Source: Patescibacteria group bacterium (GTDB lineage: Bacteria; Patescibacteriota; Patescibacteriia; UBA9934). Taken from it: DNA of 64,000 nucleotides. The notes beneath the pieces are model-generated. The model worked only from the letters and a program-made list of their open reading frames with translations, ran no database searches and was not told the origin of the DNA. The stretch is from contig JBBTSM010000005.1 in assembly GCA_038064675.1 (NCBI GenBank), forward strand, positions 4,686 through 68,685, in the 5' to 3' direction. Of the stretch, positions 1 through 64,000 are shown one piece after another (position 1 is the first letter of the stretch; every line of letters starts with the position of its first letter). Made by a program: the position numbers and the translations under genes.

Positions 1-183
1 GTTGCCGATCGTGCAGGCTGACTCGGAAATTCTATCGAGATACATCCGCTTAAGCAGCCCCGGACCGTCCTTTTGATACAAACACACGTTCGCCTTACAC
101 GCAGAACAAAAAATCTCCAAGAGCCTCGACGTCCCACCGCGAGCCTTCTTGAACTTGTCAGATTTTAGCAACGGCTTTTTCAT
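1..183 (-). CDS. partial CDS (N-terminal ~61 codons; continues past window start), unknown small Cys-containing protein
   Basis: ATG at 181-183 on reverse strand opens a frame with no stop down to position 1 (MKKPLLKSDKFKKARGGTSRLLEIFCSACKANVCLYQKDGPG...). Not in ORF track because truncated. Confidence 0.2.
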   Translation of the reverse strand, partial: MKKPLLKSDKFKKARGGTSRLLEIFCSACKANVCLYQKDGPGLLKRMYLDRISESACTIGN

Positions 184-373
184 GAAGGGTCATGATAACA
201 CTTCGGCCCCGATCTGAATCTTCTGCATATCCGCAAACCACGGATTGGTCGCGATGAGACTTTCACAATCGTCGTTTACCGGAACAGTGTTTCAATTTCA
301 CTCATATGAAAAACGCACCTTGTTTTTCGTGGTTTATCACGTATGATCATTCCATCAGTCTTTTTCCAAACAT

Positions 374-772
374 ATGCCGAATCGCGTCGGGCACTTTGAA
401 ATTCATGCAGACGAGCCGGAACGGGCAGTGAAATTCTATTCTGAGGTCTTTGGATGGAAAATTACGAAATGGGAAGGCGGACAAATGGAATACTGGATGG
501 TGGAAAATGGTGGACGCAATGAAGCAGGCGGAATCAATGGCGGAATTGTTCGCCGTCCATGCCCAGCACCAGTCGCAAGCCAGGGGCTCAATGCATTTTG
601 CTGCACAATTGTCGTCGATGATTTCGATGAGCTCATGGCAAAGGCCGTCGAAAACGGCGCAACGGTTGCGATGCCGAAATTCGCGCTCACAGGCATGGCG
701 TGGCAGGGATACTTCATCGATACGGAAGGAAACACGGTCGGACTTCACCAAGCAGATGTGAACGCGAAGTAG
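374..772 (+). CDS. glyoxalase/bleomycin-resistance/VOC family protein
   Basis: 132 aa; HFEIHADEPERAVKFYSEVFGW...GYFIDTEGNTVGLHQ typical VOC fold motifs; ATG start. Confidence 0.8.
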   Translation: MPNRVGHFEIHADEPERAVKFYSEVFGWKITKWEGGQMEYWMVENGGRNEAGGINGGIVRRPCPAPVASQGLNAFCCTIVVDDFDELMAKAVENGATVAMPKFALTGMAWQGYFIDTEGNTVGLHQADVNAK

Positions 773-813
773 TGTTGGTATACTTCGTTTAAGATTCCCT
801 CACTTTTTGCATT

Positions 814-1050
814 ATGATGAACGGATTTGGCCTCTTTGGCACAAACATGGGCATCACCATATTTTCCTTTGGGATGATGGCGCTTATTGTATGGTCATTC
901 ATATGGAAGGGCCTCGCACTATGGCATTCGGCAAAGCGAAAGGAACCGTGGTGGTTCATCGCGATCCTTCTCGTCAACACTGCAGGAATCCTCGAGATCA
1001 TTTATCTCTTCGCGGTTGCAAAGATGAAGCGGGATGAACTGTTCAAATAA
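814..1050 (+). CDS. small two-TM membrane protein (PLDc_N-like / DUF-type)
   Basis: 78 aa, two hydrophobic helices separated by WHSAKRKEPWW, C-terminal KMKRDELFK. Confidence 0.5.
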   Translation: MMNGFGLFGTNMGITIFSFGMMALIVWSFIWKGLALWHSAKRKEPWWFIAILLVNTAGILEIIYLFAVAKMKRDELFK

Positions 1051-1068
1051 TCTCCAGATTCGATTCGT

Positions 1069-1389
1069 ATGACGATCTCGCCGCGAAAAACCGTCAGTGA
1101 ATTTGTTGTATTCATCAAAGAGCAGGGCGTTGTTGGCCTTGCTGTGGGATTCCTCATCGGCGGCGCAGTCTCAAAACTTGTCAGCGCATTCATCTTAGAC
1201 ATCGTAACGCCACTGGTCGGCCTTGCATTCGGCGCAGTGGGAAGCCTCAAAGAAGCAACGCTCCAGATTGGCACCGCAACTATCGCGTGGGGCGATTTCG
1301 TAAGCACCGGTATCGACTTCATCGTCATCGCCGCAGTCGTCTACATCGGCATTCGACTCTTCGGCATTGAACACGGAACAAAGAAATAA
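1069..1389 (+). CDS. mscL: large-conductance mechanosensitive channel MscL
   Basis: 106 aa; EFVVFIKEQGVVGLAVGFLIGGAVSKLVSAFILDIVTPLVG matches MscL TM1 signature. Confidence 0.85.
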   Translation: MTISPRKTVSEFVVFIKEQGVVGLAVGFLIGGAVSKLVSAFILDIVTPLVGLAFGAVGSLKEATLQIGTATIAWGDFVSTGIDFIVIAAVVYIGIRLFGIEHGTKK

Positions 1390-1391
1390 AA

Positions 1392-1426
1392 ACATCGCGC
1401 CGGAATTGGCGCGATGTTTTTATTTC
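1392..1426. terminator. bidirectional intrinsic terminator between mscL (+) and pgi (-)
   Basis: catcgcgcc-ggaattg-gcgcgatg hairpin followed by tttttattt. Confidence 0.5.
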
Positions 1427-2484
1427 CCCATTGCCTTCTTAAACGCATCGACGAATGGAATGCCTTCCGGCCTCACGCCGTTCTTCATTGCAAGGTAATA
1501 GCTCACGAAGCTTCCGAATTGGAGCACTTCGCCAACTTCTTCGAGCGGCTCCTTTCCACTTGTCACATAATCAACCACAGCGATCCCCTGTTCTTCAAGC
1601 ATATCGGCCGTCACGTTCACTCGCTTCTGTGTTCGAACATTGTACAAGCTTGACTGAATGAGGAACGCGACCATCTTTGGTGCGAATGTTTTTGGATGCG
1701 TGAGACCTTCGAGCAAATGGTGATTCAATTCTGGAAGCGCGAAGTATGTTGCGAACTGTTTTGCGGTTTCATTAATCGAATTTGCCAACACATGCGCAGT
1801 ACCAACCAGATGCTCTGCGGCAATAATAATCACCGCAGAATCCGCAAGCGAGCGTGCAACCGTTTTTGCGGGATTTTCTTTTGTTGGAACATCCACCGCG
1901 CAAGAGTCGATCACCTCCCCCATTGCAATGCGCATGAGGTCGATTTCTGCGCCGGTGATTTTCAAAAGCCTTGCGCGTTCGAGCATCCCGAGCAATCCCG
2001 CAAGCGAGAATCCCGTTCCAAGACGTGGCTGTTTTGCGAGCTCGCCAGGATCAAACTGATACATTGGCCATTTGTGCTTTGCCGCGCGCTTTGCCAAATC
2101 GCCACCTGCGGCGATCGCAAAGATCATCGCACCGCGTTTCACCGCATCGTCGCCAGCTGCCAGGACTTCCTCTGTTGTTCCCGAAAAACTCGAAAGCACA
2201 ACAAGCGTCTTTTTATCCACGAATCCTGGAAGCGAGTATCCGTTCACGATAGTAACGGGAACTTTCAATCGATCAAAAAATGCTGTCGTCAACATGTGTG
2301 GGCCAAGTGCCGAACCGCCCATCCCAACAATAACCACCGATGTTGCACGCTTGAACGCCTCAGGAAGATCCAAATCTCGTGTCTCCTCCCATCCAATACG
2401 AATCTGCTCCGGGAGGTGCTCAATGCCGAATCGGATGTCCGAAGTATCTAATGTCGCGTACGTCTTATGACTGTCGAGATTCAT
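1420..2484 (-). CDS. bifunctional phosphoglucose/phosphomannose isomerase (SIS-domain PGI/PMI family)
   Basis: ORF 1420..2592; SIS motifs VIVGMGGSALGP, VLSSFSGTTEEVL; start moved to ATG at 2482-2484 (MNLDSHKTY...). Confidence 0.8.
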   Translation of the reverse strand: MNLDSHKTYATLDTSDIRFGIEHLPEQIRIGWEETRDLDLPEAFKRATSVVIVGMGGSALGPHMLTTAFFDRLKVPVTIVNGYSLPGFVDKKTLVVLSSFSGTTEEVLAAGDDAVKRGAMIFAIAAGGDLAKRAAKHKWPMYQFDPGELAKQPRLGTGFSLAGLLGMLERARLLKITGAEIDLMRIAMGEVIDSCAVDVPTKENPAKTVARSLADSAVIIIAAEHLVGTAHVLANSINETAKQFATYFALPELNHHLLEGLTHPKTFAPKMVAFLIQSSLYNVRTQKRVNVTADMLEEQGIAVVDYVTSGKEPLEEVGEVLQFGSFVSYYLAMKNGVRPEGIPFVDAFKKAMGK

Positions 2485-2493
2485 AGTGCTTCC

Positions 2494-2597
2494 GCATTTG
2501 GTCGATTTTGGGCTTGCGTCATCGTAAACTCGCTCAACGTACCGAGAAGTACGCCTCGCGAGATTTACTCGCCGCGCACCCAAACTCGCCACAAATG
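2494..2597 (+). repeat. structured repeat family copy A (conserved core with covarying helices)
   Basis: gcatttggtcgattttggg...cgtaccgagaagtacg...cccaaact...caaatg; shares core with copies at 40799-40919 and 46917-47040; compensatory tttGgg/ccCaaa vs tttCgg/ccGaaa. Confidence 0.5.
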
Positions 2598-2653
2598 AGA
2601 AAGCCCTGTATCAGTCGATAGTATTCCAGTGTTTTCACGAAATAGCGAGAAAC

Positions 2654-3853
2654 TTATTCACGCGCAGAAATCCGTGCAGTTATAGTAGCACGGCCAGAAA
2701 TATCGCCGATAAGAACGGCGCCAACGATCTTTCCTTTGCGATAAAACTCTTCTACCGATGCGGATTCTGTTGCAACGATCTGTTTCACCTCGTCCGCCGC
2801 TTTCCGATCAACGTCGCCGATGAAGACGATGTGCATGTCAAAGAGATGCGTTGCGTAACTTGAAACGAGATTAAACGGCGCACGTTCGCCGCAGATCGTC
2901 TTCGCAACGGCACGACCTTGCGACTGCGCATTCATCCAGTTGCCGTACACCACATGGCGCGCAACATTTGTATCGAAGAATTCGGCGCAATCACCAATCC
3001 CGTACACCGATGGATGTGCAGTCTCGAGATATTCATTGACGACGACACCGCGTTCGATCTCTATTCCACAATCGCGATAAAACGACTGATCGGCATGCAT
3101 ACCAATTCCGATACCAAGAATCGAGCACGGGATCTCGATGCCAGACGAAAGCTTCACGCCGGTCACATCGCGCTCCCCGAGAATTTCTGGCTCAGCCTCG
3201 TTCGCATGCAATACTGTCCCGCCATCAATAGCCTTCTTCGCAAGAACGTCCTGTGAATGTGCAGAAAGAGTCGAAGACCAAAATCCTCGGCCACGCATCA
3301 CGACATCGCAAGAAATGCCGAAATGTTTAAAAATATTAATGTATTCCAATGCGATGAACCCGCTTCCGTACACCACGCCGCGGCGGTCGCTCTCCGATCG
3401 CATGAGCGTTTCCTTCAAGAGGCCAACGAGTTCATCCGCGTCATCGATGCCGCGAAGATAGGAAACGCCACGAGGCTCGCCGCCGATAACATTCAATTCG
3501 CCGCCACCCGCAAGAATCAATACATCAAACGGGAGTTCGCGGCCTTCCGACGTGCGAACAAATCGATTCGGAATATCAATCAACTCCACACGAATACCGG
3601 CCATCATCTCAATGTGATTCTTTTCGTACCACTCCCACGTTTTCAAAAAAACTTTCTCCCGTGGAATCTTTCCCTTCACATAATGCGGCAACAACACTCG
3701 TGAATACAGCGGATGGTGTTCTTGTTCAAGAATCGTAATCGCAACATCGGCATTCTTTTTGCGGATCTCTTCGGCTGCGGTTGTTCCCGCGATTCCACCA
3801 CCAAGAATGAGAACGCCTTCATTTCGCCCATTTTCGGCTTGCTCCCTCAGCAT
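2654..3853 (-). CDS. FAD-dependent pyridine nucleotide-disulfide oxidoreductase (ferredoxin/rubredoxin-reductase or NADH-oxidase-like)
   Basis: GVLILGGGIAGTTAAEE dinucleotide fold, second NAD fold VVYGSGFIALE, GIGDCAE; start moved to ATG at 3853 (MLREQAENG...). Confidence 0.8.
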   Translation of the reverse strand: MLREQAENGRNEGVLILGGGIAGTTAAEEIRKKNADVAITILEQEHHPLYSRVLLPHYVKGKIPREKVFLKTWEWYEKNHIEMMAGIRVELIDIPNRFVRTSEGRELPFDVLILAGGGELNVIGGEPRGVSYLRGIDDADELVGLLKETLMRSESDRRGVVYGSGFIALEYINIFKHFGISCDVVMRGRGFWSSTLSAHSQDVLAKKAIDGGTVLHANEAEPEILGERDVTGVKLSSGIEIPCSILGIGIGMHADQSFYRDCGIEIERGVVVNEYLETAHPSVYGIGDCAEFFDTNVARHVVYGNWMNAQSQGRAVAKTICGERAPFNLVSSYATHLFDMHIVFIGDVDRKAADEVKQIVATESASVEEFYRKGKIVGAVLIGDISGRATITARISARE

Positions 3854-3942
3854 GATCGACGACGTACCAGGAAGTACGTCTTGACGATCCTGCCTCGGTT
3901 GCGCACCGAAACTGGTCTGAAATGAAAGCGTTCTCGTCATAC

Positions 3943-4212
3943 TTATGTTGTTGGATAGAGCTGCGCACCCGTATCCACATCAAAAACCGTAATTGCAAGC
4001 GTTGGGCACGACTGTGCTCCAAGAATGATGTTTTGCATCTCATCTTCCGTCGCCTCCATAATGCGTTCGTACGCTGGAGCGCCTTCGGCAACGCCGTGGT
4101 CGATAACCTCAGCCTTGTTCTCCGTATTCATCACAAAAGTGTCTGGAGCAATCGTTACACAGCTCGCCGCACCAATACACAGGTCTGGATCGACCACGAT
4201 TCGAAGCTTCAT
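3943..4212 (-). CDS. ferredoxin (single [4Fe-4S]/[3Fe-4S] type)
   Basis: MKLRIVVDPDLCIGAASCVTIAPDTF ferredoxin motif; ATG at 4210-4212; adjacent to FAD oxidoreductase. Confidence 0.7.
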   Translation of the reverse strand: MKLRIVVDPDLCIGAASCVTIAPDTFVMNTENKAEVIDHGVAEGAPAYERIMEATEDEMQNIILGAQSCPTLAITVFDVDTGAQLYPTT

Positions 4213-4254
4213 AGATGGCAACAGGATAGCGAAAATCCCCGTGAAGCGCAAAAA

Positions 4255-5400
4255 CTACCGCATCTTCTCCAGAATCTCCCGAACCGCTGAGATTGCTCGA
4301 TCAATATCGGTCGCCGCAGTTGATCGGCCGAGGGAAAATCGGATACTTCCACCGATGCGGTCGGCAAATAATCCAAGCGCAGCAAGAACATGACTCGGCT
4401 CCGATCCTCCTTTACATGCCGATCCGGTAGAGGCAGCAATTCCTGCTGCGTCGAGGCGCAACACAAGCTCTTCACCCTCAATTCCATCGAACGCGACATT
4501 TGCATTGTTTGGCAAACGACGAATGCGATCGCCGTTTAATGACGTCCCACGGATTTCGAGGAGTCCCTCGATCAGCCGCTCACGAAGCGGCAACAATCGA
4601 CTCGACTCGCGATCTCGCATTGCGACAGATTCGGAAAGCGCCGACGCAAATCCAACAGCTCCGGCGATATTCTCGGTACCAGGCCTACGACCAGATTCCT
4701 GCTTTCCGCCACCGAAGACTGAGCCCCACGGCGCATTTCGTCGAATATACAAGGCTCCAGCGCCCCTTGGTCCGTACACTTTCGGGCTTGAGAGCGTCAA
4801 AAAATCAACGTGAAGCGATTCGACATCGATCTCCAGATAGTTCGGCGCCTGACTCGCATCGGAATGAAAGAGCGGATATACCGACCCACGCTTCTTTCGC
4901 CACGCATCAATCGCCTTTCCAATGTGATGAACGTCGTGAACAACACCAATCTCATTATTCGCCATCATCACCGACACCAACACCGTATCATCACGAAGTG
5001 CGGCGACAATCGCATCTGCGTCAACGTGCCCGCGTTCATCGACGGGAATAATTGTCACATCAGCTCCGGCTGCATGAATCGCGCCAAGAACAGCGGCGTG
5101 CTCTGTTGCAATGGTGACGACGTGTTTTCCCCGCATGAATCCAGCCTTCAGCGCTCCAAACACCGCGAGATTGATGGATTCTGTCGCACCGGAAGTCAGA
5201 ACGATCTCATCACCATGCGCAACAATACATTTTGCAATCGATTCGTGGGCGGCGCGAAGAATGCTCGCAGCCTGCACGCCCTCCGTATGTAAACTCGAAG
5301 GGTTTCCCCATACTCCAGTGAGGATTGGTTCCATCGCCATCCACGCCGTGGAAGAAAGTGGCGTTGCGGCAGCGTAATCAAGGTAAATTCGATCAGGCAT
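4255..5400 (-). CDS. iscS: cysteine desulfurase (IscS/NifS family)
   Basis: 381 aa; LTSGATESINLA, SSPKVYGPRGAGALYIRR, C-terminal active-site GSACKGG. Confidence 0.85.
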   Translation of the reverse strand: MPDRIYLDYAAATPLSSTAWMAMEPILTGVWGNPSSLHTEGVQAASILRAAHESIAKCIVAHGDEIVLTSGATESINLAVFGALKAGFMRGKHVVTIATEHAAVLGAIHAAGADVTIIPVDERGHVDADAIVAALRDDTVLVSVMMANNEIGVVHDVHHIGKAIDAWRKKRGSVYPLFHSDASQAPNYLEIDVESLHVDFLTLSSPKVYGPRGAGALYIRRNAPWGSVFGGGKQESGRRPGTENIAGAVGFASALSESVAMRDRESSRLLPLRERLIEGLLEIRGTSLNGDRIRRLPNNANVAFDGIEGEELVLRLDAAGIAASTGSACKGGSEPSHVLAALGLFADRIGGSIRFSLGRSTAATDIDRAISAVREILEKMR

Positions 5401-5402
5401 AC

Positions 5403-6398
5403 TTACGATTTACAGCCCCCAAACGTGAATGCGTACATTTTCAGTCCTGCAGTTTTCACCGAAAGCTTCAATGTTGCCCGATGATAATGATCAGCACGAA
5501 TGATGGCGTACATTCGATGGCTCGTGACATGAATATGCGTATTCCCCGCCTCGTCGATCACAACATCTGCGCCCGCCATCGAAGCCGGAACAGGCTCGCC
5601 GTCGATCGTCACGTCAACAACCGCTTCACGGTCGTCGAGGGCGCCCATGACGAGATTTGTTTCGAATGCCGAGTAACTCATCTGGAGATATTCTGTTGCA
5701 AGCGCCAACGTTCGCGTGTGCTCAAGAAACTCTGGGGCAATTCGCCAATGGCCGTACAGATATGGAACGTCGTCAACATGATCAGCTACGTCATCGAACG
5801 CTTCCTCGGTATCGGGAAGCTTGTCGTGCGCATTGCCGATATGGCCACGAAGATAGCCAAGATATATTTCTGGGGTTGTACGATGACACACGCCCCCACT
5901 CCTAGTACTGTCCGGCGCGATCGCTGGCAACGTTGTAACGCCCGCCGCACGAAGCGCGCCTTGAATTGCCATTTCCGTCTGCGCAGCACCACCTTCACCC
6001 TGATGCTCATACACAATCGTTCCAAGACCATCAATTAAAAAGAGATGGGGCCACACGCGGTTTGCATACGAATTCCAAATTGCAAAATCCGGATCGAGAA
6101 CTACCGGATATTCCACACCAAGCTCAGAGACTGCGCGGCGAACATTCTCTTCCTGTTTTTCGAAATCGAACTCCGGCGAGTGCACGCCAATTACCGTCAG
6201 TCCAAGTTTCGCATACGCTTTGTGCCAGCGCTTCAGGTGCGGCAGCGTCCGCAAACAATTCACACAGGAATACGTCCAAAAATCGATCAGCACTGGCTTG
6301 CCCTTTAACGATTTCATCGTCAACGAATCCGAATTCAACCACACCAAGCCCGTTGGGAATTCCGGTGCACGAGTTTTTCCGAACCCACGGAAGGCCAT
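5403..6398 (-). CDS. thioredoxin-like (redoxin/TlpA-like) protein with C-terminal extension domain
   Basis: 331 aa; KPVLIDFWTYSCVNCLRTLPHLKRW (CxxC), redoxin fold then ~170 aa extension as in DipZ C-terminal proteins. Confidence 0.7.
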   Translation of the reverse strand: MAFRGFGKTRAPEFPTGLVWLNSDSLTMKSLKGKPVLIDFWTYSCVNCLRTLPHLKRWHKAYAKLGLTVIGVHSPEFDFEKQEENVRRAVSELGVEYPVVLDPDFAIWNSYANRVWPHLFLIDGLGTIVYEHQGEGGAAQTEMAIQGALRAAGVTTLPAIAPDSTRSGGVCHRTTPEIYLGYLRGHIGNAHDKLPDTEEAFDDVADHVDDVPYLYGHWRIAPEFLEHTRTLALATEYLQMSYSAFETNLVMGALDDREAVVDVTIDGEPVPASMAGADVVIDEAGNTHIHVTSHRMYAIIRADHYHRATLKLSVKTAGLKMYAFTFGGCKS

Positions 6399-6401
6399 AA
6401 G

Positions 6402-7109
6402 CTACAACGAGATTGGCGCATGAAAAATCATAGGAACAAGCACACCAAGCCCGTAACCGATCGCCGCAGCACTTGTTGAAACAATAAACATTTCAAGTCC
6501 CGACCGCCACAGATTCGTACCGGTGAGCTTCGCCTTCAGTACACCGACGAGAAACAACGCAACAAGCGTCATCCCGATCGTCAACGGAATCGCGATGCTG
6601 AACGGAACAAAGAGGTACGGCGCGAAGGTGAAGAACCCGCCCAGTAAATAAAACCCGCCCATAAACATCGCCGCGATAACCGGCGTCGAACTCGTACTTG
6701 GTGCGTACCGATATTCACATCGAGCGACTTCCTTCAGCCAAACTTTGCGCTCACGGCCGATTGCTTCCACCGCTACATCGACCTCACTCTTTGAAAATCC
6801 TTTTCGATGAAACAGATCGGAAAGTGATTCGAGATCGGAGACTCTTTCATGAAGAACTCGCGCGTGATCCTGTTTTGCGCGCTGATCGTAAAGTTCCTTC
6901 GCAGACTTTGACGACAGGTAGCTTCCCGCAGCCATCGAGACCGCTTCAACGAACACCAGAACAACACCAGTGAGAACAACAAAAAATGTGTTGTGCGTGC
7001 CAACCGCGACACCAGTAATTGTCCCCAACGTCGAAACAAGGCTGTCTTCCAGGCCAAAAACAACGTCTCGCACATTTTCGCGCAAACTCCCCCACACGCC
7101 TCCTGCCAT
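6402..7109 (-). CDS. VIT1/CCC1 family (vacuolar iron transporter-like, DUF125) membrane protein
   Basis: 235 aa; N-terminal GLEDSLVSTLGTITGVAVG, central coiled segment, C-terminal TM bundle typical of VIT family. Confidence 0.7.
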   Translation of the reverse strand: MAGGVWGSLRENVRDVVFGLEDSLVSTLGTITGVAVGTHNTFFVVLTGVVLVFVEAVSMAAGSYLSSKSAKELYDQRAKQDHARVLHERVSDLESLSDLFHRKGFSKSEVDVAVEAIGRERKVWLKEVARCEYRYAPSTSSTPVIAAMFMGGFYLLGGFFTFAPYLFVPFSIAIPLTIGMTLVALFLVGVLKAKLTGTNLWRSGLEMFIVSTSAAAIGYGLGVLVPMIFHAPISL

Positions 7110-7152
7110 ATGCCGTATTTTACCACGAACCCAGTATTATCGACCGAAAAGT

Positions 7153-7554
7153 ATGCTAGAATCCCTTTGTATGGAGTTCTCCACACATTATCCCCCGTTT
7201 GCGGAGAAAACCGTCGTCGTCCTTACCAATACCGAGAAAGCTCGGATTCTTTCTGTTGATGGCCGCGAAGTGACGGAAGTTGAGGAGCTCACAATCAACA
7301 TCCCCGAGATGGCAGACTTCGAAGCACAGAAGACGGCGCAAATTTCGGCACTCGCAAAAAAGGTTTCAAAATCTATCGAAAAACTCCTCGCAAGTTCCTG
7401 CACCGTCGCTATTCTTTGCGTCCCGGAAGTAAACCGCGAACAACTCCTCGCCACAATGAATCCAGACACCGTCGCCAAAATCGCCACCGTCATCCCCAAA
7501 AATCTCTGCGCAATGAAACTTGAGACGGTAATGCGGATTTTGTTGGAGAGTTAG
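7153..7554 (+). CDS. hypothetical protein (133 aa), translationally coupled to downstream Nudix ORF
   Basis: ATG 7153 after end of the VIT-family gene (6402..7109); stop TAG 7552-7554 lies 7 nt before ATG 7562. Confidence 0.45.
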   Translation: MLESLCMEFSTHYPPFAEKTVVVLTNTEKARILSVDGREVTEVEELTINIPEMADFEAQKTAQISALAKKVSKSIEKLLASSCTVAILCVPEVNREQLLATMNPDTVAKIATVIPKNLCAMKLETVMRILLES

Positions 7555-7561
7555 GATACTG

Positions 7562-7590
7562 ATGGGGTCAGGTCTTGAATCTATGCATTT
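7562..7590. repeat. left arm of perfect 29-bp inverted repeat (ATGGGGTCAGGTCTTGAATCTATGCATTT)
   Basis: exact reverse complement present at 8048-8076. Confidence 0.95.
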
Positions 7591-8049
7591 TATGATTCGA
7601 AAGCCGGGAGCGAAAGCAATTGTTGTGTATAAAGATAAACTATGCCTCGTTCTTCGCGATAACAATCCAGCGATTGCCCATCCTAACAAATGGAATACGC
7701 CCGGTGGAGCGATCGAGGAAGGCGAACCCCGAAAGACGCAATAATCCGAGAGCTTAAGGAGGAAATCGATCTCGATGCTACCGAAATCATCGAAACTGGG
7801 ATCACAATGTATGCAGACGGCAGCGTTGTGCATCGGTATTTCGTTCCCGTCACTGATGAGCAATTTGCAAAAATTCGACTCGTTCACGAGGGTCAGCGCC
7901 TGGAATGGTTCACGCTCGACGAAGCACTCAAACTCGTCGACACTCCTCACCTTTCCATCTATCTAGAAACACACGTTAACGATATTCGGACACTAATGAA
8001 AGGCGAGCGGGAATTCGAGCTAAGAAATGAGGAGCTCGAACTTCGCTAA
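7562..8049 (+). pseudogene. Nudix hydrolase gene disrupted by a 1-nt frameshift near 7726 (or sequencing error / programmed shift)
   Basis: ORFs 7562..7744 and 7690..8049 together give MIRKPGAKAIVVYKDKLCLVLR...PGGAIEEGE[T]PKDAIIRELKEEIDL = canonical Nudix box GX5EX7REUXEEXGU only if one base is restored in gaacccc. Confidence 0.6.
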
Positions 8050-8076
8050 ATGCATAGATTCAAGACCTGACCCCAT
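8048..8076. repeat. right arm of perfect 29-bp inverted repeat
   Basis: AAATGCATAGATTCAAGACCTGACCCCAT; begins 1 nt into the TAA stop (8047-8049) of the Nudix ORF. Confidence 0.95.
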
Positions 8077-8078
8077 TA

Positions 8079-9800
8079 TTATTTCTTCGCTGGTTTCTCC
8101 GCATCAACGAGCCACTGAATGATTCGGAGGTCGTCGTAAGAATATTTTCCTTGGAAATGGTCGAAGACTGGGCGGAGGAAGCGGCCGCGGGTTTTGAGTT
8201 CGATAATGATCGGCGCAACCTCGGCGTGAATGTCTTTGACATCGTTCCGCAGCCGATCGAAGACATTGTTCGGTAACTTGTCGAGCGCGCGGACCTCCTC
8301 AAGATGGCCGACAATTGTTCCAACGGTGCGCGATCGCTCCTTTGCAACATCTGCGATCGATTTTCCATCGATGACAAGCGAGAGCGTTTCCGTCCATTTT
8401 GGTTCTTTCGTTTTCTTTGCCGGCTTCGATGGAAAGTATGCCGAAAGCGCGTCGATCGTTTCACGAATCACCGACTCCTTTTTCCCACCACATGCTTTGA
8501 TAAACGCATCAGCATCGGCTTTCCGGTCCTCCTCGCTCCGATTCGAAATCACCGTCTCCGCTGCAAGCGACTGCGCGCGAAATTCCTCGTCTCTTTCAAG
8601 CACCACAGGATCAACTTCAAGAGCACGCGCATTCAATCCGCCAAGGAAGAGCCCCGCCAATGATCGAACACGAGAAAGCGCGACGTAACCCTGGCCGTAC
8701 GCAAATGCAGTACCAAGGTCGATAAACGCGCCGTCGAGCGACATGCCCTGGCTCTTGTGTACGGTCATTGCCCACGCTAATCGCAGCGGAAGCTGACGAA
8801 GTGTCGCAAGCGGAGCGCCACCGTCTCCATCCACACTCCACATTCCCGGCTCCACACAAATCATTCGGCCAGACTTTAATTGGACGACTGGATATTTTGT
8901 TTCAGCATCGAAATCGACAACGTCAGCGATCGATCCGTTCACGTATCCCTCGGCCGGATTGTTTCGCGTAAACATGACGCGAGCACCAATTTTCAAGGTC
9001 AGTTTTTCCGGCGACAAACACCCGCGCTTCATTTGCTCGACCAATTTTGGATTTCCTGACGAGGTCATGGTGTACGTTTTCTCTTTCGCGAGAAGCATCC
9101 GCAGACGATCGGTGTTGATTCGATCGACGTCCGCGTTGTGCGAGTAGAGTTTTGTGATGTCGCGATCGTCGGACATACATCGACGCGCATGAAGGGCTTC
9201 GACGTGATCCGCAGTGAGCGATCCACGACGGAGTGCGGCAAGGATATCGAGAAAGATCGGATCTTCCTGACGATGTTGCTCCGACAAATAACAGACCGTG
9301 AGATTCGCGTCGTCCCAGCTGCGTGCGGCAAATGCGAATCGTGCAGGAGGCTCATCATGACGAGTCACCGGCGGAAGCTGAAAGAAGTCGCCAACGAGCA
9401 CGATCTGAATGCCACCAAATGGCGCATCGGAATCCTTAAGGGTTCGGCAAACGAGATCAACGGAATCCAGCATCGCAGCATCGAGCATTGAGATCTCGTC
9501 GATAATAAGCACCGATGTTTTGTTCATCCGTGCCATGAGCGCACTGTTCGTTTTTAATTCCCGACACTCCCCTCGCGAAATGTGCTTTCGAATTCCCAAT
9601 CCGCTCCAGGAATGAATCGTCATTCCGCCAATGTGCGTTGCAGCGATTCCTGTGCTTGCCGTCATCGCCGGAGCAACACCGCGTGATTGCAAAAATTTGA
9701 TGTACTCGCGAATGGTGTGACTCTTTCCGGCGCCAGGTTCCCCCGTCAAAAAAACGTTTGCGCCAGTCTTTAAAATATCGAGCGCATCCGCTTGGGTCAT
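8079..9800 (-). CDS. ATP-dependent DNA helicase, PIF1/RecD-like (SF1) with C-terminal HTH domain
   Basis: 573 aa; Walker A GEPGAGKSHT, Walker B LIIDEISM, RecD-like motifs QLPPV, TVHKSQG; C-terminal ~120 aa HTH-like. Confidence 0.8.
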   Translation of the reverse strand: MTQADALDILKTGANVFLTGEPGAGKSHTIREYIKFLQSRGVAPAMTASTGIAATHIGGMTIHSWSGLGIRKHISRGECRELKTNSALMARMNKTSVLIIDEISMLDAAMLDSVDLVCRTLKDSDAPFGGIQIVLVGDFFQLPPVTRHDEPPARFAFAARSWDDANLTVCYLSEQHRQEDPIFLDILAALRRGSLTADHVEALHARRCMSDDRDITKLYSHNADVDRINTDRLRMLLAKEKTYTMTSSGNPKLVEQMKRGCLSPEKLTLKIGARVMFTRNNPAEGYVNGSIADVVDFDAETKYPVVQLKSGRMICVEPGMWSVDGDGGAPLATLRQLPLRLAWAMTVHKSQGMSLDGAFIDLGTAFAYGQGYVALSRVRSLAGLFLGGLNARALEVDPVVLERDEEFRAQSLAAETVISNRSEEDRKADADAFIKACGGKKESVIRETIDALSAYFPSKPAKKTKEPKWTETLSLVIDGKSIADVAKERSRTVGTIVGHLEEVRALDKLPNNVFDRLRNDVKDIHAEVAPIIIELKTRGRFLRPVFDHFQGKYSYDDLRIIQWLVDAEKPAKK

Positions 9801-9943
9801 AGTAGGAACATTCTATCGTACATCGCACCTTTCGTAACGCCCAACATCTCATCCCTTTTCCACAATCCTTCCCCCTTTTCAATATCGATAAAGAAGATTG
9901 ATCTCTCCGTATTTTTCTGATACATTCCCATCGTTCAATCTTG

Positions 9944-10019
9944 GCCGTGTGGTGAAGTGGTTAACACAGCGGTCTGCAAAACCGCGATACGCCGGTTCGA
10001 ATCTGGCCACGGCCTCCAA
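9944..10019 (+). tRNA. tRNA-Cys (GCA)
   Basis: cloverleaf: acceptor GGCCGTG/CACGGCC, anticodon arm GCGGT-CTGCAAA-ACCGC, T-loop TTCGAAT, 3' CCA encoded. Confidence 0.85.
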
Positions 10020-10026
10020 AGAAAAT

Positions 10027-10059
10027 ACTCCGTCATTGCGACGGAGTGTTTTCTTTTCT
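10027..10059. terminator. bidirectional intrinsic terminator (tRNA-Cys / lipoprotein gene)
   Basis: actccgtc-attgc-gacggagt followed by gttttcttttct. Confidence 0.5.
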
Positions 10060-10068
10060 ATATAGGTC

Positions 10069-10674
10069 TTATTCGTTCGTCTTCACGTCACTCGCCGTTG
10101 CGGCTGGAACAGTATCAGTGAACGAGGTCACCGGCTTTGCGGAAAGAATCACCGCCTCGGCCACGGAAGCTTCTTGGCCGACCTGCCACACGGTAAACAT
10201 GTACTTTTCACCACTGGATGTTTGAAGGTAGTAGGTCGTTGTACAAGAACCCGGCTTGCAATCGTTCGCGACACCAGCCGCTTTCCAGAAGCCGCTCCCA
10301 AGATCAGTGGCATCCTTTGGGATCGATCGGCGCGAATCAAGCGTATCAACGTCGATCTTTGTGTAATCCGTGGAAACGTAGCCTTCCTTCGAAATGGTAT
10401 CGACCGGAGTTGTCGTTCGTGCGATTGGCTTGTCGGTACTCTGCAGCGAAACCGTTTCCATGGTGTGATTCACATCCTGCGACAACGTTGGAAGGCTTTC
10501 GTTTGGCTGTGCGTATCCCACAACCTCCACCCAGCCGGACGGCAAATCGAATGCAAGCTTCCATTTTCCTTCAACGGCGTTACCTCCGGTGATCGACGAC
10601 ACAATACCCGATGTACACCCAGCACCAGTCAACAACAGCACCGCGGCACTAATGGAAAGAAGAAGTCGTTTCAT
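10069..10674 (-). CDS. lipoprotein, unknown function
   Basis: 201 aa; signal peptide with lipobox MKRLLLSISAAVLLLTGAGC. Confidence 0.6.
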   Translation of the reverse strand: MKRLLLSISAAVLLLTGAGCTSGIVSSITGGNAVEGKWKLAFDLPSGWVEVVGYAQPNESLPTLSQDVNHTMETVSLQSTDKPIARTTTPVDTISKEGYVSTDYTKIDVDTLDSRRSIPKDATDLGSGFWKAAGVANDCKPGSCTTTYYLQTSSGEKYMFTVWQVGQEASVAEAVILSAKPVTSFTDTVPAATASDVKTNE

Positions 10675-10769
10675 ATACTGACAGTGTAAGGGAAATGGAC
10701 GCGTTGGGCAAAATGAACAACAGAAAAGGCTCCCGATATCTCGAGAGCCCTTCTATATTGTATTCTTTC

Positions 10770-11285
10770 TTATTTCGCGCGATAGACTTCGATCGCCACG
10801 GTGCGAACACCGAACTGACGAGCGCCTGGACCTTCCTCCATCCAGATATCGATACGTTTGTCGTACCGCGGGTTCATGCGGTCTTCCACTGTAAAGATCT
10901 GGTCGCCGAAGTACTCTGGAATTTTCACCAAGGTACCCATCGGCAAGAAGTTCGCAGCGATAACACCCATACGAACATGGGTACCGCTGGCCGTAATAAA
11001 CGGCGTATCGTCGGTTTGAGCAGGATCGCTATTATATGCGGTTGCGGTTACCCGCATCGTATACGTCGGATCACGGAGATCTGCCCCAGGAAGCTGACCA
11101 AATGGCATGGTCGCATTCTTCATGGCCGCAACCTCAAGTTCAGTTGCCCGACCCACCGAAAATGCGGTTGCCGTGGCACGAGCCGCGGAAGGGAGAGCAA
11201 AGTATCCGGAAAGAAGAACAAGGGCAGCAAGAGTGGCAACTTCTACCGGCGAACGCTTGAGGATCATTTTGATGCGATTGATCAT
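10770..11285 (-). CDS. 3D (Asp-Asp-Asp) domain protein, MltA/YuiC-like cell-wall binding
   Basis: ATAYNSDPAQTDDTPFITASGTHVRMGVIAANFLPMGTLVKIPEYFGDQIFTVEDRM...IDIWM; N-terminal signal/TM; start uncertain (ORF to 11324). Confidence 0.65.
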   Translation of the reverse strand: MINRIKMILKRSPVEVATLAALVLLSGYFALPSAARATATAFSVGRATELEVAAMKNATMPFGQLPGADLRDPTYTMRVTATAYNSDPAQTDDTPFITASGTHVRMGVIAANFLPMGTLVKIPEYFGDQIFTVEDRMNPRYDKRIDIWMEEGPGARQFGVRTVAIEVYRAK

Positions 11286-11540
11286 AGAATATAAAAAATC
11301 GGCTACTGCTGCCGAATTTTTCATGCGAATAGTATAGCATTTCTACGCCATTTTGTCAACGGTTTTTTGCCATTTATTGGCTAATATTAGCCATGTTATC
11401 CACCGTATTTTTTGCCCTTTTTTTGAGCACAACGTATGATGCAAATACTCCACCAATTTTTTGAACTTTCTATGCAACGATACGGCAAGTACCGGTCCGA
11501 ACTTCACAAAAATCGCCTTGTCGCCGCCGCTCTTCATCGC

Positions 11541-14387
11541 ATGAAGGCGATGACCAAGGGCTCCCTTTTTAAAAATCTCATCCTTGGTGGTGTTGCCCTC
11601 CTTCTTTTAGGCGCACTCTCACTTTTCGTAGGATATCTTTGGATTAAGCAGACCCTACCTACCACCGAGGATATTTTGAATCGCGACGTTGCCCAATCTA
11701 CAAAAATCTACGACAGAACCGACACGCACCTCCTGTACGAAATCGCCGAAAGCGAGAAAAGAACCATCGTTCCCATTGAACAAATGCCCCAAAATCTCTT
11801 GAATGCCACCATTACCGCGGAAGACCGCCAATTCTACAATCATCACGGCATCAACTACCTCAGTATCGCTCGATCAATCTACGAGGACATTAAGTGCGGA
11901 TGCAAGGCACAGGGAGCCTCAACACTCACGCAACAAATGGTCCGTAACGTCATTCTTACGCTTGATAAAACCGTTACGCGCAAGGTGAAGGAGATTCTTT
12001 TGTCGTACGCGGTGGAGGACAAATTTACAAAGGAAGAAATTTTGAGTCTCTACCTCAATCAAATTGGATACGGAGGCGCGAACTACGGCGTGCAATCCGC
12101 AAGCCAGGCGTATTTTGGCAAAGACGTAAAAGACCTCTCTCTTGCAGAGTCCGCAACACTCGCAGCACTTCCAAAGCAGCCGAGTACCTACCTCAAAAAC
12201 GCCGACCGTCTCAAAGAGCGTCGTGATTGGATTTTGGAAAGCATGGAGGAACTTGGATATGCCACGCATGATCAAGTTGTTGCCGCAGAAGCAGAGGAAA
12301 CTCCAGTCGTCGCAAAACTCGGCAACATTACCGCTCCACATTTTGTGCTTTGGGTGAAAGACCAACTCGAAGCAACATACACAGAGCGCGAAGTGGAAAC
12401 CGGCGGACTTCACGTCGTCACCACGCTCGATTACGACAAGCAAATGGCCGCAGAAGCCGCAGTCACCGCAAATGTGGCAGCAAAGAGCGAAGCATACGGA
12501 TTCAACAACGCCGGGCTTCTTGCAATCGACCCAAAGACCGGACAAATTCTCGCAATGGTAGGAAGCGCGGATTATTTTAACGACGAAATTCAAGGTCAGG
12601 TAAACGTTACGGAACAGGCGCTCCAACCAGGAAGCAGCATGAAGCCGCTTATTTACGCCGCGTCGTGGGAAAAAGGCTACACGCCAAACACCATCCTTTG
12701 GGACGTTGATACCGTTATCCCAACAGAAACCGGCCCATACAACCCACACAACTTCGACAACGGCGAGCACGGCTATGTAACCATGCGAAAGGCGCTGCAA
12801 GGTTCCTTAAACATTCCTGCAGTAAAAGCGATGTATCTCGTTGGCGTCGATAGCGCCATTACCTTCCTTCAGCGTATGGGATACACCACGCTTGAGGATC
12901 GATCGCGTTTTGGACTTTCGCTCGTGCTTGGCGGCGGAGAGGTAACGATGATTGACCATCTTCGTGCATACGGCACATTCGCGAACAGCGGCATTCAACA
13001 AACAACCACAGGAATTCTCAAAGTCACCGACTCTACAGGCGCAACGCTCGAGGAGTGGAAGGTTGAAGAACATGCCGGTGCACAAATCGTAGACGCAAAC
13101 ATCGCAAATACCGTGAGTAACGTTCTCTCAGACAACAACGCCCGATCATACGTCTTCGGCGTGAACAGTGCTCTGCAACTCGGATCTCGACCAGTTGCGG
13201 CAAAAACAGGAACAACGAGCGATTTTAACGACGCGTGGACGATGGGATATACCCCGTCACTTACTGCGGGAGTTTGGGTAGGAAACACCGATGGAACAAA
13301 GATGTATAAAAATGCAGAAGCCGTCTTTGTTGCCGCGCCGATATGGAAGGAGTTCATGCAAAAGGCACTCGACGGTACACCGATCGAAGCTTTTCCAACG
13401 CCAACCATCGCGTCTACCGGAAAAGACATGCTCGACGGGAATATTCCAGTTCAGACATACACGATCGATACCAGCACCGGAAAACTTGCAAACGCCCTCA
13501 CGCCGGAACGATTTAAAGAAACGAAAACCTGTGGCGAGTATCACGATATTCTCATGTACGTCAGCAAAGACGATCCTCGCGGACCAATACCGGAAGACCC
13601 ATCCGCCGATCCGCAGTACCAAGTATGGGAAGACGCGGTGCAGGCGTGGATCACCAAACACAATGCAAATCTAAAACCTGGAGAAGTCGCAATCACCACA
13701 TGTAAAGACGTCCCGACCGAGAGCGATGATGTTCACACGTCACAGAATCAGCCGAGCATCAAAATTAGTTCCCCAACAAACGGAACATCCATCGGCCGGA
13801 CCATCACCACAACGCTCAATACATCTGTTCGCCGAACGTTCTCTCGCGTCGAATACACCATCGACGACGCGGTGGTGAATAGTAGTCACAACATGAACGG
13901 CGACATCTTCACGCTTCCAAGTTGGGTTACCAAAGGGAATCACACACTTCGCGCAACAATCTACGATGACGTGGACAATAACGCGAGCGATAGCATCACG
14001 ATCTCTATCAATGAATCAAGCGGTGGAGAGGCGCAGTTTCACATTACCAATCCATTCTCCAATCAAACCATCGACAACACCGGCGTGCCATACACGGTCG
14101 TCGTAGAAGTTCCGAACGTAAATGAAGTGACGTACCTCGAAGTTACTGCAGAAAATCTTTGGACCGGAGAAACAAAAATGATCGGGAGCACGACGCATCC
14201 GTCATCAATCACCAGTATTTCCTGGAACATCAGCGCCGACGCGCGATATCAACTCATTGCTCGGGCCTCAACGCCAACAGGCGGAACGCTCGAATCCAGT
14301 CCAGTGCTTGTTACCGTCACGACACCCGCACCGTTCGCCGGCACACCAATTGATAGCGTCCTTATTACTACGCCCACGACACTATAG
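11541..14387 (+). CDS. class A penicillin-binding protein (PBP1A, transglycosylase+transpeptidase) with long C-terminal Ig-like extension
   Basis: GT51 motifs EDRQFYNHHGIN, GASTLTQQ; TP motifs SSMKP, SLN, KTGTT; N-terminal TM; start set at ATG 11541 (MKAMTKG...), ORF opens 11436. Confidence 0.85.
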   Translation: MKAMTKGSLFKNLILGGVALLLLGALSLFVGYLWIKQTLPTTEDILNRDVAQSTKIYDRTDTHLLYEIAESEKRTIVPIEQMPQNLLNATITAEDRQFYNHHGINYLSIARSIYEDIKCGCKAQGASTLTQQMVRNVILTLDKTVTRKVKEILLSYAVEDKFTKEEILSLYLNQIGYGGANYGVQSASQAYFGKDVKDLSLAESATLAALPKQPSTYLKNADRLKERRDWILESMEELGYATHDQVVAAEAEETPVVAKLGNITAPHFVLWVKDQLEATYTEREVETGGLHVVTTLDYDKQMAAEAAVTANVAAKSEAYGFNNAGLLAIDPKTGQILAMVGSADYFNDEIQGQVNVTEQALQPGSSMKPLIYAASWEKGYTPNTILWDVDTVIPTETGPYNPHNFDNGEHGYVTMRKALQGSLNIPAVKAMYLVGVDSAITFLQRMGYTTLEDRSRFGLSLVLGGGEVTMIDHLRAYGTFANSGIQQTTTGILKVTDSTGATLEEWKVEEHAGAQIVDANIANTVSNVLSDNNARSYVFGVNSALQLGSRPVAAKTGTTSDFNDAWTMGYTPSLTAGVWVGNTDGTKMYKNAEAVFVAAPIWKEFMQKALDGTPIEAFPTPTIASTGKDMLDGNIPVQTYTIDTSTGKLANALTPERFKETKTCGEYHDILMYVSKDDPRGPIPEDPSADPQYQVWEDAVQAWITKHNANLKPGEVAITTCKDVPTESDDVHTSQNQPSIKISSPTNGTSIGRTITTTLNTSVRRTFSRVEYTIDDAVVNSSHNMNGDIFTLPSWVTKGNHTLRATIYDDVDNNASDSITISINESSGGEAQFHITNPFSNQTIDNTGVPYTVVVEVPNVNEVTYLEVTAENLWTGETKMIGSTTHPSSITSISWNISADARYQLIARASTPTGGTLESSPVLVTVTTPAPFAGTPIDSVLITTPTTL

Positions 14388-14407
14388 GTATTTGATCATA
14401 AAAATTT

Positions 14408-14460
14408 CAGCGCCCCGTGAAACCGTTGGAGTCTCACGGGGCGCTGTTCGTCTCTTTTTG
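14408..14460 (+). terminator. intrinsic terminator after PBP gene
   Basis: cagcgccccgtga-(13 nt loop)-tcacggggcgctg then ttcgtctctttttg. Confidence 0.6.
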
Positions 14461-14558
14461 TGAGAACTACATCTTTGCTCTCTTCGGCCGCTGCATCTAT
14501 CCCAAGCAAGCCAGCGACCTCACAGCGGCGGTTGGCGAGACCCCGCGTGTTCTCACGA

Positions 14559-15692
14559 CTACTGCCTGATAGGCATCACGATGTAGAGATATTTCTCATC
14601 GGGAAGATTATGCGGAGTAACGACGCACGGTTGCATGGCATCGATGAACTTGAGAACAATCTTTTCCGACGTCATCGCATTCACGCCATCGAGAAGATAA
14701 CGGAAGTTCAACACAGCTGAGTTTACGTTTCCGGTCATTTCCCCCTCAACCGTGACCGTGTTCTCGCCGCGACCAACGTCGGCCGCAGAAAGCGTGACGG
14801 TTTTTTCGGCCGGGTTCGCCTCGAGACGCACGTCGAACAATCCAGCCTTCGAGAACAGGCTCGTTCGACGAATGGCCTGGGAAAATGCCGTTTTATCAAT
14901 CGTAATCTCTGTTGCCGACGTTTTGGGGATAATCTGTCGATAATCTGGATAAACACCCTCAACCGTACGAGATGACAACTCGACGGTTCCGTAACGGAAC
15001 ACAATCTGACTTTCAGTAAGCTCGACGTCAATATTTTCTGGATTTTCCACGCTGTCGCGAAGCACGCTCAAGATTCGTCGAAGTTCTCCGAGCGTTCGCG
15101 ACGGCACAATTGCCTTCCGCTCGCCTTCCGCAGCTTCGCCAAGTGCGATCGTCTTTTCTCCGAGACGATAGCTGTCTGTCGCGGCAAGGACGAGTTGCTT
15201 ATTGAGCCCGTCAAAGTGCATGAACACACCGGTAAGCGCTTGTCGTGCCTCGTTCGTCGCAACAGCAAAGAGCACTTGGCTGAGCGCCGAATCAAGAGCC
15301 GCGGCAGGAACGACAAATCGAACACCGCCAGTGACCGGTGGGATTAACGGGAATTCGTTTGCGGGAATCCCATTAATCTTCGTCTTTGTTTTTTCGCAGA
15401 CAATCGATACCGCGTGGTCGAGAAGATCGAGATCAACTCTTTCGTTTGGCAAAAGGGCAACGTAATCCGCAAAGAGTTTTGATGGAAGCGTGTATTCTCC
15501 TGGCTGGTCGACCTTCCCTCGGATCGTGCACGTAATCGTCAACTCAAGATTCGTTGCGGTGAGTTTGATTCCTCCAACGTCTGCCCGAAGCAAAACATTG
15601 TTCAGAATAGGAAGGTTCGTATTCTTTCCAGAGATGTGACTCGTAATAGCCAGACCCTGGTATAAATTTTCTCGCGTGCAAGAGAGCTTCAC
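14559..15692 (-). CDS. dnaN: DNA polymerase III beta sliding clamp
   Basis: downstream of dnaA; N-terminus with GTG start gives MKLSCTRENLYQGLAITSHISGKNTNLPILNNVLLRA, the canonical DnaN start; ORF extends to 15869. Confidence 0.85.
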   Translation of the reverse strand: MKLSCTRENLYQGLAITSHISGKNTNLPILNNVLLRADVGGIKLTATNLELTITCTIRGKVDQPGEYTLPSKLFADYVALLPNERVDLDLLDHAVSIVCEKTKTKINGIPANEFPLIPPVTGGVRFVVPAAALDSALSQVLFAVATNEARQALTGVFMHFDGLNKQLVLAATDSYRLGEKTIALGEAAEGERKAIVPSRTLGELRRILSVLRDSVENPENIDVELTESQIVFRYGTVELSSRTVEGVYPDYRQIIPKTSATEITIDKTAFSQAIRRTSLFSKAGLFDVRLEANPAEKTVTLSAADVGRGENTVTVEGEMTGNVNSAVLNFRYLLDGVNAMTSEKIVLKFIDAMQPCVVTPHNLPDEKYLYIVMPIRQ

Positions 15693-15980
15693 AATCAGGA
15701 AATTAATATCTCTATAAGAACCAGTAGTAACAGTAAGGGGTGTGTATGAAGTGGATAACGACGGAATGCTATGAGCAAAGAGCGAATTGAGCGAATTGAG
15801 CGAGGGATAGAACGTGTGGACGACGGTGATGAGCGTGGAGATAACTTCAGCGAATCGTTTGGCTGACATTTCTGTCCCCTTGTTATCCTACCCGTTTCCC
15901 CAGGGAACTCCACCCACTCGTCCACTGCTTTTTGCACCGTTCATCCACAATTCACAGGGAAGTACCCTTCTGTCCCCATG
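15693..15980. promoter_or_regulatory. dnaA-dnaN intergenic region with DnaA-box-like motifs (second oriC module) and 3x tandem 9-mer GAGCGAATT
   Basis: AGTGGATAA (1 mm), TCATCCACA (1 mm), TTATCCTAC, TTATCCCGC; tandem gagcgaattgagcgaattgagcga at ~15779-15805. Confidence 0.45.
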
Positions 15981-17369
15981 TTATCCCGCATAGAGTTTTT
16001 GTTTGATGAGTTCAAGATCTTTCTGGAGCTTTTCGTCGGTTTTTACGAGATCGGAGATCTTTCCATATGCATGCATTGCTGTGGTGTGATCTCGTCCGCC
16101 GAGCTCGTCTCCAATTGCTGGATACGACGTTTTCATTTCCTCTCGCATGAGATACATGATGATTTGTCTTGGGAATGCGAGTTTCTTTTCGCGGGATTTT
16201 CCGAGGATGTCCTCAATGGTGATATCGAAGTATTCGGAGACGATAAGAATCAACTGGCGCGGTGTAACAGTTTTGCGAACGTTTTCCGATTCGAAGCTTG
16301 CGATGATTGGTTTTACCGTTTCAAGCGTTGGAGAGATGTTGCGGAACTGATGGATGGCGATGATTTTATTCAGTGCACCCTCGAGCTCACGGATGTTCGA
16401 GTAGATGTTGCTCGCAACATAGTGAAGAATCTCGCGATCGAGGGAGAACGACTTCTCCATACACTTGCGCTGAAGAATCGCGATGCGTGTTTCGAGGTCT
16501 GGCATCCCGACATCCACAAGCATTCCCCACTCAAGGCGGGACTGTAGACGTTTTTCAAGACTGGTGATGGATTTTGGTGGGCGGTCGGACGAGATGACAA
16601 TCTGACGCTGTTCTTGATGAAGCGCGTTGAAGGTGTGGAAAAATTCTTCCTGCGTTCCTTCTTTACCAGTGATGAATTGAATATCGTCGATGAGGAGGAG
16701 GTCGACATTGCGGTAGCGATCTTTGAATTCCTTTCCTTTACCGGAACGAATGGCATTAATGAAATCGTTCGTGAATCGCTCACAAGTGACATACAGAATG
16801 CGAACATTTGGATTGCGACGACGCATTTCGTTGGCGATGGCGTGAAGAAGATGTGTTTTTCCGAGTCCGACGCCGCCGTAGATAAAGAGAGGGTTGTATG
16901 CCTGTCCTGGTTGTGCAGAGACGGCTTGTGCCGCGGCGTGAGCGAGTTCGTTTTGCTTTCCAACGACAAATGTCTGAAAAGTGTATTGTGGATTGACGGT
17001 GATTGTGCCTGTTCCGCCGGTTTCTGCGCTTCCTGTCGCGACGAATCCGTAATCTTCGGCTCCTTCTTTTGGTGCAACAGGCTTCTTCTCCTCGAGAAGA
17101 AGTGGCTGTGGGGCCTCGGTGCGCGTTGCGACGCGATACGTAAGGCTGCGAACGGCTTGGTTTGTGATTCCCTGGATTGTTTCTAGGATATCTCGGTGAT
17201 GTTTCTTGCTGATCCACTGCTGGGTGATGGTGTTTGGGACGCCAATAACTACTTCGCCGTTGTGGTAGTCGCTCACAAAGGTTTTTCGAAACCATGTTGT
17301 GAAATGGGCTTTGCTCACTTTGAGCTCCATTTCCCCCAAGACTGCCTCCCAAAGCTCGTGTGTATTCAT
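15981..17369 (-). CDS. dnaA: chromosomal replication initiator protein DnaA
   Basis: AAA+ GVGLGKTHLLHAI, LLIDDIQF, C-terminal DnaA box-binding domain; N-terminus MNTHELWEAVLGEM at ATG 17367-17369 (ORF opens with TTG at 17441). Confidence 0.9.
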   Translation of the reverse strand: MNTHELWEAVLGEMELKVSKAHFTTWFRKTFVSDYHNGEVVIGVPNTITQQWISKKHHRDILETIQGITNQAVRSLTYRVATRTEAPQPLLLEEKKPVAPKEGAEDYGFVATGSAETGGTGTITVNPQYTFQTFVVGKQNELAHAAAQAVSAQPGQAYNPLFIYGGVGLGKTHLLHAIANEMRRRNPNVRILYVTCERFTNDFINAIRSGKGKEFKDRYRNVDLLLIDDIQFITGKEGTQEEFFHTFNALHQEQRQIVISSDRPPKSITSLEKRLQSRLEWGMLVDVGMPDLETRIAILQRKCMEKSFSLDREILHYVASNIYSNIRELEGALNKIIAIHQFRNISPTLETVKPIIASFESENVRKTVTPRQLILIVSEYFDITIEDILGKSREKKLAFPRQIIMYLMREEMKTSYPAIGDELGGRDHTTAMHAYGKISDLVKTDEKLQKDLELIKQKLYAG

Positions 17370-17441
17370 AGGTATTGCGGCAGGTGGTGATGGGCTTAGG
17401 GATTCGTTGAGGGGCGTGAACTTCGGAGGCATCATAGTCAA

Positions 17442-17783
17442 TTATCCACAGCTATGAAAGGTTGCGATATTGGCTAAAAGTGGATGACTTTGGGGATAAG
17501 TGCGTAAAAAGTGGGGACAACTGACGATGTTATACACATTTTTCGTGGGAATCTGTAAAAAAAGATTTTGCGACGCCGTGTGGATGGAGAGGAATTGATC
17601 GATCGGCGAGTACGTCTTGAGCGAGCGCTGAGCGCGAGCGAATTGGGTGAGTGAGGGGGCTGCTCTCCTCCGTCGCTCAATTTGCTCAAGGCGGTAATCC
17701 GCCGGTCGCTCGCGCGTAGCGCTCGCTTAAATACTCAAAATCCATTGACATGGTATGCTTGTGGGCGTAAAGTCTTGCCACTT
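17442..17783. promoter_or_regulatory. predicted oriC (dnaA upstream region) plus divergent dnaA and rpmH promoters
   Basis: perfect DnaA box TTATCCACA at 17442-17450; further 1-2 mismatch boxes (TTATCCCCA, TCATCCACT, TTGTCCCCA, TGTGGATGG); AT-rich stretch 17526-17570; conserved rnpA-rpmH|dnaA-dnaN synteny. Confidence 0.6.
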
Positions 17784-17936
17784 ATGCCTAAGCGAACGTA
17801 TCAGCCGAAAAAGCGGCAGCGCGCGAAAGTGCACGGATTTCGGAAGCGCATGAAGTCCAAGGACGGAAAGATCGTTTTAAAACGACGCCGAGCTAAGGGC
17901 CGAAAGCGCCTCACCGTCACCGCACGCCCCCGTTAA
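17784..17936 (+). CDS. rpmH: 50S ribosomal protein L34
   Basis: [45 protein letters not shown]. Confidence 0.9.
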
Positions 17937-17989
17937 AAGGCAGAACCCAAAATCCGGCTTCCAGAGCCGGATTTTGATATCATTCACCT

Positions 17990-18328
17990 ATGCTCGCGAA
18001 AGATTTTCGACTGCGTCATGAGAAAGATATCGCACGAACCTTGAAATCCAAGGCCGGTGCTTTTGATACCGCATGTGGTGTGAAGGTGGTGAAAAATAAT
18101 CTCGCCGCGTCGCGATTCGCGGTTGTTGTTGGCACGAAGGTGAGTAAAAAAGCGGTTGATCGCAATCGTATTCGTCGGCAGTATCGCGAGATTGTACGTT
18201 CGATGATGAAGGAAATTAAACCGGGATTTGATGTCATTCTTCTTACTGCGAAGCCGGCACTCGATCTCGACTATCATCAGAAAGAAACAAAACTCCGGAG
18301 CACACTTCGTCGCGCGAAACTTTTATGA
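17990..18328 (+). CDS. rnpA: ribonuclease P protein component
   Basis: 112 aa basic protein, RNR motif-like RIRRQYRE, immediately after rpmH; hairpin aaatccggc-ttccaga-gccggattt between the two. Confidence 0.85.
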   Translation: MLAKDFRLRHEKDIARTLKSKAGAFDTACGVKVVKNNLAASRFAVVVGTKVSKKAVDRNRIRRQYREIVRSMMKEIKPGFDVILLTAKPALDLDYHQKETKLRSTLRRAKLL

Positions 18329-18573
18329 CCGCGCAAATTGCCCTTCGTCGAATCGCGACAGCGCCGATTGTGCTGTATCAGCGAACGCTTTCCCTCGACC
18401 ACGGCCCCATGAAGGCGATGTATCCTTCGGGCTTTTGTCCGTTCTATCCTTCGTGTTCGGAATATTGCCGTCAGTCGATTCTCAAAAACGGCGTCGCGAT
18501 CGGCGTCACAAAGGGCGCGCTGCGCATACTCCGATGTCATCCATGGACCGATGGCGGCATCGATAAGCCGTAG
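18325..18573 (+). CDS. yidD: membrane protein insertion efficiency factor YidD
   Basis: 82 aa; LYQRTLS...CPFYPSCSEYCRQSILKNG...RILRCHPW signature; overlaps rnpA stop. Confidence 0.8.
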   Translation: MTAQIALRRIATAPIVLYQRTLSLDHGPMKAMYPSGFCPFYPSCSEYCRQSILKNGVAIGVTKGALRILRCHPWTDGGIDKP

Positions 18574-18575
18574 TA

Positions 18576-18806
18576 TTACGAATCGATTCCGAGGATTTCA
18601 ACCAATTTTTTCTTGCCGCTACTTCCCTGTTTGATCACAATCGATTTCTGCGGGACGTGAAAATGTTTCGAAAGCAGTCGAACAAGCTCCTCATTCGCTT
18701 TTCCGTCAACTGGAGCTGATTTCAAGCGGGCGACAAGTGAATTGTCGCCATTCTCCTGGATCTCGGACTTTCCCGAGTTCGGCTTTACGCTGATTGTGAT
18801 TTTCAT
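18576..18806 (-). CDS. DUF167/YggU family protein
   Basis: 76 aa; VKPNSGKSEI...APVDGKANEELVRLLSKHFHVPQKSIVIKQGSSGKKKLVEI. Confidence 0.6.
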   Translation of the reverse strand: MKITISVKPNSGKSEIQENGDNSLVARLKSAPVDGKANEELVRLLSKHFHVPQKSIVIKQGSSGKKKLVEILGIDS

Positions 18807-19246
18807 ATGCGAATCTTCTCAATCGAATCAATAGTAATCCAGGCGGCCATTGCGCCGAATCCTGTCTTGTTGATCGCAAATGGAGTGATCGATTCTGCAC
18901 GATTGAGTTCGATGAGAATCCCGTGCGTTTTTTTCTCCACAAGTGGTCGAAGAACAGAAATATCGAGTCCGATGGGTGGCGCAAGAAGCGGCAATCGAGC
19001 GTCAAGAAAATCTTCATCTATCGATTCAATATATTCCACGGCACCCACGATCGCCTTTGCAGCGATGGGCTCTCCAGCGTATTTGAAATAGACGGTATCG
19101 CCAACGCTCACCTTCTTCCATGGCGCAGAGTGATTCTTGAGCCAACGTGACTCGATCGTCTTCTCGCCGGAAAGAATCTTTTCAATCATTCCTAACTCTT
19201 TGGAACTCGGACGCTTCATTGGATTCATGATCGCGACGTGGTCCAT
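18803..19246 (-). CDS. ASCH-like domain protein
   Basis: 147 aa; IEKILSGEKTIESRW...VGDTVYFK pattern resembling ASCH/PUA-like fold; weak. Confidence 0.4.
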   Translation of the reverse strand: MDHVAIMNPMKRPSSKELGMIEKILSGEKTIESRWLKNHSAPWKKVSVGDTVYFKYAGEPIAAKAIVGAVEYIESIDEDFLDARLPLLAPPIGLDISVLRPLVEKKTHGILIELNRAESITPFAINKTGFGAMAAWITIDSIEKIRI

Positions 19247-19247
19247 A

Positions 19248-20051
19248 TTAGCTCAGGTTACTTGTTGTTGCTCGTGGTGCGCTTTGCCACAGCATTTCAA
19301 AAACGCTTTTCATCATTGTTGCGATGACGTCATCTTCGATCCGGATTGCGAGCAAATTTTCTGGTTGCCAGAAGATCACCTTGTCTGCGAAGAAATGAAA
19401 CGACGCCTTGAACGGGTTGAGTCCGTTGAGAATTCGCGTCTCTCGCATGTTTTCTTTGTCTTCTCCGGCGATTCGGTTTGCGTGTTGTCCGGAAAGCGTA
19501 AGTGTTCGCGATGATAAGCCGCGTCTCACCCTCTCTTTGAGATATTCGGCTTGATCCTCGGGAGCAATGAGATTTAGAAAATCATCAACCGAACCAAAGA
19601 AGTCCAAACTATCCTTTCCCTCATCCAACATCCCAAAGAACGCACCAATGTATTGCCCTCGGCCTTGATACACACGAACGTGGCTTGGTAAATCGCCTCT
19701 TTGATATTTGCTTAGTAAATCTGGAAGTAGCGATGAAAATTCTTGTTTCAATTCACGATCTTTCTTTTGCTTCAGGTCGAGGAGCTCATTCACGATCGTT
19801 GGCGACGCCACACTAAACCGCTTCAACCTCCCCCCTTTTGGCAGTGCCGCGAGCCCGATATTTTCTAGGCTTTTAATGAGTTTATAGATATTTGGCCGTG
19901 AAACACCGAGCTTTTCCGCAATTTGCCCGATCGGATGCGGTCCAATCTCTAGCGACAATACATAGAGTCCAGCCTCCTGTGCCGTCAATCCCAATTGCAA
20001 AAGCGCCGTGTAAAGCGCTGAGCTCTCATTTTTGTTTGATTTTGCGGCCAT
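19248..20051 (-). CDS. TrmB-family HTH transcriptional regulator (paralog 1 of 4)
   Basis: 267 aa; N-terminal wHTH LQLGLTAQEAGLYVLSLEIGPHPIGQIAEKLGVSRPNIYKLIKSLENIGLA, C-terminal TrmB-like domain. Confidence 0.75.
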   Translation of the reverse strand: MAAKSNKNESSALYTALLQLGLTAQEAGLYVLSLEIGPHPIGQIAEKLGVSRPNIYKLIKSLENIGLAALPKGGRLKRFSVASPTIVNELLDLKQKKDRELKQEFSSLLPDLLSKYQRGDLPSHVRVYQGRGQYIGAFFGMLDEGKDSLDFFGSVDDFLNLIAPEDQAEYLKERVRRGLSSRTLTLSGQHANRIAGEDKENMRETRILNGLNPFKASFHFFADKVIFWQPENLLAIRIEDDVIATMMKSVFEMLWQSAPRATTSNLS

Positions 20052-20108
20052 AGAATGTTTTATATGTATAGACTAAGTATACACTAAAACTATATATATA
20101 GTAAAAGA

Positions 20109-20137
20109 TTGATTTAAGTGTAATAATCTGGTATAGT
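20109..20137 (+). promoter_or_regulatory. sigma70-like promoter for 20203 gene
   Basis: TTGATT-17 nt-TATAGT; AGGAGA Shine-Dalgarno at 20190-20195. Confidence 0.45.
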
Positions 20138-20202
20138 ACTTTGTTCGGATGTGAGACGAAAGTCCGCCGAGCGATACAGAAACCCAAGCAGGAGACACTC
20201 TC

Positions 20203-20694
20203 ATGATCTATCTCAACCAAATTCGTGGATCGGCTGTAAAAATCATCAGCGATCTTGCTCGCGACGCGGCTCTCCCAGGAAAGCTTGAAGTCGAAGAAAA
20301 TCGGTTCATGCGATGGGAGGGTTATGGGGAGAAGAATTGGCGCTACAAGGCGGGGAAAAACTATGAGCTTGTTGATACTAAGGTCCCCGTGCTCACTCGA
20401 GACGGATACACCGCGCCTCCAAAAAAATTGACCGCTGGGTGGGACCTGTCGGTTGACGACAATAACTGCGTTTGGGCTCGGCCGGTGTGTGCTGGTTGGG
20501 GTAACGCGTATTTTCGCGATCACGGCCCCGAGCTTGTACGGATTATCGGGAAAATTCCGGAACGCTTGCGCAAATTCTTGTCAGCCGAAGAGAGTCAGTT
20601 CCTCTTCTTCTGTTGCGGACAGTTCGGTGAAGTGTATGCGCTCGAGTCGGAGGTTCTCGTGTTTCGTAATAGGCTGAAGGAAATGTTCGGGTAG
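20203..20694 (+). CDS. hypothetical protein (163 aa), cargo of TrmB-like module 1
   Basis: ATG with strong SD; no recognisable domain. Confidence 0.5.
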   Translation: MIYLNQIRGSAVKIISDLARDAALPGKLEVEENRFMRWEGYGEKNWRYKAGKNYELVDTKVPVLTRDGYTAPPKKLTAGWDLSVDDNNCVWARPVCAGWGNAYFRDHGPELVRIIGKIPERLRKFLSAEESQFLFFCCGQFGEVYALESEVLVFRNRLKEMFG

Positions 20695-20746
20695 TTCGCT
20701 GCGGCTTCAGAAGAAAACAAAACATAATCACCATTCGGAGTTCAAC

Positions 20747-21007
20747 ATGATTCTCTTCCAGAAAGACGGAGCTGTTCTTGTCAACGCGTTCTCAAGTGTC
20801 GAGGAATTCCGTGAGTGGGTGGCGATGGCTGGTGATGAACCGGTGGAGATCGCCTACGAGATGAAAATGCCGGGGACGGCTGCCGGTAATGCATTACTGA
20901 GCTTGTGTCGGATCGGAAATCATGACGCGGACGGGTTCGAGGTTCTTTTGGAGAATCTCCTCAGCGAAGCATTCCAGGCCGGTATTAACTTCGCACAACG
21001 GAAGTGA
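20747..21007 (+). CDS. hypothetical protein (86 aa)
   Basis: co-directional with 20203 gene; ATG start. Confidence 0.4.
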   Translation: MILFQKDGAVLVNAFSSVEEFREWVAMAGDEPVEIAYEMKMPGTAAGNALLSLCRIGNHDADGFEVLLENLLSEAFQAGINFAQRK

Positions 21008-21059
21008 GCAACAGCGACAAAAACGCGCAGCCGCTCCTGGAGGAGCGGCTGTTGTTGTT

Positions 21060-21917
21060 TTACTTCATCGCCTTTCGAAACTTCTTGAGTAGCGCAATGT
21101 CTTCTTCGCGACTTCCCTTTTCTTCTTCCCCATCGAACGGTGTTTCGAGAATGAGATCGATATGCTGGAGTTTTGGATGTTGGACGATGTATTTGAATGC
21201 GTCCGCGCCAATGAAGCCGTGGCCGAGATGCTGGTGACGGTCTTTGTGTCCGTCGAATTCGATTTTTGAATCGTTACAGTGTGATGCGACGAGCTTCTTG
21301 AGGCCGATGATGCGGTCGAAATCCTTAAATGTTTGATCGACGGCTTCTTTTGTTCGTAGATCGTACCCCGAGGCGAATGCGTGTTGCGTGTCGAAACACA
21401 CACCGATTTCTTTTCCACGTTTTGCGCCGTCGATGAATGCCGCGATCTCTTCGAATTCATCGCCCATCACTGCGCCGGCTCCGGCGCTGATCTCAATGAG
21501 GAGCTGACAGCTTCCTTCGTAGCCATCCATGATGCGGTCGAGCCCCTTAATTACGGCCTCGACTCCGGCTTCCTGGCCGACCTCTTTTGCTGACCCTGGA
21601 TGAAACATGATTGCCTTCGCGCCGAGCTGTGTGCCGCGCTCGAGCTCCTCACGAAGAATTTTTACTGATCCGAAGCGCGTCGTGTTTTTTTCGGAAGCGA
21701 GGTTGATGATGTACGGCGCGTGAATGTACACGTCTCTAATGTCGTTCTCCTTCATCGATTCCCGAAACTTTGTCGCGTCCTCGTCACTTATCGGTTTTGC
21801 AGCGAACGCTTGCGGAGAACGAGAAAAGATTTGGATCACTTCACACCCAAGTTTCTTCCCCGCCGGTCCCGACTTCCACAATCCCCCGGCCGCACTCACG
21901 TGAGCTCCAAATTGCAT
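21060..21917 (-). CDS. nfo: endonuclease IV (AP endonuclease, xylose-isomerase-like TIM barrel)
   Basis: 285 aa; AHVSAAGG, IHAPYIINLAS, FHPGS, metal-binding H/D/E pattern LETPFDGE. Confidence 0.85.
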   Translation of the reverse strand: MQFGAHVSAAGGLWKSGPAGKKLGCEVIQIFSRSPQAFAAKPISDEDATKFRESMKENDIRDVYIHAPYIINLASEKNTTRFGSVKILREELERGTQLGAKAIMFHPGSAKEVGQEAGVEAVIKGLDRIMDGYEGSCQLLIEISAGAGAVMGDEFEEIAAFIDGAKRGKEIGVCFDTQHAFASGYDLRTKEAVDQTFKDFDRIIGLKKLVASHCNDSKIEFDGHKDRHQHLGHGFIGADAFKYIVQHPKLQHIDLILETPFDGEEEKGSREEDIALLKKFRKAMK

Positions 21918-21921
21918 AGCA

Positions 21922-22677
21922 TTATGATAATTGTTTCCAAGAAAGCTTAAACATCATTTTCATCACAGAAGCGATGGCCTGGTTCTTAATGAGTGTACCG
22001 AATATCGGCGCATCTGTGGAAATAAGTGCTACCTTGTCGTTCCAAATGAGAATGTCGACAGCGATGTCTTCTGTGCCTTTTGGGAACATTCGCATGTCGT
22101 AGAGTCCTCTGAGTAGCGCGATTGGAGTTTTTGCGCTTGTTTCCGGAGAATCTTGAGTGAGAATGTCATGAAGGACAATTCCTCGCTCTTTCATTTTTGC
22201 AACGTACTTTTTAAAGAAGTCCCAACCGAGCGCATCGTAGAGTTTCTTTGTTGACGCCACGCCATACACGCTTTTTGCCTCAAGCATCTCGTAAAAGATT
22301 TCTTTGACTTGCTCAGCACCTTCGAAATATTTGATAACGGGCTTGTTTGCTTGTGCCGCGTAAAGGCCGCGAAGATCGGGTAATATTTGCCGCATTTCTT
22401 CGGTTCGGTGTTCGAGGACTTGTACAAGGACTGAGGGGTCGATTGTGATGTATGCTTTTCGACTGCCCTTCCGTTGTTCATCGATGAGTCCTCGTTCTCT
22501 GAGTGTTTGTAGGGAGCCGTAGAGATTCGGTCGAGAGATTTTTGTTCCACGCGCGATTTGGGGCGGCGTCGTTGCTCCGTGTTCAAGAACGTAAAGATAG
22601 ACACGAATTTCGTTGTCTCGAAGTCCGGAATTTTTAAGTGTTCTGACAATATGTTCCATATGATATGGAGTGATCAT
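21922..22677 (-). CDS. TrmB-family HTH transcriptional regulator (paralog 2)
   Basis: wHTH RVYLYVLEHGATTPPQIARGTKISRPNLYGSLQTLRERGLI; start ambiguous (ATG 22677 or 22659; ORF opens 22788). Confidence 0.7.
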   Translation of the reverse strand: MITPYHMEHIVRTLKNSGLRDNEIRVYLYVLEHGATTPPQIARGTKISRPNLYGSLQTLRERGLIDEQRKGSRKAYITIDPSVLVQVLEHRTEEMRQILPDLRGLYAAQANKPVIKYFEGAEQVKEIFYEMLEAKSVYGVASTKKLYDALGWDFFKKYVAKMKERGIVLHDILTQDSPETSAKTPIALLRGLYDMRMFPKGTEDIAVDILIWNDKVALISTDAPIFGTLIKNQAIASVMKMMFKLSWKQLS

Positions 22678-22831
22678 ATCATAAGTGTATTGGAAACAAT
22701 AAACGAAATAAAATTGTAGTGATTGGAGAATGTAATGATATGTATCAATTGTGTTTGAGGTGCTATGATCATCGGTTGGCTCGCGCATTTCGCGTGGCCA
22801 AAATGATATTTAAGTAGCACAGGAGAAAAAA

Positions 22832-23267
22832 ATGATCGGTGCTTCGGTCTGGGATCTTGAAAAACTTCTGAGGGAACGAAATCCCTCACTGCGCAAGAAG
22901 GATGAGGTGCTGATTCATCAATCCCCTTCCATTCTGCGAATCGTGACGAGTCTCGTTGATACGGGCGTTGATCGATGGGAGATCCCCGCTCGTCTTTGTG
23001 GGGAATGTGAGCGTACGCGTTTCAGGGAGCACGTCTATCAGTTACGCGCGGACGATGCCGTTTTACCCAGACTCGATCGAGCGTGTCGACGTTTCGCAAC
23101 AGGGCTCTCCTCCCCGAAAGGAATGGAGGATCCGCGGCTTTCTTCACGGAGACTGCGACATCCTCGAGCTTCTATTCGCCGAGTCCCCTGAACGTCCGTT
23201 CTGGGCGGAGTTCGTTGCGATGATTCGTGACGACGGGCGGGGTCGACTGGAAATCGTATCTCGCTAA
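22832..23267 (+). CDS. hypothetical GC-rich ORF(s), probably one gene with internal frameshift (22832..23191 / 22956..23267)
   Basis: SD AGGAGA before ATG 22832; reading frame changes between 22956 and 23191; about 58% GC versus about 48% flank; hairpin + T-run at 23271-23316. Confidence 0.35.
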
Positions 23268-23316
23268 AAAAAATGAACCGAGCCCATGGGGTTACGCCCG
23301 GAAGCTCAGTTTTTGT

Positions 23317-24078
23317 TTAGCTCTCTAGTGATTTCCAAATTCCACTAAATAATTGTCGCAGATTTTCTGCCATCATCGCGTCGTGGATTTCGATGAGAGA
23401 AAATGGATGATGTCTTGTGTTGATCATTACGATGTAATTTCCCATCACCCACGTTGTCGCCGTAAACGCTGCCGCGCCGCTCCAAAAGCGAATGTGACGC
23501 TTTGCATAGCCCTTTGTTTTCATGAGTTCTTCGACATTCGACTCATTACTAAGAAGTCGAACGATTGGCGGGTTCGATTCTTGCCAGTACCATTCAATCC
23601 ATTCTTGAAAATGTTCGACGAGACCCGGATCCTGGAATCCCCAATAATGTGTTTTGGTTTCGATGATACTTTTATTCCAAGCCGGTGTTTGTTTATAGAG
23701 ATGACTTTCGATTTCTTCTTCCGGAATAAAAACGATCTTTGGAATCGAATATTTCGAACTTTGTGCAATTTTCTTGAGCTCACCGATCGCAGACTGCACG
23801 GTCGCTTTTTTGAGGTCGAGCGCTTTTTGCTCGCGGTTCACGAGAATGGCGAGATCTTCGGGTTGCTTTGCGATGAGTGATCGTGACGAACCGCCGAGAT
23901 CTTCGACGACAACACCCTTTTTTACGAGTTCTTTGGATACGCTATACACCGTCGGCCGGCTAATCCGCGTGAGTTTTGCGATTTCCGCTGGTGTCATTGC
24001 CCCGTGCTGAAGCAGAGCGAGATACACCTCGCTTTCCTTGTCGCTGAACCCCAATTTTCCCAGAACTTGCTTTGACAT
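23317..24078 (-). CDS. TrmB-family HTH transcriptional regulator (paralog 3)
   Basis: MSKQVLGKLGFSDKESEVYLALLQHGAMTPAEIAKLTRISRPTVYSVSKELVKKGVV; ATG at 24076-24078. Confidence 0.7.
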   Translation of the reverse strand: MSKQVLGKLGFSDKESEVYLALLQHGAMTPAEIAKLTRISRPTVYSVSKELVKKGVVVEDLGGSSRSLIAKQPEDLAILVNREQKALDLKKATVQSAIGELKKIAQSSKYSIPKIVFIPEEEIESHLYKQTPAWNKSIIETKTHYWGFQDPGLVEHFQEWIEWYWQESNPPIVRLLSNESNVEELMKTKGYAKRHIRFWSGAAAFTATTWVMGNYIVMINTRHHPFSLIEIHDAMMAENLRQLFSGIWKSLES

Positions 24079-24273
24079 CCCCACATTCTATCCCCAATGT
24101 GGACAAGTTGTCAATAACTCATCAACAGTAGGAATAGCTTTATATAATGGGCTTTATATGAATACTAAGCCCACAACTTATGGACAGAAAGGCGGTTTTT
24201 CGATATCGTAACCCGTTCGAGAGTGATCGCCGATCTCCGGCAGGAAACTCGAACGCGCTTTCAAAAGGTGCCC

Positions 24274-24543
24274 ATGCTCACTCTCCTCTCCTCCATCGCC
24301 CTCGCCGATCCCTTCGTCCTCATCGGATCCGAGAATCGGGTCGATCTCGGCGGAAATGTCGTTCCGAAGGCCAAGGCGATCGTCGACATCGGTGTGATCG
24401 ACCATCTCTCATTGACGGCGACGTTCGTGGTGTCGCCGGGATACAGCGAGGTGTACGTTGGCCCCACCTGGTCGCCGACCGCGCACTTCTCCCTCGGCGT
24501 GGCCGGCGCGGCATGGAAACTGCGGACGATCCGTGGCGCGTGA
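24274..24543 (+). CDS. hypothetical GC-rich small protein with signal-like N-terminus
   Basis: MLTLLSSIALADPF...; stop TGA overlaps next ATG (TGATG); about 63% GC. Confidence 0.35.
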   Translation: MLTLLSSIALADPFVLIGSENRVDLGGNVVPKAKAIVDIGVIDHLSLTATFVVSPGYSEVYVGPTWSPTAHFSLGVAGAAWKLRTIRGA

Positions 24544-24806
24544 TGGCCTATTCGACGGCGAACTACAAAAGCCTTCATATCCTCGGAGTGGTGGAGTACG
24601 GCGGAAGCGGGCTCTGGTATAAGGCGGTCGCTTCCTACACGATCGGTCCGGTCTCGATCGGCGCCATGGCACAGCGATTCGATGGCCTCGGCCCGCGCAT
24701 CGCCGTGTCGCGCTGGGATCTCGAGCTCTGGGCGGCGCCGCTGTACGACCCGGAGGCGAAGTCCCCGAGCTTGCTCGTCGGCCTCAGCTGGACGCCGAAG
24801 ACGTGA
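24543..24806 (+). CDS. hypothetical GC-rich small protein (87 aa), coupled to previous ORF
   Basis: MAYSTANYKSLHILGVVEYGG...; beta-strand rich; may be one frameshifted gene with 24274..24543. Confidence 0.35.
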   Translation: MAYSTANYKSLHILGVVEYGGSGLWYKAVASYTIGPVSIGAMAQRFDGLGPRIAVSRWDLELWAAPLYDPEAKSPSLLVGLSWTPKT

Positions 24807-24823
24807 GTGGCGATGAAAACAAC

Positions 24824-24867
24824 GGCCGAGTTCGCGGAGCAATCTGCGGGCTCGGCGCTTTTGTTAT
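24824..24867. terminator. 44-nt hairpin + T-run repeat (copy 1), bidirectional terminator
   Basis: ggccgagttcgcggagcaatctgcgggctcggcgcttttgttat; 39/44 identical to 26480-26523. Confidence 0.5.
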
Positions 24868-25604
24868 TTCTCCTTGGCAAATTCCCACGCCATCGCAAAA
24901 ATGGACTTCTGGGTTTCGTAAATTGCACCATCGTGGATCAAAATCCCCCCGTACGGCGCTTTATGCGACATGATCGCAACCTTCCCATCGTAAATTTTTA
25001 TCTCATTGGGCATCGCGAATGTTTCTGAAACGAGTCGGACATCGCGAAGCTCATCATGACTTGTTTTAAGAAAGCGTTTTCCGACGGTTCCCGCATTTAA
25101 CACGGCACGCGTCCGAACGCCTGCGGCAACGCGCCTGCGAATGTACTCATCATAATATTCCGCAAGATTCGCGACGATCATATCCGCGTCCCCAAACGTC
25201 AAAATAGTTTCTCTGGCCGTCAGTGTATCGTCGAGCACCGTTTTAATCCCCTCAATCCCAGGGAAATACTGTACTCGTGGCTGCTTTGCGCTCGCGCGTC
25301 CATTAAGTGCACGAAAATCTGGTAATGCATTTCTCAATTCTCTCACCGATTGTTCCGCGTGTTTCAAAACCGTTTCCGGATCTTTTGCATAAAAAAGTTG
25401 TGTTCCATTTACATCCGTGGACCCTACGAGTCCCTTTTGCTCCATTGCTTTTAAATACACATATGTCGTGGAGCGATTCATTCTCGTCTTCTTCGCAATT
25501 ACGCTCGCCGGAGCCTCCCCCAGTTCGGTATTTGCCACATACAACGCGGCCTCTTCTTCAGAGAATCCGAGCTTCTGCAAAACGTCTCCAAAAGAAATCG
25601 CCAT
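24864..25604 (-). CDS. TrmB-family HTH transcriptional regulator (paralog 4)
   Basis: MAISFGDVLQKLGFSEEEAALYVANTELGEAPASVIAKKTRMNRSTTYVYLKAMEQKGLV; ATG at 25602-25604. Confidence 0.7.
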   Translation of the reverse strand: MAISFGDVLQKLGFSEEEAALYVANTELGEAPASVIAKKTRMNRSTTYVYLKAMEQKGLVGSTDVNGTQLFYAKDPETVLKHAEQSVRELRNALPDFRALNGRASAKQPRVQYFPGIEGIKTVLDDTLTARETILTFGDADMIVANLAEYYDEYIRRRVAAGVRTRAVLNAGTVGKRFLKTSHDELRDVRLVSETFAMPNEIKIYDGKVAIMSHKAPYGGILIHDGAIYETQKSIFAMAWEFAKEK

Positions 25605-25796
25605 AGTTGTTAGAAATACAAACAGTATAAAATATAATAGATATAATGTAAATAGCACTTATAAACACATTCTATCAATAATATGTTATTGAAACAAACC
25701 AAGAGATATGGTATCGTGTTCTGTTGGGATGACGGAGGGCATCTCGCTCAACGCACCCGATGAACACCACGGGCCGACACGCTCGGCACGGAGTAA

Positions 25797-26459
25797 ATGA
25801 TGAGCAGTTCTATCGCCAGCGACTTCAATAGCCTTCTTGTCTCCTTTCGTGCTGATGCTGAGGCTGGGGTCGCGAAGGCAGCGGCGAAGATCGAGGAGAT
25901 CAAGGCAAAAGCCAAAGCGGAGATCGAGGAAGCCGAGACGAGGGTTTTCGGGGCCAGGAGGCTGGTGGAAACCGTGCCTGATCGCGCGCTGAAATCCTTC
26001 GACATGGTCGGAAGGCTCAATGCTCTCGGCGCCGAACGTGTTGTGCAGGTTGGGAGGGTTGGTGAATACCTCGGGGTTCTCATGTTCGTCGTCGATGAGC
26101 GCGACCATGGAACGCTCCTTGCATTCGGATCGACCTATAACCATTGCGGCTTCTATCGGCCGTGTTGGTGCTGTGTGAATGGAATGAGGATTCTCGAGAT
26201 GTCGCTTGATGTCGCTCGCAGCCTCCGTTCGTGGGACCTTGGCACCAACAACAAGGAACCCGTGATGAGCCGTATTCGTGAGGCGGTTGAGGCGGGAGAA
26301 TGGGCCTGGATTGACGATCCTGGTGCCCCGCGGCTTCAAAAGCTGGCACCCCTACTCAATATCGAACAGAAGGACTCATCAGTGCTGAAGCTCATGGGCA
26401 TCACGCCGAAGGAATGGTGGCCTGGTCACTCGTTCGATCGTTTTCCTGACAGGCGGTAG
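25797..26459 (+). CDS. hypothetical protein (220 aa), GC-rich, N-terminal coiled-coil
   Basis: GGAG SD 6 nt before ATG; AKAAAKIEEIKAKAKAEIEEAE; Cys cluster HCGFYRPCWCC; mirror ORF 25686..26339 on the other strand judged spurious. Confidence 0.45.
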   Translation: MMSSSIASDFNSLLVSFRADAEAGVAKAAAKIEEIKAKAKAEIEEAETRVFGARRLVETVPDRALKSFDMVGRLNALGAERVVQVGRVGEYLGVLMFVVDERDHGTLLAFGSTYNHCGFYRPCWCCVNGMRILEMSLDVARSLRSWDLGTNNKEPVMSRIREAVEAGEWAWIDDPGAPRLQKLAPLLNIEQKDSSVLKLMGITPKEWWPGHSFDRFPDRR

Positions 26460-26479
26460 GTGTGAGTACACGCGCGTAC

Positions 26480-26523
26480 GAGCCGAGTTCGGGGAGCAAT
26501 CCTCGGGCTCGGCGCTTTTGTTA
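26480..26523. terminator. 44-nt hairpin + T-run repeat (copy 2)
   Basis: agccgagttcggggagcaatcctcgggctcggcgcttttgttat. Confidence 0.5.
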
Positions 26524-27021
26524 TGCGGATTCAAAACCGATTTTGTTTTTCTTCGATTCGTCATCAATCGTCTGTCGCAATGCGTCGAACACGATTTTGA
26601 ATTGCTCGTCGTATTGTTTTTCTAGGAAGTCGATGCGCAGGCGGAGATCGGAATGTTCGAGCGCCATGTCTCGAAGATAGACGAAGGCACGAATAATTTG
26701 AATGTTTACCGCAATAGCTTTTTCGCTACTCAAAACACTCGAAAGCATAGCAATGCCGGATTCGGTAAAGGCTCGTGGCGGGTATCGAATCCCTCCCCAA
26801 CTTGAGGTCGCAAATTGCGACCTCAAGTTGAAAAACTCCTTCTCTGTAAGCCGAAATGAGAAATCCTCTGGAAATCTGCGTAAGTTTCTCTGAACGGACT
26901 CGTTGAATCTTTTGGTTTCGATTTTGTATAATTTTGCCAAATCACGATCAAGCATCACTTTTTGTCCTCGAAGAACAAATATTTTGTTTTCGACTATTTC
27001 TATCGGAAGAATCATTGCCAT
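26521..27021 (-). CDS. ORF6N (KilA-N-like) domain DNA-binding protein
   Basis: IFVLRGQKVMLDRDLAKLYKIETKRFNESVQRNLRRFPEDFSFRLTEKEFFNLRSQFATSSWGG matches ORF6N family hallmarks. Confidence 0.75.
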   Translation of the reverse strand: MAMILPIEIVENKIFVLRGQKVMLDRDLAKLYKIETKRFNESVQRNLRRFPEDFSFRLTEKEFFNLRSQFATSSWGGIRYPPRAFTESGIAMLSSVLSSEKAIAVNIQIIRAFVYLRDMALEHSDLRLRIDFLEKQYDEQFKIVFDALRQTIDDESKKNKIGFESA

Positions 27022-27146
27022 AATTATGATGTTTTCATTTGGAGGTGGCGATTTGGCACCTCCATTTTTTTAGGATCACAAATTGTGATTCTAAACTGTG
27101 ATATCCAAAATCCTACCAGTATCGCGGTTACGGCAGATGTGTAAAA

Positions 27147-28109
27147 ATGGATTCAAATGTTCGGAGAAGTGCGAATTCTATGGAGCTTCCAAAACACATC
27201 CACAAACTCTATCGCCACTGGCCTGATCATGTTGTGCGAGTTCATTCCTCAGAGAAACCTGATCTCGCCAACTTGCCGGTCGTAAAAGAGATTTGTAATT
27301 TTGCGCACGAGCGATTATCGATCTGGCAAAAGAAGATATCGAATGAGCCGATACCGTATACGAGAGATCCAATCTTGCAGAAGTATCGTTTCTGTAATGT
27401 CTTTCGTGAATTTGATAAACAAACGATCGCTTTTCACACATTGCTCAATCCTTTGCGGGACGATTTCGCGCTGTGGTTGTTGAACATGCTTTATTGTCGC
27501 ATGGTTGCGCGACCGGAAACGGTTGAGAGCGTTGGTTTGTTGTCGTTCGATCTTGAGGTCAATCGCGAACTCTACGATCGGCTTATGGCTTCATCGCGAC
27601 CTCGATACGGCACACCGTATGTGTTCCCGATCTCGACGATTCAAAAGAGCGCAACGCCGAATCGGGAGCGATTCATCTGTGAATATTTGCCTTCGATTAT
27701 GAAGTCGATCGCGAACGAAATCGAAACGTGGAGATCGATATCCGTAATTGATGGCGTTAAAGAGATTCTGCCGATGTTCGGATTCAACCTCAATTTTCTT
27801 TGGACCGAGGTCCTTATCGATGTTGCCTATCAATACCCCGAACGCATAGATCTCTTTGCCGCGTTCCCCATTGGTCCAGGATCGATCCCGACAATGCGCA
27901 TGGTTAATCGCACCGCGGACCCCGTCGATCTCGCCGTGAGGCTATCGTTGATTCCATTTGATCCGGGAATCACAATCGACGGCGTGCCGCTCCGATTGTC
28001 GGCGGAGAATTGGGAAGGAATTGGTTGCGAATTTCGAAAGTATACGAATTTGAAGAGTGGTCGCGGTCGCAAGCGTATCTATATGATGAAATCAAAAACG
28101 AGATCATGA
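27147..28109 (+). CDS. hypothetical protein (320 aa), no confidently recognised domain
   Basis: ATG start; conserved-looking block PYTRDPILQKYRFCNVFREFDKQTIAFHT; family not identified from sequence alone. Confidence 0.5.
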   Translation: MDSNVRRSANSMELPKHIHKLYRHWPDHVVRVHSSEKPDLANLPVVKEICNFAHERLSIWQKKISNEPIPYTRDPILQKYRFCNVFREFDKQTIAFHTLLNPLRDDFALWLLNMLYCRMVARPETVESVGLLSFDLEVNRELYDRLMASSRPRYGTPYVFPISTIQKSATPNRERFICEYLPSIMKSIANEIETWRSISVIDGVKEILPMFGFNLNFLWTEVLIDVAYQYPERIDLFAAFPIGPGSIPTMRMVNRTADPVDLAVRLSLIPFDPGITIDGVPLRLSAENWEGIGCEFRKYTNLKSGRGRKRIYMMKSKTRS

Positions 28110-28129
28110 CGATCTCGTTTTTGTGTGAA

Positions 28130-29419
28130 CTACTTCACCATTGCTGCCATGATGTGATCAACAACTGCACGATTTCTCATTTGGGATTCTACGAAGTCGC
28201 GGTATTCGGGTTCGTATACACGAGCGCGGTTCTCGTTGTCGTCGCCAAGGCGGTCGGCGATCACATCGAGCTCGGCATCGACGGCCTTTGCGTCAACGTC
28301 GATGTTCTCTTTTTTGCCGATTTCGCGAATGATGAGCGCGACCTTCACGCGGGTTAATGCGGTTGGGGTGAAGTCAAGTTTGGTTTCGGCGATGGTTTTC
28401 CCGATGGACTTGAGATAATCCTTCAGCTCCATGCCATTTTCGCCAACGGAGTGTTCAAGTTCACGAATCATGCGCTCGAGTTCCTGGTTTACGAGAATGT
28501 CGGGAATAACATCAAATTCAGATTTCTGTGCAAGGAGATCGAGACATTCGCGCTCTTGGCGACGACGTTCCTCAACAACGCTTTCTGCGGCGAGATTTTC
28601 TTTAAGCTTTTCCTCAAGCATCGATGCGCTTTCAAATCCGAGACGTTTTGCGAACTCCTCATCGATTTCTGGAGTTTCGATGGTAAAGATTTCGTTCAAA
28701 CGAACAGTGAAATCCACATCGTTATCTGCAAGGTGCTTTTGGTAGTGATCTTTTGGAAACTTCAGCGTGAATGATTTCTCTTCGCCTTCTGCAAGACCAA
28801 GAATCTGCGTGACGAAACCGTCGATGTAGTGCGCTTCGGTGGTGTATACGCCATGGTTCTGGCTTTCGCCGCCCTCAAGAACAACACCATCTTTCTTCAT
28901 TGTCAGGTTCACGACCGCCTTGTCGCCTTGCTCCAGTTTCTTTCCGGCTGTGGCACGGGTCTCCTTTGTTTGCATGCGAGCGAGATCTTTCTTTGCAGTG
29001 TCGATAATTTCCGGCGTTGGTTCCGTTGGCTTCCGTTCAACAGTGAGCTTTGTGTAGTCTGCGAGCTTTTTCACCTTCGGCATGAGCCCAATGTCGGCGC
29101 TGTAGATAAGGTCCTCGCCAGGAATCATCACGTCCATGGTGAAATGCGGTGCGCCAACGATGTCGAGATCTTCTTCGATGAGTGCCGATGCAAGCGATGC
29201 GCGAATGAGCTCCTCGGCGGCTTCTTCAAGGATTTTTATTTCCCCAACGCGCTGTTTCACCACCTCGTAGCTTGCGGCTCCTGGGCGGAATCCTGGGAAG
29301 TTCATCACGCGAGACAGTTCGTCTGCGGCAACGTGCATTGCAGCAAGGACTTTGTCTTTTGGAACAACGACAGTGATTTTGATCTGGTTATCGGCAACGT
29401 GTTCGATGGTGTGCGACAT
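28130..29419 (-). CDS. tig: trigger factor (ribosome-associated chaperone/PPIase)
   Basis: 429 aa; N-terminal ribosome-binding GFRPGAASYEVVKQR-type motif (trigger-factor signature), central FKBP-like, C-terminal arm. Confidence 0.9.
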   Translation of the reverse strand: MSHTIEHVADNQIKITVVVPKDKVLAAMHVAADELSRVMNFPGFRPGAASYEVVKQRVGEIKILEEAAEELIRASLASALIEEDLDIVGAPHFTMDVMIPGEDLIYSADIGLMPKVKKLADYTKLTVERKPTEPTPEIIDTAKKDLARMQTKETRATAGKKLEQGDKAVVNLTMKKDGVVLEGGESQNHGVYTTEAHYIDGFVTQILGLAEGEEKSFTLKFPKDHYQKHLADNDVDFTVRLNEIFTIETPEIDEEFAKRLGFESASMLEEKLKENLAAESVVEERRRQERECLDLLAQKSEFDVIPDILVNQELERMIRELEHSVGENGMELKDYLKSIGKTIAETKLDFTPTALTRVKVALIIREIGKKENIDVDAKAVDAELDVIADRLGDDNENRARVYEPEYRDFVESQMRNRAVVDHIMAAMVK

Positions 29420-29547
29420 AGGGAAAGCAGATGAAGTTTGAGTAGTATATCCGTCGTGGAATTGGCGTCAATAATCCTGCGAAGGTTAGCCAAGAAGTAG
29501 GAGTTTTTATTGTAACAACCCCAGGGAATTGCTATGCTGGGATTGCT

Positions 29548-30933
29548 GTGAGCACCTCTTTTTCTCGTTTTATTGTCCGAGCAGGTCTCGTTGTTGTTCG
29601 CTTGCTTCTTGCGGCGAAGGCGATCCTTTTTCGTTTTGCGCGACTCCTTGTTGTTGCGGCGCGTCCACTAACAAAGGGCATCCTGTCGCTGATTTTCGTT
29701 CCGGTATACCGCGCAGGTTTTGCATCTCGTCGGCATATTGTGCACTGGTATCGGCCAGCAAAGAGCCGGTTTATGTTTTTTGTGACGAATCGCGCCATGA
29801 TGCATGTGGCGATTCTTAGTGTGGTTGGTGGAACGGTTGCAATCAATCTTGGTATGGACGCGGTGCGCGCCGAGACGCTCGATGCGTTCAATAAGAGTTT
29901 GGCGTATGCCGTCATTACCCAGGAGGAATCCCCGGTCGTTGAAGAATACGCCGATATGGACATAGCGGCCCTTCGAAGCGACGCGACGAGCTACCTTTCT
30001 GAAGGCTCACTTTCCCCTGTGCTTGGCGCTTCAGATGGTCAGGACTCCATGTTTGTAAATACAGCGTCGCTTGCGGGTGGCGGCGCGCTTGCGGTGCCGG
30101 TGCTTTCTGGTTCGAGCGCCAGTGTTGCGCCCCGTGATGGCATCGAGACATATGTTGTCGCTGAGGGCGACATGCTTTCGACTGTTGCTGCGCGATTTGG
30201 TATCTCTGTGAATACCGTGCTTTGGGCGAATAATTTAAGCGTGAAGAGCGTGCTGAAACCCGGGCAGTCGTTGACGATACTGCCGGCGTCTGGCGTAGTG
30301 CACACGGTGAAGAGTGGCGACACGCTCATCAAGATTGCGAGCACATACAATAGCGACGCGACGAATATTCTGAGTGTAAACAAGCTTGCCGATTCGAGCG
30401 CAATCACCGTCGGGCAAAAATTGATAATTCCCGGTGGCACGCCGCCAACACCAGCACCCGTGAAGCGCCCAACATCCGTTGCGTCTATTTTTTCTCCAGC
30501 ACCAAACAAGACTGGCACCGCAGTCTCAGGCAGCTCGCGTATGATTTGGCCTTCAGATGGCCATGGTATTGTTCGTGGTTTGAGTTGGTTCCACACCGGT
30601 GTCGACATTGATTGCAATGGACATGCAAACGGAACCTCGACCGATGATAACTATGCTGCGGCCGACGGTATTGTGACGTTTGCTGGGCCGCGCTTTAGTG
30701 GGTATGCCGGTGGCTACGGAAACCTCGTGATCATCGATCATGGCAATGGTCTTTCAACGCGATACGGTCACAACTACTCGATCTACGTGAAGTCTGGGCA
30801 GCAGGTTACCGCAGGGACTCCAATTGCTCGCTGTGGATCGACGGGAAATTCGTCGGGAACGCATTTGCACTTTGAAGTTATTGGCTCAAACGGATCAAAG
30901 GATTACCGCAATCCATTAGAATACATCCGCTAA
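29548..30933 (+). CDS. LysM-domain M23 family metallopeptidase
   Basis: two LysM repeats (YVVAEGDMLSTVAARFGISVNTVLWAN; HTVKSGDTLIKIASTYNSDATNIL) and M23 motifs HTGVDID...IDHGNGLSTRYGH...GTHLHFEV; N-terminus/start uncertain (non-ATG at 29548). Confidence 0.8.
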   Translation: MSTSFSRFIVRAGLVVVRLLLAAKAILFRFARLLVVAARPLTKGILSLIFVPVYRAGFASRRHIVHWYRPAKSRFMFFVTNRAMMHVAILSVVGGTVAINLGMDAVRAETLDAFNKSLAYAVITQEESPVVEEYADMDIAALRSDATSYLSEGSLSPVLGASDGQDSMFVNTASLAGGGALAVPVLSGSSASVAPRDGIETYVVAEGDMLSTVAARFGISVNTVLWANNLSVKSVLKPGQSLTILPASGVVHTVKSGDTLIKIASTYNSDATNILSVNKLADSSAITVGQKLIIPGGTPPTPAPVKRPTSVASIFSPAPNKTGTAVSGSSRMIWPSDGHGIVRGLSWFHTGVDIDCNGHANGTSTDDNYAAADGIVTFAGPRFSGYAGGYGNLVIIDHGNGLSTRYGHNYSIYVKSGQQVTAGTPIARCGSTGNSSGTHLHFEVIGSNGSKDYRNPLEYIR

Positions 30934-32456
30934 GCATTTCGGATGCGATACTGTAGCGCCTCGGCAAGATGTGCGGCGGATATCGTTTCTTCCCGTGCGA
31001 GATCAGCGATCGTGCGTGCAACTTTGAGAATTCGTCCGTATGACCGAGCAGACATATGGAGCCGATCAACTGCGGATTTTAGGAGCGCTACGCCGTCGTT
31101 TGTGAGTGTGCACCATTTTTTCATGAGCGACGGTTTAAGTTCCGCGTTCGTGAATATGCCGAACGATGCATAGCGTTCTTGTGTAAGATTTCGTACAGCA
31201 GTCACTCGTTCGCGGATGGCGGTAGACGATTCGCTCGGCGTGGCAGAAGAGAGATCATCGAAGGCGACGCGTGGGACTTCAACCCGAAGATCGATTCTGT
31301 CCAGGAGCGGCCCGGAGATTTTTTGTTGATACTTGAGAATGTTTCCCGGCGTACACGTGCATGCGATACCCGGATCGCTAATAAATCCACACGGGCAGGG
31401 GTTCATCGACGCAACGAGCATGAATCGTGCGGGGAACGTGACACTTCCAGATGCTCGAGACACGGCGATAGTGCCATCTTCGAGCGGTTGGCGAAGATTT
31501 TCGAGGACCGCTCGTGAAAATTCTGGGAATTCGTCCAGAAAGAGCACGCCACGATGGGCAAGAGAAATTTCTCCAGGCCGCGGTTGCGTGCCACCGCCAA
31601 CGAGCGCAATGCCACTGCTAGTGTGGTGCGGTGCTCGGAACGGGCGAACGGTGATGCGGCGGCCGTGAAGAAGTCCCGCGATGGAATGGATGGACGTGAT
31701 CTCGATCGACTCATCGACTGTTGGTGGCGGGAGAAGCGTCGCGAACGCGCGAGCGAGCATGGTTTTTCCGCTTCCCGGCGGGCCAGAAAGGAGAATATTG
31801 TGTCCGCCGGCTGCAGCGATTTCTAATGCGCGTTTTGCGTGGAGCTGCCCAGCGATGAGCGCGAAATCGTCACCATGATCGGTTGAGGGCGAAGTTGAGG
31901 GTGTTTCGATTTCGGCAGGCGCGAGCAACGGTCGCCACTTCCCTGTTTCAATCTGATCAATGCAGTCTTTTAACGATCGTGCGGACGACACATGAAGCGG
32001 TTCAACGAGCCGTGCCTCGTTGATGTTCTCCTCCGCGACAAGCACGCCGGAATACCCTTCTCGTTTTGCCATGCTCGACGCCAGAAGCACGCCACGAGCA
32101 GGCCGAATGGTTCCATCCAGACTTAGCTCGCCGATGACGACGGTGCGTTCAAGGAGTTTTGAGTCAACAATTGTTCCTTGTGCGCCCAGGATCGCAAGCG
32201 CGATGGCGAGGTCGTAGAGCGGGCCTTGTTTGCGCGTATCTGCTGGTGCGAGGTTGATGGTGACGTTTGTGCGAGGAAACGGGAACCCTGAATTTTTAAT
32301 TGCTGCACGAACACGATCTTTTGCTTCGCTTACTGCGGCATCGGGGAGGCCGACGATTTGGAAACGAGGAAGTCCAGATGAAACATCTGCCTCAACTGTG
32401 ACGGGGGTTGCAGACAAACCGAATAACGCTGCGGAACATACGCGAAATGACGCCAT
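30930..32456 (-). CDS. comM: Mg-chelatase-like AAA+ protein YifB/ComM
   Basis: 508 aa; N-terminal Lon-like domain, Walker A LLSGPPGSGKTM, VLFLDEFPEF, C-terminal Mg_chelatase_C. Confidence 0.85.
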   Translation of the reverse strand: MASFRVCSAALFGLSATPVTVEADVSSGLPRFQIVGLPDAAVSEAKDRVRAAIKNSGFPFPRTNVTINLAPADTRKQGPLYDLAIALAILGAQGTIVDSKLLERTVVIGELSLDGTIRPARGVLLASSMAKREGYSGVLVAEENINEARLVEPLHVSSARSLKDCIDQIETGKWRPLLAPAEIETPSTSPSTDHGDDFALIAGQLHAKRALEIAAAGGHNILLSGPPGSGKTMLARAFATLLPPPTVDESIEITSIHSIAGLLHGRRITVRPFRAPHHTSSGIALVGGGTQPRPGEISLAHRGVLFLDEFPEFSRAVLENLRQPLEDGTIAVSRASGSVTFPARFMLVASMNPCPCGFISDPGIACTCTPGNILKYQQKISGPLLDRIDLRVEVPRVAFDDLSSATPSESSTAIRERVTAVRNLTQERYASFGIFTNAELKPSLMKKWCTLTNDGVALLKSAVDRLHMSARSYGRILKVARTIADLAREETISAAHLAEALQYRIRNA

Positions 32457-32949
32457 ACTTTGGCGGGGACGGCTGAATAAAGTTGCGCAGCGCGTGGGGA
32501 TTGTGTCGAGTGTACCAAAAGATACTCGCGACGCCTAGGACGATAAGCACATCGGATCCGTTAATGATCGATGTGCTGAAGAACATGAGATAGTCCGTTG
32601 TGAATCCGTGGACGATGCGATCGACAAGGTTATTTGTTGCGCCGGCGATGACAGCAATCGCGCTGAGTGTCACGGCGGAATCGGACGAATACGACGCCGA
32701 TGCGCGATCGATGAGAAAGAGAAGAATGCCGACGGTCACGAACGCGACGATGGAGATCGGAACCGGAATATCAAACGTTATTCCGGGATTACGGTGAAGA
32801 AAGAAGTCGACGAATGGGATGATGTGCGTTGAATGACCATCCATGAATCGCTCGATTGCGAATGTCTTCGTCGCCCAATCGATTAGGCTCAAAGCGAGGA
32901 TTCCGATCGTCCCGACGATAAAAATTCCCTTTCGCATAAAACCAAACAT
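32392..32949 (-). CDS. lspA: lipoprotein signal peptidase II
   Basis: four TM helices, conserved FNIAD-like/ NxGxxF motifs (ATNNLVDRIVHGFTTDYLMF); start at ATG 32949; 3' end overlaps comM start by 65 nt. Confidence 0.7.
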   Translation of the reverse strand: MFGFMRKGIFIVGTIGILALSLIDWATKTFAIERFMDGHSTHIIPFVDFFLHRNPGITFDIPVPISIVAFVTVGILLFLIDRASASYSSDSAVTLSAIAVIAGATNNLVDRIVHGFTTDYLMFFSTSIINGSDVLIVLGVASIFWYTRHNPHALRNFIQPSPPKYGVISRMFRSVIRFVCNPRHS

Positions 32950-32972
32950 CGAGCCGAAGCTCGATGTGGATG

Positions 32973-33341
32973 TTACATTTCTTGGGTAAGCGTCTTTTTG
33001 CAGGCAACGCACGATGTGGACGTGGGGCGAACTTGGAGGCGTGCCTCGTCGATAAGCTGTTTGCAATACTTACATGTGCCGTATGTTTCTGCAGCGATTG
33101 CCTTCAATGCGCTGTCGATGTCGCGAAGTGCGGAAGAGAGCTCATTCTCCAGGGAAAGATTGTCGCCAATTTCTGCAGCCTTATCGGCGCTTTCGTCTTC
33201 CTTGTCGCCAAGGGTGTTGTAGTCGGCATCAAAAGCGTCGCCTGCAGCAACATGTGGTGAAACACGAACAAGTTCAGCAACGAGCTTTTCGCGCTCGGCG
33301 CGAAGGCGGGCTTCCATTTCTGCGAGGAATGCTTTTTTCAT
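32973..33341 (-). CDS. DksA/TraR-family C4 zinc-finger protein
   Basis: 122 aa; coiled-coil N-term, C-terminal CKYC...CVAC four-Cys finger; ATG 33339-33341. Confidence 0.65.
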   Translation of the reverse strand: MKKAFLAEMEARLRAEREKLVAELVRVSPHVAAGDAFDADYNTLGDKEDESADKAAEIGDNLSLENELSSALRDIDSALKAIAAETYGTCKYCKQLIDEARLQVRPTSTSCVACKKTLTQEM

Positions 33342-33797
33342 ACAGATATTGGTCAGAGAGCGAAACGTAAGGCTCTCGCTAGGTTTCATTGAGGATAGAG
33401 AAAGAGACGAGAAATAGCAAGAGGGCGTCTTTCGGGCTGTGAACAGTGCGACAAGGCAGAGTTTCGTCCCGGGCGCGCCCTCAAGAGAACGGACCATCGA
33501 GATTCAGCCTACAGTGGGGCATTGGATTCTTGCGGCCACACCAGAAGGTGATCGCTAGAACTCAATACCACACGGACATTATGCGATGGGTGTTCCAATA
33601 TACGAATCTGCTCTACTGGTGTGTGGGCTGGCATGGTTTCAGCGTACATTCCTGTTTCAATCCATGGGCGCCCTAATGCTTTTGCACTCCGTACAGCAGT
33701 GAGGTGTTTTTCGAAACGAGTTTGTGGGGGTTTCGGGAAACGACCTCCCAAGTGGCAAAGGAATTGTAGAAGGAACTATGAAAACTATATCACGAAA

Positions 33798-35033
33798 TTA
33801 TTCATCGATGCAGATACGCGTTGTTGAAAGTGTACTTGCGACTTCGCTTGCGCGCCACAAAAGGTTTGAAAGTGACGATGTTTGATAGAACGTGTTGGAT
33901 TCCATCGACGAGAATAGTTTTTTTGGTTGCGCAAATGCGATTGTGTCAGAAAGGCACGAGGCTTCGCGAGCGTGTGGTGTATTGGTATCTTGAACGTGAT
34001 TGCTTACCGTGAGGAGCGTTGGTATCTGTGTGATGTATATTGTGCCATACGACGATGTTGCGGTGACAAACCGATACGGTGCGTCATCTCGTACCAAAAC
34101 GCTTGCCTCTTCTCGAGACCGAAGCGTGGTTGTTCTGCTCCCGTCGTCCAGGAATGTAGTAATACCATCAATCGTTGGAACCTCCACAAGCTCTTTTGCT
34201 ATGTGTGTTAAAGAATCCTCGTTTGCGAAGAGCTGTGTTTCAGCGGTGAGCGGAAGTGCGAGAGTGTAGGAGGCTATATCGCCATTCAGGCTGATATGCG
34301 CAGAGACGCCATTTTGTGCGGCAAGCAGGAAAAGCGAAGAAAACCCCGGGGTATTTTGCGTAAAGGCTCGCGGTAGAAGTGCGGAAATATCCGCGGCAGG
34401 AATGTCTACAGCAAGAACCGTATTCGCGGTGACGGGTTCATCGATATTTGGCGCAGCAAGGAACGCTGTTCCGCGAAGAGTGATTTTTCCTGGCTCGATC
34501 GATATGTCTGTTCTGCGATCGTTTAGGGTTAGAACGGCAGAATTCCCAGAAAGTAGTGCCGGGAAAATGTTTTGAAAAACGCTTTGGCTAACTGGAGTTG
34601 CGGTGAGCCGGTCCGAAATAATCGTTAGACCGTTTTCTCGAGAGACGCCTGCACCGAACGATGCTATTGCTGTTGCTTCGGAATCGCTGAACTCGCGATC
34701 GAGTATCAGTGTGACACCCCCATCGGGAGCAAACCACACATTCAATGTTCGGTTCGTGCTGTTCAGTGCATCGGCGAGCGAGAGCGGAACGCCGGGGACG
34801 ACGTTCATTCCTTTTGTGAGTGATCGAAGATTGGCGATGGTGCTGTCGTTACGTGGAATACGTATTGCAACGGCATCGGCCGGCGGAATAACCGAGCTGA
34901 ACTCGAATGCAATCCGATGAATCCCAGTAACAATACTCCACGCTCCGAAAATGATCCCAACAACGCGCAACACCCGCCAGAATTTCTGGCGGGTGGGGTT
35001 GGCACTCATGGGAATGTTGAGCGCAAGTTCCAT
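33798..35033 (-). CDS. hypothetical membrane-anchored protein (411 aa)
   Basis: N-terminal TM VLRVVGIIFGAWSIVTGI, rest extracytoplasmic-looking; 4-nt overlap with pnp. Confidence 0.5.
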   Translation of the reverse strand: MELALNIPMSANPTRQKFWRVLRVVGIIFGAWSIVTGIHRIAFEFSSVIPPADAVAIRIPRNDSTIANLRSLTKGMNVVPGVPLSLADALNSTNRTLNVWFAPDGGVTLILDREFSDSEATAIASFGAGVSRENGLTIISDRLTATPVSQSVFQNIFPALLSGNSAVLTLNDRRTDISIEPGKITLRGTAFLAAPNIDEPVTANTVLAVDIPAADISALLPRAFTQNTPGFSSLFLLAAQNGVSAHISLNGDIASYTLALPLTAETQLFANEDSLTHIAKELVEVPTIDGITTFLDDGSRTTTLRSREEASVLVRDDAPYRFVTATSSYGTIYITQIPTLLTVSNHVQDTNTPHAREASCLSDTIAFAQPKKLFSSMESNTFYQTSSLSNLLWRASEVASTLSTTRICIDE

Positions 35034-35035
35034 GA

Positions 35036-37225
35036 CTAGTGGCTACGTGGCTTCGGTGCAGAGGTGGATGCCTTTGCGCGCATTTCGTCAGTATACACGT
35101 TGCCTTCCGCCTTTTTCATGGAGAGGTTGATGCGGCCCTTTTCATCGATTTCATTCACGACGACCTTCACCTTATCGCCAACATTCACAATATCGGTGAC
35201 TTTTTCTACGCGCCACGGCGCAAGTTCGGATACGTGTACCATACCGTCTTTTCCTGGGAGAATTTGGATGAATGCACCGAAGTCCATCAGGCGAACGACT
35301 TCCCCATCGAATGTTTCGCCAACTTTTACTTCGCGAGTGAGGTTTGACACCCAATCAAATGCTGCCTTTCCGCTTTCGCCGTTCACGGCAGTGATCATCA
35401 CAAGGCCGTCGTCTTCAATATCGATTGCGGTAACACCGGTTTTCGCGATAATTTCGTTGATGGTTTTTCCTCCGCTACCAATGACAACGCGGATGAGATC
35501 TGGATTGATACGAAGTTTCAAGATGCGTGGAGCGGTTGGGGAAAGCTCGGCACGCGGAGCGGCGATTGCGCTCTTCATGACATCGAGAATCTGTAATCGT
35601 GCCACACGAGCACCGGTAATCGCTTCAACAACAACTTCGCGTGGAAGCCCGTCGGTTTTCGTGTCGAGCTGAATGGCGGTGATTCCCTTCTCGGTTCCGG
35701 TCACCTTGAAGTCCATGCCACCTTCGCCATCTTCAAGGTCTTGAAGATCAGTAATTACGCGATATCGCTTGCCGTCGCTTGCAAGGCCCATGGCTACGCC
35801 AGCAACTGGTGCAGTAATCGGAACTCCGGCATCCATAAGTGCCAAGCTTGTTCCACACGTTGAGCCCATAGAGCTCGATCCGTTCGATCCGAGGACTTCG
35901 GACACGACGCGAATGGAATATGGAAAGTCTTCAAGCTTTGGAAGAACTGGCTCAATGGCCTTTTCAGCGAGTGCGCCATGACCAATCTCGCGACGACCGG
36001 CGCCACGGAGCGGCTTTGCTTCGCCAACCGAGAACGGTGGGAAGTTGTAGTGATGCATGAAGCTCTTTTCGCCTACCAACTCCATGCCGTCGAGCGTTTG
36101 CTTGTCGCCAGGAGCGCCGAGTGTGGTGATTGAGAGCACCTGTGTTTCACCGCGCATGAAGTGACCACTTCCATGAACACATGGAAGAACGCCAACCTCG
36201 GAAACGATCGTACGCACTTCGTTGATTGCGCGACCGTCCACGCGCTTGCCGTCGTCGAGGATTAATCGGGTAATTTCAGAATCGATAAATGGATATAGTG
36301 CAGACTTCGCGATCGCGATATCGGCATCTTCCATCCCTTCTGCTTTACACGTCTCAACTAAGCGCTTCTTCATCGTATCTTTTGCAACCGCGCGCTCGGT
36401 CTTTGTTGCCTTCGGAGCGTCGAGGAACAGTTCCTGCATCAATGGCTTCATGATGGCATTTACACGAGCAGTGATCTCTGTTTTTCGTGCAACTGCGGCG
36501 CGCTGCTCGTCGTTCTTTGGGGTGAAGAGATCTATCTTTGTCTTTCCAACTTCGGAACGAATCTTTTCGATGAATGCGATAACTGGACCAAGAGACTCCT
36601 GGCCGAATTGAATTGCAGCAAGAACATCTGCTTCTGGCGTTTGCATTGCGTTTGCTTCCATCATGATGAGCTTCTCTGGTGTTCCGGCAACATCGATATC
36701 GAAGTTTGCGGTTTCGCGCTGTGCGTATGTTCCGTTGATGATGAGCTTGCCCTCAACATCGTTTACGCGAGCTGAAGCGATCGGACCGTTCCATGGAATG
36801 TCAGAAATGTGCAGCGCGAGCGAAGCGCCGATGAGCGCTGGAATGTCGGCGTCATTCTCGCCGTCGAATGCGAGGACAGAGAGAATCACCTGAACGTCGT
36901 TCTCAATGCGGGCATCAAACAAGGGGCGAATCGCACGGTCGATGAAGCGCGCAACAAGTACAGCTTCGTCGGTTGGGCGACCTTCGCGTTTGATGAAGCG
37001 CGATCCTTTAATGCGACCGGCGGCGTAGAGCTTCTCTTCAAAGTCCACCATGAGCGGGAAATACCCCATTCCTGGACGAGCTTCTTTGCTCATGACTGCC
37101 GTTGCGAGTACCACGGTGTTTCCGTATTGCACGGTACAGCTTCCGTTTGCAGCCTTTGCGTACTTCCCGACCTGAACCTTGAGTGTCTTTCCTCCAATTT
37201 CCATCTGAAATGTTGGCGTTTCCAT
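35036..37225 (-). CDS. pnp: polynucleotide phosphorylase
   Basis: two RNase PH domains, KH (VIGSGGKTINEI) and S1 (GETFDGEVVRLMDFGAFIQI) domains; start METPTFQMEIGGK at 37225. Confidence 0.9.
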   Translation of the reverse strand: METPTFQMEIGGKTLKVQVGKYAKAANGSCTVQYGNTVVLATAVMSKEARPGMGYFPLMVDFEEKLYAAGRIKGSRFIKREGRPTDEAVLVARFIDRAIRPLFDARIENDVQVILSVLAFDGENDADIPALIGASLALHISDIPWNGPIASARVNDVEGKLIINGTYAQRETANFDIDVAGTPEKLIMMEANAMQTPEADVLAAIQFGQESLGPVIAFIEKIRSEVGKTKIDLFTPKNDEQRAAVARKTEITARVNAIMKPLMQELFLDAPKATKTERAVAKDTMKKRLVETCKAEGMEDADIAIAKSALYPFIDSEITRLILDDGKRVDGRAINEVRTIVSEVGVLPCVHGSGHFMRGETQVLSITTLGAPGDKQTLDGMELVGEKSFMHHYNFPPFSVGEAKPLRGAGRREIGHGALAEKAIEPVLPKLEDFPYSIRVVSEVLGSNGSSSMGSTCGTSLALMDAGVPITAPVAGVAMGLASDGKRYRVITDLQDLEDGEGGMDFKVTGTEKGITAIQLDTKTDGLPREVVVEAITGARVARLQILDVMKSAIAAPRAELSPTAPRILKLRINPDLIRVVIGSGGKTINEIIAKTGVTAIDIEDDGLVMITAVNGESGKAAFDWVSNLTREVKVGETFDGEVVRLMDFGAFIQILPGKDGMVHVSELAPWRVEKVTDIVNVGDKVKVVVNEIDEKGRINLSMKKAEGNVYTDEMRAKASTSAPKPRSH

Positions 37226-37361
37226 AGTGATGATTGTGAGTACAGCACAAGACAAAAGGACTCGATCGCGCCGTGGCGATGAAGTGCTCGATGTCCGATG
37301 CTGAGACTCGATTATGAATGAGTGATGTTTGCGGTCGAGAGGTTTTTCTCGACCGCATCGA

Positions 37362-38165
37362 CTACGCATTCATCGGAAGCTGTGGGACGTTTGGATTTTG
37401 ACGTGGCTTGCGTGGACGACCGCGGCCTTGTGGTTTGTTCTGTGCGGGAGCTTCCGGTTTCTTATTGAAACGGATTGGAGCAATCGGGACTGCTGCGATT
37501 GGTGGGGCGGTGAGGATGTTTGTTTGTTTTGGATTCACGCGTTCAGCCAGTTCTTTTTTTGGTACTTCGATTGCTTTGTTTGCAACCTGCTCGGCGATGA
37601 CATCATCGAAGGTGTCAGTGGACGACGATAGGTGATGCTGTGGTGGTCGGTGACCGTTTGCGCTGCCGATAAGGAACGCTTTCTTGTCTTGCGAAAGATT
37701 TGTGTAGATGTCGGCGACTTCGACGAGTTTGCTTGATGTGGATTCGCGGAAGGATACGACGTGGAAAATACGGCCGCGGCTTTTCACGTAATCAGCAAGC
37801 GCGCAGTAGTCACCGTCGCCAGAAACCATCACCACAACGTCTACCATGTCGAGCATACGAACGACGTCGATTGTGATACCAACGTCCCAGTCTCCCTTTT
37901 TGTGTCCGCTATCGTACTCAAGAAGTTCTTTGGTGTTGAGTTCGATGCCCATTGCCTGAAGGGCTTCGAAGAATGGCCGTTCTTCACCGGTTTTGGTCGA
38001 GATGGTGTACGCAATAGCGCGAATAAGTTTCTGATTGCCAACTGCGGCCTTCACAATGGCACCAAAGTTTACTTTCGCACCGTAAATGTTGCGCGCACTG
38101 TAGTACATGTTCTGAACGTCGATGAAAACGCCGACGCGGCGGGTGGATGTGTCGATAAGAGCCAT
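37362..38165 (-). CDS. NYN-domain (LabA/YacP-like PIN-fold) protein with basic Pro-rich tail
   Basis: MALIDTSTRRVGVFIDVQNMYYSAR...VMVSGDGDYCALADYVKSRG; C-terminal RGRPRKPRQNP tail; sits between rpsO and pnp. Confidence 0.7.
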   Translation of the reverse strand: MALIDTSTRRVGVFIDVQNMYYSARNIYGAKVNFGAIVKAAVGNQKLIRAIAYTISTKTGEERPFFEALQAMGIELNTKELLEYDSGHKKGDWDVGITIDVVRMLDMVDVVVMVSGDGDYCALADYVKSRGRIFHVVSFRESTSSKLVEVADIYTNLSQDKKAFLIGSANGHRPPQHHLSSSTDTFDDVIAEQVANKAIEVPKKELAERVNPKQTNILTAPPIAAVPIAPIRFNKKPEAPAQNKPQGRGRPRKPRQNPNVPQLPMNA

Positions 38166-38257
38166 AGTGATATGCGGCGGAAAAATGGGCCGCGGATAAA
38201 TAGTGAAAATCCCACGCCTCAGCATCGTATCACGATGCGAGAACGTGGGATGTTGTG

Positions 38258-38524
38258 TTACTTCTTCAAACCGAGCGCTTCGATGAGTTCTGCGTACGCT
38301 GTAGCGTTTTCGCGCTCCAAGTACTTCAGCAAACGTCGGCGTTCTGCAACCTTCTTCACCAAACCGCGGCGGGAACTAAAGTCCTTGCGGTGGGTTTTGA
38401 GGTGCTTGGTAAGCTCCTTCACTTCGGCAGACAAAATGGCGATCTGCACCTGTGGGGAACCCGTGTCCGAATCGTGTGTTCGGAACTTTTTAATGAGCTT
38501 TTCCTTGGTGGCCTTGTCCAGCAT
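38258..38524 (-). CDS. rpsO: 30S ribosomal protein S15
   Basis: 88 aa; TGSPQVQIAILSAEVKELTKHLKTHRKDFSSRRGLVKKVAERRRLLKYL. Confidence 0.9.
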   Translation of the reverse strand: MLDKATKEKLIKKFRTHDSDTGSPQVQIAILSAEVKELTKHLKTHRKDFSSRRGLVKKVAERRRLLKYLERENATAYAELIEALGLKK

Positions 38525-38907
38525 AGTCTTGAAAAATTTAGCCGATTATCGGAGTAACGGGAGCTGAACCCCGAAACCACGAAAAACGGAGGATATTAAC
38601 GGGGAGAAGCGTACCTGAAGTAAGGGGAAAAGGCAAGATTTTGATAAAAAGACACGCGCCCGGACTCTTCACAAAGGAAGTGTTCGAGCGCGGCAGCCTT
38701 TCGTGTTCATCCTGTCGCGACCGTGAGACGGCAGGGCGGTCGGAAATTCGACAAACGCCGAATAATCGTGTAACCGACGGAAAATCGTACAGAATTTCAG
38801 AATTCTTGTCCAGTGTTTCATAAAATGAGAAGCGCGTCCGGACCGTGAGGCCCAGGACGGCTTCGAACGGTTCGGACGCGCGCAGAGTGCGTCAAGGAGA
38901 TGAGAAG

Positions 38908-39015
38908 TCACTCGCAATGCAAGAGATGGACGATTCCGTAGGCTGTGAGGACGCCTACGACGGTAGCGAGACCGAGCATGAGTCCGATGATGAGGGCCTC
39001 GATCGTTCTTTTCAT
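38908..39015 (-). CDS. candidate 35-aa hydrophobic small membrane peptide
   Basis: MKRTIEALIIGLMLGLATVVGVLTAYGIVHLLHCE; AAGGAAGG SD 4 nt upstream of ATG (39013-39015); followed by GC hairpin (38833-38880) + T-run on the minus strand. Confidence 0.3.
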   Translation of the reverse strand: MKRTIEALIIGLMLGLATVVGVLTAYGIVHLLHCE

Positions 39016-39160
39016 GTTTCCTTCCTTGATTGCTCTGGTATTTAAGCTCATTTTTCATAATTTGTCCATCATTAACACCATTTAAAATAGTGGTCATCTA
39101 GCGGACCTAGAGAAGTCTCTTGACGTAATGTGTCGCAAAAATTTGGTATGATGGCGAAAT

Positions 39161-40087
39161 ATGGCAAAGGCGCTGAAGGATTTGATGAGGGAATTTTGTG
39201 AGTATCTCGAAATCGAGCGAGGAAGAAGTGATAAAACGACGAAGAATTATGCGTTTTATCTCCATCGGTTTGCGGAATGGGCGAAATGGCCGAATCCGGG
39301 GGAGATTGAGCTGGAAATGGTACGAAAGTATCGTTTGTATTTGAATCGAGAAATTGCGGGGCGCGACGAAGAGTCGTTGCAGAAGAACACGCAAAACTAT
39401 CACCTCATCGCGTTGCGGGCATTTTTGAAATACTTAGCGAAGCGCGATATTAAGACGCTGTCTGCCGATAAGATCGAGCTCGCAAAACAAGGCTCGCGGC
39501 ATGTGACATTCCTTGAACCAGAAGAGCTGACTCGATTTTTAACCGGACCCGATGGCGACGACTCATTGGTGGGGCTTCGCGACAAGGCAATTCTTGAACT
39601 CCTGTTTTCGACCGGACTTCGAGTCTCCGAGTGTGCCGGACTCCGAATCGACCAGGTGAATTTGAAGCGAGAGGAGTTCACGGTGAAGGGAAAAGGGAGC
39701 AAGCATCGTGTAGTTTTTCTCGCCGACGACGCGAAGCGCGCGCTGAAGGCGTATCTCGAACGTCGTCGCGACGTTTCCGATTATCTTTTCGTTCGTCACG
39801 ACCGTGCTCGTCACAACGTCGAATCCCCCGCCCCGCTTACACCGCGCTCCGTTCAGCGCATCGTCGATCGTTACGCCCGTCTCGCCGGCATCACAAAGGC
39901 CGTTACTCCCCACACGCTTCGTCATACATTCGCGACCGATCTTCTTCGCAACGGCGCAGACATCCGATCGGTCCAATCACTCCTCGGGCACGAATCCATC
40001 ACAACGACGCAGGTGTATACGCACATTACTGATAAAGAATTGAAGCGCGTGTATTCAAAGTTTCATGGGAAACAGAACGTGAATTGA
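39161..40087 (+). CDS. tyrosine site-specific recombinase XerC/XerD family
   Basis: 308 aa; N-terminal SAM-like core-binding, catalytic R..HxxR..Y: HTLRHTFATDLL, LLGHESITTTQVYTH. Confidence 0.8.
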   Translation: MAKALKDLMREFCEYLEIERGRSDKTTKNYAFYLHRFAEWAKWPNPGEIELEMVRKYRLYLNREIAGRDEESLQKNTQNYHLIALRAFLKYLAKRDIKTLSADKIELAKQGSRHVTFLEPEELTRFLTGPDGDDSLVGLRDKAILELLFSTGLRVSECAGLRIDQVNLKREEFTVKGKGSKHRVVFLADDAKRALKAYLERRRDVSDYLFVRHDRARHNVESPAPLTPRSVQRIVDRYARLAGITKAVTPHTLRHTFATDLLRNGADIRSVQSLLGHESITTTQVYTHITDKELKRVYSKFHGKQNVN

Positions 40088-40132
40088 CCTTTATTTTGTT
40101 GAGGTTTACTCTCCAGAGGCTAGGGGTTTACG

Positions 40133-40600
40133 ATGACGAATCTGGTTCTGTATCTGATTGTTGCAGCGTGTGTTCTGCTCTGCGCGGCCGTGGCTATGCT
40201 GGTTTGGGCTCTTTTGTGGCTCAATCGTGTCACGCCTGTGGCGCTTGATGTCTGTGGTTCCCTTGGGGATCGGTGTGGAAACCTCCCTCTGAGTGGGGAC
40301 GAATCATCGATCAAGCTCGGGGAGCATTCGGATTCTCCTCGGGGGTGTTTTGGGAACGAGAGTCATCGCGTCCTGTACTGGCGAACCGACTGGAGGGCTT
40401 CCCGTACTGGCGGATCGCTCGTAGAGACGATTTCGGTTGCCGAAAGCGGGCGTGAGGGGAACTTCCGTGTGACTTTCCGGGATGGGCAGATGGTTCAGTG
40501 GAATGAGTCTGGGCTTCCCGGACGGCCGCCGTCGGACACGACGACGGGAGCGTTGTTGGGGATTCTTATTTGCGTTCGACGGGCCGCCGGGTTCCGCTAG
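40133..40600 (+). CDS. hypothetical GC-rich membrane protein (155 aa)
   Basis: ATG start; N-terminal TM LVLYLIVAACVLLCAAVAMLVWALLWL; about 60% GC. Confidence 0.4.
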   Translation: MTNLVLYLIVAACVLLCAAVAMLVWALLWLNRVTPVALDVCGSLGDRCGNLPLSGDESSIKLGEHSDSPRGCFGNESHRVLYWRTDWRASRTGGSLVETISVAESGREGNFRVTFRDGQMVQWNESGLPGRPPSDTTTGALLGILICVRRAAGFR

Positions 40601-40685
40601 ATCCGGTCCCATGACGTGCTGAGCGCGGTCCCTGTGGCCGCGCTCGTGTTGTTTGAAATTGAATCTTATTCATATAGTAGAAAGC

Positions 40686-40714
40686 AAAAAACCTCCCGAA
40701 AGGGAGATTTTTTG
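40686..40714. terminator. bidirectional hairpin terminator
   Basis: aaaaacctccc-gaaa-gggagatttttt. Confidence 0.45.
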
Positions 40715-40715
40715 A

Positions 40716-40790
40716 TGGGGCGACTAGAGGGGATCGAACCCTCGTAGCCGGGACCACAACCCGGTGCTCTACCATTGAGCTATAGCCGCC
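40716..40790 (-). tRNA. tRNA-His (GTG), G-1 encoded, C73 discriminator
   Basis: reverse complement gGCGGCTATAGCTCAATGGTAGAGCACCGGGTTGTGGTCCCGG...GAGGGTTCGATCCCCTCTAGTCGCcCCA; anticodon loop TTGTGGT. Confidence 0.8.
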
Positions 40791-40798
40791 ATGTTTGA

Positions 40799-40919
40799 GA
40801 GCGTCCCCAGTTTGCCCATTTTCGGCTTATGTCATCGTAAACTTGCTCATCGTACCGAGAAGTACGTCTCGCAAGCTTTGCTCGACATGCACCGAAACTG
40901 ATCTAAACTGGGAACGCTC
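40799..40919 (+). repeat. structured repeat family copy B (between tRNA-His and tRNA-Arg)
   Basis: 15-bp closing helix gagcgtccccagttt/aaactgggaacgctc; core attttcgg...cgtaccgagaagtacg...caccgaaact. Confidence 0.5.
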
Positions 40920-40995
40920 TCACTGATAACGCATGCGAGAATACCAGCTTTTTTTCGCTGTTGCAAGACGGGAATGCCGTGTATTCGGCGTAGAT

Positions 40996-41072
40996 TGGTG
41001 CTCCGAGGTGGAATCGAACCACCGACCTTGGGCTTAGAAGTCCCCTGCTCTATCCAACTGAGCTATCGGAGC
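40996..41072 (-). tRNA. tRNA-Arg (TCT), anticodon stem with two purine-purine mismatches
   Basis: GCTCCGATAGCTCAGTTGGATAGAGCAGGGGACTTCTAAGCCCAAGGTCGGTGGTTCGATTCCACCTCGGAGCACCA; perfect acceptor/T arms. Confidence 0.65.
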
Positions 41073-41193
41073 GCAAGCCTACGCAGAACGCGGTGGGATC
41101 TTAGCATTCCTTTGCGCTTTTGGAAAGGAGAATTTGGCTAAGCCTTCATGGTTTTTTGGCGTCTGGTGGAATTTCCGATACACTTTGCGCAAT

Positions 41194-43827
41194 ATGATGA
41201 CGGCTCAAAAGACCTTTCTAATCTTGGACGGAAACGCATTACTTCATCGTGCGTGGCATGCGGTTCCGCCGCTTACAACACAGGACGGCCGCGTGGTGAA
41301 CGCGGTGTACGGCTTTGCGATGGTTATTGAGAAGATGCGTTCCGAGCTGAAGCCAGACTTCATGGCCGTGGCATGGGATTTGCCTGGCGGAACGTTCCGA
41401 CATGAGGAATACGCGGAGTATAAAGCGACGCGAGAGAAGAAGGCGCAGGAGCTGTACGACCAGATTCCGATGATTCAGGAACTGTTGAAGCCGTACGGGA
41501 TTCCTTCGCTTTCCGTTCCTGGATTTGAAGGTGATGACATCTTGGGAACGATTAGCGCGATGAACGAGGCTAATGGCGTGAAGACGCTGATCGTGACTGG
41601 GGATCTCGATGCCTTGCAACTTGTGACGCCGATGACGCACGTGGTCTTTTTTGTGAAAGGATTGTCGCAAACGAAGCTCTACGATAACGCCGCAGTGAAG
41701 GAGCGTTACGGATTGAATCCTTCGCAACTCATCGATTACAAAACATTGGTTGGTGATACGTCGGATAATCTTCCGGGCATTCGCGGAATCGGCGAAAAGG
41801 GCGCGGTTGAACTCATCAATACCTTTAAGACCGTTGATGGGATTTTTGATGCAATGAAGCGCGGAGATCTTCCGGAGAAGTTCGTGAAGAAATTCGAAGA
41901 TCAGGAAACACATGCCGCACAGATGAGGCGAATGGTGACGGTGGTTCGCGACGTTCCACTCAAGGGATTTTCACGCGACGATGCAAAAATTCAGCATCCG
42001 AATCTTGAGGCGCTTCTTCCGATTCTGCGTGATTTCGAATTCAAGACACTGTTGAAGAAGTACGAGGGAAAAGATGAGAAAGCCGATCGTGAAGCCCCGA
42101 TCGCGAAAAACGTCGCTCCATCAAGGGGCTCGTCAAAACGTCACGCTTCTCTTCCTGCCGGATCGCTGGCCGATCTCGAGCTTGATCGGATTGGTGTCGT
42201 TATTCAGCCAAAGGAAAAAGATCTTTTTTGTGGATCAATCGCCGCTATCGCGGTTACCGATGGTCGAAATGTTGTGTCGATGAATGATCCTGTCGCGGAT
42301 GACCTCAAGAAGATCGTTGCAATCATCAGCAAGGCGAAGACGATCATCGCACATGACATTAAGGCCATTCTGCACATCATCGATGATCTCGGAATCAATC
42401 TTGCGGACGTGCTTCGTCGTCCATTTTTCGACACACAGGTTGCGGCATATCTTCTTGCGTCCGGTGATCGCGAATTTGGGTATCGAGAGATCGTTCAATC
42501 CACACTTGGTGCATCGATTTCGGTGGATGCGAGTGCTCAAGAAATGATTGGTGCACTGTTGCCGCTTGCGACTATCCTTGATCGGAGACTTGCTGATGAA
42601 GGAATGAAGAAACTCGCAGACGAGATTGAGATGCCGCTCATCTCTGTACTGTTCGCGATGGAAAAAGATGGATTCGCGGTCGATAGCAAGCATCTCGCAA
42701 CGTTGTCGAAGAAGTTCGATGATCGACTGCAGGAACTCACGAAATCGATTCATATCGATGCTGGCCGTGAATTTAACATCAATTCCCCATCGCAACTCGC
42801 CGATGTCCTATTTATCGATCTCGCGATTCCAACAAAGGGGATCAAAAAGACGAAGAGTGGATTTTCGACTGCTGCGCCAGAACTTGAGAAGATCGTTGAT
42901 GCTCATGCAATTGTGAACAAGATTTCGGAGTACCGAGAACTTGCAAAACTGAAGGGAACGTATGCAGACACATTGCCGAAGTTGGTCAAGGCTGACGGCA
43001 GAATTCATGCGCGATTCAATCAGTGCGTTGCGGCAACGGGGCGATTGTCGGGATCGGATCCAAATTTGCAGAATATTCCGATTCGATCTGACCTTGGACG
43101 CGAAATCCGAAAAGCATTCGTTGCGGCGCCGGGTTGTGTGTTGCTGAGCGCCGATTATTCGCAGATTGAACTTCGATTGGCGGCATCGATCGCAAAGGAC
43201 CGATCGTTTATTGAAGCGTTTACCGACGGCGCAGATATTCATAAACGTACCGCGGCAGAAATGTGGAGCATTGACGAGAATGATGTGACGAAGGAGCAGC
43301 GATATGCGGCGAAGGCGATTAACTTCGGTATTCTGTATGGTATAGGTGCTCGAGCGTTGGCGAAGAGCGCGAACGTTCGTTTTGAAGAGGCGAAGGAATT
43401 CATTGATCGCTATTTCATGGCGCATCCAGGAATTCGATCCTATCTTGATGCAACAAAGCTTCAGGCGCATGCAGATGGTTTTGTGACTTCCTTTTTTGGA
43501 CGTCGACGATACCTGCCTGATGTGAATTCCGGTATGCCGCAACTTGTTGCTGCCGCAGAACGCATGGCAATCAATATGCCAATTCAGGCAACGCAAGCCG
43601 ACATTATTAAGATGGCGATGAACGCAGTTGCGGAATATCTCCGAGCGTCCAAGATTGACGCACGGATGATTGCGCAGGTTCACGATGAGCTTGTCTTCGA
43701 AGTTCAGAAGTCGGACGCCGAAGAGCTTGGAAAGAATATCCGATCAATCATGGCGTCGATCGCGGAATTCGATGTTCCGTTGGTTGTGGATGTCGATACT
43801 GCGAACTCTTGGGGTGACATGGAATAA
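41194..43827 (+). CDS. polA: DNA polymerase I (5'-3' exonuclease + polymerase domains)
   Basis: FLILDGNALLHRAWHA (5' nuclease), pol motifs DYSQIELR, KAINFGILYG, VHDELVFE; ATG 41194 (ORF opens 41134). Confidence 0.9.
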   Translation: MMTAQKTFLILDGNALLHRAWHAVPPLTTQDGRVVNAVYGFAMVIEKMRSELKPDFMAVAWDLPGGTFRHEEYAEYKATREKKAQELYDQIPMIQELLKPYGIPSLSVPGFEGDDILGTISAMNEANGVKTLIVTGDLDALQLVTPMTHVVFFVKGLSQTKLYDNAAVKERYGLNPSQLIDYKTLVGDTSDNLPGIRGIGEKGAVELINTFKTVDGIFDAMKRGDLPEKFVKKFEDQETHAAQMRRMVTVVRDVPLKGFSRDDAKIQHPNLEALLPILRDFEFKTLLKKYEGKDEKADREAPIAKNVAPSRGSSKRHASLPAGSLADLELDRIGVVIQPKEKDLFCGSIAAIAVTDGRNVVSMNDPVADDLKKIVAIISKAKTIIAHDIKAILHIIDDLGINLADVLRRPFFDTQVAAYLLASGDREFGYREIVQSTLGASISVDASAQEMIGALLPLATILDRRLADEGMKKLADEIEMPLISVLFAMEKDGFAVDSKHLATLSKKFDDRLQELTKSIHIDAGREFNINSPSQLADVLFIDLAIPTKGIKKTKSGFSTAAPELEKIVDAHAIVNKISEYRELAKLKGTYADTLPKLVKADGRIHARFNQCVAATGRLSGSDPNLQNIPIRSDLGREIRKAFVAAPGCVLLSADYSQIELRLAASIAKDRSFIEAFTDGADIHKRTAAEMWSIDENDVTKEQRYAAKAINFGILYGIGARALAKSANVRFEEAKEFIDRYFMAHPGIRSYLDATKLQAHADGFVTSFFGRRRYLPDVNSGMPQLVAAAERMAINMPIQATQADIIKMAMNAVAEYLRASKIDARMIAQVHDELVFEVQKSDAEELGKNIRSIMASIAEFDVPLVVDVDTANSWGDME

Positions 43828-43829
43828 GT

Positions 43830-44822
43830 ATGATTTTGCTTGTTTACGGTGACGATGCATTTCGCGTGAAGGAGCGATCGCGAGAGTTTGTTGAGAAGTT
43901 TGCAGAGAAATTCGATCCGACGCGGATGAATATCGACGAGTTTGTGTTTGCGAAGAAGGACGATGTGAGTTTGGCGCGTGTCGCGGAGGCGATTGCGGCC
44001 TCTCCGTTTCTTTCCGCGAAGCGCATGGTTCGTGTTGATGGAATTTTTTCGACCGTTACGACCAAACCGGATGCGGAGCCTTGGGCTGCTATGCTTGAAC
44101 GCGTTCCCGAGTCAACGATTTTGGTGTTGGTTGATGCATCGTCAAAAGAAAAGGTGGAGAAGACTGAGGTATGGAAACGCGTTTCGGTAATGAAAGATGT
44201 TCATAGCTATCCATTACCTGCGTTATCGGGATCGGAACTCCAGACGTGGATCGCGAATCGAGCAAAGACGCATGGCGCGGTCATGGTTCCAGCGGTGAGC
44301 TCGGCGCTCGTCGATCGTGTTGGGAATGATTCGTGGAGGCTAGAAACGGAAATTGGGAAGCTTTCGGCGTATGCTGGTGATGCGCCGATTTCGGAAGAGA
44401 TGATCGCGAAACTTGTTTCGAGCGAGTATCGGGAAGATATCTTTGCGCTGATGGATGCAATGAGTGCGGATCGGGCATCGTTTGCGCTGAAGAAACTGCA
44501 TGAGGAACGGGTTGCTGGAGCTGATGAATTCCCGTTGTTTGGGATGTTGATGCGGCAGATTCGATTGTTGCTCCAAGTTCGATCGCTGTGTGATGAGTCA
44601 CCGACTGTTGGAAAACAGGATGTCGCAAACGCTTTGGGTTTGCACCCATTTGTTGCGCAAAAGGTGCTCGGAGAGGCCCGTCGTCGATCGTTTGATCGAA
44701 TGAAACAGTGGCACGGTTTGGCGTCGGATCTAGATTTTGCGATGAAACGAGGCCTTGCGGCAGATGTGGCGGTAGATCGGTTGGTTGCGGCGATGCTTGA
44801 CGATTCTAGTATACTTCGCTAA
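43830..44822 (+). CDS. holA: DNA polymerase III delta subunit
   Basis: 330 aa; LVYGDDAFRVKERSREFVEKF start typical of HolA; immediately follows polA. Confidence 0.7.
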   Translation: MILLVYGDDAFRVKERSREFVEKFAEKFDPTRMNIDEFVFAKKDDVSLARVAEAIAASPFLSAKRMVRVDGIFSTVTTKPDAEPWAAMLERVPESTILVLVDASSKEKVEKTEVWKRVSVMKDVHSYPLPALSGSELQTWIANRAKTHGAVMVPAVSSALVDRVGNDSWRLETEIGKLSAYAGDAPISEEMIAKLVSSEYREDIFALMDAMSADRASFALKKLHEERVAGADEFPLFGMLMRQIRLLLQVRSLCDESPTVGKQDVANALGLHPFVAQKVLGEARRRSFDRMKQWHGLASDLDFAMKRGLAADVAVDRLVAAMLDDSSILR

Positions 44823-44861
44823 TATTCGCTCATTCTTATTGGGAATTTCTTCACGATATCT

Positions 44862-45164
44862 ATGCCAAATCTTCGAAATGCTAAGAAAGCGTTGAATCAG
44901 AGCCGCGTTCGCGCCGTTCGCAATGCAAACGTGAAGGGTCATATCGATACGATGCGTCGCTCGTTCCGTAAGCTTTTGGAAGCTGGAAAGATCGAAGATG
45001 CACAGAAATTGGTTCGTGAGCTCGACCAGGCAATGGACAAAGCGGTCACAAAGCATGTCTTCAAAGCGAACACCGCAGCTCGTGTAAAGTCCCGCACCAT
45101 GCTCGCCTTGAACAAGGCTGCTGCAGCGCCAAAGAAAGAAGTTGTCGCAAAGAAATCAAAGTAA
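44862..45164 (+). CDS. rpsT: 30S ribosomal protein S20
   Basis: MPNLRNAKKALNQSRVRAVRNANVKGHIDTMRR... Confidence 0.9.
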   Translation: MPNLRNAKKALNQSRVRAVRNANVKGHIDTMRRSFRKLLEAGKIEDAQKLVRELDQAMDKAVTKHVFKANTAARVKSRTMLALNKAAAAPKKEVVAKKSK

Positions 45165-45169
45165 ATTAA

Positions 45170-45203
45170 AATCGCCACGCAAATGCGTGGCGATTTTTTT
45201 ATT
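45170..45203. terminator. bidirectional intrinsic terminator rpsT/rmuC
   Basis: aatcgccacgc-aaat-gcgtggcgatt followed by ttttttt. Confidence 0.7.
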
Positions 45204-46347
45204 CAAGAATCGGCCTTTCGATGCCAGGGGTTTCGATGATGTCTTCAGCTGGTCCGTCGGTAAGCTTCACAACGTCCTTGCTCATCTTCTTGAGTTCATT
45301 GCTTGAGTTGTTGAACTGATTCACCACGGTACTGACGGCATTGCCGAGTTTGCCGTGATATTCTGCGTAGGTCCTGAAATGCTTTCCAAGATCGGCCACT
45401 CGCTTAATGATATCTTGTGCCTTCTCTTCGATTTTCATTGCATGGAGGGCCTGGAGAACAGTTTGAAGATATGCGAGGAACGACGTTGGTGACACGATGA
45501 TGACGTGATATTTGCTTGCGGCGCGTTGGATAAGATTCTCGTTGTCCTCTTGTGTTGAGCCGATTTTGTTTACGAGAAGATCGTAGTAAATGGCTTCATG
45601 TGGAATGAACATGAACGCGAAATCCATCGTTCCCTTTCCTGGTTGAATATATTTTGATGTTTCAAGAATGCGATTTTTTAGATCGTTCACAAATAACTTT
45701 TCAAGTCGTTCCCGTTCTGTAGCGTCATCGGTTTCGGAGATACGGTTGTAGTTTTCAAGTGAAAATTTCGAATCAATCGGGATAATTTTATCCTTAACAA
45801 AGACGACAGCATCCGGGATCAGATCTTTATCTGCCTCATCTTTGCCGAGGCGATACTGCATCGCGTAACTTCCTGGCTCCATTGCGTTTTTCAGGAGCGT
45901 TTCAAGATAATATTCTCCTAGAATTCCTCGATGTTTTGGATTTTTCAGAATGTCTTGGAGGTTTCTGAGCTGTGATGAGAAATCGAGAACCTGCTTATTC
46001 GTTGCATCAAGAGTTGTGAGTTTCTCGGTGACGGCCTGGATGATCTTCGATGTCTCCGCGAATTGCGCGCTAATATTTTTTTGAGCGAGGTCCTGTTGCG
46101 AGAGAAGTGTTTTTTGTGAATCGGCAAGACCTCGATACAGTTGATCGTTCACTCGGTCGAGCTTTATTTGAACTTCTTGGCGTTGTTCGGTTGTGGCACG
46201 CAATAATTCCTCGCGAATACGGGTAATTTCGATAAGAAGATTTTGCGACGCCACAGAATCGCCTGAGTTGCGTTTTTGAAACCAGAAAAGTGCTCCTATC
46301 ACTGCGCCGAAACCGATAATGAGGATGATTGCGGTGGATGTTTCCAT
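45199..46347 (-). CDS. rmuC: DNA recombination protein RmuC
   Basis: 382 aa; N-terminal TM, long coiled coil, C-terminal RmuC nuclease-like domain (GKGTMDFAFMFIPHEAIY). Confidence 0.8.
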   Translation of the reverse strand: METSTAIILIIGFGAVIGALFWFQKRNSGDSVASQNLLIEITRIREELLRATTEQRQEVQIKLDRVNDQLYRGLADSQKTLLSQQDLAQKNISAQFAETSKIIQAVTEKLTTLDATNKQVLDFSSQLRNLQDILKNPKHRGILGEYYLETLLKNAMEPGSYAMQYRLGKDEADKDLIPDAVVFVKDKIIPIDSKFSLENYNRISETDDATERERLEKLFVNDLKNRILETSKYIQPGKGTMDFAFMFIPHEAIYYDLLVNKIGSTQEDNENLIQRAASKYHVIIVSPTSFLAYLQTVLQALHAMKIEEKAQDIIKRVADLGKHFRTYAEYHGKLGNAVSTVVNQFNNSSNELKKMSKDVVKLTDGPAEDIIETPGIERPILE

Positions 46348-46447
46348 AGAATTTTATTGACGCGACGTTGCAGCGATACGTATACTTCTCTCGCGTTCAT
46401 ACAGTATATCATGAATCAATGATATATTTTACGACACATAGAGCCGC

Positions 46448-46524
46448 GACCTCGTAGCTCAACTGGATAGAGCAGGTCCGTCCTAAGGACAAGGTTGCAG
46501 GTTCAACTCCCGCCGAGGTCACCA
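46448..46524 (+). tRNA. tRNA-Arg (CCT), with G27:A43 and A51:C63 non-canonical pairs
   Basis: GACCTCGTAGCTCAACTGGATAGAGCAGGTCCGTCCTAAGGACAAGGTTGCAGGTTCAACTCCCGCCGAGGTCACCA. Confidence 0.6.
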
Positions 46525-46642
46525 TTGGTCATTTAAACAACGAATTGCGTTGTCGCCACTCCGGTGCTCGCGCGCTGTACGTCTATGTGCAGCTTACTTC
46601 GCTCCTCGTGGCTCCTTGTACTTCGCCGTTTAAATGACCAAT
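46525..46642 (+). repeat. long hairpin element directly 3' of tRNA-Arg (possible divergent member of the structured repeat family)
   Basis: perfect 15-bp closing helix attggtcatttaaac/gtttaaatgaccaat enclosing ~88 nt; shares ttggtcattt with copies A/C. Confidence 0.4.
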
Positions 46643-46659
46643 GATATTTAGGGAGTCTA

Positions 46660-46679
46660 ATTGTTTCACGTGAAACAAT
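46660..46679. promoter_or_regulatory. 20-bp perfect palindrome ATTGTTTCACGTGAAACAAT (site 1 of 3)
   Basis: self-complementary; repeated at 47089-47108 and 47221-47240. Confidence 0.4.
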
Positions 46680-46840
46680 CGGAAAACGTTTTAAAAAATT
46701 GAATCGAAATTGATGGAAAACTGGCTAAGTTCGTCATATACAAGGAAGATTTCGAGGACCGACGAGGCGTACTTTATGTGTACGGTGAGGGGGCCTGGAG
46801 AAATCTGACGCAGTAGATGACGAACTTGGGCCGGTTTTCC

Positions 46841-46916
46841 GGGCTTGTAGCTCAGTTGGTAGAGCGCTGCATTCGCATTGCAGAGGCCAGCGGTTCGAAT
46901 CCGCTCAGGTCCACCA
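46841..46916 (+). tRNA. tRNA-Ala (CGC) with G3:U70
   Basis: GGGCTTGTAGCTCAGTTGGTAGAGCGCTGCATTCGCATTGCAGAGGCCAGCGGTTCGAATCCGCTCAGGTCCACCA. Confidence 0.85.
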
Positions 46917-47040
46917 CAAAACACTGTCATTTGGTCTATTTTCGGTTTGTTGCGTCGCACATTCGCCCAACGTACCGTGAAGTACGTTTCGCGAACTGTG
47001 TTCCTAGCACACCGAAACTGGCAGCAAATGACAGTGTTTT
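46917..47040 (+). repeat. structured repeat family copy C (immediately 3' of tRNA-Ala)
   Basis: perfect 17-bp closing helix caaaacactgtcatttg/caaatgacagtgttttg; core attttcgg...cgtaccgtgaagtacg...caccgaaact. Confidence 0.55.
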
Positions 47041-47088
47041 GTATTTTATCCGCTTTTACTAACGAAATTCATGGTTAAACAAGGCCCA

Positions 47089-47108
47089 ATTGTTTCATGT
47101 GAAACAAT
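47089..47108. promoter_or_regulatory. palindrome site 2 (ATTGTTTCATGTGAAACAAT, central mismatch) inside 32-bp extended palindrome 47083-47114
   Basis: ggcccaattgtttca-tg-tgaaacaattgggcc. Confidence 0.4.
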
Positions 47109-47220
47109 TGGGCCTTCTACACATTACTTTACGGGAAAACGTCGCAAAAATCGTTCCGAATCAAGCGACTTCGGCGCTGGAATAGGTGAAGAATCATTTG
47201 CCTTTTTTGTTGAAGTTATG

Positions 47221-47240
47221 GATGTTTCACGTGAAACAAT
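47221..47240. promoter_or_regulatory. palindrome site 3 (TGTTTCACGTGAAACA core)
   Basis: gatgtttcacgtgaaacaat. Confidence 0.4.
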
Positions 47241-47444
47241 TTGCAGGTGTCGGCTTGGGTGTTGATAAGCGACAATATCCGCGCCAGTATTTGTCTACAC
47301 CAGGCTACACGATAGATATAGTTTGTACTTATCACGTTTTATAAACAGGGTTATCCATCTTTTATCCACAGTTTACGAAAGTTAGCCATGTTTTTCGATG
47401 CTTGTTGACGCCTTTTTGTGTTCATCATCGTGTATCATTGTGTT

Positions 47445-48365
47445 ATGGGTATGTGGTTGAAAAAGGTTAGTTTGCTAATATTAGCGCTTTTCTTTGCGCT
47501 TCATTTGAATTTTGCCTCTGCGGCGATGACGTCGACGAACTATCAAATTCAATGGGACGAGCTTTCATCTGGCGGCGGTGACGCATCTTCATCTTCCTAT
47601 AATATTCGCGACAGCACGGCTGGTTCTGCAGCCGGAAGCAGAACAACCTCTTTAAGTTATGGGATCGATCAGGGTTTTCGGGCCGGTGTGTATGATCCGG
47701 TCGTCGACTTTGTTCCCTACGTGCAGGATCGGAGTACACAAGTTGCTGCGACAGCGTTCGCTTCAAATACAGTTACCGTGACGACAGCGGCGGGGTTCTC
47801 TGTAGGTGACTGGATCGTTATTATTCAAGACGAAGGAGCGTCTCAGGTTGCCGCAATGGGTCAGATTTCTGGAATTTCGGGCTCGGATATTACGATCCGT
47901 TCCTCATATTCTGGAAATACTCCCACCATTGATGGAACAAACGATCTTGTGTACCGGATGTCTCCTACAGCGTCGAATGCATTGGGAACACTTTCTTCAT
48001 CTGTTGTTACAACACAAATCGTTGGTTGGGTTGCCTCCGCGGACGTTTCGCAGGGATTTGGAGTATATGCTTTCGTTGATGGCCTTTTGCAGTCGGAATC
48101 AGCCACACTTGCTGGTGTTGTTGATGGTAGCGTTACGGCGGGTAACAGTGAATACGGCGCTCGGTCTTCAGACGCATCGCTCGCAACGTCCACATTTGAT
48201 ACGGAAGACACGGCGTTCTCAACGGAACCGGTACTTGTTGGCAGTACATCGATCTCGTCATTCAACAGCAGCGGCTTTCTTACGTTGAAAGCAGCAATAT
48301 CTGCAACGCAAAACGGTGGAAGCTACGCACAAACACTTACAACGATTTTTGTTGGAGATTACTAG
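47445..48365 (+). CDS. secreted protein with signal peptide, Ser/Thr/Gly-rich (cell-surface cluster gene 1)
   Basis: MGMWLKKVSLLILALFFALHLNFASAA signal; ORF opens 47418 with GTG. Confidence 0.55.
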   Translation: MGMWLKKVSLLILALFFALHLNFASAAMTSTNYQIQWDELSSGGGDASSSSYNIRDSTAGSAAGSRTTSLSYGIDQGFRAGVYDPVVDFVPYVQDRSTQVAATAFASNTVTVTTAAGFSVGDWIVIIQDEGASQVAAMGQISGISGSDITIRSSYSGNTPTIDGTNDLVYRMSPTASNALGTLSSSVVTTQIVGWVASADVSQGFGVYAFVDGLLQSESATLAGVVDGSVTAGNSEYGARSSDASLATSTFDTEDTAFSTEPVLVGSTSISSFNSSGFLTLKAAISATQNGGSYAQTLTTIFVGDY

Positions 48366-48423
48366 GATTCTTTTCGTGTAATGTATTGAAACATTCGATT
48401 CGTATTTCGAGTACACTACCTGT

Positions 48424-49266
48424 ATGGTTGGGAACATACACGGCTCTATTGTTCGATATGCGGCTGGCATTGCGCTCGCGCTGTTTGGCATTCCTTCGCT
48501 GTCTTTTGCTGCGTCGCTTCCTGCGACTCGTGATGTTGTTGTTGCTCCAGGATCAACGGTCGATGTTGAAATTCCGATAACAAATTCTGGACCTGCCGAC
48601 ATCGACTTTTCGTTACTGTTGTTGTCCGCATCGTTTCAGCCAGGAGTTGAACAGCCTCAGCTCGAACAACTTTCTCCTGCGTTTACTTCGTGGATTACAC
48701 TTTCTTCTTCATCTATTTTCGTTCCATCTGGCGCATCGCTTCCCGTAATGCTTGCGGTACATCCGCCGGAAAACGCCTTGTCTCAAACGGTCACTCTCGC
48801 TGTTGTTGCTGCTGAAAAACTTGATGGCGATATTTCGCTGATTCATGGCTCTGCGGCGCTGGTATTCGTGAGCGTTGGCGATGTATCGCCACAGGGTTCT
48901 TGTGAATCGTTCGTTCAAAGTCCTTCCGGCGAAGGGCGTGTCTCTCTATCGAACAGTGGGCGCGGTATACTGTATGACAATGGTGAGATTATTCTTCGCG
49001 GAATGTTTGGTATCCGCTTAGGGAGCACATCGAGTAATCCGCTATTTCATCGGGTTCCGCCAGGACAAACTCGGACGTGGCAGGTTTCTTTGCCAACGAT
49101 TCCGTGGTGGGCGATGGGTTCATTTTCGTACTCCTTGCGCGACGCGCAGCTTAGCGAACATCCCTGTGCCGATATTGATGCTGGCACGCGCTGGTTGCCG
49201 CTGTTTGGTATAGGAATCGCGGCGTTCGGTGTGGTGACGCTGTGTATTCGACGACGTATTTCATGA
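48424..49266 (+). CDS. secreted protein with C-terminal TM anchor (DUF916/chaperone-like topology)
   Basis: signal peptide AAGIALALFGIPSLSFAA; C-terminal WLPLFGIGIAAFGVVTLCIRRRIS; stop overlaps next start (ATGA). Confidence 0.55.
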   Translation: MVGNIHGSIVRYAAGIALALFGIPSLSFAASLPATRDVVVAPGSTVDVEIPITNSGPADIDFSLLLLSASFQPGVEQPQLEQLSPAFTSWITLSSSSIFVPSGASLPVMLAVHPPENALSQTVTLAVVAAEKLDGDISLIHGSAALVFVSVGDVSPQGSCESFVQSPSGEGRVSLSNSGRGILYDNGEIILRGMFGIRLGSTSSNPLFHRVPPGQTRTWQVSLPTIPWWAMGSFSYSLRDAQLSEHPCADIDAGTRWLPLFGIGIAAFGVVTLCIRRRIS

Positions 49267-51743
49267 GGAGAACATTGCAAAAACTTCTGTACACTGTCCT
49301 TGCTGCGTCGGCGATTTTTTTTCCGTTTGCGACGTTTGCTACTACGGTAACCGACGTTACAGATCAGGTCTCTTCGTCACAGATTTCTGTTGGGTCAAAT
49401 CATAAATTTATTCTTACGCTCGCCGATACGTTTTCTGAAGGCGAGACGATGCAATTTGTTTTTCCGACGGGGTTTATTCTATCGTCATTCACAGAAAACG
49501 ATATTGATATCACCGATGACGGCGTTGATTTGCTTACTGATGCCGATTGCAGTGGATCTGATCATGCGTCGATTGGAATTTCGGGCCAGACTGTTACGTT
49601 GACTATTTGTGCCGGAGATGGCGGAGCTGTTGCAAGTGGAAGCGTTGTGACTGTTGAAATGGGAACGAATGCGTCTTCTTCAGGATCCGGCATTCACCAG
49701 ATTACGAATCCGTCGTCTGCTGGTTCCTGGTTTGTAAATCTTACTGGGACGAGCGGAAATTCAGGTTCAGTTATTCTCGCAACGTCAACGAATGGCGGTG
49801 CCGGCGTGAGCGCGACTGTTCCTTCGTCGGACACGCCACCCGAACCGCCAACAGACCCGGGGGGTGATCATTGTTCGTTAAGTCATGGTGATTCATGTAC
49901 GTCATCTGAGAATTCGTGCGGCATGACAAACTCTGGATCGATTTTTTGCGATGGAAGTTGTTCTGCCTCGGCGCCGGGCGACGACGAATGCCCAGAAACG
50001 TGCAGTGCAAGCGAGGGCGATTTTTGTTCTTCCTCGGCAAATTCGTGTGGTATGACGAATAGCGGGACTATTGCATGCGATGGAAGCTGTTTGGTTTCAA
50101 TACCAAGCGAAAGTGAATGTCCAGAAACGTGCAGCGCAAGCGAGGGTTCGAGCTGCACCTCGTCCGCAAACTCTTGTGGTATGACGAACAGTGGAACTAT
50201 CGGATGTAGCGGAGACTGTTCAGCAAACGCCCCTGATAACGATCTTTGTCCAACAACATCGTGTAGTGCCAGCGAAGGAAGTGGCTGTACGAGCTCTTCG
50301 AATTCGTGCGGCATGACGAATACTGGATCGATTGGGTGCAGCGGAAGCTGCTCGGCGAGCGCACCATCGGATTCTCTTTGTTCAGCAGACGGATCCTGCG
50401 TTCTTGATGAAGGCGATTCATGTACGAGCTCTTCGAATTCGTGCGACATGACGAATACCGGAACCGTGGCGTGCAGTGGCGAATGCTCTGCAACGGGCCC
50501 CTCCGACGATTTGTGTAGTTCCATAACGGGATCCTGTGTCGAGGATGAGGGGAATGTGTGCACGACCCTTGCAAACTCGTGCGGCATGACGAATGCGGGA
50601 ACTATTGCGTGTAGCGGTGAGTGTTCCGCTGAAACTCCTTTGGATACGTTGTGCGGTGCGGTACCGGTGTCTTCTGGATCGAACGGAAGTACCACGGCAC
50701 CCTCGAATCCAGGTTCCTCGCCGGAATCGCCCACCACGTCGTCGGGATCTTTTATTGAAATAGTTGCAAACATCTCTACAACTCTTGAAGATATTCGTAT
50801 CGTTCCTGAGGTTCAACGCGCAATCACTATCGCGATTCCTGTTGCGATTGTCGCTTCAATAATAACCGCGATTGGTCTTGCCACATCGTTTGGTCTTTTA
50901 TCCTATCTCCAATTCCTTTTTACCTCTCCATTTTTGTTCTTTGCTCGCAGGAAACGGAAAGCGTACGGAGTTGTGTATAACGCGATGACGAAGGTTTGTG
51001 TCGAACTTGTGACAGTACGGTTATACGACGCCACGTCGAATCGTTTAATGCGTTCAATGGTTACTGACGCACGGGGAAGATACTTTTTTATTGCAAATCC
51101 TGGTCAATATCGAATAGGTGTTGCGGCTCAGCATTTTGCTTTTCCAAGCACATACTTACAGAATGTGAAAGATGATGGTGTGTATCTTGATGTGTACACC
51201 GGGCAAACGATTGAGGTAACGGAAAAAGATGCAACCATTGCGGCGAATATTCCACTTGATCCGCTGGAATTATCGGTATCATTTACACAGAAGATCCTTG
51301 TGCGTCGACGATTCTTGCGACAATTTCAGCTTGTTCTCTCTATTTCTGGCGTTCTCTTGTCGATTCCGGTGTGGTTCCTAAAACCATCGTTGATGACTGC
51401 ACTTCTTGCAATAAGTCAGGGTATTGTATTCCTTCTTTTTTGGCGACTTGCACAACCACGTCGCCCACGCGGTTGGGGCATTGTTTTTGACTCATCAAAT
51501 CATCGGCCTGTGGGCAACGCCGTCGTGCGTCTCTTTGAACCGAAGTATAATAAACTCGTCGAAACAACGCTGACGGATAGTCTCGGTCGGTACAGTTTCT
51601 TTGTTGGCCCGAACGAATATTTTGTTCAAGCAAATAAAGAGGGTTTCGACGAGCATATTGTTCGTCCAATCGACTATCGGCAGAAAACAGAACCCGATGC
51701 CATCGCGATCGATGTTCCGTTGACGCCAACAACACCAGTATGA
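49263..51743 (+). CDS. membrane-anchored surface protein with six tandem 43-aa six-Cys repeats and two carboxypeptidase-regulatory-like domains
   Basis: signal MRRTLQKLLYTVLAASAIFFPFATFA; repeats CSASEGxxCxSSxNSCGMTNxGxIxCxGxCSAxxPxDxxCPxT; TM helices; VRLYDATSNRLMRSMVTDARGRYFF and VVRLFEPKYNKLVETTLTDSLGRYSFFV. Confidence 0.6.
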   Translation: MRRTLQKLLYTVLAASAIFFPFATFATTVTDVTDQVSSSQISVGSNHKFILTLADTFSEGETMQFVFPTGFILSSFTENDIDITDDGVDLLTDADCSGSDHASIGISGQTVTLTICAGDGGAVASGSVVTVEMGTNASSSGSGIHQITNPSSAGSWFVNLTGTSGNSGSVILATSTNGGAGVSATVPSSDTPPEPPTDPGGDHCSLSHGDSCTSSENSCGMTNSGSIFCDGSCSASAPGDDECPETCSASEGDFCSSSANSCGMTNSGTIACDGSCLVSIPSESECPETCSASEGSSCTSSANSCGMTNSGTIGCSGDCSANAPDNDLCPTTSCSASEGSGCTSSSNSCGMTNTGSIGCSGSCSASAPSDSLCSADGSCVLDEGDSCTSSSNSCDMTNTGTVACSGECSATGPSDDLCSSITGSCVEDEGNVCTTLANSCGMTNAGTIACSGECSAETPLDTLCGAVPVSSGSNGSTTAPSNPGSSPESPTTSSGSFIEIVANISTTLEDIRIVPEVQRAITIAIPVAIVASIITAIGLATSFGLLSYLQFLFTSPFLFFARRKRKAYGVVYNAMTKVCVELVTVRLYDATSNRLMRSMVTDARGRYFFIANPGQYRIGVAAQHFAFPSTYLQNVKDDGVYLDVYTGQTIEVTEKDATIAANIPLDPLELSVSFTQKILVRRRFLRQFQLVLSISGVLLSIPVWFLKPSLMTALLAISQGIVFLLFWRLAQPRRPRGWGIVFDSSNHRPVGNAVVRLFEPKYNKLVETTLTDSLGRYSFFVGPNEYFVQANKEGFDEHIVRPIDYRQKTEPDAIAIDVPLTPTTPV
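49872..50658 (+). repeat. in-frame tandem DNA repeat, 6 x ~129 bp, encoding Cys-rich modules
   Basis: repeat units directly visible in nucleotide and protein sequence. Confidence 0.85.
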
Positions 51744-54700
51744 GGAGGGAGGGTCGTTCGGTGAATTCCATCCGTTCACTCGCAAAGCGCTTCTTTGCGA
51801 GCTTTGTGTTTGCGTGCGTGTTGGTTGGAACCGGATATGCTGGACTAGTTCGCGTGCAGGCCGCGGCGACGCCACCGAGGATTGTCATGTACCAGGGGCG
51901 GCTATTGAATAGCAACGGCGTTCCGGTTTCTGATGCAACAGCAAGTATTTCATTTGCACTTTACGATGCGGCGAGCGCCGGAACATGTTTATGGTCGAAT
52001 AATTCTCCTACATGCGCATCGGTTGTTGCGCGAACGGTTACGCTTACGTCCGGTCTTTTTTCAGAGGCGCTTGGCGATACTGCCGCGGCTACTCCGTATT
52101 CTGCAATTGCTTCGACAGTTTTTTCAAATAATGCCTCCGTATATCTTGAAGTCATCGTGAATGGCGAGACACTTGTGCCACGAAAGGCAATGCTTTCTGC
52201 GCCATATGCGATGAATTCAGATTCAGTTGACGGATACGATACCTCGCTTGTTGGTGCAACATCTTCCGTGGTTCCAATCACGGACACTAACGGAAATCTT
52301 GTCATTACTGGTTCGCCGCAAGGAACCGGTGTGAGCCAGGCGTCGTTATATATCAATCCCGCTACTGGTGTTGTCGCGGCAAACGAAATCCTTCTTGGTG
52401 TTGCAGTAAGCGACGCCTCTCGATTCTCTATAGACGCTGAAGGTGACAGTGTACTTTTGGGTAATCTTGCCGTGAATGGTGGAGGAATCTCTTCGTCATC
52501 GGCACTCGCAATCACTTCCAGTGGTGGCGACATTAGCTTCGGTCCAAATGGAACCGGCTTGGTCTATGTTACTGCCGGGGACGACTTTGCCGTTGGGGGC
52601 ACGTCTCTTGTGTCCCCTTTTTCCATCGATGAAAGTGCAAATACACTCCGTATCGGTGATGGCACAAGTGACGCGAACGATCCAACTATTACATTTTACG
52701 CTTCAGATGCGACTGACAGTGGTTCGTTGAGCTATAGCGATAGTGATACATTTTCCTTTACTGGTGGAAACTTCTCGCATGTTGGTCTTGGAACCATGCC
52801 AACAGCTCCGTTGAGTGCTCGCGCAGACCACGATATTTTTTCAACATTTAGCGGAACTTCGCCTGACGGATACGTGCTGAATCAGCTGTACACCCTGCGT
52901 GCCAGAACGACGTACACAGGAATGAATGGATCGTCTTCGAGCAATCTTGTGGGGGGATCGTCGTCCTTTTTAACCATTGACGGCGAGACAACGACGCTTG
53001 CGGATGGAATTGGGTTTTTCTCTCAAGTAACAAACACCGCGTCTACCGCGTCCCTTCTTGATCTTGGCGGCTTTCTTGCGGGTATTGATTCTAGTGTTTT
53101 GCAATCCGGAGGACAGACAATCGCGACCGGTTACGGAATTTACGGTCATATTGGGAGTTCTGGGGGTACATTTACTAATGGCATTGCGGTGTATGGGGTG
53201 GTTACTTCTGGAGCAGGAAGTTTTACAACGGGTTACGGAGGTAAATTTGTGGATACAACGGAGGGAACGACTCGGTATGGTGTTTACGGTGACGCTTCCG
53301 GTGGAACAAACAATTATTCCGGATATTTTACGGGTGCGGCGCTGCAGGTTGATGATGACTCCACACCAGATGCTGCTGGATTCGCAACGGCGGCCGGCGA
53401 CATTTACGCCGTGGGAACCATTGAAGCAGATGGGAGTGCATACTTCGGTGACTCAACCGGAACCGACACGTTTACTTTTACATCCGCACAAACAACGGGA
53501 ACATCGATGACCGTTACATCTCCTGCTTTAACAACTGGAGTCGGAATGAAAATTGTAAGAGCCTCTGGCGGCGCTGATTACGATGGAAGTCTTTTACAGG
53601 TATTGCAACAAAACACTTCTGCAACGAGCGATGCTGTGGCGGTGAGTATTGTGAATTCGGCCGCAGGAAGTTCAACAGCAATGTGGATTTCCCAGGATTC
53701 AACTGGAGCTCATGTGCCAAATCAGATCGTACACGCAATCATCGGCATTGACACAAATGAAACTGGAAGTAGTGACGACGCAATTGTGTTCCGTTCGGAT
53801 GCAGACGGCACGCCGGATACAGAATTCCGTGTTACGACCGCTGGTGATGCATTCGTCGACGGTGCATTTACTGGCGCGGGTGCTGACTTTGCGGAATTTT
53901 TCCCCACGGCGGATACTGCGCTTGGGGACCAGGATATTGTGTGTTTGGACGGTGCTCTTGCAAAGAACGTAAAGCGTTGCGACGCCGGTGAGACAAATAT
54001 TGTTGGCGTCGTCTCGACGAATCCAGCATTTATTGGAAACAATATTGGCGATGGTACAGAGGATTATCGAGGAAACTCTCGTTATCGATTGGTTGGTTTA
54101 ATCGGACAGATCGATACAAAGGTAAGTACAGCAAACGGTCCAATTGCGGTTGGAGATCCTATTTCAACATCGTCATCACTTGCGGGATATGGATCGAAAG
54201 CGCATGGTCCGGTGCGTATTGTGGGTTTCGCTCTGCAGTCGCTTTCAAGTGGTACGGGCGTGATTCGCGTGTTGGTAAGTCCGCAATGGTATGGTGGAGA
54301 CGTGTTGACGGCGACGGGATCCGCAACGCAGGTTGCGGGAAGTCTGGCGATTGCTGCGACGACTGCCGCAACGGCAACAACGACCGTGGTCGATTCCGGA
54401 ACGCTTTCTCTTCGAGGCTCTGCATGGGCTGGAGGGTCGGCACAAATCATTGGGATGTCGTTGAAGACCGCGGTAAGCGCAGTGAATGATTATCGACTGT
54501 CTGTTGCGAATAGTATTGGTACAGAGGTTGCGTCAGTGAACCAGTCTGGAGACCTTGCTATTGCCGGTCGTCTCTATCCGTCTGATCGTGGCGCATCGCA
54601 GAAGAGTAAGTATATTTATTACGACGGATCGTCGGGATCTGGCGGAGACTTCATGCGTACAAATTCTGCGGGTTGGGCAACGGGTTCGTACGATTTTGCG

Positions 54701-55942
54701 GAAATGTTCCCATCGCCTGATGTGCTAATGCCAGGAGAAATTGTGGTCTTTGGTGATGCGAGCCAGCAAGTAAAACGTTCAACGGGCAAGGCCTATAGTC
54801 AAACCATTGCCGGAATCGTTTCAACGCGCCCAGGATTTTTGGCTGGTGAAAATCGCTCGGGCAACTATCCGATCGCTCTTGCTGGTCGTGTTCCAACATT
54901 GGTTTCTACCGAGAATGGCGCGATCAATATCGGCGATCCTCTTACGACGTCGACGCATCCTGGCTATGCCATGAAAGCAACAGAGGCCGGGCCCATTCTT
55001 GGATATGCCGCTGAATCGTTTTCTGGATCCATGGGCAGCGTTGTTGTGTATGTGAATGTTTCGTATTACAGCGGCGCGCCTGTAACCGAAGGCCCAGCAG
55101 CGGATAATTTTATTTCTCAGCTCACGCAGGATATCGAGAACTTTGATACCGCGGGAACGCTCAACTTTAACGGCGGACAGCTCCTCGCGATTGGATCGAT
55201 GACGAGTGCGAATGGAACATGGCGCTTGGAAAGCGATGGCGATCTTGTAACGTCTGGTCGGTTGGTTGAGCTTGTCCGTTCTGCGCAAGGAACCGATGTT
55301 GAAACATACGCCGCAACGTCGCGACAAATGACGGTGCAACTTTCCGGAACGGTGACGTTGGTGAACGGTCATGCCGATGTCCATTTTGTGGATGTTGACC
55401 CTTCATTTGTTGACGTTGTTGATACGAACCCGACCTATCGAGCATTGGTCACTCCATACGGAGCAACCGGCGCACTCTATGTGACGAATCGAACAGTTCA
55501 TGGATTCTCTATTACGGAATCTGGCGCGGCATCGAATGGAGTTTCTGTGGACTGGTTGGTGATTGCAACACGCCGTGATTACGCTCCAACGGCTATTCCA
55601 ACCATTCCTATTGTTTCATCGACTCCAACATCGGCCATCGATCTCAGTCCAGACTCCGATGCTGCGGTGTCTTCCGACGCGCTGGCACCATTGAGCGAAT
55701 CCGGATCGGAAACGAGCGATATTGTTTCGGTGGTTGATTCGATTGTTCCAGATACGACATCGGATGGAATTGTGGATGCAGCAATCGCTCCAGACGCGGG
55801 ATCTGATACTGTTGTTTCTGATGCGCCAGCCGTAGAAGCATCGACTCCTGCGGAAGCACCGAGTATCCCGGATGTGCTCGCTTCTGAGCCTTCGGCTCCA
55901 GCACCAAGCGCAGATTCCTCAGGCGGTGAGGTGTCCCCATAA
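51740..55942 (+). CDS. giant (1400 aa) Gly/Ser/Thr-rich surface/fibre-like protein with N-terminal membrane anchor
   Basis: ATG overlaps upstream stop (ATGA); N-terminal TM FFASFVFACVLVGTGYAGLV; low-complexity acidic C-terminus. Confidence 0.6.
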   Translation: MRREGRSVNSIRSLAKRFFASFVFACVLVGTGYAGLVRVQAAATPPRIVMYQGRLLNSNGVPVSDATASISFALYDAASAGTCLWSNNSPTCASVVARTVTLTSGLFSEALGDTAAATPYSAIASTVFSNNASVYLEVIVNGETLVPRKAMLSAPYAMNSDSVDGYDTSLVGATSSVVPITDTNGNLVITGSPQGTGVSQASLYINPATGVVAANEILLGVAVSDASRFSIDAEGDSVLLGNLAVNGGGISSSSALAITSSGGDISFGPNGTGLVYVTAGDDFAVGGTSLVSPFSIDESANTLRIGDGTSDANDPTITFYASDATDSGSLSYSDSDTFSFTGGNFSHVGLGTMPTAPLSARADHDIFSTFSGTSPDGYVLNQLYTLRARTTYTGMNGSSSSNLVGGSSSFLTIDGETTTLADGIGFFSQVTNTASTASLLDLGGFLAGIDSSVLQSGGQTIATGYGIYGHIGSSGGTFTNGIAVYGVVTSGAGSFTTGYGGKFVDTTEGTTRYGVYGDASGGTNNYSGYFTGAALQVDDDSTPDAAGFATAAGDIYAVGTIEADGSAYFGDSTGTDTFTFTSAQTTGTSMTVTSPALTTGVGMKIVRASGGADYDGSLLQVLQQNTSATSDAVAVSIVNSAAGSSTAMWISQDSTGAHVPNQIVHAIIGIDTNETGSSDDAIVFRSDADGTPDTEFRVTTAGDAFVDGAFTGAGADFAEFFPTADTALGDQDIVCLDGALAKNVKRCDAGETNIVGVVSTNPAFIGNNIGDGTEDYRGNSRYRLVGLIGQIDTKVSTANGPIAVGDPISTSSSLAGYGSKAHGPVRIVGFALQSLSSGTGVIRVLVSPQWYGGDVLTATGSATQVAGSLAIAATTAATATTTVVDSGTLSLRGSAWAGGSAQIIGMSLKTAVSAVNDYRLSVANSIGTEVASVNQSGDLAIAGRLYPSDRGASQKSKYIYYDGSSGSGGDFMRTNSAGWATGSYDFAEMFPSPDVLMPGEIVVFGDASQQVKRSTGKAYSQTIAGIVSTRPGFLAGENRSGNYPIALAGRVPTLVSTENGAINIGDPLTTSTHPGYAMKATEAGPILGYAAESFSGSMGSVVVYVNVSYYSGAPVTEGPAADNFISQLTQDIENFDTAGTLNFNGGQLLAIGSMTSANGTWRLESDGDLVTSGRLVELVRSAQGTDVETYAATSRQMTVQLSGTVTLVNGHADVHFVDVDPSFVDVVDTNPTYRALVTPYGATGALYVTNRTVHGFSITESGAASNGVSVDWLVIATRRDYAPTAIPTIPIVSSTPTSAIDLSPDSDAAVSSDALAPLSESGSETSDIVSVVDSIVPDTTSDGIVDAAIAPDAGSDTVVSDAPAVEASTPAEAPSIPDVLASEPSAPAPSADSSGGEVSP

Positions 55943-55953
55943 CATTCCTTCGT

Positions 55954-58293
55954 ATGGTTTTTGATGCAGAGCGAATGCTCCGAGCACTTGTTCGGAAGTC
56001 TTTCGAGGCACTCGTACTCGTCACGCCGATCCTTGCGCTTCCATGGACGGTGGATCCGCTCGATGTGAATAAGCAAACATTCTTTTTCATTATTGTTGCG
56101 GTCATGTGCGTTGCGTGGCTTGGTGAGGCGCTGTATTCACGACGCATCGTGTTGCGTGCCGACATTCTTTGGCTCCCTTTTCTCGTGTGCATCCTTTGCA
56201 TTGCAGTATCTGCCGGGATATCGCACGAGGCCTACACAAGTCTTTTTGGGCAGGCAAATCAGGAATATACCAGCGCCGTTACCTTCGCATTGATGCTTGG
56301 AATGGCCGGTGTTGGCGCGCATGTTCTCGATAATCGAGGACAGCATCGCGTGCTCTTGTTCTCGTTGATTGGCTCGTCAATTGTGGGCCTCTGTGCGATG
56401 GCCGCATTTTTCGGTGTAACGTTTGGTCGACTTCCAACGAACGTTGTTGGCACGCCAAATGCACTTATTGTGTACCTGCTCGCAATGACGATTCTTGGGT
56501 GCGGCGCGTTGATTGTCTCTGATGCATCGCACAAGCGATCAGAGCGTATGGTACTGAACATCGCAACGGTTGTGACAACCATTACTACAGTTGTATCGCT
56601 TCTTGCTATTGATTACAGCGTACTTTGGGGACTTGCATTGTTTGGAAGCGTTTCGCTTTTCGCGCTAGCCGCAGTGCGTTCGGAACTTCTTATCAGACCG
56701 GGTCGATATATTTTACCGATGTTGCTTTGTGTATCGTCACTGTTTTTCTTGGTTCTTCCGAGTGTGATCGCAAGTCCATTTCCAACAGAAGTGTCTTTGA
56801 GTACGAAAAGCACGTGGGACGTGACGACTGCAGCGTGGAGCAACGGAGCGTGGGCTTTTGGAACTGGCCCGGGAACATTTGCGATGACCTTTGCACGATA
56901 TCATTCAGCGGATTTGAATTCTTCAGGATTTTGGGATACACGGTTCGATCGTGGATCATCTGCGGTGCTGACGATGTTTTCTACACTGGGAATCCTCGGT
57001 ACGCTCGCACTTATCGCGTCACTCTTTTTTCTTGGGTTCCGCATGCTTCGAGCGTACGCAAAGAATGTTCCATCGGAAATGCTTCCTATTGCTGCAGCAT
57101 GGATGGTGTTGGTTGCTGCGCTATTCGTGTATCCTCAAAATTTCACTCTCATGACGATGCTGTGGGTGCTTACGGCACTTGTGCTCCGTTCTGCGCTTTC
57201 TTCCGGGAAGACTTTGGCATTTGAACGTTCGCCACGTGCAGGTTTTGGTGCGGCATTTGCTTTTGTTCTGTGTGCGGTGTTCGTTTTGACAGTGGCATTC
57301 TCTACCATTTCTCGATATCGAGCCGAAGTTGCGTTTGCACAGGCCGTCACGATTGATCATCAGGGCGGTGATATCGACGATGTTATCGCGAGGCTTGATA
57401 CTGCAGCAACCGCGAATCGCTGGAGCGATCTGTATTACCGAAACCTTGGAAGCGCGTTGCTGCATAAGGTTATTACCGTTGCCCAGGGTGCTCATGCAGA
57501 TCCGGAACTCGTAAAGTCATTCATTGGTGCGGCGGTGAATGCTGGCGTGCGTGCAACCGACCTTGGCCCAACGAATGTCACGAACTGGGAGCTACGCGGG
57601 GACATCTATCGTGAAGTTTCGCCATTGATCACCGATGCGGCCCAGTTCGCTATCGCGTCGTACGATCAAGCTATTGCACTCGCGCCGAATAATCCGCGAT
57701 ATCGGGTAGATTCTTCTCGTGGATATTTGGCGCTTGCCGATTTACTCGCGCCAATGGTGAAGGGTGACGACGTTGATGTGGCAAAACAGGCAAAGACTGC
57801 GCAAGATATTGCATTGCAGAGCGCGAATGATTCTTTGATGAAAGCGATTGAGCTCAAGTCAGATTACGCTGAGGCTCGCTATTACCTTGCGTTCGTTCAG
57901 GAACGACAAGGGAAGCTTGCAGAGGCAGTCGCGAGTATGGAGATTGTTCGCGGCTCTGCGCCAAGCGATGTCGGGGTCGGCCTACAGCTTGCATTGCTCT
58001 ACTTACGCCAGGGAAAGAATGACGTTGCAAAACAGGAACTTGAGCGCATCATCGCCATTTCGCCAAACTTCGCCAACGCACATTGGTACCTTGCATCGGT
58101 TCTCGAACAAGAAAAAAATATCGACGGCGCAATTATCGAACTGGAAACGATCGCGAAGCTTGATCCAGCGAATGAAACCGTTCAGAAAAAGATTGATGAG
58201 TTGAAAGCAGGAAAGAAAGCGGCAACACCAATTCCAGATCCATTGCCCACGGAAGAATCTTCAACACTTCCGGACGCGCCAGTAACACCATAA
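55954..58293 (+). CDS. O-antigen-ligase-like (Wzy_C) polytopic membrane protein fused to C-terminal TPR repeats
   Basis: ~11 TM helices over first ~470 aa, then TPR-like repeats (AEARYYLAFVQERQGKLAEA, GVGLQLALLYLRQGKNDVAKQEL, ANAHWYLASVLEQEKNIDGAI). Confidence 0.7.
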   Translation: MVFDAERMLRALVRKSFEALVLVTPILALPWTVDPLDVNKQTFFFIIVAVMCVAWLGEALYSRRIVLRADILWLPFLVCILCIAVSAGISHEAYTSLFGQANQEYTSAVTFALMLGMAGVGAHVLDNRGQHRVLLFSLIGSSIVGLCAMAAFFGVTFGRLPTNVVGTPNALIVYLLAMTILGCGALIVSDASHKRSERMVLNIATVVTTITTVVSLLAIDYSVLWGLALFGSVSLFALAAVRSELLIRPGRYILPMLLCVSSLFFLVLPSVIASPFPTEVSLSTKSTWDVTTAAWSNGAWAFGTGPGTFAMTFARYHSADLNSSGFWDTRFDRGSSAVLTMFSTLGILGTLALIASLFFLGFRMLRAYAKNVPSEMLPIAAAWMVLVAALFVYPQNFTLMTMLWVLTALVLRSALSSGKTLAFERSPRAGFGAAFAFVLCAVFVLTVAFSTISRYRAEVAFAQAVTIDHQGGDIDDVIARLDTAATANRWSDLYYRNLGSALLHKVITVAQGAHADPELVKSFIGAAVNAGVRATDLGPTNVTNWELRGDIYREVSPLITDAAQFAIASYDQAIALAPNNPRYRVDSSRGYLALADLLAPMVKGDDVDVAKQAKTAQDIALQSANDSLMKAIELKSDYAEARYYLAFVQERQGKLAEAVASMEIVRGSAPSDVGVGLQLALLYLRQGKNDVAKQELERIIAISPNFANAHWYLASVLEQEKNIDGAIIELETIAKLDPANETVQKKIDELKAGKKAATPIPDPLPTEESSTLPDAPVTP

Positions 58294-58301
58294 AGAGTGT
58301 A

Positions 58302-59783
58302 TTGCTTGAAATATTAGCGAAAATATGCTACCTTCAAGGAGCGAGGTGCTCCTTGTTTCTGTTCATCATTTCTTCCTGTACGTCGGTTTCCGACGCGTCC
58401 TTCGGCCACATCACTGACACTGTGGTCGACTCCGCCATTGACAGTTACGCCCAGGATTCCGGAATCCCCGCGGATTCGGAAACCGGGTCCGAAGCGGCTG
58501 AAACCGGAGAGACCGGTAGCGGCGATCTGATCGAGCTCGGCCCCGATGTGTTCGCGGGCCGGAACGTCGTCGTCATCAGCGTCGATACCCTCGGTGCCAA
58601 CTGGGTGGGAACGGGCTACACGCTCAACCTGGATGGAATCCTCGAGGAATCCGTCCAGCTCCAGAACCACAACTGCAGCACCGCCTGGACTCCGCCCTGC
58701 ATGGCATCGCTCGTCGCCGGAAGTCAGGCGACGGACCTCGGAACCGACATCCTGGGATTCGGGAGTGGCGTCGGGTTCAATGTCGTTCCGGATTCCCGAA
58801 CGCTCTTCCCCGAAATTCTGCAGGAAAGCGGGTACAGCACGTACCTGCTGACCGAGAACTCGCTGTTCGGCGGGGGAACGAACACGGGCCAGGGATTCCA
58901 GACGTACGTCAATTCCGACGTCACCTCTGGGAAGGGAGCGCTCACCGCGGACGTCACGGCGTTCGCCGCCCAGGTGGTCACACTCAATGCTACAGGTACC
59001 CCGTTCCTGGCGTGGTTCCATCCGATTGCGCCACATACGCCGTATATCGATGCCGACCAGGACGCCGCGCTCTACGCGGCGTGCACGGACGGCAAGGATG
59101 AACTCCCGGACGACGTGTCGCTCTACGACGACAAGATGAGTGAGGTGGTGGCGGACGCGTGGGATTCCTACGACGACGACACCAAGAGCAACATCGTAGA
59201 CCAGGTCACCTGCGCCTACGGCGCCCAGGTGGCGTGGACGGACGAAGTGGTGTTCAAGAATCTCTGGGAAGAGCTCCTCTCTTCCGGAGCCTTCGACAAC
59301 ACCGTGGTCGTGCTCGTCTCCGACCACGGCGAGGAGTTGAACGACCACGAGGGCGAGTGGGGACACAATCGGCACGCGTACGGCGTGCTCAACCACGTGC
59401 TCGGTGCCTTCTGGGCGCCGGACATCGCCCCGCAGACTGTCACGATCCCCACGAACATGGGAGACGTGGCGCCGACGCTCCTTGGGGCGCTCGGCCTGGA
59501 AGTGTCGCCGGACATGACCGGGAGCGCGGTCTGGGAAATTCCCAGCGATCGGATCCAGGACTTCTACGCGTGTGACATGAGTGGCAAGACCCACTACGCC
59601 GCACTCAACATGGAAGGAGTGAAACAACATCGGACGCCTCAGGGGAACGTAGAGACGTACGACATCTTCACGGATCCTGAGGAGACTGGCACCGCGAGCA
59701 CCGTCACGGACGCTGATCTCCAGTCCGCGATCGACACCCTGCGCATCACGGCGCAGGACGAAGAATGGTGCGGCGGAAATTAG
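58302..59783 (+). CDS. sulfatase/alkaline-phosphatase-superfamily protein (LTA-synthase/arylsulfatase-like), GC-rich
   Basis: VVISVDTLGANW, VVLVSDHGEELNDHEGEWGHNRH; about 65% GC; start uncertain (TTG 58302 or 58353). Confidence 0.6.
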   Translation: MLEILAKICYLQGARCSLFLFIISSCTSVSDASFGHITDTVVDSAIDSYAQDSGIPADSETGSEAAETGETGSGDLIELGPDVFAGRNVVVISVDTLGANWVGTGYTLNLDGILEESVQLQNHNCSTAWTPPCMASLVAGSQATDLGTDILGFGSGVGFNVVPDSRTLFPEILQESGYSTYLLTENSLFGGGTNTGQGFQTYVNSDVTSGKGALTADVTAFAAQVVTLNATGTPFLAWFHPIAPHTPYIDADQDAALYAACTDGKDELPDDVSLYDDKMSEVVADAWDSYDDDTKSNIVDQVTCAYGAQVAWTDEVVFKNLWEELLSSGAFDNTVVVLVSDHGEELNDHEGEWGHNRHAYGVLNHVLGAFWAPDIAPQTVTIPTNMGDVAPTLLGALGLEVSPDMTGSAVWEIPSDRIQDFYACDMSGKTHYAALNMEGVKQHRTPQGNVETYDIFTDPEETGTASTVTDADLQSAIDTLRITAQDEEWCGGN

Positions 59784-59920
59784 CCGCACACAACAACGAC
59801 GCAATCGCGCCCCGCAACGGGCGCGATTGTTCTCTTTTCTTTAAAACCAATCGCGACCCGAATCTCCGAGGAGATCCGGGTCGCTTTCGTCGTGGCGTTG
59901 TCACCGTCAGGTCACCGGAA

Positions 59921-61111
59921 CTAGAACGTTCCGCCGATCCTCACCCCGTTGCCGGTTGGGACCACCGTGGCCGTGTGGCCGTGGCCGTTGTCGATCAGGG
60001 TGATCGTCCCCAGCGTGATGCCCGCGAGTCCGAGGACTCCGGTCGCCACCGAGCCGATGAGACCGTTGCGGTAGCCACCCACTGCGTCATCGAGCTGCGC
60101 CTGCGTCTCCCCACCGTTGGTGTTGTAGCCAACGAGGAGATCGTAGTTGTGACCCGACGTCGCGCCGAGCGCGATGGACGCCACGCTGAACGCTGCGCCG
60201 CCGCCGACCTCGATCCACCCGATCGGCGCCTTGCCCTTGGGCTTGGTGAGCGCCGTGGTGGGGAGGGTGGCGACGATGACGGGCTTCTTGATGCCGCCGC
60301 CGGGGAACATCTGGCGGCCGGTGTTGTCGGTCCACTGGTCGTTCGGGTCCACGCCCGTTGAGAACGCGATCTCCAGGAGCGGAGCATTCGTGCGGAGCCC
60401 GAGTACCAGGTCTCCCATGCTCATCGTTCCGCCCTTGCTGGCCGCGACGGTCTTGGCGAAGGCTGTGAGGAGTCCACCTGCGCTGTACTTGCCCTCCGGG
60501 CCCGCGCTGATCGCGAACCCATCCGACATTTCCGCATCGCGCCAATCGTTGGCCGTGAAGCCGAACGTCGGGCCCAGGTCGCTGGTGGACTTGGACACGT
60601 CGTGCGACGCGTCCAGCACACCGATCGCCACGTCGCTGAGGGTCTTCATGCGGGTCGTGATGTCCGACCATGGGATGCCACCGCCCGGGCACATCGCAAC
60701 CTCGTCGTTCATGTCGCCGCCTTTGGCGAGGCCGGCGTACAGGAAGCCGAGCTTCGCGTAGCGCCCGTCCTCGCCGAGTTCGGCGTGGAGGACATCCATG
60801 GTGGCGTCGAATTCCGTAGGCGTGGGGTTGAACAGTCGAACGACGCGGGTGTCGTTGCGTGTGCTGAGCGCGTCCGCGGCGGCGTGGGCATCGATCGCGA
60901 AGTCCTGCACAGCCGTGGTGTACTTGAGCTGGTTCTGAGTGTCCGTAGGCCAGCACTCCATCACCACGGCGAGTACCGTGTTCTCCGCCTTGCCCCCGAA
61001 TGGGGCAATCTCGACGAGGTGTTCCTCGGCAAGAGCTGGGGTTGGTGCGGCGGGAGCGGGGGTGGCTGCGAAGGCCGGGAGAGTGGAGAGGAGAAGGAGC
61101 AGGCTGGTCAT
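59921..61111 (-). CDS. secreted hypothetical protein (396 aa), GC-rich
   Basis: signal peptide MTSLLLLLSTLPAFAATPAPA; Gly-rich C-terminal half; mirror-strand ORFs in this region judged spurious. Confidence 0.5.
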   Translation of the reverse strand: MTSLLLLLSTLPAFAATPAPAAPTPALAEEHLVEIAPFGGKAENTVLAVVMECWPTDTQNQLKYTTAVQDFAIDAHAAADALSTRNDTRVVRLFNPTPTEFDATMDVLHAELGEDGRYAKLGFLYAGLAKGGDMNDEVAMCPGGGIPWSDITTRMKTLSDVAIGVLDASHDVSKSTSDLGPTFGFTANDWRDAEMSDGFAISAGPEGKYSAGGLLTAFAKTVAASKGGTMSMGDLVLGLRTNAPLLEIAFSTGVDPNDQWTDNTGRQMFPGGGIKKPVIVATLPTTALTKPKGKAPIGWIEVGGGAAFSVASIALGATSGHNYDLLVGYNTNGGETQAQLDDAVGGYRNGLIGSVATGVLGLAGITLGTITLIDNGHGHTATVVPTGNGVRIGGTF

Positions 61112-61230
61112 GGCTTTAAGCCTCCGGAAAGGAGCGAGTTGTCGTTGAACCCCCGAAAGGGAGGGCTAATCGTAGCCGAAAATTGCGAAAAGGTCAATTT
61201 GAGAGTAGGCTACGGGTAATTTTTCTTTCT

Positions 61231-62307
61231 ATGCTAAACGTTGGAATTGTTGGGCTGCCAAATGTCGGAAAATCGACTCTTTTCACCGCGCTCACCAAGA
61301 AGCAAGTGGACTGCGCAAATTTCCCATTTTGTACGATTGAACCAAATGTTGGAACGGTTTCGGTTCCTGACGAGCGCATCGCAAAGCTTGCGGCAATTTC
61401 GGGCACCACAAAATTGATTCCAACTGCTATCGAATTCGTCGATATCGCTGGTCTCGTTAAGGGAGCACATAAGGGCGAGGGGCTTGGTAATAAATTTCTT
61501 GCGAACATTCGCGAAACTGACATGATTGTTCACGTGGTTCGGGCGTTTCCGGATCCAAATGTGGTTCACGTGGATGGATCGATCGATCCGAAGCGCGATG
61601 TTGAAGTTATCGAGCTTGAACTTGCGATGGCGGATCTTTCAACGGTCGAGAAAATGCTGAGCACCGTAACGGGGAAGATGAAGGCGGGGAAGAATGCCGA
61701 TCTCGTCGCACAGGCGTCGGCGCTTGAGAAACTTCAGATCGCATTGTTGAAAGGCGAACTCGCACGGGGCGTCGAGTTTACCGATGACGAAGCGATGTTC
61801 ATGAAGACGATGTCGTTGCTTACTGCGAAACCAATTTTGTACGTCGTCAACGTGGACGAAGCTGATGCAACACGTGCAGATTGGGTGTCGCCACTTGGGC
61901 CAACGCGTATGGCGATTCCAATTTCGGTGAAGATTGAAGCAGAGATCGCCGGCCTTTCTGCTGAAGATGCCAAAATGTTTTTGGCAGATATCGGATTAAA
62001 AGAATCCGGACTCGATCGCGTGATTCGCGAGTGCTACAAATTGTTGAATCTCATCACGTACTTTACAACTGGAGTACAAGAAACGCGTGCATGGACAATT
62101 TTGGTTGGCACAAAGGCACCGCAAGCCGCTGCGGTCATTCACACCGACTTCGAAAAGAACTTTATTCGCGCTGAAGTCATTTCCTATATGGATTTCATCG
62201 CCTGCAATGGTGAGGCTGGTGCTCGCGATACTGGTAAACTACGGATTGAGGGAAAGGAATATACTATGCAGGACGGTGATGTTTGTCACTTTAGAGTGAA
62301 TGTCTAA
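61231..62307 (+). CDS. ychF: ribosome-binding ATPase YchF (Obg-like GTPase family)
   Basis: MLNVGIVGLPNVGKSTLFTALT, DIAGLVKGA, C-terminal TGS domain. Confidence 0.9.
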   Translation: MLNVGIVGLPNVGKSTLFTALTKKQVDCANFPFCTIEPNVGTVSVPDERIAKLAAISGTTKLIPTAIEFVDIAGLVKGAHKGEGLGNKFLANIRETDMIVHVVRAFPDPNVVHVDGSIDPKRDVEVIELELAMADLSTVEKMLSTVTGKMKAGKNADLVAQASALEKLQIALLKGELARGVEFTDDEAMFMKTMSLLTAKPILYVVNVDEADATRADWVSPLGPTRMAIPISVKIEAEIAGLSAEDAKMFLADIGLKESGLDRVIRECYKLLNLITYFTTGVQETRAWTILVGTKAPQAAAVIHTDFEKNFIRAEVISYMDFIACNGEAGARDTGKLRIEGKEYTMQDGDVCHFRVNV

Positions 62308-62319
62308 ATTGAATCGACT

Positions 62320-62664
62320 ATGGCCAATTCTGTTGTCATGCGATCGGAGCGCAAGGCGTTTGATCGACTCAAATCAGGAAAGACGGTTTGGGAAGTCCGC
62401 TTGAACGATGATAAGCGCAAATGCATCGGAGTCGGTGACGAAATTGTTTTCATGCGCCGACCCGAGCTTGAAGATCGATTACCAATGATCGTTGAGGAGA
62501 AAGTTCCATTTACGAACGTGCAACGACTTCTTGATAAGATCGATCTTGCCGATATCGGTGACTACGGCAACGAGCTTGAGTTTATACAACAGTTGATGAC
62601 GCACTACACGCCGGGGGAGATGAATGAGAAAGGATTGGTCGCATTCAAAATGCGCCTCGCGTAA
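62320..62664 (+). CDS. ASCH-domain protein
   Basis: 114 aa; AFDRLKSGKTVWEVRLNDDKRKCIGVGDEIVFMRR typical ASCH/YqfB-like pattern. Confidence 0.55.
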   Translation: MANSVVMRSERKAFDRLKSGKTVWEVRLNDDKRKCIGVGDEIVFMRRPELEDRLPMIVEEKVPFTNVQRLLDKIDLADIGDYGNELEFIQQLMTHYTPGEMNEKGLVAFKMRLA

Positions 62665-62690
62665 GGTGTGACACAACATTTGCATCAAAA

Positions 62691-62712
62691 ACGAGCCGAT
62701 TAGGCTCGTCTT
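62691..62712. terminator. bidirectional hairpin terminator
   Basis: aaaacgagcc-gatta-ggctcgtcttt between convergent genes. Confidence 0.4.
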
Positions 62713-62722
62713 TGATGATTGA

Positions 62723-63904
62723 TTAGTTTTTAGTGAACCGCCACATGCGACGGCCGACGAGCTGGCCATCGTGGCGGTAGATGACGGGTTCGTACGGAAG
62801 CGGGGAATGCGTGTAGCCGAGGGGTTCAAGAATGGTGCGGGCATCGAACGCGATGTCTTTGCCCTCGAACGTGTGCACTGGGGCGGCGATGAGGAGCATT
62901 GCTCCCGATCGGAGACTCGGCGCGATCGCAGTGAACGCTTCGCGGTAGAGGTTTGCAACGTAAGAAATGGCGTCGTCTACTTCGCGATGCGTCTCTGTGC
63001 CTTTTCGTGGACGACCGAGATAGGTTTCGGTGACGATGGCGTCGATTGATCCTGGTTTGAGATTTAGGCTGACGGTTTGTGCGGAGTTTGGATACAGCTT
63101 GTATGGCGGCATTGGCATTCCTTGGTTGCGCATCCACTCCAAGTTTTCCTTGGTGTCAGCTGTCGCCTCCGCATTGATGTCGCTTCCAACAAGGGACTGC
63201 GCACCGAGGAGCGCGGCTTCCATGAGAATGGTTCCAGATCCGCAGAATGGATCCATGACTGTCGATGAGGAAACGTCGGCGCCGGAGAGATTTACCATCA
63301 TGCGGGCGAGTTTTGGCGGAAGCATGCCTTGTTTTGCATTGCGACGAGGGCGGCCGAAGTCGCGACCAGCCCAAGCATCCACGTCCTGTACGCCAACCGT
63401 CTTGCCGATGAGAATTTCTGTTGTGCTCACAAAGAAACAATATTCTGCACCGCGTTCGAGGAGATGGTTCTTTGTGATGACCACCGATGAAAGTGTTGGG
63501 GAAGAAGAGATGACGTAGCGCGCTGGATGATCGGCTTTCTGAAGCTCGGACTTGATTTCCATGCCAAGCTTGGATGCATTACGTCGTGCGTTCTCGGTCC
63601 CGCTGTTGTTGCCGAGATTGTACACGCTGGTTCCAAAATGAATTTTGCCTTCAGCAGATTCGGAAAGGAGATCATTCACAAGGAACTCGGCAAGATCGGC
63701 ATGGTTCCAGGTTGGGACGGATCCAATGATGACGCCGATCTTTTGAATGCCGCCAAGCTTGGCGTTGAGCGTTTCAAGGTTCTCGCTCATGTCGTCGAAG
63801 ATCGCAACGTCGCCAACGGTTTGTGTTGGTTTCTGGCCCGTGATGACGGCGAGCTCGGCAAGCGAAAGAGTCGGGTGGCTTCCAAGGATGGCAAAGGTTT
63901 GCAT
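62723..63904 (-). CDS. class I SAM-dependent RNA methyltransferase with N-terminal THUMP-like region (Trm11/RlmL-like)
   Basis: 393 aa; SAM motif I VMDPFCGSGTILMEAALLGA; DPPY-like region LIAAPVHTF. Confidence 0.7.
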   Translation of the reverse strand: MQTFAILGSHPTLSLAELAVITGQKPTQTVGDVAIFDDMSENLETLNAKLGGIQKIGVIIGSVPTWNHADLAEFLVNDLLSESAEGKIHFGTSVYNLGNNSGTENARRNASKLGMEIKSELQKADHPARYVISSSPTLSSVVITKNHLLERGAEYCFFVSTTEILIGKTVGVQDVDAWAGRDFGRPRRNAKQGMLPPKLARMMVNLSGADVSSSTVMDPFCGSGTILMEAALLGAQSLVGSDINAEATADTKENLEWMRNQGMPMPPYKLYPNSAQTVSLNLKPGSIDAIVTETYLGRPRKGTETHREVDDAISYVANLYREAFTAIAPSLRSGAMLLIAAPVHTFEGKDIAFDARTILEPLGYTHSPLPYEPVIYRHDGQLVGRRMWRFTKN

Positions 63905-64000
63905 ATTGCGCGAAGTGTAGAGAAAATTAAGGAAAGTTGAAAGTATTTGAAGAGAAGAATTGTTTTATTTTAGACCAATTTCTGCGCGCATCGAGCAAAT

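Follow-up and report, generated by a model that had tools for sequence, protein, structure and literature searches.

The subject of this study was a frameshifted Nudix hydrolase gene enclosed by perfect inverted repeats in a 64-kb stretch of DNA from a member of the Patescibacteria (Candidatus Uhrbacteria), the whole of which is called the window below. Each arm of the inverted repeat is probably one copy of the terminal-inverted-repeat (TIR) unit of a TIRtron, and the enclosed Nudix gene is probably a resident of the locus, not a gene switch. TIRtrons and their transposases (TIRYTs) form a known, little-studied family; in the present case their probable units lie in a Patescibacteria genome and bracket a resident Nudix pseudogene.

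Structure of the inverted repeat and its setting

The sequence ATGGGGTCAGGTCTTGAATCTATGCATTT occupies positions 7562-7590 and recurs, as an exact reverse complement, at 8048-8076; 457 nt separate the two, as the preliminary description of this DNA had reported. The inverted pair stretches imperfectly to 35 nt at 94% identity (7556-7590 / 8048-8082). As an inverted 29-mer pair it is unique within the window, and matches were found in none of 100 shuffles (0/100). The features of the locus are as follows.

7153-7554, plus strand: small ORF of 133 aa, conserved and always located 5' of the Nudix gene in all Uhrbacteria orthologous loci
7556-7591, plus strand: left arm, a plus-strand TIR unit with a 25-nt core at 7564-7588 (GGGGTCAGGTCTTGAATCTATGCAT) and the perfect inverted repeat at 7562-7590; at its margins, the imperfect extension reaches to 7556 and a run of T to 7591
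7592-8049, plus strand: Nudix hydrolase pseudogene, its frame split into 7592-7744 and 7690-8049
8048-8082, minus strand: right arm, a minus-strand TIR unit with a 25-nt core at 8050-8074 and the perfect inverted repeat at 8048-8076
8079-9800, minus strand: PIF1-family helicase gene with a C-terminal HTH_40 domain, convergent, its stop codon 2 nt outside the right arm

The arms fit tightly against the coding sequences, and in this, as in the helicase gene converging from the right, the earlier account was accurate: a single nucleotide separates the end of the left arm from the Nudix start codon (ATG, 7592), while the right arm begins at the second base of the Nudix stop codon (TAA, 8047-8049) and occupies the entire gap between the Nudix and helicase stop codons. 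Translational coupling of the upstream 133-aa ORF to the Nudix gene, which had also been proposed, does not literally apply here. The stop codon of the small ORF (7552-7554) lies 37 nt before the Nudix ATG, nearly all of this gap being left arm; in relatives without arms (L018, L219 and L221) the same gap is 1-3 nt. The protein specified by the small ORF shows a weak, sub-threshold resemblance to baeRF_family10.

Each arm contains the 25-nt repeat unit, sharply bounded and laid out in the window as AT, unit, TT; three inner positions differ between this unit and the consensus derived from metagenomes (see below). No third copy of the unit was found in the 64 kb, whether by searching for the core with one mismatch, for the 29-mer with three mismatches, or with an nhmmer profile. 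A genome-wide REP-like repeat was considered and rejected, as only the two arms were found in the window. Direct-repeat target duplications were absent at the window arms, and there was no Rfam match in the region of the window concerned or in nine element-bearing loci. A tRNA-like or att-site origin of the unit was likewise rejected, since on inspection it did not fit a T-arm/acceptor fold, and a literature search for the core string returned only irrelevant eukaryotic and viral primers. The locus is situated about 9-10 kb away from dnaA and the origin.

The Nudix gene is a pseudogene

According to the preliminary description, a Nudix box could be read only if a single base were restored at about position 7726, and this was borne out: one base added at 7725-7727 yields a protein of 152 aa with a complete Nudix box (Pfam NUDIX, E 2e-17). 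In an alignment with five orthologues, these have GA[A/G]AC at this point where the window has GAAC, and therefore one A has been lost (GAAAC to GAAC). The site of the deletion is read in frame in 32 related proteins of 151-160 aa, most of them with GETP there; the orthologues of 151-155 aa are intact and likewise have GETP. A programmed -1 frameshift was rejected, as there is no slippery heptamer at GAA CCC CGA and the orthologues are in frame. Since no slippery site is present, the Nudix gene is read as a pseudogene fixed in this population and, judging from its sequence, it became one by a 1-nt deletion.

The arms and the frameshift were recovered together, at 99.6-100% identity, in ENA metaSPAdes contigs and in Logan contigs from at least seven Hainich groundwater runs, and both recur in at least eight independent groundwater assemblies; these features are therefore not the error of any one of them. 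Two of the outcomes that the preliminary description had named in its refutation, a frameshift that exists only in the assembly and a repeat that is a unique local duplication, are contradicted by the same recurrence and by the sharing of the arm sequence with two other contigs, L028 and L215, described below. A more general artefact of assembly or amplification, in which a chimeric inverted duplication was combined with a homopolymer error, has nothing in its favor beyond the a priori possibility. The chance of it is negligible, given an identical structure in both types of assembly and an architecture shared by other species from other studies.

A single orientation of the bracketed segment in the assemblies

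The first of the explanations offered in the preliminary description was an inverton, that is, recombination between the arms would flip the 457-bp segment and switch the Nudix gene between two convergent transcription units. In their dimensions the arms resemble the 20-30 bp inverted repeats that enclose a few hundred bp in invertons and shufflons, and a perfect 29-bp repeat is within the inverton range. One relative (L028) carries four units in alternating orientation, which is superficially shufflon-like. A second orientation and an invertase were, however, not found. Contigs from at least seven samples, and those of every arm-bearing lineage, showed the segment in one orientation only, and no recombinase was present among the Pfam-scanned ORFs spanning approximately 1.4-17.4 kb. 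Four Logan contigs assembled at k=31 (L014-L017, from four samples) span the right junction unbroken, with no detectable inverted subpopulation.

Logan contigs do break at this locus, at the left arm only: left contigs end at 7587 and right contigs start at 7562 (four assemblies each, five samples in total). Inversion was rejected as the cause of these breaks, as it predicted a break at 7590 and another at the right arm, against those observed at 7587 and 7562 and none on the right. The breaks fit the presence in the community of another copy that shares the 34-mer at 7558-7591; the right arm shares only 29 nt, which is below k-1. With the arms also belonging to a transposon family, as set out next, an inverton is very improbable.

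The arms match the ends of a Y1 transposase element

A scan of JGI metagenomes with the degenerate unit GGGGTCAGGTCTTGAATYNANGC matched at least 119 contigs, with a median GC of 0.68 among the contigs listed. From these, 188 distinct instances could be aligned to a 25-nt consensus, GGGGTCAGGTCTTGAATTGA(C/G)GCAT, the boundaries of which are sharp, there being no conservation at position -1 or +25. Close convergent pairs were present in 63 of the (at least) 119 contigs and represent 64 unique hairpin mini-elements of 53-97 nt, with size peaks at 53-54, 62 and 96-97 nt. The outer 16 nt do not vary among the 64 unique pairs, in which the inner part is imperfect; among 63 mini-elements, direct flank repeats of 5 nt or longer were not in excess, and so provided no sign of target-site duplication. 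Beyond the transposase loci described below, units were found as dispersed singles, doublets and clusters (at least 119 contigs, 64 doublets, and L028). Low-GC Uhrbacteria contigs share the outer 17 nt of the unit, without any difference, with soil or sediment contigs that have a GC content of about 68%.

In at least nine of the metagenome contigs, a gene for a protein of about 290 aa adjoins the unit. The soil version of this protein matches Pfam Y1_Tnp (E 7.5e-10), has the HUH motif NHYHLL, of the form NHxHLL, and gives C-terminal matches to HTH_23/HTH_28. Convergent units bracket the transposase gene in at least seven contigs, six of the pairs being 929-1036 nt apart and the seventh (L176) 1560 nt apart. 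In L176 a classical IS200 tnpA has inserted within the TIRYT gene, and therefore IS200 and the TIRYT are distinct.

Low-GC examples are provided by L184 (GC 0.46) and by two longer ENA contigs, L215 and L216. All three encode, in this order, MreB, a GT4 glycosyltransferase, a TrmB regulator and a Y1_Tnp protein of 285 aa (E 3e-14). Among named homologues of the TrmB protein, the nearest, at 52% identity, comes from a Patescibacteria MAG, and L215 is likely to be a Patescibacteria contig. Its transposase is 48% identical to the soil protein over the full length, and both proteins score 76-77 bits with the NCBIfam model REP_Tyr_transpos, for which the cut-off is 80. A search for close homologues of the low-GC transposase returned a single fragment of 114 aa.

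In L215 and L216, GGGGTCAGGTCTTGAATCTATGCATTTT stands to the left of the transposase gene, directly before the ATG; to the right is its perfect reverse complement, within which the stop codon of the gene lies. The L215 TIRs match the window arms at 28/28 nt; over 28 nt the left arm of the window is the same as the left TIR of this transposase gene, and it also matches L028. The geometry is shared as well, with TIR-TTTT-ATG on the left and the stop codon in the right TIR. The preliminary description had suggested a search of the genome for further copies of the 29-mer: within the 64-kb window there are none besides the arms, while among other contigs one (L028) has the full 29/29 nt and another (L215) has 28 nt. 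A relative (L011) with a perfect pair of its own that differs from that of the window might suggest that the arms are kept identical by compensatory evolution or local copying. This reading was rejected, as the same arm occurs around the L215 transposase gene, and a decayed left arm lies opposite a canonical right arm in another relative (L220). The arms of the window are instead taken to be identical because both are canonical copies of the end of the transposase element.

The locus in Uhrbacteria relatives

The gene order VIT1 (minus strand), ORF of 127-134 aa, Nudix, PIF1 helicase (minus strand) was kept in every Uhrbacteria relative fetched, down to a Nudix identity of 62%. A comparison of orthologous loci for the inverted repeat, which the preliminary description had suggested, showed that these relatives carry no arm, one arm or two:

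L018, L025, L219 and L221: no arm
L008, L019 and L027: left arm alone, degenerate
L022: a single unit in plus orientation, downstream of the Nudix gene
L011/L012 (79% identity): their own perfect 29-bp inverted repeat around the Nudix gene, of a second sequence type that has the outer GGGGTCAGGTC alone in common with the window arms
L220 (79% Nudix identity): left unit decayed (TAAGGTCAGGTCTTGAATCTGTGCATGTA), right unit canonical (AAAATGCATAGATTCAAGACCTGACCCCATCA)
L028: the window arm sequence (29/29) on both sides of the Nudix gene, which specifies a protein only 62% identical to that of the window

The right arm is missing in both L018 and L019, and there the 3' ends of the Nudix and helicase genes overlap. 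Since the same gene order is found with zero, one or two arms, the Nudix gene is an old resident to which the arms were added. Opposite the canonical right arm of L220, the left arm differs at five places without compensation, by four substitutions and the deletion of one T, so the arms are separate insertions of different ages. L028 has a second pair, one unit of which abuts the helicase ATG and the other the stop codon of an ABC-transporter gene. This makes four units in 6.4 kb, in the order + - + -, and the helicase gene is also bracketed by units of opposite orientation.

Units concentrate at this locus. The preliminary description was right that the architecture is not standard for Nudix genes, yet 11 of 13 units in about 140 kb of Uhrbacteria sequence are located at the flanks of this Nudix gene, in several Uhrbacteria. 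Most Uhrbacteria units have T(G/A)A(T/A) at the 5' flank, and this is often the stop codon of the gene that enters the unit; of 14 Uhrbacteria-type units, 11 follow a stop codon, in the sense orientation, at a distance of no more than about 45 nt, and for seven of these the distance is 7 nt or less. The 5' end of the unit is partly tandem-duplicated in L028 and in one soil contig. A 3'-end or terminator element was considered and rejected, as the unit contains no hairpin and a copy in L028 (+5207) adjoins a start codon. Other Uhrbacteria loci, about 80 kb in total, yielded no further units away from the copies listed, and tblastn found no TIRYT gene either there or in the 64-kb window.

Two readings that accept the transposon origin of the arms were weighed against these data. 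In the first, the TIR-Nudix-TIR segment is a non-autonomous TIRtron derivative, in which the Nudix gene is a passenger that replaces the transposase and can be mobilised by a TIRYT acting in trans. It would account for the match to the L215 geometry (identical TIRs, TTTT-ATG on the left, stop codon overlapping the right TIR), and for the bracketing of exactly the Nudix gene in three lineages (the window, L028 and L011). Against it, the Nudix gene is at the same place and among the same neighbors in relatives with zero or one TIR, the arms of L220 differ in age, and no TIR-bearing Nudix gene was seen in another context, a paralogue in the genome of L028 (L032) being without TIRs. This Nudix gene, the small ORF and the helicase gene are, moreover, encoded at none of the 119 unit-bearing metagenome loci listed. 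Passenger status is for these reasons improbable. The related proposal of the preliminary description, a gene cassette captured by a foldback or MITE-like element, came closest of the three, in that the arms are TIR units of a kind that forms hairpins of 53-97 nt; the gene between them was not captured, as its synteny indicates.

In the second, the arms have been co-opted, on top of their transposon origin, as a 5'-3' RNA duplex for RNase III-type processing, mRNA stabilisation or translational masking. Such a long-range helix had also been put forward in the preliminary description, and it is predicted to form: the arms pair in the predicted fold, which has a minimum free energy of -183 kcal/mol compared to -150 +/- 6.5 kcal/mol for shuffled sequences (z = -5.1), and the helix abuts the start and stop codons. 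The similarly bracketed helicase gene of L028 would fit, as would the occurrence of pairs perfect over 28-29 nt in three Uhrbacteria lineages, when only 3 of the 64 soil pairs match perfectly over 25 nt. The pairing itself, however, is not conserved. G-U or compensated pairs are absent, both arms have plain canonical transposon sequence, the canonical right arm of L220 is faced by the five uncompensated changes of its left arm, and in most relatives at least one arm is missing. The gene enclosed in the window is itself a pseudogene. Co-option as a functional duplex is accordingly judged unlikely.

Comparison with known systems

RAYT-like genes with long terminal inverted repeats were named TIRtrons, and their enzymes TIRYTs, by Di Nocera et al. 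2013 (PMC3733652), who found that many of the TIRs share a GGGGWSAS motif, that as singles, dimers and clusters they make up families of moderate abundance, and that a sharply defined group of them occurs in Acidobacteria. Quentin et al. 2018 placed most TIRYTs in TnpA-Y1 subclass 2.1, with HTH_23, HTH_28 or DnaA_C-like tails (PMC6006769). The elements described here agree with this family in many respects. Both window arms have GGGGTCAG at the outer end of the 25-nt unit, which fits GGGGWSAS; a RAYT-like Y1/HUH gene that specifies a C-terminal HTH is enclosed by this TIR, and the right TIR overlaps the 3' end of the gene; and stray singles, dimers and clusters occur, without target duplication. 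They differ in that the window pair encloses a Nudix pseudogene in place of a transposase gene, that only two copies are present in 64 kb, in which the transposase was not found, and that the host of the window belongs to the Patescibacteria. In a literature search that combined RAYT or REPIN with Patescibacteria, none of the 15 papers listed contained the Patescibacteria term.

Canonical REP units are imperfect palindromes and number more than about 100 copies per genome. They belong to the REP/REPIN-RAYT systems, reportedly the subject of work by Nunvar in 2010, Bertels and Rainey in 2011, and Ton-Hoang in 2012. The present elements share with these systems a homologous transposase, as the REP_Tyr_transpos scores indicate, short extragenic units near stop codons, inverted doublets that give hairpins, and inverted units flanking the transposase gene. 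In contrast, the unit has no GTAG or CGTC tag and starts with GGGG, without a conserved flank; in Uhrbacteria it is non-palindromic, lacks an internal stem and is limited to two copies in 64 kb; and the transposase bears an additional HTH tail, its score falling slightly short of the RAYT equivalog cut-off. The unit falls outside the canonical REP/RAYT (REPIN) class.

The likeness to IS200/IS605 elements consists of the Y1 HUH catalytic core (Pfam Y1_Tnp), the absence of target duplication, and a presumed single-strand mechanism. Unlike the present elements, however, they have subterminal hairpins at their ends instead of TIRs, and their TnpA proteins, of about 130-150 aa, lack an HTH tail. 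MITEs of the DDE type differ with respect to target-site duplication, which was seen neither at the window arms nor in the 63 mini-elements. No such duplication is expected of HUH Y1 enzymes.

A probable origin of the locus

The proposed course of events takes a TIRtron to be an element organised around a RAYT-like Y1 (HUH) tyrosine transposase with a C-terminal HTH, the TIRYT of TnpA-Y1 subclass 2.1. By analogy with RAYT and IS200/IS605 enzymes, this transposase would recognise and cut its end sequences in single-stranded DNA and, from what is known of the family, would spread the end units both as single copies and as inverted pairs. In this Uhrbacteria lineage one unit would have been placed between the stop codon of the small ORF and the Nudix ATG, and a second, in the opposite orientation, between the stop codons of the Nudix and helicase genes, presumably by a transposase acting in trans and with a tendency to insert next to stop codons. 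The perfect complementarity of the arms would then reflect a common source in the same active unit, neither having been copied from the other, and their pairing would not be under selection. A transcript across both arms could nevertheless form a duplex of 29-35 bp abutting the start codon, which would probably lower translation of the Nudix gene.

Mobility of the units by way of the transposase is suggested, indirectly, by their patchy presence at orthologous sites, the differing ages of the L220 arms, and the partial 5' tandem duplications; these duplications and the T(G/A)A(T/A) flanks would also fit repeated action of the enzyme at the outer end of the unit. Several observations run against the TIRtron reading. 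Neither a TIRYT gene nor a third unit was found in the 64-kb window, the number of copies here falls far short of what is typical for a dispersed repeat family, and the clustering at the Nudix flanks across species (the 11 of 13 units) is not predicted by random transposition. This clustering may tentatively be attributed to a preference for T(G/A)A(T/A) flanks or to the re-use of old copies as targets. Taken together with the identity of canonical units between genomes whose Nudix proteins are only 62% identical, it could reflect a preferred target, old-copy re-use, or recent horizontal spread. The 29/29 identity between the window and L028 in itself requires recent activity, horizontal spread or strong constraint.

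Implications

Perfect inverted repeats around a gene are not necessarily an inverton, and the present case is a caution for genome scans that look for them. The conservation of the outer 17 nt across extremes of GC points either to very strict recognition of DNA by the enzyme or to horizontal spread. For probing how TIRYTs act, the unit of 25-28 nt (TGATGGGGTCAGGTCTTGAATCTATGCATTTTA), together with a protein of the L215 type, offers a concrete substrate and a matching enzyme. There is a slim chance that TIRYTs may act on any DNA lying between two inverted units, in which case TIR-gene-TIR arrangements would be mobilisable or excisable cassettes. If this were true, it would give Y1 transposases a means of relocating or deleting host genes in the very small genomes of these bacteria, the Patescibacteria, and the clustering of units at the Nudix and helicase genes would represent repeated enzyme action at the locus. 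Genomes of Candidate Phyla Radiation bacteria are usually thought to be nearly free of repeats. If the arms are, as is probable, TIRtron ends, then the end-repeats of this transposase family are both present and evolutionarily dynamic in these bacteria.

The Nudix locus and its surroundings

In the Logan k=31 assemblies covering the Nudix locus (contigs L003-L005, L007 and L014-L017), contig ends recur at the left arm of the inverted repeat, within window positions 7557-7592. Left-hand contigs end at 7587 in four assemblies and right-hand contigs begin at 7562 in four assemblies, five samples being represented overall when both kinds of contig are counted, and the right arm showed no contig break. 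That the breaks fall at the left arm and never at the right implies that the community holds a further sequence that matches the 34-mer at 7558-7591 exactly, but has different flanks.

The Nudix gene is always preceded by a small open reading frame:

7153-7554: ORF of 133 aa

It had no match in NCBIfam, and only a sub-threshold match to baeRF_family10 (E 9e-4; the score was 20 bits, where 27 is the cut-off). Its last ~45 nt, specifying the C-terminal ~14 residues, are identical at 41/45 positions between the window and the Uhrbacteria relative L028, even though the Nudix proteins of the two share merely 62% identity. Elsewhere in the window, a 22-nt inverted repeat (46523-46544 and 46622-46643; 91% identity, 77 nt spacer) begins at the 3' end of tRNA-Arg(CCT) (46448-46524), upstream of tRNA-Ala.

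Units and mini-elements in other genomes

Two Uhrbacteria lineages share another conserved type of unit, AAAGGGGTCAGGTCGT(C/T)(G/T)ATCGTACGGTT, with 27/29 identity between them:

L011, 3948-3976 and 4462-4490: second unit type
L022, 3478-3508: second unit type

Its position and orientation relative to the Nudix gene differ between the two, and no transposase for it was found.

The outer end of the TIRtron unit is partly duplicated in tandem in L028 (2940-2975; CTGAGGGGGTCAAAA CTGAGGGGGTCA CTGAGGGGGTCAGG), and the same kind of scar occurs in a very different host, the high-GC soil contig L119 (GATGGGGTCAA GATGGGGTCAA GATGGGGTCAGG), on the upstream side of the unit that maps to 4812-4834. In metagenome contig L176, an insertion of ~650 nt (675-1330) encoding a classical short IS200-type TnpA (MDEFESLSHSRWECKYHVVFIPK...) interrupts a transposase (TIRYT) gene that the units bracket, so that one Y1 element is nested within another. 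Mini-elements of 96-97 nt in metagenome loci (L097, L119, L131, L171 and L102, L103) share conserved internal sequence besides their terminal inverted repeats, e.g., ...GCATTCCCGTACCGGTCTTGTCTCGGTTGGGCAACGGC..., which suggests that there are distinct non-autonomous sub-families.

Proximity to the replication origin

The window also carries two replication genes:

14559-15869, minus strand: dnaN
15981-17441, minus strand: dnaA

Together with the minimum of cumulative GC skew at ~16 kb in the profile of the window, these place the replication origin ~9-10 kb from the Nudix locus. Some TIRYTs possess DnaA_C-like tails (PMC6006769), and the proximity of the locus to the origin could matter for an enzyme acting on single-stranded DNA at replication forks.

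Follow-up and report, generated by a model that had tools for sequence, protein, structure and literature searches.

The DNA analyzed here is a 64-kb window from the genome of an uncultured groundwater Patescibacteria (CPR) bacterium. It contains four minus-strand genes for TrmB-family regulators, R1 (19248 to 20051; 267 amino acids [aa]), R2 (21922 to 22677; 245 to 251 aa), R3 (23317 to 24078; 253 aa), and R4 (24864 to 25604; 246 aa), each divergently paired with short plus-strand open reading frames (ORFs), here called cargos C1 to C4. This arrangement had been proposed in a preliminary description of the sequence and was borne out by the ORF list and by Pfam, where all four regulators exceeded the 25.6-bit cut-off of the TrmB family (PF01978; 35.7, 51.5, 56.2, and 41.9 bits for R1 to R4, respectively). 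No further regulator copy was found elsewhere within the window. A 288-aa version of R2 starting at 22788 was rejected as an over-extension; the R2 ortholog in the related contig L093 and one gene call begin near 22659. Downstream of R1, with a 1-nucleotide (nt) gap, lie p147 and a PF1765-like gene, with which R1 probably forms an operon as its first gene. R2 ends 4 nt upstream of nfo, and the two are probably one operon.

The array lies 2 to 10 kb from oriC, with the core genes p147 and nfo on one side and the core gene tig (28130 to 29419) on the other. Its right-hand neighbors are an ORF6N anti-repressor-like gene (26521 to 27021, minus strand; PHROG 4792, E = 6e-27) and a phage-type gene with an HMUDK_hel domain (27147 to 28109, plus strand), after which tig follows. 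The order dnaA-rnpA-yidD-nfo ... tig is kept in ten related CPR contigs, and ORF6N and/or HMUDK genes stand at the right border in most relatives (L122 lacks both). The nfo gene (AP endonuclease 2; PF01261; 21060 to 21917, minus strand) is present where it had been described as embedded in the array, but it is not an array member. It is 86 to 97% identical in relatives, is found at the array border in every case, and bounds the main variable site on the left; it is a conserved core gene that parts two insertion sites.

The regulators are old paralogs of host-like composition under strong purifying selection. R1, R2, and R4 can be aligned with one another over their full length at 21 to 27% identity, and R3 aligns over its full length to R4 only. 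Orthologs are far closer. That of R1 in L095 is 77.5% identical and occupies the same site, with a methyltransferase opposite instead of C1; that of R2 in L093 is 72.7% identical and holds the same position, opposite a different 159-aa ORF. R3 orthologs (eight loci) are 70 to 88% identical, and those of R4 in L086, L090, and L091 are 88 to 92% identical, with a dN/dS of about 0.03. Overall, dN/dS is 0.03 to 0.08 for regulators versus 0.16 to 0.37 for cargos, and regulator divergence roughly tracks that of core genes. The low mutual identity, set beside orthologs at 72 to 92% and these dN/dS values, excludes the recent duplication of regulators that had been suggested.

Like TrmB, TrmBL1, and TrmBL2 of Thermococcales, the array regulators have an N-terminal winged helix-turn-helix that scores above the family cut-off. 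They share with TrmBL2 a length of about 250 to 265 aa and a collinear alignment up to a C-terminal F...W motif; a profile of ten such regulators aligned positions 9 to 245 with positions 12 to 263 of the solved TrmBL2 (5bpd; E = 1.4e-10). The C-terminal domain alone returned no match in the PDB, and its similarity to TrmBL2 by hhalign (E = 1.3e-3, probability 19%) was not significant, so that homology of this domain, taken alone, appears weak. As for classical TrmB, the regulator gene sits beside its presumed target genes. Unlike characterized members of the family, however, the array regulators lack a sugar-binding subdomain, score far under the NCBIfam equivalog cut-offs, occur in a bacterial (CPR) host as several deep paralogs clustered at a single hot spot, and face small, mostly uncharacterized genes instead of operons for sugar transport or glycolysis.

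The cargos are diverse. C1 comprises C1a (20203 to 20694, plus strand; 163 aa) and C1b (20747 to 21007, plus strand; 86 aa). C1a clusters with no other protein and carries the annotation "hypothetical protein"; a search of 1.84 billion representatives returned only C1a itself and one weak HEAT-repeat match. Its GC contents at the three codon positions (0.58/0.40/0.58) are host-like and coding-like. For C1b, the family search gave only an insignificant SseB_N match (E = 0.084). C2 (22832 to 23267, plus strand) consists of two overlapping frames, 22832 to 23191 and 22956 to 23267; its codon-position GC pattern shifts frame between about 22950 and 23100, gene finders call only the 119-aa frame, and no homolog was present in any relative locus compared. 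C2 could be one frameshifted gene or a pair of short ones, and it is probably disrupted. C4 (25797 to 26459, plus strand; 220 aa with a long N-terminal helix) is a real, fast-evolving, lineage-specific gene. Its homologs form only four clusters among 5.8 billion proteins, and it adjoins an R4 ortholog wherever it is found; its identity to these homologs is 47 to 71%, against 88 to 92% for R4, and its dN/dS is 0.21 to 0.37. The AF2 model of C4 is poor (pLDDT 43), and its reported Cys cluster is conserved in only one of three homologs.

C3 (24274 to 24806, plus strand) spans two frames, 24274 to 24543 and 24543 to 24806, coupled through TGATG. The pair is a frameshifted copy of one conserved 176-aa signal-peptide protein. 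DNA alignment placed a 2-nt GC insertion at about 24506 to 24507, leading to a stop at 24541 to 24543. The repaired protein matches 20 clusters of full-length proteins (174 to 208 aa) at 54 to 79% identity and 93 to 100% query coverage, plus one partial, possibly chimeric match; its divergence is roughly in step with that of R3. The window copy is a pseudogene or a split gene. The window sequence occurs in five other assemblies, four base-identical and the fifth with 6 base differences, and the frame disruptions are therefore not assembly errors. Two of the four window cargos look disrupted, an observation that counts against the hot-spot model proposed below.

The AF2 model of C3 (pLDDT 89.4) contains 12 antiparallel strands after a hydrophobic, signal-like N-terminal segment, and Foldseek related it to KdgM, NanC, OmpG, and a designed 12-strand barrel. 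TM-scores to KdgM, NanC, the designed barrel, and the invasin beta-domain were 0.57 to 0.65. The C3 family is thus predicted to be a 12-stranded beta-barrel with a signal peptide, and on this prediction C3 is likely an envelope or host-interface protein. The cargos had been said to have no recognizable domains; database searches upheld this for sequence domains, but C3 has a recognizable predicted fold. Unlike the KdgM/NanC porins and the invasin beta-domain, C3 has no sequence-family match, and unlike 12-stranded outer-membrane barrels it lacks a terminal aromatic beta-signal (its C-terminal end is ...LNWTPKM) and is frameshifted in the window. The host phylum is also generally considered to have no outer membrane.

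The window averages 51% GC, rather than the 48% first given, and the regulators are 45 to 48% GC. The atypical composition attributed to the cargos holds for C2b (58%), C3 (64 to 65%), and C4 (57%), but C1 (52 to 53%) is ordinary. GC3 is 0.82 to 0.84 in C3 and 0.65 in C4. The view that foreign-looking cargos are recent imports was not supported: homologs of C3 and C4 hold a GC3 of 0.64 to 0.84 in every relative, even where the trigger factor is 57% identical, and high cargo GC3 is therefore no evidence of recent import. The hot-spot model leaves this persistence across diverged hosts without explanation, which counts against it.

A consensus scan located divergent promoter pairs in the regulator/cargo intergenic regions, which measure 150 to 190 bp. 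In the R1/C1 control region (20052 to 20202), a C1 promoter-like site (TTGATT-17-TGnTATAGT, 20109 to 20137) precedes an AGGAG Shine-Dalgarno sequence, in agreement with the promoter already assigned to one cargo, and a stem-loop lies 5' of C1 (20144 to 20171). The palindrome TGTATA-N7-TATACA (20065 to 20083) lies over the R1 -10 box, and a similar palindrome, GTGTATAT-N5-ATATACAC, adjoins the R1 ortholog in L095. Such candidate operators overlap promoter hexamers, and their conservation may merely mirror that of the promoters. The R3 promoter-like site (TTGACA-18-TAGAAT, 24114 to 24085, minus strand) matches 11 of 12 positions; its -10 box ends 7 nt before the R3 ATG, and the R3 mRNA is therefore probably leaderless. 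On the opposite side, a C3 promoter-like site (24181 to 24209) stands directly before a structured 5' leader (24215 to 24254, plus strand) of two helices with invariant internal loops. Across 8 sequences of this leader, 94.8% of cells are paired, with 3 compensatory pairs; Rfam gave no match. The same leader type occurs in L091 before another cargo and in L093 before a second C3 copy, beside a different regulator. The R4/C4 control region (25605 to 25796) carries promoter-like sites for R4 (25652 to 25624, minus strand) and C4 (TTGAAA-17-TGnTATCGT, 25689 to 25717, plus strand) and a stem-loop 5' of C4 (25724 to 25761); it is kept in four genomes as far as the Shine-Dalgarno sequence, with an outer-stem A-U replaced by G-C.

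The cargo regions end in bidirectional terminators. One follows C1b (21027 to 21052). A type-2 hairpin (AACCGAG...CTCAG plus a T-run; 23276 to 23319, plus strand), whose last TTA is the R3 stop codon, has homologs behind unrelated cargos in L091, L097, and L120. Two type-1 copies, 93% identical, enclose R4-C4: copy 1 (24825 to 24867, plus strand) is the left boundary repeat and contains the R4 stop codon as TTA, and copy 2 (26482 to 26524, plus strand) likewise contains that of ORF6N. One hairpin family, with a covarying inner stem, thus terminates unrelated cargos. The R4-C4 module is a 1657-bp indel between the two type-1 copies; at the corresponding place in L120 there is one copy, against two in the window with R4-C4 between them. 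The fixation of the convergent stop codon inside the terminator tail speaks against the hot-spot model and could point to a site-specific process instead of homologous recombination.

Comparison of module counts among relatives confirmed that this is an accessory, variable region: the number and identity of modules vary at the same chromosomal site, from one to at least five per interval in the ten related contigs, with none in two more distant relatives (L001 and L003). Beside R1 to R4 in the window, L091 has R4 and then R3, R4 stands alone in L086 and R3 alone in L122 and L121, L095 carries R1, R264, and R3, and L093 carries R2, R3, R264, R249, and a weak fifth. The trigger factors of the window, L091, and L120 are 95 to 96% identical, yet their arrangements are three different ones. 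Orthologous regulators retain their promoter and structured 5' leader while the ORF behind is swapped, as where R3 stands opposite another ORF in L091; in L086 and L090, an extra ORF is inserted between the R4 leader and C4. Particular paralogs also keep particular partners: R3 adjoins C3 in seven loci, and R4 adjoins C4 in four. All of these relatives are metagenome contigs, and some of the arrangements may reflect population variation or misassembly; that of the window was seen again in five assemblies.

We consider it somewhat better than an even bet that the site is a recombination hot spot filled with self-contained, autoregulated repressor-target modules. Comparative genomics generally recognizes chromosomal hot spots of horizontal transfer that lie between core genes, and the array shares their core-gene borders, content that shifts between close relatives, many genes without detectable relatives, and atypical composition. 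It differs in its highly regular unit (regulator, divergent promoter, leader, ORF, and shared terminator) and in that the regulators are old residents that outlast their partner ORFs.

Other readings fit parts of these data. A defense or conflict island, with cargos acting as toxins, immunity proteins, or anti-phage effectors that dedicated repressors keep silent, seems unlikely to us. BrxR/CapW-type winged-helix regulators sit upstream of varied defense systems, and the array likewise combines a conserved DNA-binding regulator with interchangeable downstream cargo. Turnover is rapid, detectable homologs and Pfam domains are few or absent for most cargos, C1a and C1b sit together as a pair, relatives carry Fic and methyltransferases, a Doudnabacteria locus has a BrnT/BrnA-like pair beside TrmB-like genes, and the phage-like ORF6N and HMUDK_hel genes adjoin the array. 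However, the regulators belong to the TrmB fold family and not to wHTH-WYL, the cargos match no known defense protein and nothing in PADLOC or PHROGs, and C3, the cargo retained most widely, is predicted to be a membrane barrel and not a nuclease or NTPase. Argininosuccinate synthase is a cargo in one relative, and two cargos look disrupted here with no sign of regulator loss. The phage-like neighbors and atypical cargo composition would also suit a prophage or integrative element remnant with TrmB genes as repressors and cargos as accessory (moron) genes, which we regard as the least probable reading. The locus lacks an integrase, a border tRNA or att site, and structural or replication genes; the terminator and leader motifs were not found in 2.9 million viral contigs, R4 was unmatched in 50,697 phage records, and C3 was unmatched in a plasmid collection. 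The regulators, moreover, are host-like in composition and diverge roughly with core genes.

It is quite improbable, in our estimation, that cassettes are captured by site-specific recombination as in integrons, a recombinase encoded elsewhere inserting ORFs behind resident regulated promoters with the 3' hairpin, and possibly the 5' leader hairpin, as recombination sites. In integron arrays, too, small and often uncharacterized ORFs follow one another, and each has a conserved imperfect hairpin behind it. Here unrelated ORFs end in a common 3' hairpin whose outer stem and tail are conserved (GCCGAG...CTCGGCGCTTTTGTTAT), the converging gene, be it R4, R3, ORF6N, or Fic, has its stop codon in the TTA of the tail, two hairpin copies bound R4-C4, and homology of orthologous modules breaks between leader and start codon. 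Yet roughly 12 loci contain no IntI or other integrase or recombinase except an IS1595 transposase in L097, the tail GTTAT(T/G) mismatches the integron core GTTRRRY, and the A-run before and T-run after the hairpin are those of a plain bidirectional terminator. Ordinary homologous recombination needs no more than the 43 nt at 93% identity, and, in contrast to integron cassettes, every cargo comes with a promoter and a regulator of its own. Very unlikely, finally, is that the regulators are not specific to their own locus but are nucleoid-associated silencers that coat DNA as archaeal TrmBL2 does, the array encoding several variants that silence compositionally unusual genes. Their best solved match, TrmBL2, is described in Thermococcales as a chromatin protein that also acts as a global repressor (PMC3031468, PMC4877046). 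The cargos are consistently compositional outliers, but each paralog is tied to a particular neighbor, and with the winged helix set aside the regulators are no nearer to TrmBL2 than to other TrmB proteins. Known bacterial xenogeneic silencers act on AT-rich and not on GC-rich DNA.

Under the favored hot-spot model, each module consists of a TrmB-family regulator of TrmBL2 length and layout, with an N-terminal winged helix, transcribed leftward from the 150- to 190-bp intergenic region, and a cargo transcribed rightward from an extended -10 promoter within the same region. The cargo mRNA would begin with a stem-loop leader and end with a hairpin terminator shared with the convergent downstream gene. 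A regulator dimer would bind operators in its own intergenic region and repress both itself and its cargo, with release when the C-terminal domain senses a signal. Modules would most likely be gained, lost, and reshuffled by homologous recombination, its substrates being the conserved regulators and terminators of roughly 45 nt that otherwise unrelated cargos have in common. The array in the window appears to be decaying in part, with C3 broken by the 2-nt insertion and C2 probably disrupted too. In this groundwater Patescibacteria chromosome, the regulator/promoter/leader units are the old, conserved, host-like component, behind which small, lineage-specific, GC3-rich, fast-evolving ORFs are replaced.

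In this uncultured patescibacterium, the array lies beside the probable replication origin of the chromosome (14559-17700 in the window). Cumulative GC skew reaches its minimum at about 15 to 16 kb, beside dnaN (14559-15869) and dnaA (15981-17441), the latter followed by rpmH, rnpA, and yidD, and because the skew turns at this point, the array is placed 2 to 10 kb from the origin. The order of genes is dnaA, rpmH, rnpA, yidD, a PF1765-like gene, and p147 on the left; then the four minus-strand regulator genes (R1 to R4) and the plus-strand cargo ORFs facing them (C1 to C4), in the order R1, C1a, C1b, nfo, R2, C2, R3, C3, R4, C4; and on the right ORF6N, HMUDK_hel, and tig. The coordinates of these genes, their divergent layout, the embedded nfo gene, the TGATG junction in C3, and the two reading frames of C2 were all as the preliminary description had them. 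Contigs from four other assemblies are identical to the window over the stretches they have in common with it, and a fifth differs at 6 bases; the matching assemblies include samples from the Hainich aquifer and the NCBI metagenome-assembled genome GCA_964357295.1. Only 1 nt separates R1 from p147, and the overlapping PF1765-like gene comes next (18576-20051); between the end of R2 and nfo there are 4 nt (21060-22677). R1 and R2 thus probably head operons with core genes and may therefore control more than their divergent cargo. On the right-hand side (26521-28109), a gene resembling ORF6N anti-repressors (PHROG 4792, E 6e-27) stands beside a gene with HMUDK_hel, the phage 5-hydroxymethyluracil DNA kinase helical domain (PF18723), and these two genes are also the usual right-hand neighbors of the array in relatives. 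No tRNA gene lies closer than those at 9.9 kb and 40.7 kb.

All four regulators carry the same N-terminal TrmB winged helix-turn-helix, as had been claimed, with PF01978 scores of 35.7 (R1), 51.5 (R2), 56.2 (R3), and 41.9 (R4) bits against a gathering cut-off of 25.6 bits; no further TrmB regulator copy was found in the 64-kb window. Pairwise identity among them is just 21 to 27%, which makes them deep paralogs and not recent duplicates. A profile built from ten regulators matched the solved structure of archaeal TrmBL2 (PDB code 5bpd; residues 9 to 245 against 12 to 263, E 1.4e-10), with the winged helix supplying most of the score. The profile of the C-terminal half alone found no relative in the PDB, and its direct comparison with the TrmBL2 C terminus using hhalign gave a weak, collinear alignment (E 1.3e-3, probability 19%). 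The sugar-binding subdomain belongs to TrmB and TrmBL1, which are proteins of about 340 amino acids; at 246 to 267 amino acids, R1 to R4 are too short to include it. The NCBIfam equivalog models for TrmB, TrmBL1, and TrmBL2 scored 12 to 33 bits, compared to cut-offs of 500 to 650. Because of the nearly full-length match to 5bpd, the short length, and the low equivalog scores, we filed these proteins as TrmB-family regulators with a TrmBL2-like layout and a putative C-terminal homology. In a scan of PADLOC-DB, they touched just the helix-turn-helix parts of Csa3/CasR models (E 1e-5 or weaker).

Using DnaA as an anchor and a few cargo homologs as probes, we recovered the corresponding chromosomal interval from twelve other Candidate Phyla Radiation (CPR) lineages. 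The number of modules (a regulator with its divergent control region, leader, cargo, and terminator), which the preliminary description had proposed comparing among related genomes, varies from none to at least five. Two distant loci (L001 and L003) have none; L086, L121, and L122 have one; L091 has two (R4, then R3); L095 and L090 have three; and L093 has at least five. The R3-C3 module is present in L120 and L097, whose contigs end short of nfo, so that their module counts are incomplete. Orthologs of each window regulator in other loci are 72 to 92% identical, and further paralog lineages without a member in the window (R255, R264, and R249) were found in relatives. In every case the main variable site is bordered on its left by nfo; a second, smaller variable site, between p147 and nfo, is taken up by R1 and its cargo. 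The trigger factors of the window, L091, and L120 are 95 to 96% identical, and their arrays have three different arrangements; three near-identical genomes with three arrangements make the locus a natural experiment in module turnover.

Two observations on more distant loci stand apart from this comparison. In the species-level genome collection, L001 and L002 have the DnaA proteins most similar to that of the window (63% and 56% identity), and both records are labeled "uncultured Gammaproteobacteria"; these labels look wrong, since gene order and similarity group both loci with this CPR lineage. L004 (Candidatus Doudnabacteria, MFEY01000007.1) has two TrmB-like genes at 4171-7799, 3 to 6 kb from dnaA, one facing a DUF2798 membrane protein, with a BrnT/BrnA-like toxin-antitoxin pair after it, and the other facing a 220-amino-acid ORF of no assigned family. 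The divergent layout of a TrmB gene and a small gene near the origin may thus be widespread in CPR.

Comparison of orthologous modules revealed a constant unit and an exchangeable one. Homology extends across the regulator, the intergenic promoters, and the stem-loop that opens the cargo transcript, and it ends just ahead of the cargo start codon. R1 faces C1a and C1b in the window and a methyltransferase in L095; R2 faces C2 in the window and a 159-amino-acid ORF in L093; R3 faces C3 in seven genomes and another ORF in L091; and in L086 and L090 an extra ORF separates the R4 leader from C4. In L090 (2896-5030), a 255-amino-acid TrmB paralog is divergent from argininosuccinate synthase, a metabolic and AT-rich (42% GC) gene, whereas the GC-rich cargos elsewhere have no assigned function.

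A consensus scan of the intergenic regions identified back-to-back promoter-like sites. The site of R3 (TTGACA-18-TAGAAT) ends 7 nt ahead of the ATG, which suggests that the R3 mRNA is leaderless, and C1 and C4 have extended -10 sites (TGnTATnnT). Candidate operator palindromes overlap the promoter hexamers; the one at R1 (TGTATA-N7-TATACA) has a counterpart in L095. Every cargo transcript would begin with a stem-loop. The C3 leader (24215-24254, 40 nt) has a two-helix structure: across eight sequences, pairing holds in 94.8% of cells, compensatory changes occur at three pairs, and the internal loops, AGUGAU and AGGAAA, do not vary. Leaders of this type occur in L091 (3051-3094), L093 (7939-7982 and 15277-15320), L095 (7944-7987), and L097 (2550-2593), including ahead of the second L093 copy of C3, beside a different regulator, and in L091, with a different cargo; the leader goes with the R3 regulator or with a C3-type cargo and not always with both. 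An Rfam scan of 18.5 to 28.2 kb at E values up to 5 left the leader unmatched and returned just two chance snoRNA matches. The C3-leader covariance model found only its own input sequences, indicating that the R1- and R4-type leaders do not belong to its RNA family. The C3 leader could be a cis-regulatory RNA, an mRNA-stabilizing 5' hairpin, or a transcribed operator.

At the other end of the module, one family of hairpin terminators is common to unrelated cargos, among them C3, C4, methyltransferases, and several proteins without a Pfam match. Its outer stem and tail are conserved and its inner stem covaries, with an A-run before the stem, a T-run after it, and the tail GCTTTTGTTAT(T/G), whose final TTA is the stop codon of the convergent gene (R4, R3, ORF6N, or Fic). 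In the window, R4-C4 lies between two type-1 copies that are 93% identical (24825-24867 and 26482-26524), and L120, which has a single copy, is missing exactly this 1657-bp module. Of 21 matches to the 18-nt tail in metagenome contigs, 19 had no hairpin in the flanking sequence and two lay in similar hairpins on contigs of 63% GC; no TrmB or cargo relatives were found around any of the 21.

None of the cargos matched Pfam, NCBIfam, PHROGs, or PADLOC, in keeping with the earlier statement that they lack recognizable domains. That statement stands for sequence databases and not for structure, where the C3 family has a predicted fold. Both C3 frames have a very strong codon-position signal (GC3 of 0.82 to 0.84), and the joined sequence aligned with 20 clusters of full-length proteins of 174 to 208 amino acids (54 to 79% identity, 93 to 100% query coverage), with one extra match that is partial and possibly chimeric. 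Alignment of the DNA located a 2-nt GC insertion at about 24506; the window C3 is therefore a pseudogene or a split gene. A confident AlphaFold (AF2) model of its closest intact homolog, P0005 (pLDDT 89.4), has a short hydrophobic N terminus followed by 12 beta strands, and the top Foldseek matches were all transmembrane barrels: KdgM (TM scores 0.60/0.61), NanC, OmpG, the invasin beta-domain, and a designed 12-strand barrel. The C3 family is thus predicted to form a closed antiparallel 12-strand beta-barrel. P0005 had no match in Pfam, and membership by sequence in the KdgM/NanC porin family was not found. In a predicted protein of 250 amino acids on a 938-bp ENA contig (P0025), an N-terminal TrbL/VirB6 domain (PF04610, E 5e-12) precedes the C-terminal half of a C3-type barrel; this may be a real fusion or a chimeric call on a short contig.

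C4 has just four homolog clusters among 5.8 billion proteins, each adjoining an R4 ortholog; C4 is 47 to 71% identical to these homologs, and R4 is 88 to 92% identical at the same loci. Its dN/dS of 0.21 to 0.37 indicates a real, fast-evolving gene. Modeling C4 with AF2 from four sequences gave an unusable result (pLDDT 43). The cysteine cluster of C4 was considered as a conserved metal site and rejected, as it is missing from two of three homologs. C1a had no detectable relative among 1.84 billion representatives; its weak match to a HEAT-repeat protein covers 34 residues (E 7e-4) and was not taken as meaningful. No C2 homolog was found in the fetched related loci, and the frame signal of C2 shifts midway.

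The cargos had been described as GC-rich and foreign-looking. Against a window mean of 51% (not the 48% first given), C2b (58%), C3 (64 to 65%), and C4 (57%) are indeed GC-rich, whereas C1 (52 to 53%) is not atypical. Cargo GC3 is 0.64 to 0.84 in nearly every relative examined, the exceptions being argG in L090 and the 159-amino-acid ORF in L093, compared to 0.38 to 0.62 for the regulators and about 0.4 to 0.7, mostly near 0.5, for core genes. For C3 it persists at 0.72 to 0.83 even in L121, where trigger factor identity is down to 57%, and C3 divergence runs roughly in step with that of R3. High cargo GC has therefore been long maintained and is no sign of recent import into this genome. Cargo dS values (0.55 to 1.1) are lower than those of the adjacent regulators (at least 1.3, often saturated), a difference that codon constraint or more recent exchange could each explain. 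Bias toward the codons of highly expressed genes was tested as a source of the high GC3 and was not supported: tig, dnaA, and rnpA have ordinary GC3, and a GC3-rich 396-amino-acid ORF elsewhere in the window is neither EF-Tu nor a member of any named family. This ORF (59921-61111, minus strand; GC3 of 0.86, signal peptide-like N terminus) belongs to a second GC-rich patch (58302-61111, 62 to 66% GC), along with a 493-amino-acid ORF (58302-59783, plus strand) that has a lipoprotein-like N terminus and, by eye, sulfatase/alkaline phosphatase-like motifs. Neither ORF has an NCBIfam match, and no TrmB gene adjoins them.

The reading that we favor, and hold to be somewhat probable, is that the array is a recombination hot spot holding autoregulated repressor-target modules. 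Each TrmB-family protein would repress its own promoter and that of the facing cargo until a signal releases it, and homologous recombination, with conserved regulators and common terminators supplying the homology, would gain, lose, and reshuffle modules. The cargos are small lineage-specific proteins, and at least one class would be an envelope or host-interface barrel. The anatomy of the array, its differences among relatives, the selection regimes, the frameshift, and the predicted fold are direct results of the analysis; repression, sensing, the route of recombination, and the roles of the cargos are inferred. Integron-like, site-specific capture of cassettes would also account for a common hairpin, a fixed stop-codon position, and a module bounded by repeats. 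Integrons, however, have an adjacent IntI tyrosine recombinase and attI, and the genes called in the window region and in the 12 related loci include no integrase domain; attC sites have RYYYAAC ... GTTRRRY core sites, whereas the array hairpin, with its GCTTTTGTTAT(T/G) tail, is terminator-like in form; and integron cassettes are promoterless and in one orientation, whereas each cargo here has its own promoter-like site. We thus consider such capture improbable. Less probable still is a prophage remnant or integrative element, which is unlikely given that the region has no integrase, att site, or structural or replication gene and that viral contigs, phage records, and plasmids yielded no matches; scanning viral contigs for the terminator and leader motifs likewise found none.

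Fast turnover, Fic and methyltransferase cargos in relatives, and phage-like neighbors would suit a defense or toxin island, to which we give a small chance, as no array cargo matches a known defense model in PADLOC-DB and the best-conserved cargo is a predicted membrane barrel. The likeness to TrmBL2 raises the idea of chromatin-like silencing by these proteins, but each paralog is paired with a particular cargo of its own, which makes this idea quite improbable. Beyond the favored reading of a hot spot of repressor-target modules, a more speculative proposal, to which we likewise attach little probability, is that this CPR lineage keeps a dedicated gene-exchange platform beside its replication origin, in which resident TrmBL2-like docks (repressor, promoter, and leader) and the common terminator serve as fixed joints between which small GC3-rich genes are swapped, some of them for secreted 12-strand barrels that could enter a host-cell membrane. 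If this were true, the episymbiont would have a regulated, fast-changing set of host-interface or conflict proteins, and the GC3 excess would either arise from frequent recombination through GC-biased gene conversion or reflect a private gene pool.

TrmB-family regulators, hot spots of horizontal gene transfer, and regulator-led variable islands are all known kinds. What is unusual here is the presence of several deep TrmB paralogs in one origin-proximal CPR hot spot, a regulator-promoter-leader unit that stays constant while its ORFs are exchanged, a terminator common to unrelated cargos that marks module boundaries, and a persistently high cargo GC3. A conserved, predicted 12-strand barrel family is also unusual in this phylum, which is not known to have an outer membrane. 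Gene regulation in Patescibacteria and variation in their surface and host-interaction repertoire are almost unexplored. A full-text literature search returned no paper naming TrmB together with the Candidate Phyla Radiation, and the top-ranked literature on Patescibacteria and related groups does not mention TrmB; horizontal gene transfer and genomic islands in Patescibacteria have been described in general (PMC12455944). The locus adds a compact repeatable unit composed of a regulator, promoter, structured leader, variable ORF, and common terminator. It shows that the genes of an island can retain a high GC3 over long periods without recent import, a caution for composition-based island calling, and it draws attention to a conserved family of predicted membrane beta-barrels in Patescibacteria.

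Follow-up and report, generated by a model that had tools for sequence, protein, structure and literature searches.

Short structured repeats at the edges of genes raise the question of whether they are genes for an RNA, parts of their neighbours' transcripts or pieces of mobile DNA. The window considered here (64,000 nucleotides of contig JBBTSM010000005.1, from a Patescibacteria group bacterium) raises that question at position 46917, immediately after a tRNA-Ala gene. The original prediction described three copies (‘A’, ‘B’ and ‘C’) of a novel repeat of about 105-125 nt, placed mostly right after tRNA genes. All three were recovered where they had been placed, and their shared core aligns over approximately 125 nt; the true unit is 125-129 nt long, slightly longer than first drawn. 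Three copies proved too few: a count of the apex motif CGTACCNNGAAGTACG across the window (five occurrences, versus 0.74 expected) led to the recognition of a fourth canonical copy (‘D’), and two diverged hairpins (‘E1’ and ‘E2’) were found beside tRNA genes. A covariance model (CM) identifies exactly four strong copies in the window, in one orientation, at 112-141 bits (E = 1e-25 to 1e-33). The strand originally drawn for A, B and C is the plus strand of the window; the ‘sense’ strand of the family, as the term is used below, is its complement. The features are as follows.

Copy A: 2484-2608, minus strand; CM score 139.9 bits
Copy D: 3807-3935, minus strand; apex motif match with two mismatches, CM score 112.1 bits
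Site without a copy: 38185-38197; filled in the syntenic Uhrbacteria contig L038 (1185-1309), with flanks 80-86% identical
tRNA-His(GTG): 40716-40789, minus strand; 5' end 7 nt past the sense 3' end of copy B, found by ARAGORN and Rfam
Copy B: 40797-40921, minus strand; CM score 141.2 bits
Site without a copy: 46439-46448, just upstream of tRNA-Arg(CCT); in L046 a copy lies 4 nt before the same tRNA
E1: 46523-46643, minus strand; long hairpin of 121 nt, CM score 14.5 bits (E = 0.25)
E2: 46715-46840, plus strand; diverged relative, hairpin of 126 nt, CM score 18.5 bits (E = 0.024)
tRNA-Ala(CGC): 46841-46916, plus strand; between E2 (upstream) and C (downstream)
Copy C: 46917-47041, minus strand; 125-nt palindromic element, CM score 124.1 bits

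Copies A, B and D are sense copies situated just upstream of minus-strand genes (bact-PGI_C, tRNA-His and an oxidoreductase, respectively), so that the orientation shared by the copies, which had been thought to disregard the neighbouring genes, agrees with them in all but copy C. Read on the minus strand, copy A lies 45 nt downstream of the stop codon of the upstream oxidoreductase gene, and its last base overlaps the ATG, at 2484, of a glucose-6-phosphate isomerase-like gene whose product matches PF10432 (bact-PGI_C). Copy B lies 74 nt past tRNA-Arg(TCT) and 7 nt ahead of the 5' end of tRNA-His (ARAGORN tRNAs), and copy D, a member of a 129-nt subfamily, is located in the 5' end of ORF 2654-3940 (minus strand). 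The aligned-left end of copy C falls 0 nt after the CCA of the plus-strand tRNA-Ala, and its sense strand is window minus by family polarity; an orthologue is found after tRNA-Ala in L046 (4083-4207) and a diverged one in L030 (7693-7821). A T-rich stretch follows copy C.

The two diverged hairpins complete this cluster. The 3' end of E2 lies 0 nt before the 5' end of the same tRNA-Ala; its sense strand is plus (the CM match, in the aligned orientation, is on the minus strand), its fold is more stable on that strand (-63.2 versus -48.1 kcal/mol on minus; z = -8.5), its apex GAGGCGTACTTTATGTGTACGGTGAG agrees with family apexes that bear a TG insertion, and the orthologous site in L046 (4284-4408) is a 120-bit copy. 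E1 begins within the CCA of tRNA-Arg(CCT), folds at -59.0 kcal/mol on minus versus -51.2 on plus (z = -9.4), and has an orthologous position in L046 (4454-4584) that scores 32 bits; it is at best a distant relative of the repeat family. Its match to tmRNA_permuted reaches 15.5 bits where the gathering score is 47 (E = 6.4) and was dismissed as noise. C and E1 come after tRNAs in antisense and E2 precedes tRNA-Ala in sense, with E2 and C turning the same end towards that gene, and four of the six elements in the window touch a tRNA. A further supposed copy at 37231-37369, opposite L038:2100-2224, turned out to be unrelated sequence with a short terminator-like hairpin.

Extent of the family

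A gapped pattern derived from the conserved blocks produced 62 strict matches, in 57 stretches, from a species-representative genome collection, nearly all of them in Candidatus Uhrbacteria MAGs from lakes. Four further MAGs with matches carry the label ‘uncultured Gammaproteobacteria’, and synteny with Uhrbacteria contigs, at flank identities of 69-98%, is seen at several of their loci. The repeat can serve to recognise Uhrbacteria contigs, which public records mislabel in several cases. The covariance-model search that had been proposed as a check was run with a model built from 61 copies, and returned 90 copies in the 495 kb of DNA around copies, about 30 of which lie outside the search pattern. 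The pattern scan and the CM together give a total of approximately 90 copies in about ten Candidatus Uhrbacteria MAGs. The family is real and statistically very strong and, as found so far, is confined to Candidatus Uhrbacteria (Patescibacteria/CPR), where it reaches dozens of copies per small genome. CPR/Patescibacteria genomes are tiny and tightly packed, and a repeat that fills most of many intergenic spacers is unexpected there, the more so one that also brackets many tRNA genes, appears to supply ribosome-binding sites and start and stop codons, and keeps its fold across species.

The original prediction of novelty with respect to Rfam was borne out: the whole window, searched against Rfam 15 at the gathering threshold, yields tRNAs only (five), and a permissive search of 40500-47300 (E up to 10) yields nothing that overlaps B, C or E2. 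The literature searched on Patescibacteria/CPR held no comparable palindromic repeat or MITE family. The 125-base palindromic repeat therefore appears to be an undescribed family, within the known kind of ‘interspersed palindromic repeats’. A reading as a phage element was rejected because the strict pattern had no match in viral contigs. The family also carries a practical warning, in that it breaks short-read assemblies. The contigs that encode the window's bact-PGI_C protein end within copy A, and an attempt to use them for strain-level polymorphism failed at that point.

Fold and strand

Copies A, B and C each form one long hairpin on both strands (z = -4 to -9, with no shuffle equalling them). 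The long closing helices that had been drawn are present at slightly different lengths, with 18 perfect pairs in C (17 bp predicted) and 9+9 pairs around one mismatch in B (15 bp with one mismatch predicted). The compensatory replacement of UUUCGG/CCGAAA by UUUGGG/CCCAAA in A was verified, and across the family the pair concerned is CG in 56 copies, GC in 22, and never broken. The whole element is one long imperfect inverted repeat of about 46 pairs, with a terminal box nAGRAC...GTYCTn, so that terminal inverted repeats of the kind that define a MITE are present.

The nested helices are indeed kept by compensatory changes, on the strand opposite to the one first drawn as structured. In the drawn orientation, RNAalifold yields a consensus of -39.7 kcal/mol with 38 pairs, of which 25 show double changes; the reverse-complement consensus reaches -66.1 kcal/mol and contains 46 pairs, of which 32 show them. 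The reverse complement is the more stable strand, by 13 kcal/mol, in 86 of 87 copies (mean -63.6 versus -50.5 kcal/mol, p = 7e-16), including A (-59.8 versus -45.6 kcal/mol) and B (-65.8 in sense versus -56.6); copy C is the sole copy of the 87 in which the plus strand folds better (-61.3 versus -53.4 kcal/mol). The sense strand holds 397 G.U pairs and the other strand 139. Within the sense-strand alignment, 96.5% of cells pair, versus 80.0% in column shuffles (0 of 500 reach 96.5%), and displacing the partners by 1-3 columns lowers pairing to 33-45%; the covariation scores are 0.48 versus 0.17. Orthologous copies at the tRNA-Arg, tRNA-Lys and tRNA-Leu loci differ by 5-11 double changes, against 0-2 broken pairs.

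Several features other than Watson-Crick pairs are conserved on the same strand. These comprise U.G at columns 13/122 and 35/101, G.U at 58/78, a tandem G.A beside the apex stem (75/78 and 78/78 copies) and two more G.A oppositions at columns 28/108 and 36/100, the first of which is shifted by one position, and still kept, in one subfamily. The hairpin at the apex of the sense strand, CGUAC-UUCNNG-GUACG, is conserved too. That neither the apex nor CACCSAAAC varied in the first alignment is due in part to how the search pattern was built; copies recovered by the CM alone show covariation at the pair that closes the apex (C-G to U-A) and variation in the loop. The outer stem holds a hypervariable segment of 6-7 bp. 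These approximately 90 sequences form a natural data set in which covariation is very clean and non-Watson-Crick motifs are conserved.

The strand under structural constraint is clearly the complement of the one drawn originally, and the fold of one strand is under selection. The strand signal is no proof of RNA, because G.T and tandem G.A are tolerated in single-stranded DNA too; we infer an RNA nature for the constrained strand.

Placement, inheritance and loss

Counted on the better-folding (sense) strand, the 3' end of the element adjoins a co-oriented tRNA 25 times, at 0-7 nt from the 5' end of the tRNA in 24 copies and at 22 nt in the remaining one. In 31 copies this end is next to the start of a co-oriented ORF (within 15 nt at 16 distinct loci), in 25 it is next to the stop of a convergent ORF, frequently between -3 and +3, and in five it meets the CCA end of a convergent tRNA (0-1 nt). 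The tRNA association was thus correctly perceived, and the position ‘right after’ tRNA genes was not, since upstream placement, at 0-7 nt from the tRNA, is seen in 24 copies and a position after a CCA in only five. The sense 5' end is placed more loosely: upstream stops lie from -3 to about 150 nt away, divergent starts never come closer than 5 nt, and only two tRNA ends are tight to it (5 and 12 nt). The end that faces tRNA genes is therefore the sense 3' end in 30 cases versus two. Among the 44 tRNA genes in DNA chosen for containing copies, a choice that biases these fractions, 26 have a copy at the 5' end and 32 have a copy within 30 nt. The tRNA-Ala of the window, and both tRNA-Ala and tRNA-Arg in L046, are each flanked by two elements with the same end inward.

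Copies are otherwise scattered singly at gene boundaries and are overwhelmingly intergenic. The family does not share the independence of neighbouring genes once assigned to its orientation: some 63 of 84 copies are co-oriented with local transcription, and some 21 are antisense to both neighbours with the same strand asymmetry retained. A replication-strand rule was ruled out by the mixed orientation of copies along one 212-kb contig, and a structured landing pad beside CDS-adjacent copies was discarded upon finding that the folding z-scores of the flanks are equal on both sides.

The ends of the element bear on translation at many of these boundaries. The typical sense 3' arm, AAAUGAGGAAGUCCUA, carries a Shine-Dalgarno-like GAGGA, and in L030 smpB reads GAGGAAGTTCTACCTATG, so that the sole Shine-Dalgarno-like sequence of that gene sits within the stem. 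Arms with GAGGAA occur mostly ahead of ORFs, and tRNA-adjacent copies have other variable segments, in a comparison made by eye; a Shine-Dalgarno role cannot apply to all copies, because the spacing to the ATG varies from 4 to 15 nt. In many copies the terminal TAG/TGA, falling at -3 to +3 from the end of the element, is the stop codon of the adjoining gene. The 5' end of the oxidoreductase ORF runs in frame through copy D, the only such case seen: the Pyr_redox_2 match begins at residue 43, in the first codons after D, with no start codon in between, and translation must consequently start within or before D.

Reasonable promoter-like hexamers stand upstream of the hairpin at several tRNA loci, as in L029 (TTGACG-17-TATATT) and in L018 and L020 (TTGACC-17-CATACT), and copy B has TTGCAA-17-TATTCT upstream, at 40966-40938 on the minus strand; a sigma-70 scan of the B region turned up nothing convincing on the right strand. 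Promoter matches upstream of copies amount to 11%, versus 7% in shuffles, which is no overall enrichment. The hexamers hint, faintly, that a promoter might operate at individual loci.

Many copies are old. Two to five species share orthologous copies ahead of tRNA-Arg, tRNA-Ser and tRNA-Lys and past tRNA-Ala and tRNA-Leu, and the long-term vertical inheritance at fixed loci that characterizes REPIN-RAYT systems is found here as well. Presence/absence differences also occur, at 38185-38197 of the window (compared with L038), at 46439-46448 (compared with L046) and between several pairs of MAGs; the tRNA-Ser in L033, for example, is without the copy present in four other species. Most ‘empty’ alleles are deletions, because they retain the gene-proximal arm or pieces of the core, with short direct repeats at the junction, and one clean filled/empty pair was found. 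A 74-nt mini-copy has an internal deletion, and other copies contain nested small palindromes or a foreign interior. The polymorphism envisaged originally is accordingly real, mostly through deletion; the target-site duplications envisaged with it are not. The filled/empty pairs compared show no consistent duplication, and the terminal dinucleotides covary (TA/TA, GA/TC, AA/TT, CG/CG; terminal pairs TA (UA) in 30, GC in 17, AU in 14 and CG in 7). Since these nucleotides covary as base pairs, and are not direct repeats, there is no target-site duplication, and the original view that the element is not a simple MITE flanked by direct repeats stands.

The element has nevertheless multiplied. Near-identical whole copies at different loci of one genome (for example L038:2097, L007:7090, L009:5561 and L003:7606) indicate that the complete 125-nt unit, arms included, was the entity that did so. 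The spacer between tRNA-Gly and tRNA-Thr is occupied in two species by independent copies in opposite orientations. At some orthologous sites related arms enclose different core subtypes, and some paralogues have identical cores in unrelated arms, a pattern that could reflect replacement of the core through gene conversion. The idea that the outer arm is copied from the host flank at insertion was abandoned, since the ‘empty’ alleles with a left arm are deletions and, as a general rule, it conflicts with recent paralogues that carry identical arms. The 495 kb around copies contain no repeat of at least 200 nt shared between loci of one genome and no match to an IS200-like Y1 transposase, for which an approximate query sequence was used.

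Known palindromic repeats and competing explanations

The closest precedents for such a repeat are REPINs, which are scattered through extragenic DNA, measure about 100 nt, fold into one long hairpin, reach dozens to hundreds of copies per genome, persist vertically and keep their hairpin despite sequence change (PMC3116915; 10.1101/2021.07.10.451892). The Uhrbacteria repeat has these traits in common with the REP/REPIN elements of Pseudomonas and enterobacteria, whose hosts have RAYT transposases. Its architecture is different: a REPIN consists of two short inverted REP palindromes around a free spacer, and the Uhrbacteria repeat is a single uninterrupted stem along all of its 125 nt, in which the apex hairpin is conserved, a tandem G.A is present and the internal loops are fixed. 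No REP singlet units were recognised among its copies, and no RAYT was seen in the 495 kb around them. REPINs are not known to abut tRNA ends in a polar manner.

A second group of precedents is formed by MITEs. The Correia repeat-enclosed elements of Neisseria are palindromic MITEs of 100-160 bp at gene boundaries, co-transcribed with their neighbours, whose RNA hairpin is bound or cleaved by RNase III and which can change adjacent expression (PMC2649163). The Uhrbacteria repeat is likewise palindromic and situated at gene boundaries. It differs from Correia elements, in which the 26-bp terminal inverted repeats are conserved and TA is duplicated at the target, in that its outer stem is hypervariable in one segment, its termini covary with no target-site duplication and its sequence shows no similarity to theirs. 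Of the traits of a MITE in general, it displays presence/absence polymorphism and terminal inverted repeats, and lacks the target-site duplication.

Other elements resemble it in single respects. ERIC/IRU sequences of enterobacteria, at 127 bp, have nearly the same size, are imperfect palindromes in transcribed intergenic regions in either orientation and are thought to act as RNA hairpins; their sequence and host are unrelated to the Uhrbacteria repeat, and we know of no report of their precise juxtaposition to tRNA ends or to start or stop codons. Rickettsia palindromic elements (RPE), palindromes of 100-150 bp, can sit in frame in ORFs, as copy D does, and beside RNA genes. Integron attC sites keep their structure while their sequence varies, fold as one strand and use unpaired or mismatched bases as recognition marks. 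In contrast to attC sites, the centres of which are variable, the Uhrbacteria copies have a conserved apex and core sequence and lie outside cassette arrays, and no integron integrase context was found; a tyrosine recombinase encoded nearby has Xer-like domains.

Viewed against this background, the element behaves as a dispersed repeat that is gained and lost, in dozens of copies per genome, and not as a single-function RNA gene. The explanation that we prefer, and to which we would assign about an even chance, is that of an old, vertically inherited MITE/REPIN-like repeat that is co-transcribed as a leader hairpin. The element would have multiplied in the past by a hairpin-recognising, probably single-strand, transposition, and its inheritance since then would have been mostly vertical. 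Copies would have survived where they were harmless or useful, which means either directly on a stop codon or in the interval from a promoter to the first tRNA base or ORF start codon. At such places, to judge from gene order, they would be co-transcribed as a self-contained leader hairpin; the 3' arm AAAUGAGGAAGUCCUA may supply a Shine-Dalgarno sequence and sometimes the start codon, and the terminal TAG/TGA may supply stop codons. RNase P at tRNAs, and probably RNase III acting on the long duplex, could release or open the hairpin. Selection would then keep the hairpin self-folded, together with its non-Watson-Crick motifs, for the reason that an unfolded leader would disturb tRNA folding or ribosome binding or, alternatively or in addition, that a protein of the host or of the element reads the hairpin. 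Two results fit this explanation less readily. The roughly 21 of 84 antisense copies with the same asymmetry accord better with the life cycle of the element than with a local RNA function, and the 30-versus-2 rule at tRNA genes, which tolerance alone leaves unexplained, suggests a polar insertion mechanism.

Both results are accommodated by the main rival, which we regard as a serious, though on balance unlikely, alternative: a purely selfish, non-autonomous REPIN/MITE-like element with no RNA role, the hairpin of which is the single-stranded DNA substrate of an HUH/Y1, RAYT-like or other transposase. The asymmetry, the conserved mismatches and the apex would then be recognition features for the transposase, and the placement at tRNAs a polar insertion preference, guided by structure or by transcription. 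Such an element accounts for a strand asymmetry that is independent of neighbour orientation and for an end that faces tRNA ends in either orientation of the tRNA, for which a single rule suffices (insertion into the strand that bears an acceptor-stem-like structure, a few nt to its 3' side). It also accounts for the doubly colonized tRNA-Gly/tRNA-Thr spacer, for the near-identical whole copies within one genome and for the clean filled/empty pair, and vertical inheritance is no obstacle to it, in that REPINs too are vertically inherited hairpin repeats (PMC3116915; bioRxiv 10.1101/2021.07.10.451892). What it leaves aside is that orthologous copies older than the species splits keep 96% pairing via compensatory changes; because those copies are fixed and old, selection for mobility fails to explain the pairing that they keep. 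In addition, orientation is biased towards local transcription (about 63 versus 21), most ‘empty’ sites are deletion remnants and not free targets, CDS-adjacent copies have no structured landing pad beside them, and the 495 kb around copies are devoid of transposase matches and of long repeated DNA.

Two traits of the family are unusual, its placement at tRNA ends, which is polar and precise to the nucleotide, and its invariant G.A motifs; they leave room for a function or mechanism of a more novel kind. One form that this might take, which we consider doubtful, is a cis-acting Uhrbacteria RNA module located before about half of the tRNA genes and many mRNAs, which a protein would read via the tandem G.A, the G.A mismatches and the apex loop, thereby controlling processing, stability or translation; the same doubtful proposal extends, together with or in place of this module, to an undescribed structure-guided insertion that would put one end near the end of a tRNA acceptor stem, on either strand, without target duplication. 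Should it be true that a protein reads the hairpin, or that the tRNA polarity reflects a new insertion mechanism, the repeat would add to knowledge of RNA processing or of DNA mobility in bacteria that have been little studied.

It is improbable that the copies are independently expressed genes for trans-acting small RNAs, each hairpin being an sRNA or guide-like RNA. A strong strand-specific structure with conserved non-Watson-Crick motifs would suit such genes, the hypervariable 6-7-bp segment of the outer stem could in principle carry specificity, and cleavage of a downstream tRNA by RNase P would free a discrete hairpin RNA; however, that segment is buried in a perfect duplex, there is no space for a promoter or terminator of its own, the flanks are unconserved between loci, the ends of copies serve as start and stop codons of their neighbours, and copies are deleted without replacement. 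Still less credible is a terminator or insulator role, by which the copies would block transcription from running on past gene ends. Some copies located directly on stop codons or CCA ends, and the T-rich stretch after C, might bring such a role to mind. Most copies lie 0-14 nt upstream of the next gene, leaving no promoter space after a terminator, neither arm is followed by a general U-tract or T-run of the kind that intrinsic terminators possess, and a terminator scan located ordinary short terminators, as separate structures, after the same tRNAs.

Copies that adjoin or enter genes

One copy of the palindromic repeat, copy D (window 3807-3935, minus strand), is read through in frame by an oxidoreductase ORF (window 2654-3940, minus strand), whose Pyr_redox_2 domain begins at residue 43, immediately past the repeat. 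Since no start codon of that ORF lies between copy D and this domain, the sequence indicates that the gene must start either at ATG 3853, within the repeat, or at ATG 3940, 2 nt before it.

A conserved motif, GAGTGTATAAAC, precedes the hairpin at short distance in contigs whose loci are unrelated: in L033, L004, L017, L051 and L011 it is located some 60-70 nt upstream of the copies at tRNA-Arg, and at L030:6134-6142 it reads GTGTATCAT. These motifs may represent the -10 region of promoters that drive both the hairpin and the gene. In the spacer between tRNA-Gly and tRNA-Thr, two species carry unrelated copies in opposite orientation (L025:4192-4316 versus L045:1004-1128), and in both of them the same end of the element lies tight against a tRNA end.

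Two protein-coding genes of the window that lie close to copies B and C are probably housekeeping genes:
45199-46347, minus strand, RmuC-family gene
39161-40087, plus strand, Xer-type tyrosine recombinase

Variant and interrupted elements

Two elements depart from the usual interior:
L048:4978-5185, variant element
L054:5524-5597, variant element
In one, the arms and base of the family surround an unrelated interior of approximately 130 nt, while the other is a 74-nt mini-copy that lacks the apex; the outer stem can thus host different interiors.

In one MAG (CALRGY), two different small palindromes, GGTATGAAGTAAAGCGAAGCGCTTACTTCATACC and CCCCGCCCCTCGCGAGGGGCGGGG, are inserted within repeat copies and form a second, nested layer of hairpin repeats. 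The loci concerned are:
L035:3886-4011
L044:4451-4619
L048:6470-6651
L054:6613-6779
L044:1241-1386

A further short palindrome, AATTGTTTCAYGTGAAACAATTG, is repeated around the tRNA-Arg/tRNA-Ala cluster of the window (46655-46680 and 47085-47117) and also occurs upstream of tRNA-Ala in a syntenic contig (L046); its role could be that of a short terminator or of a site for protein binding.

Database labels and assembly breaks

The repeat was also found in MAGs titled 'uncultured Gammaproteobacteria' (L001, L002, L005, L026, L029, L037, L040, L055 and L057). Synteny with Uhrbacteria contigs is seen at several of the loci in these MAGs, where flank identities are 69-98%, and the labels on these repeat-bearing records look wrong. 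The palindromic repeat also breaks assemblies: two Logan short-read contigs (L058 and L059) that encode the window's bact-PGI_C protein have their position 1 exactly in the apex of the adjacent copy A.
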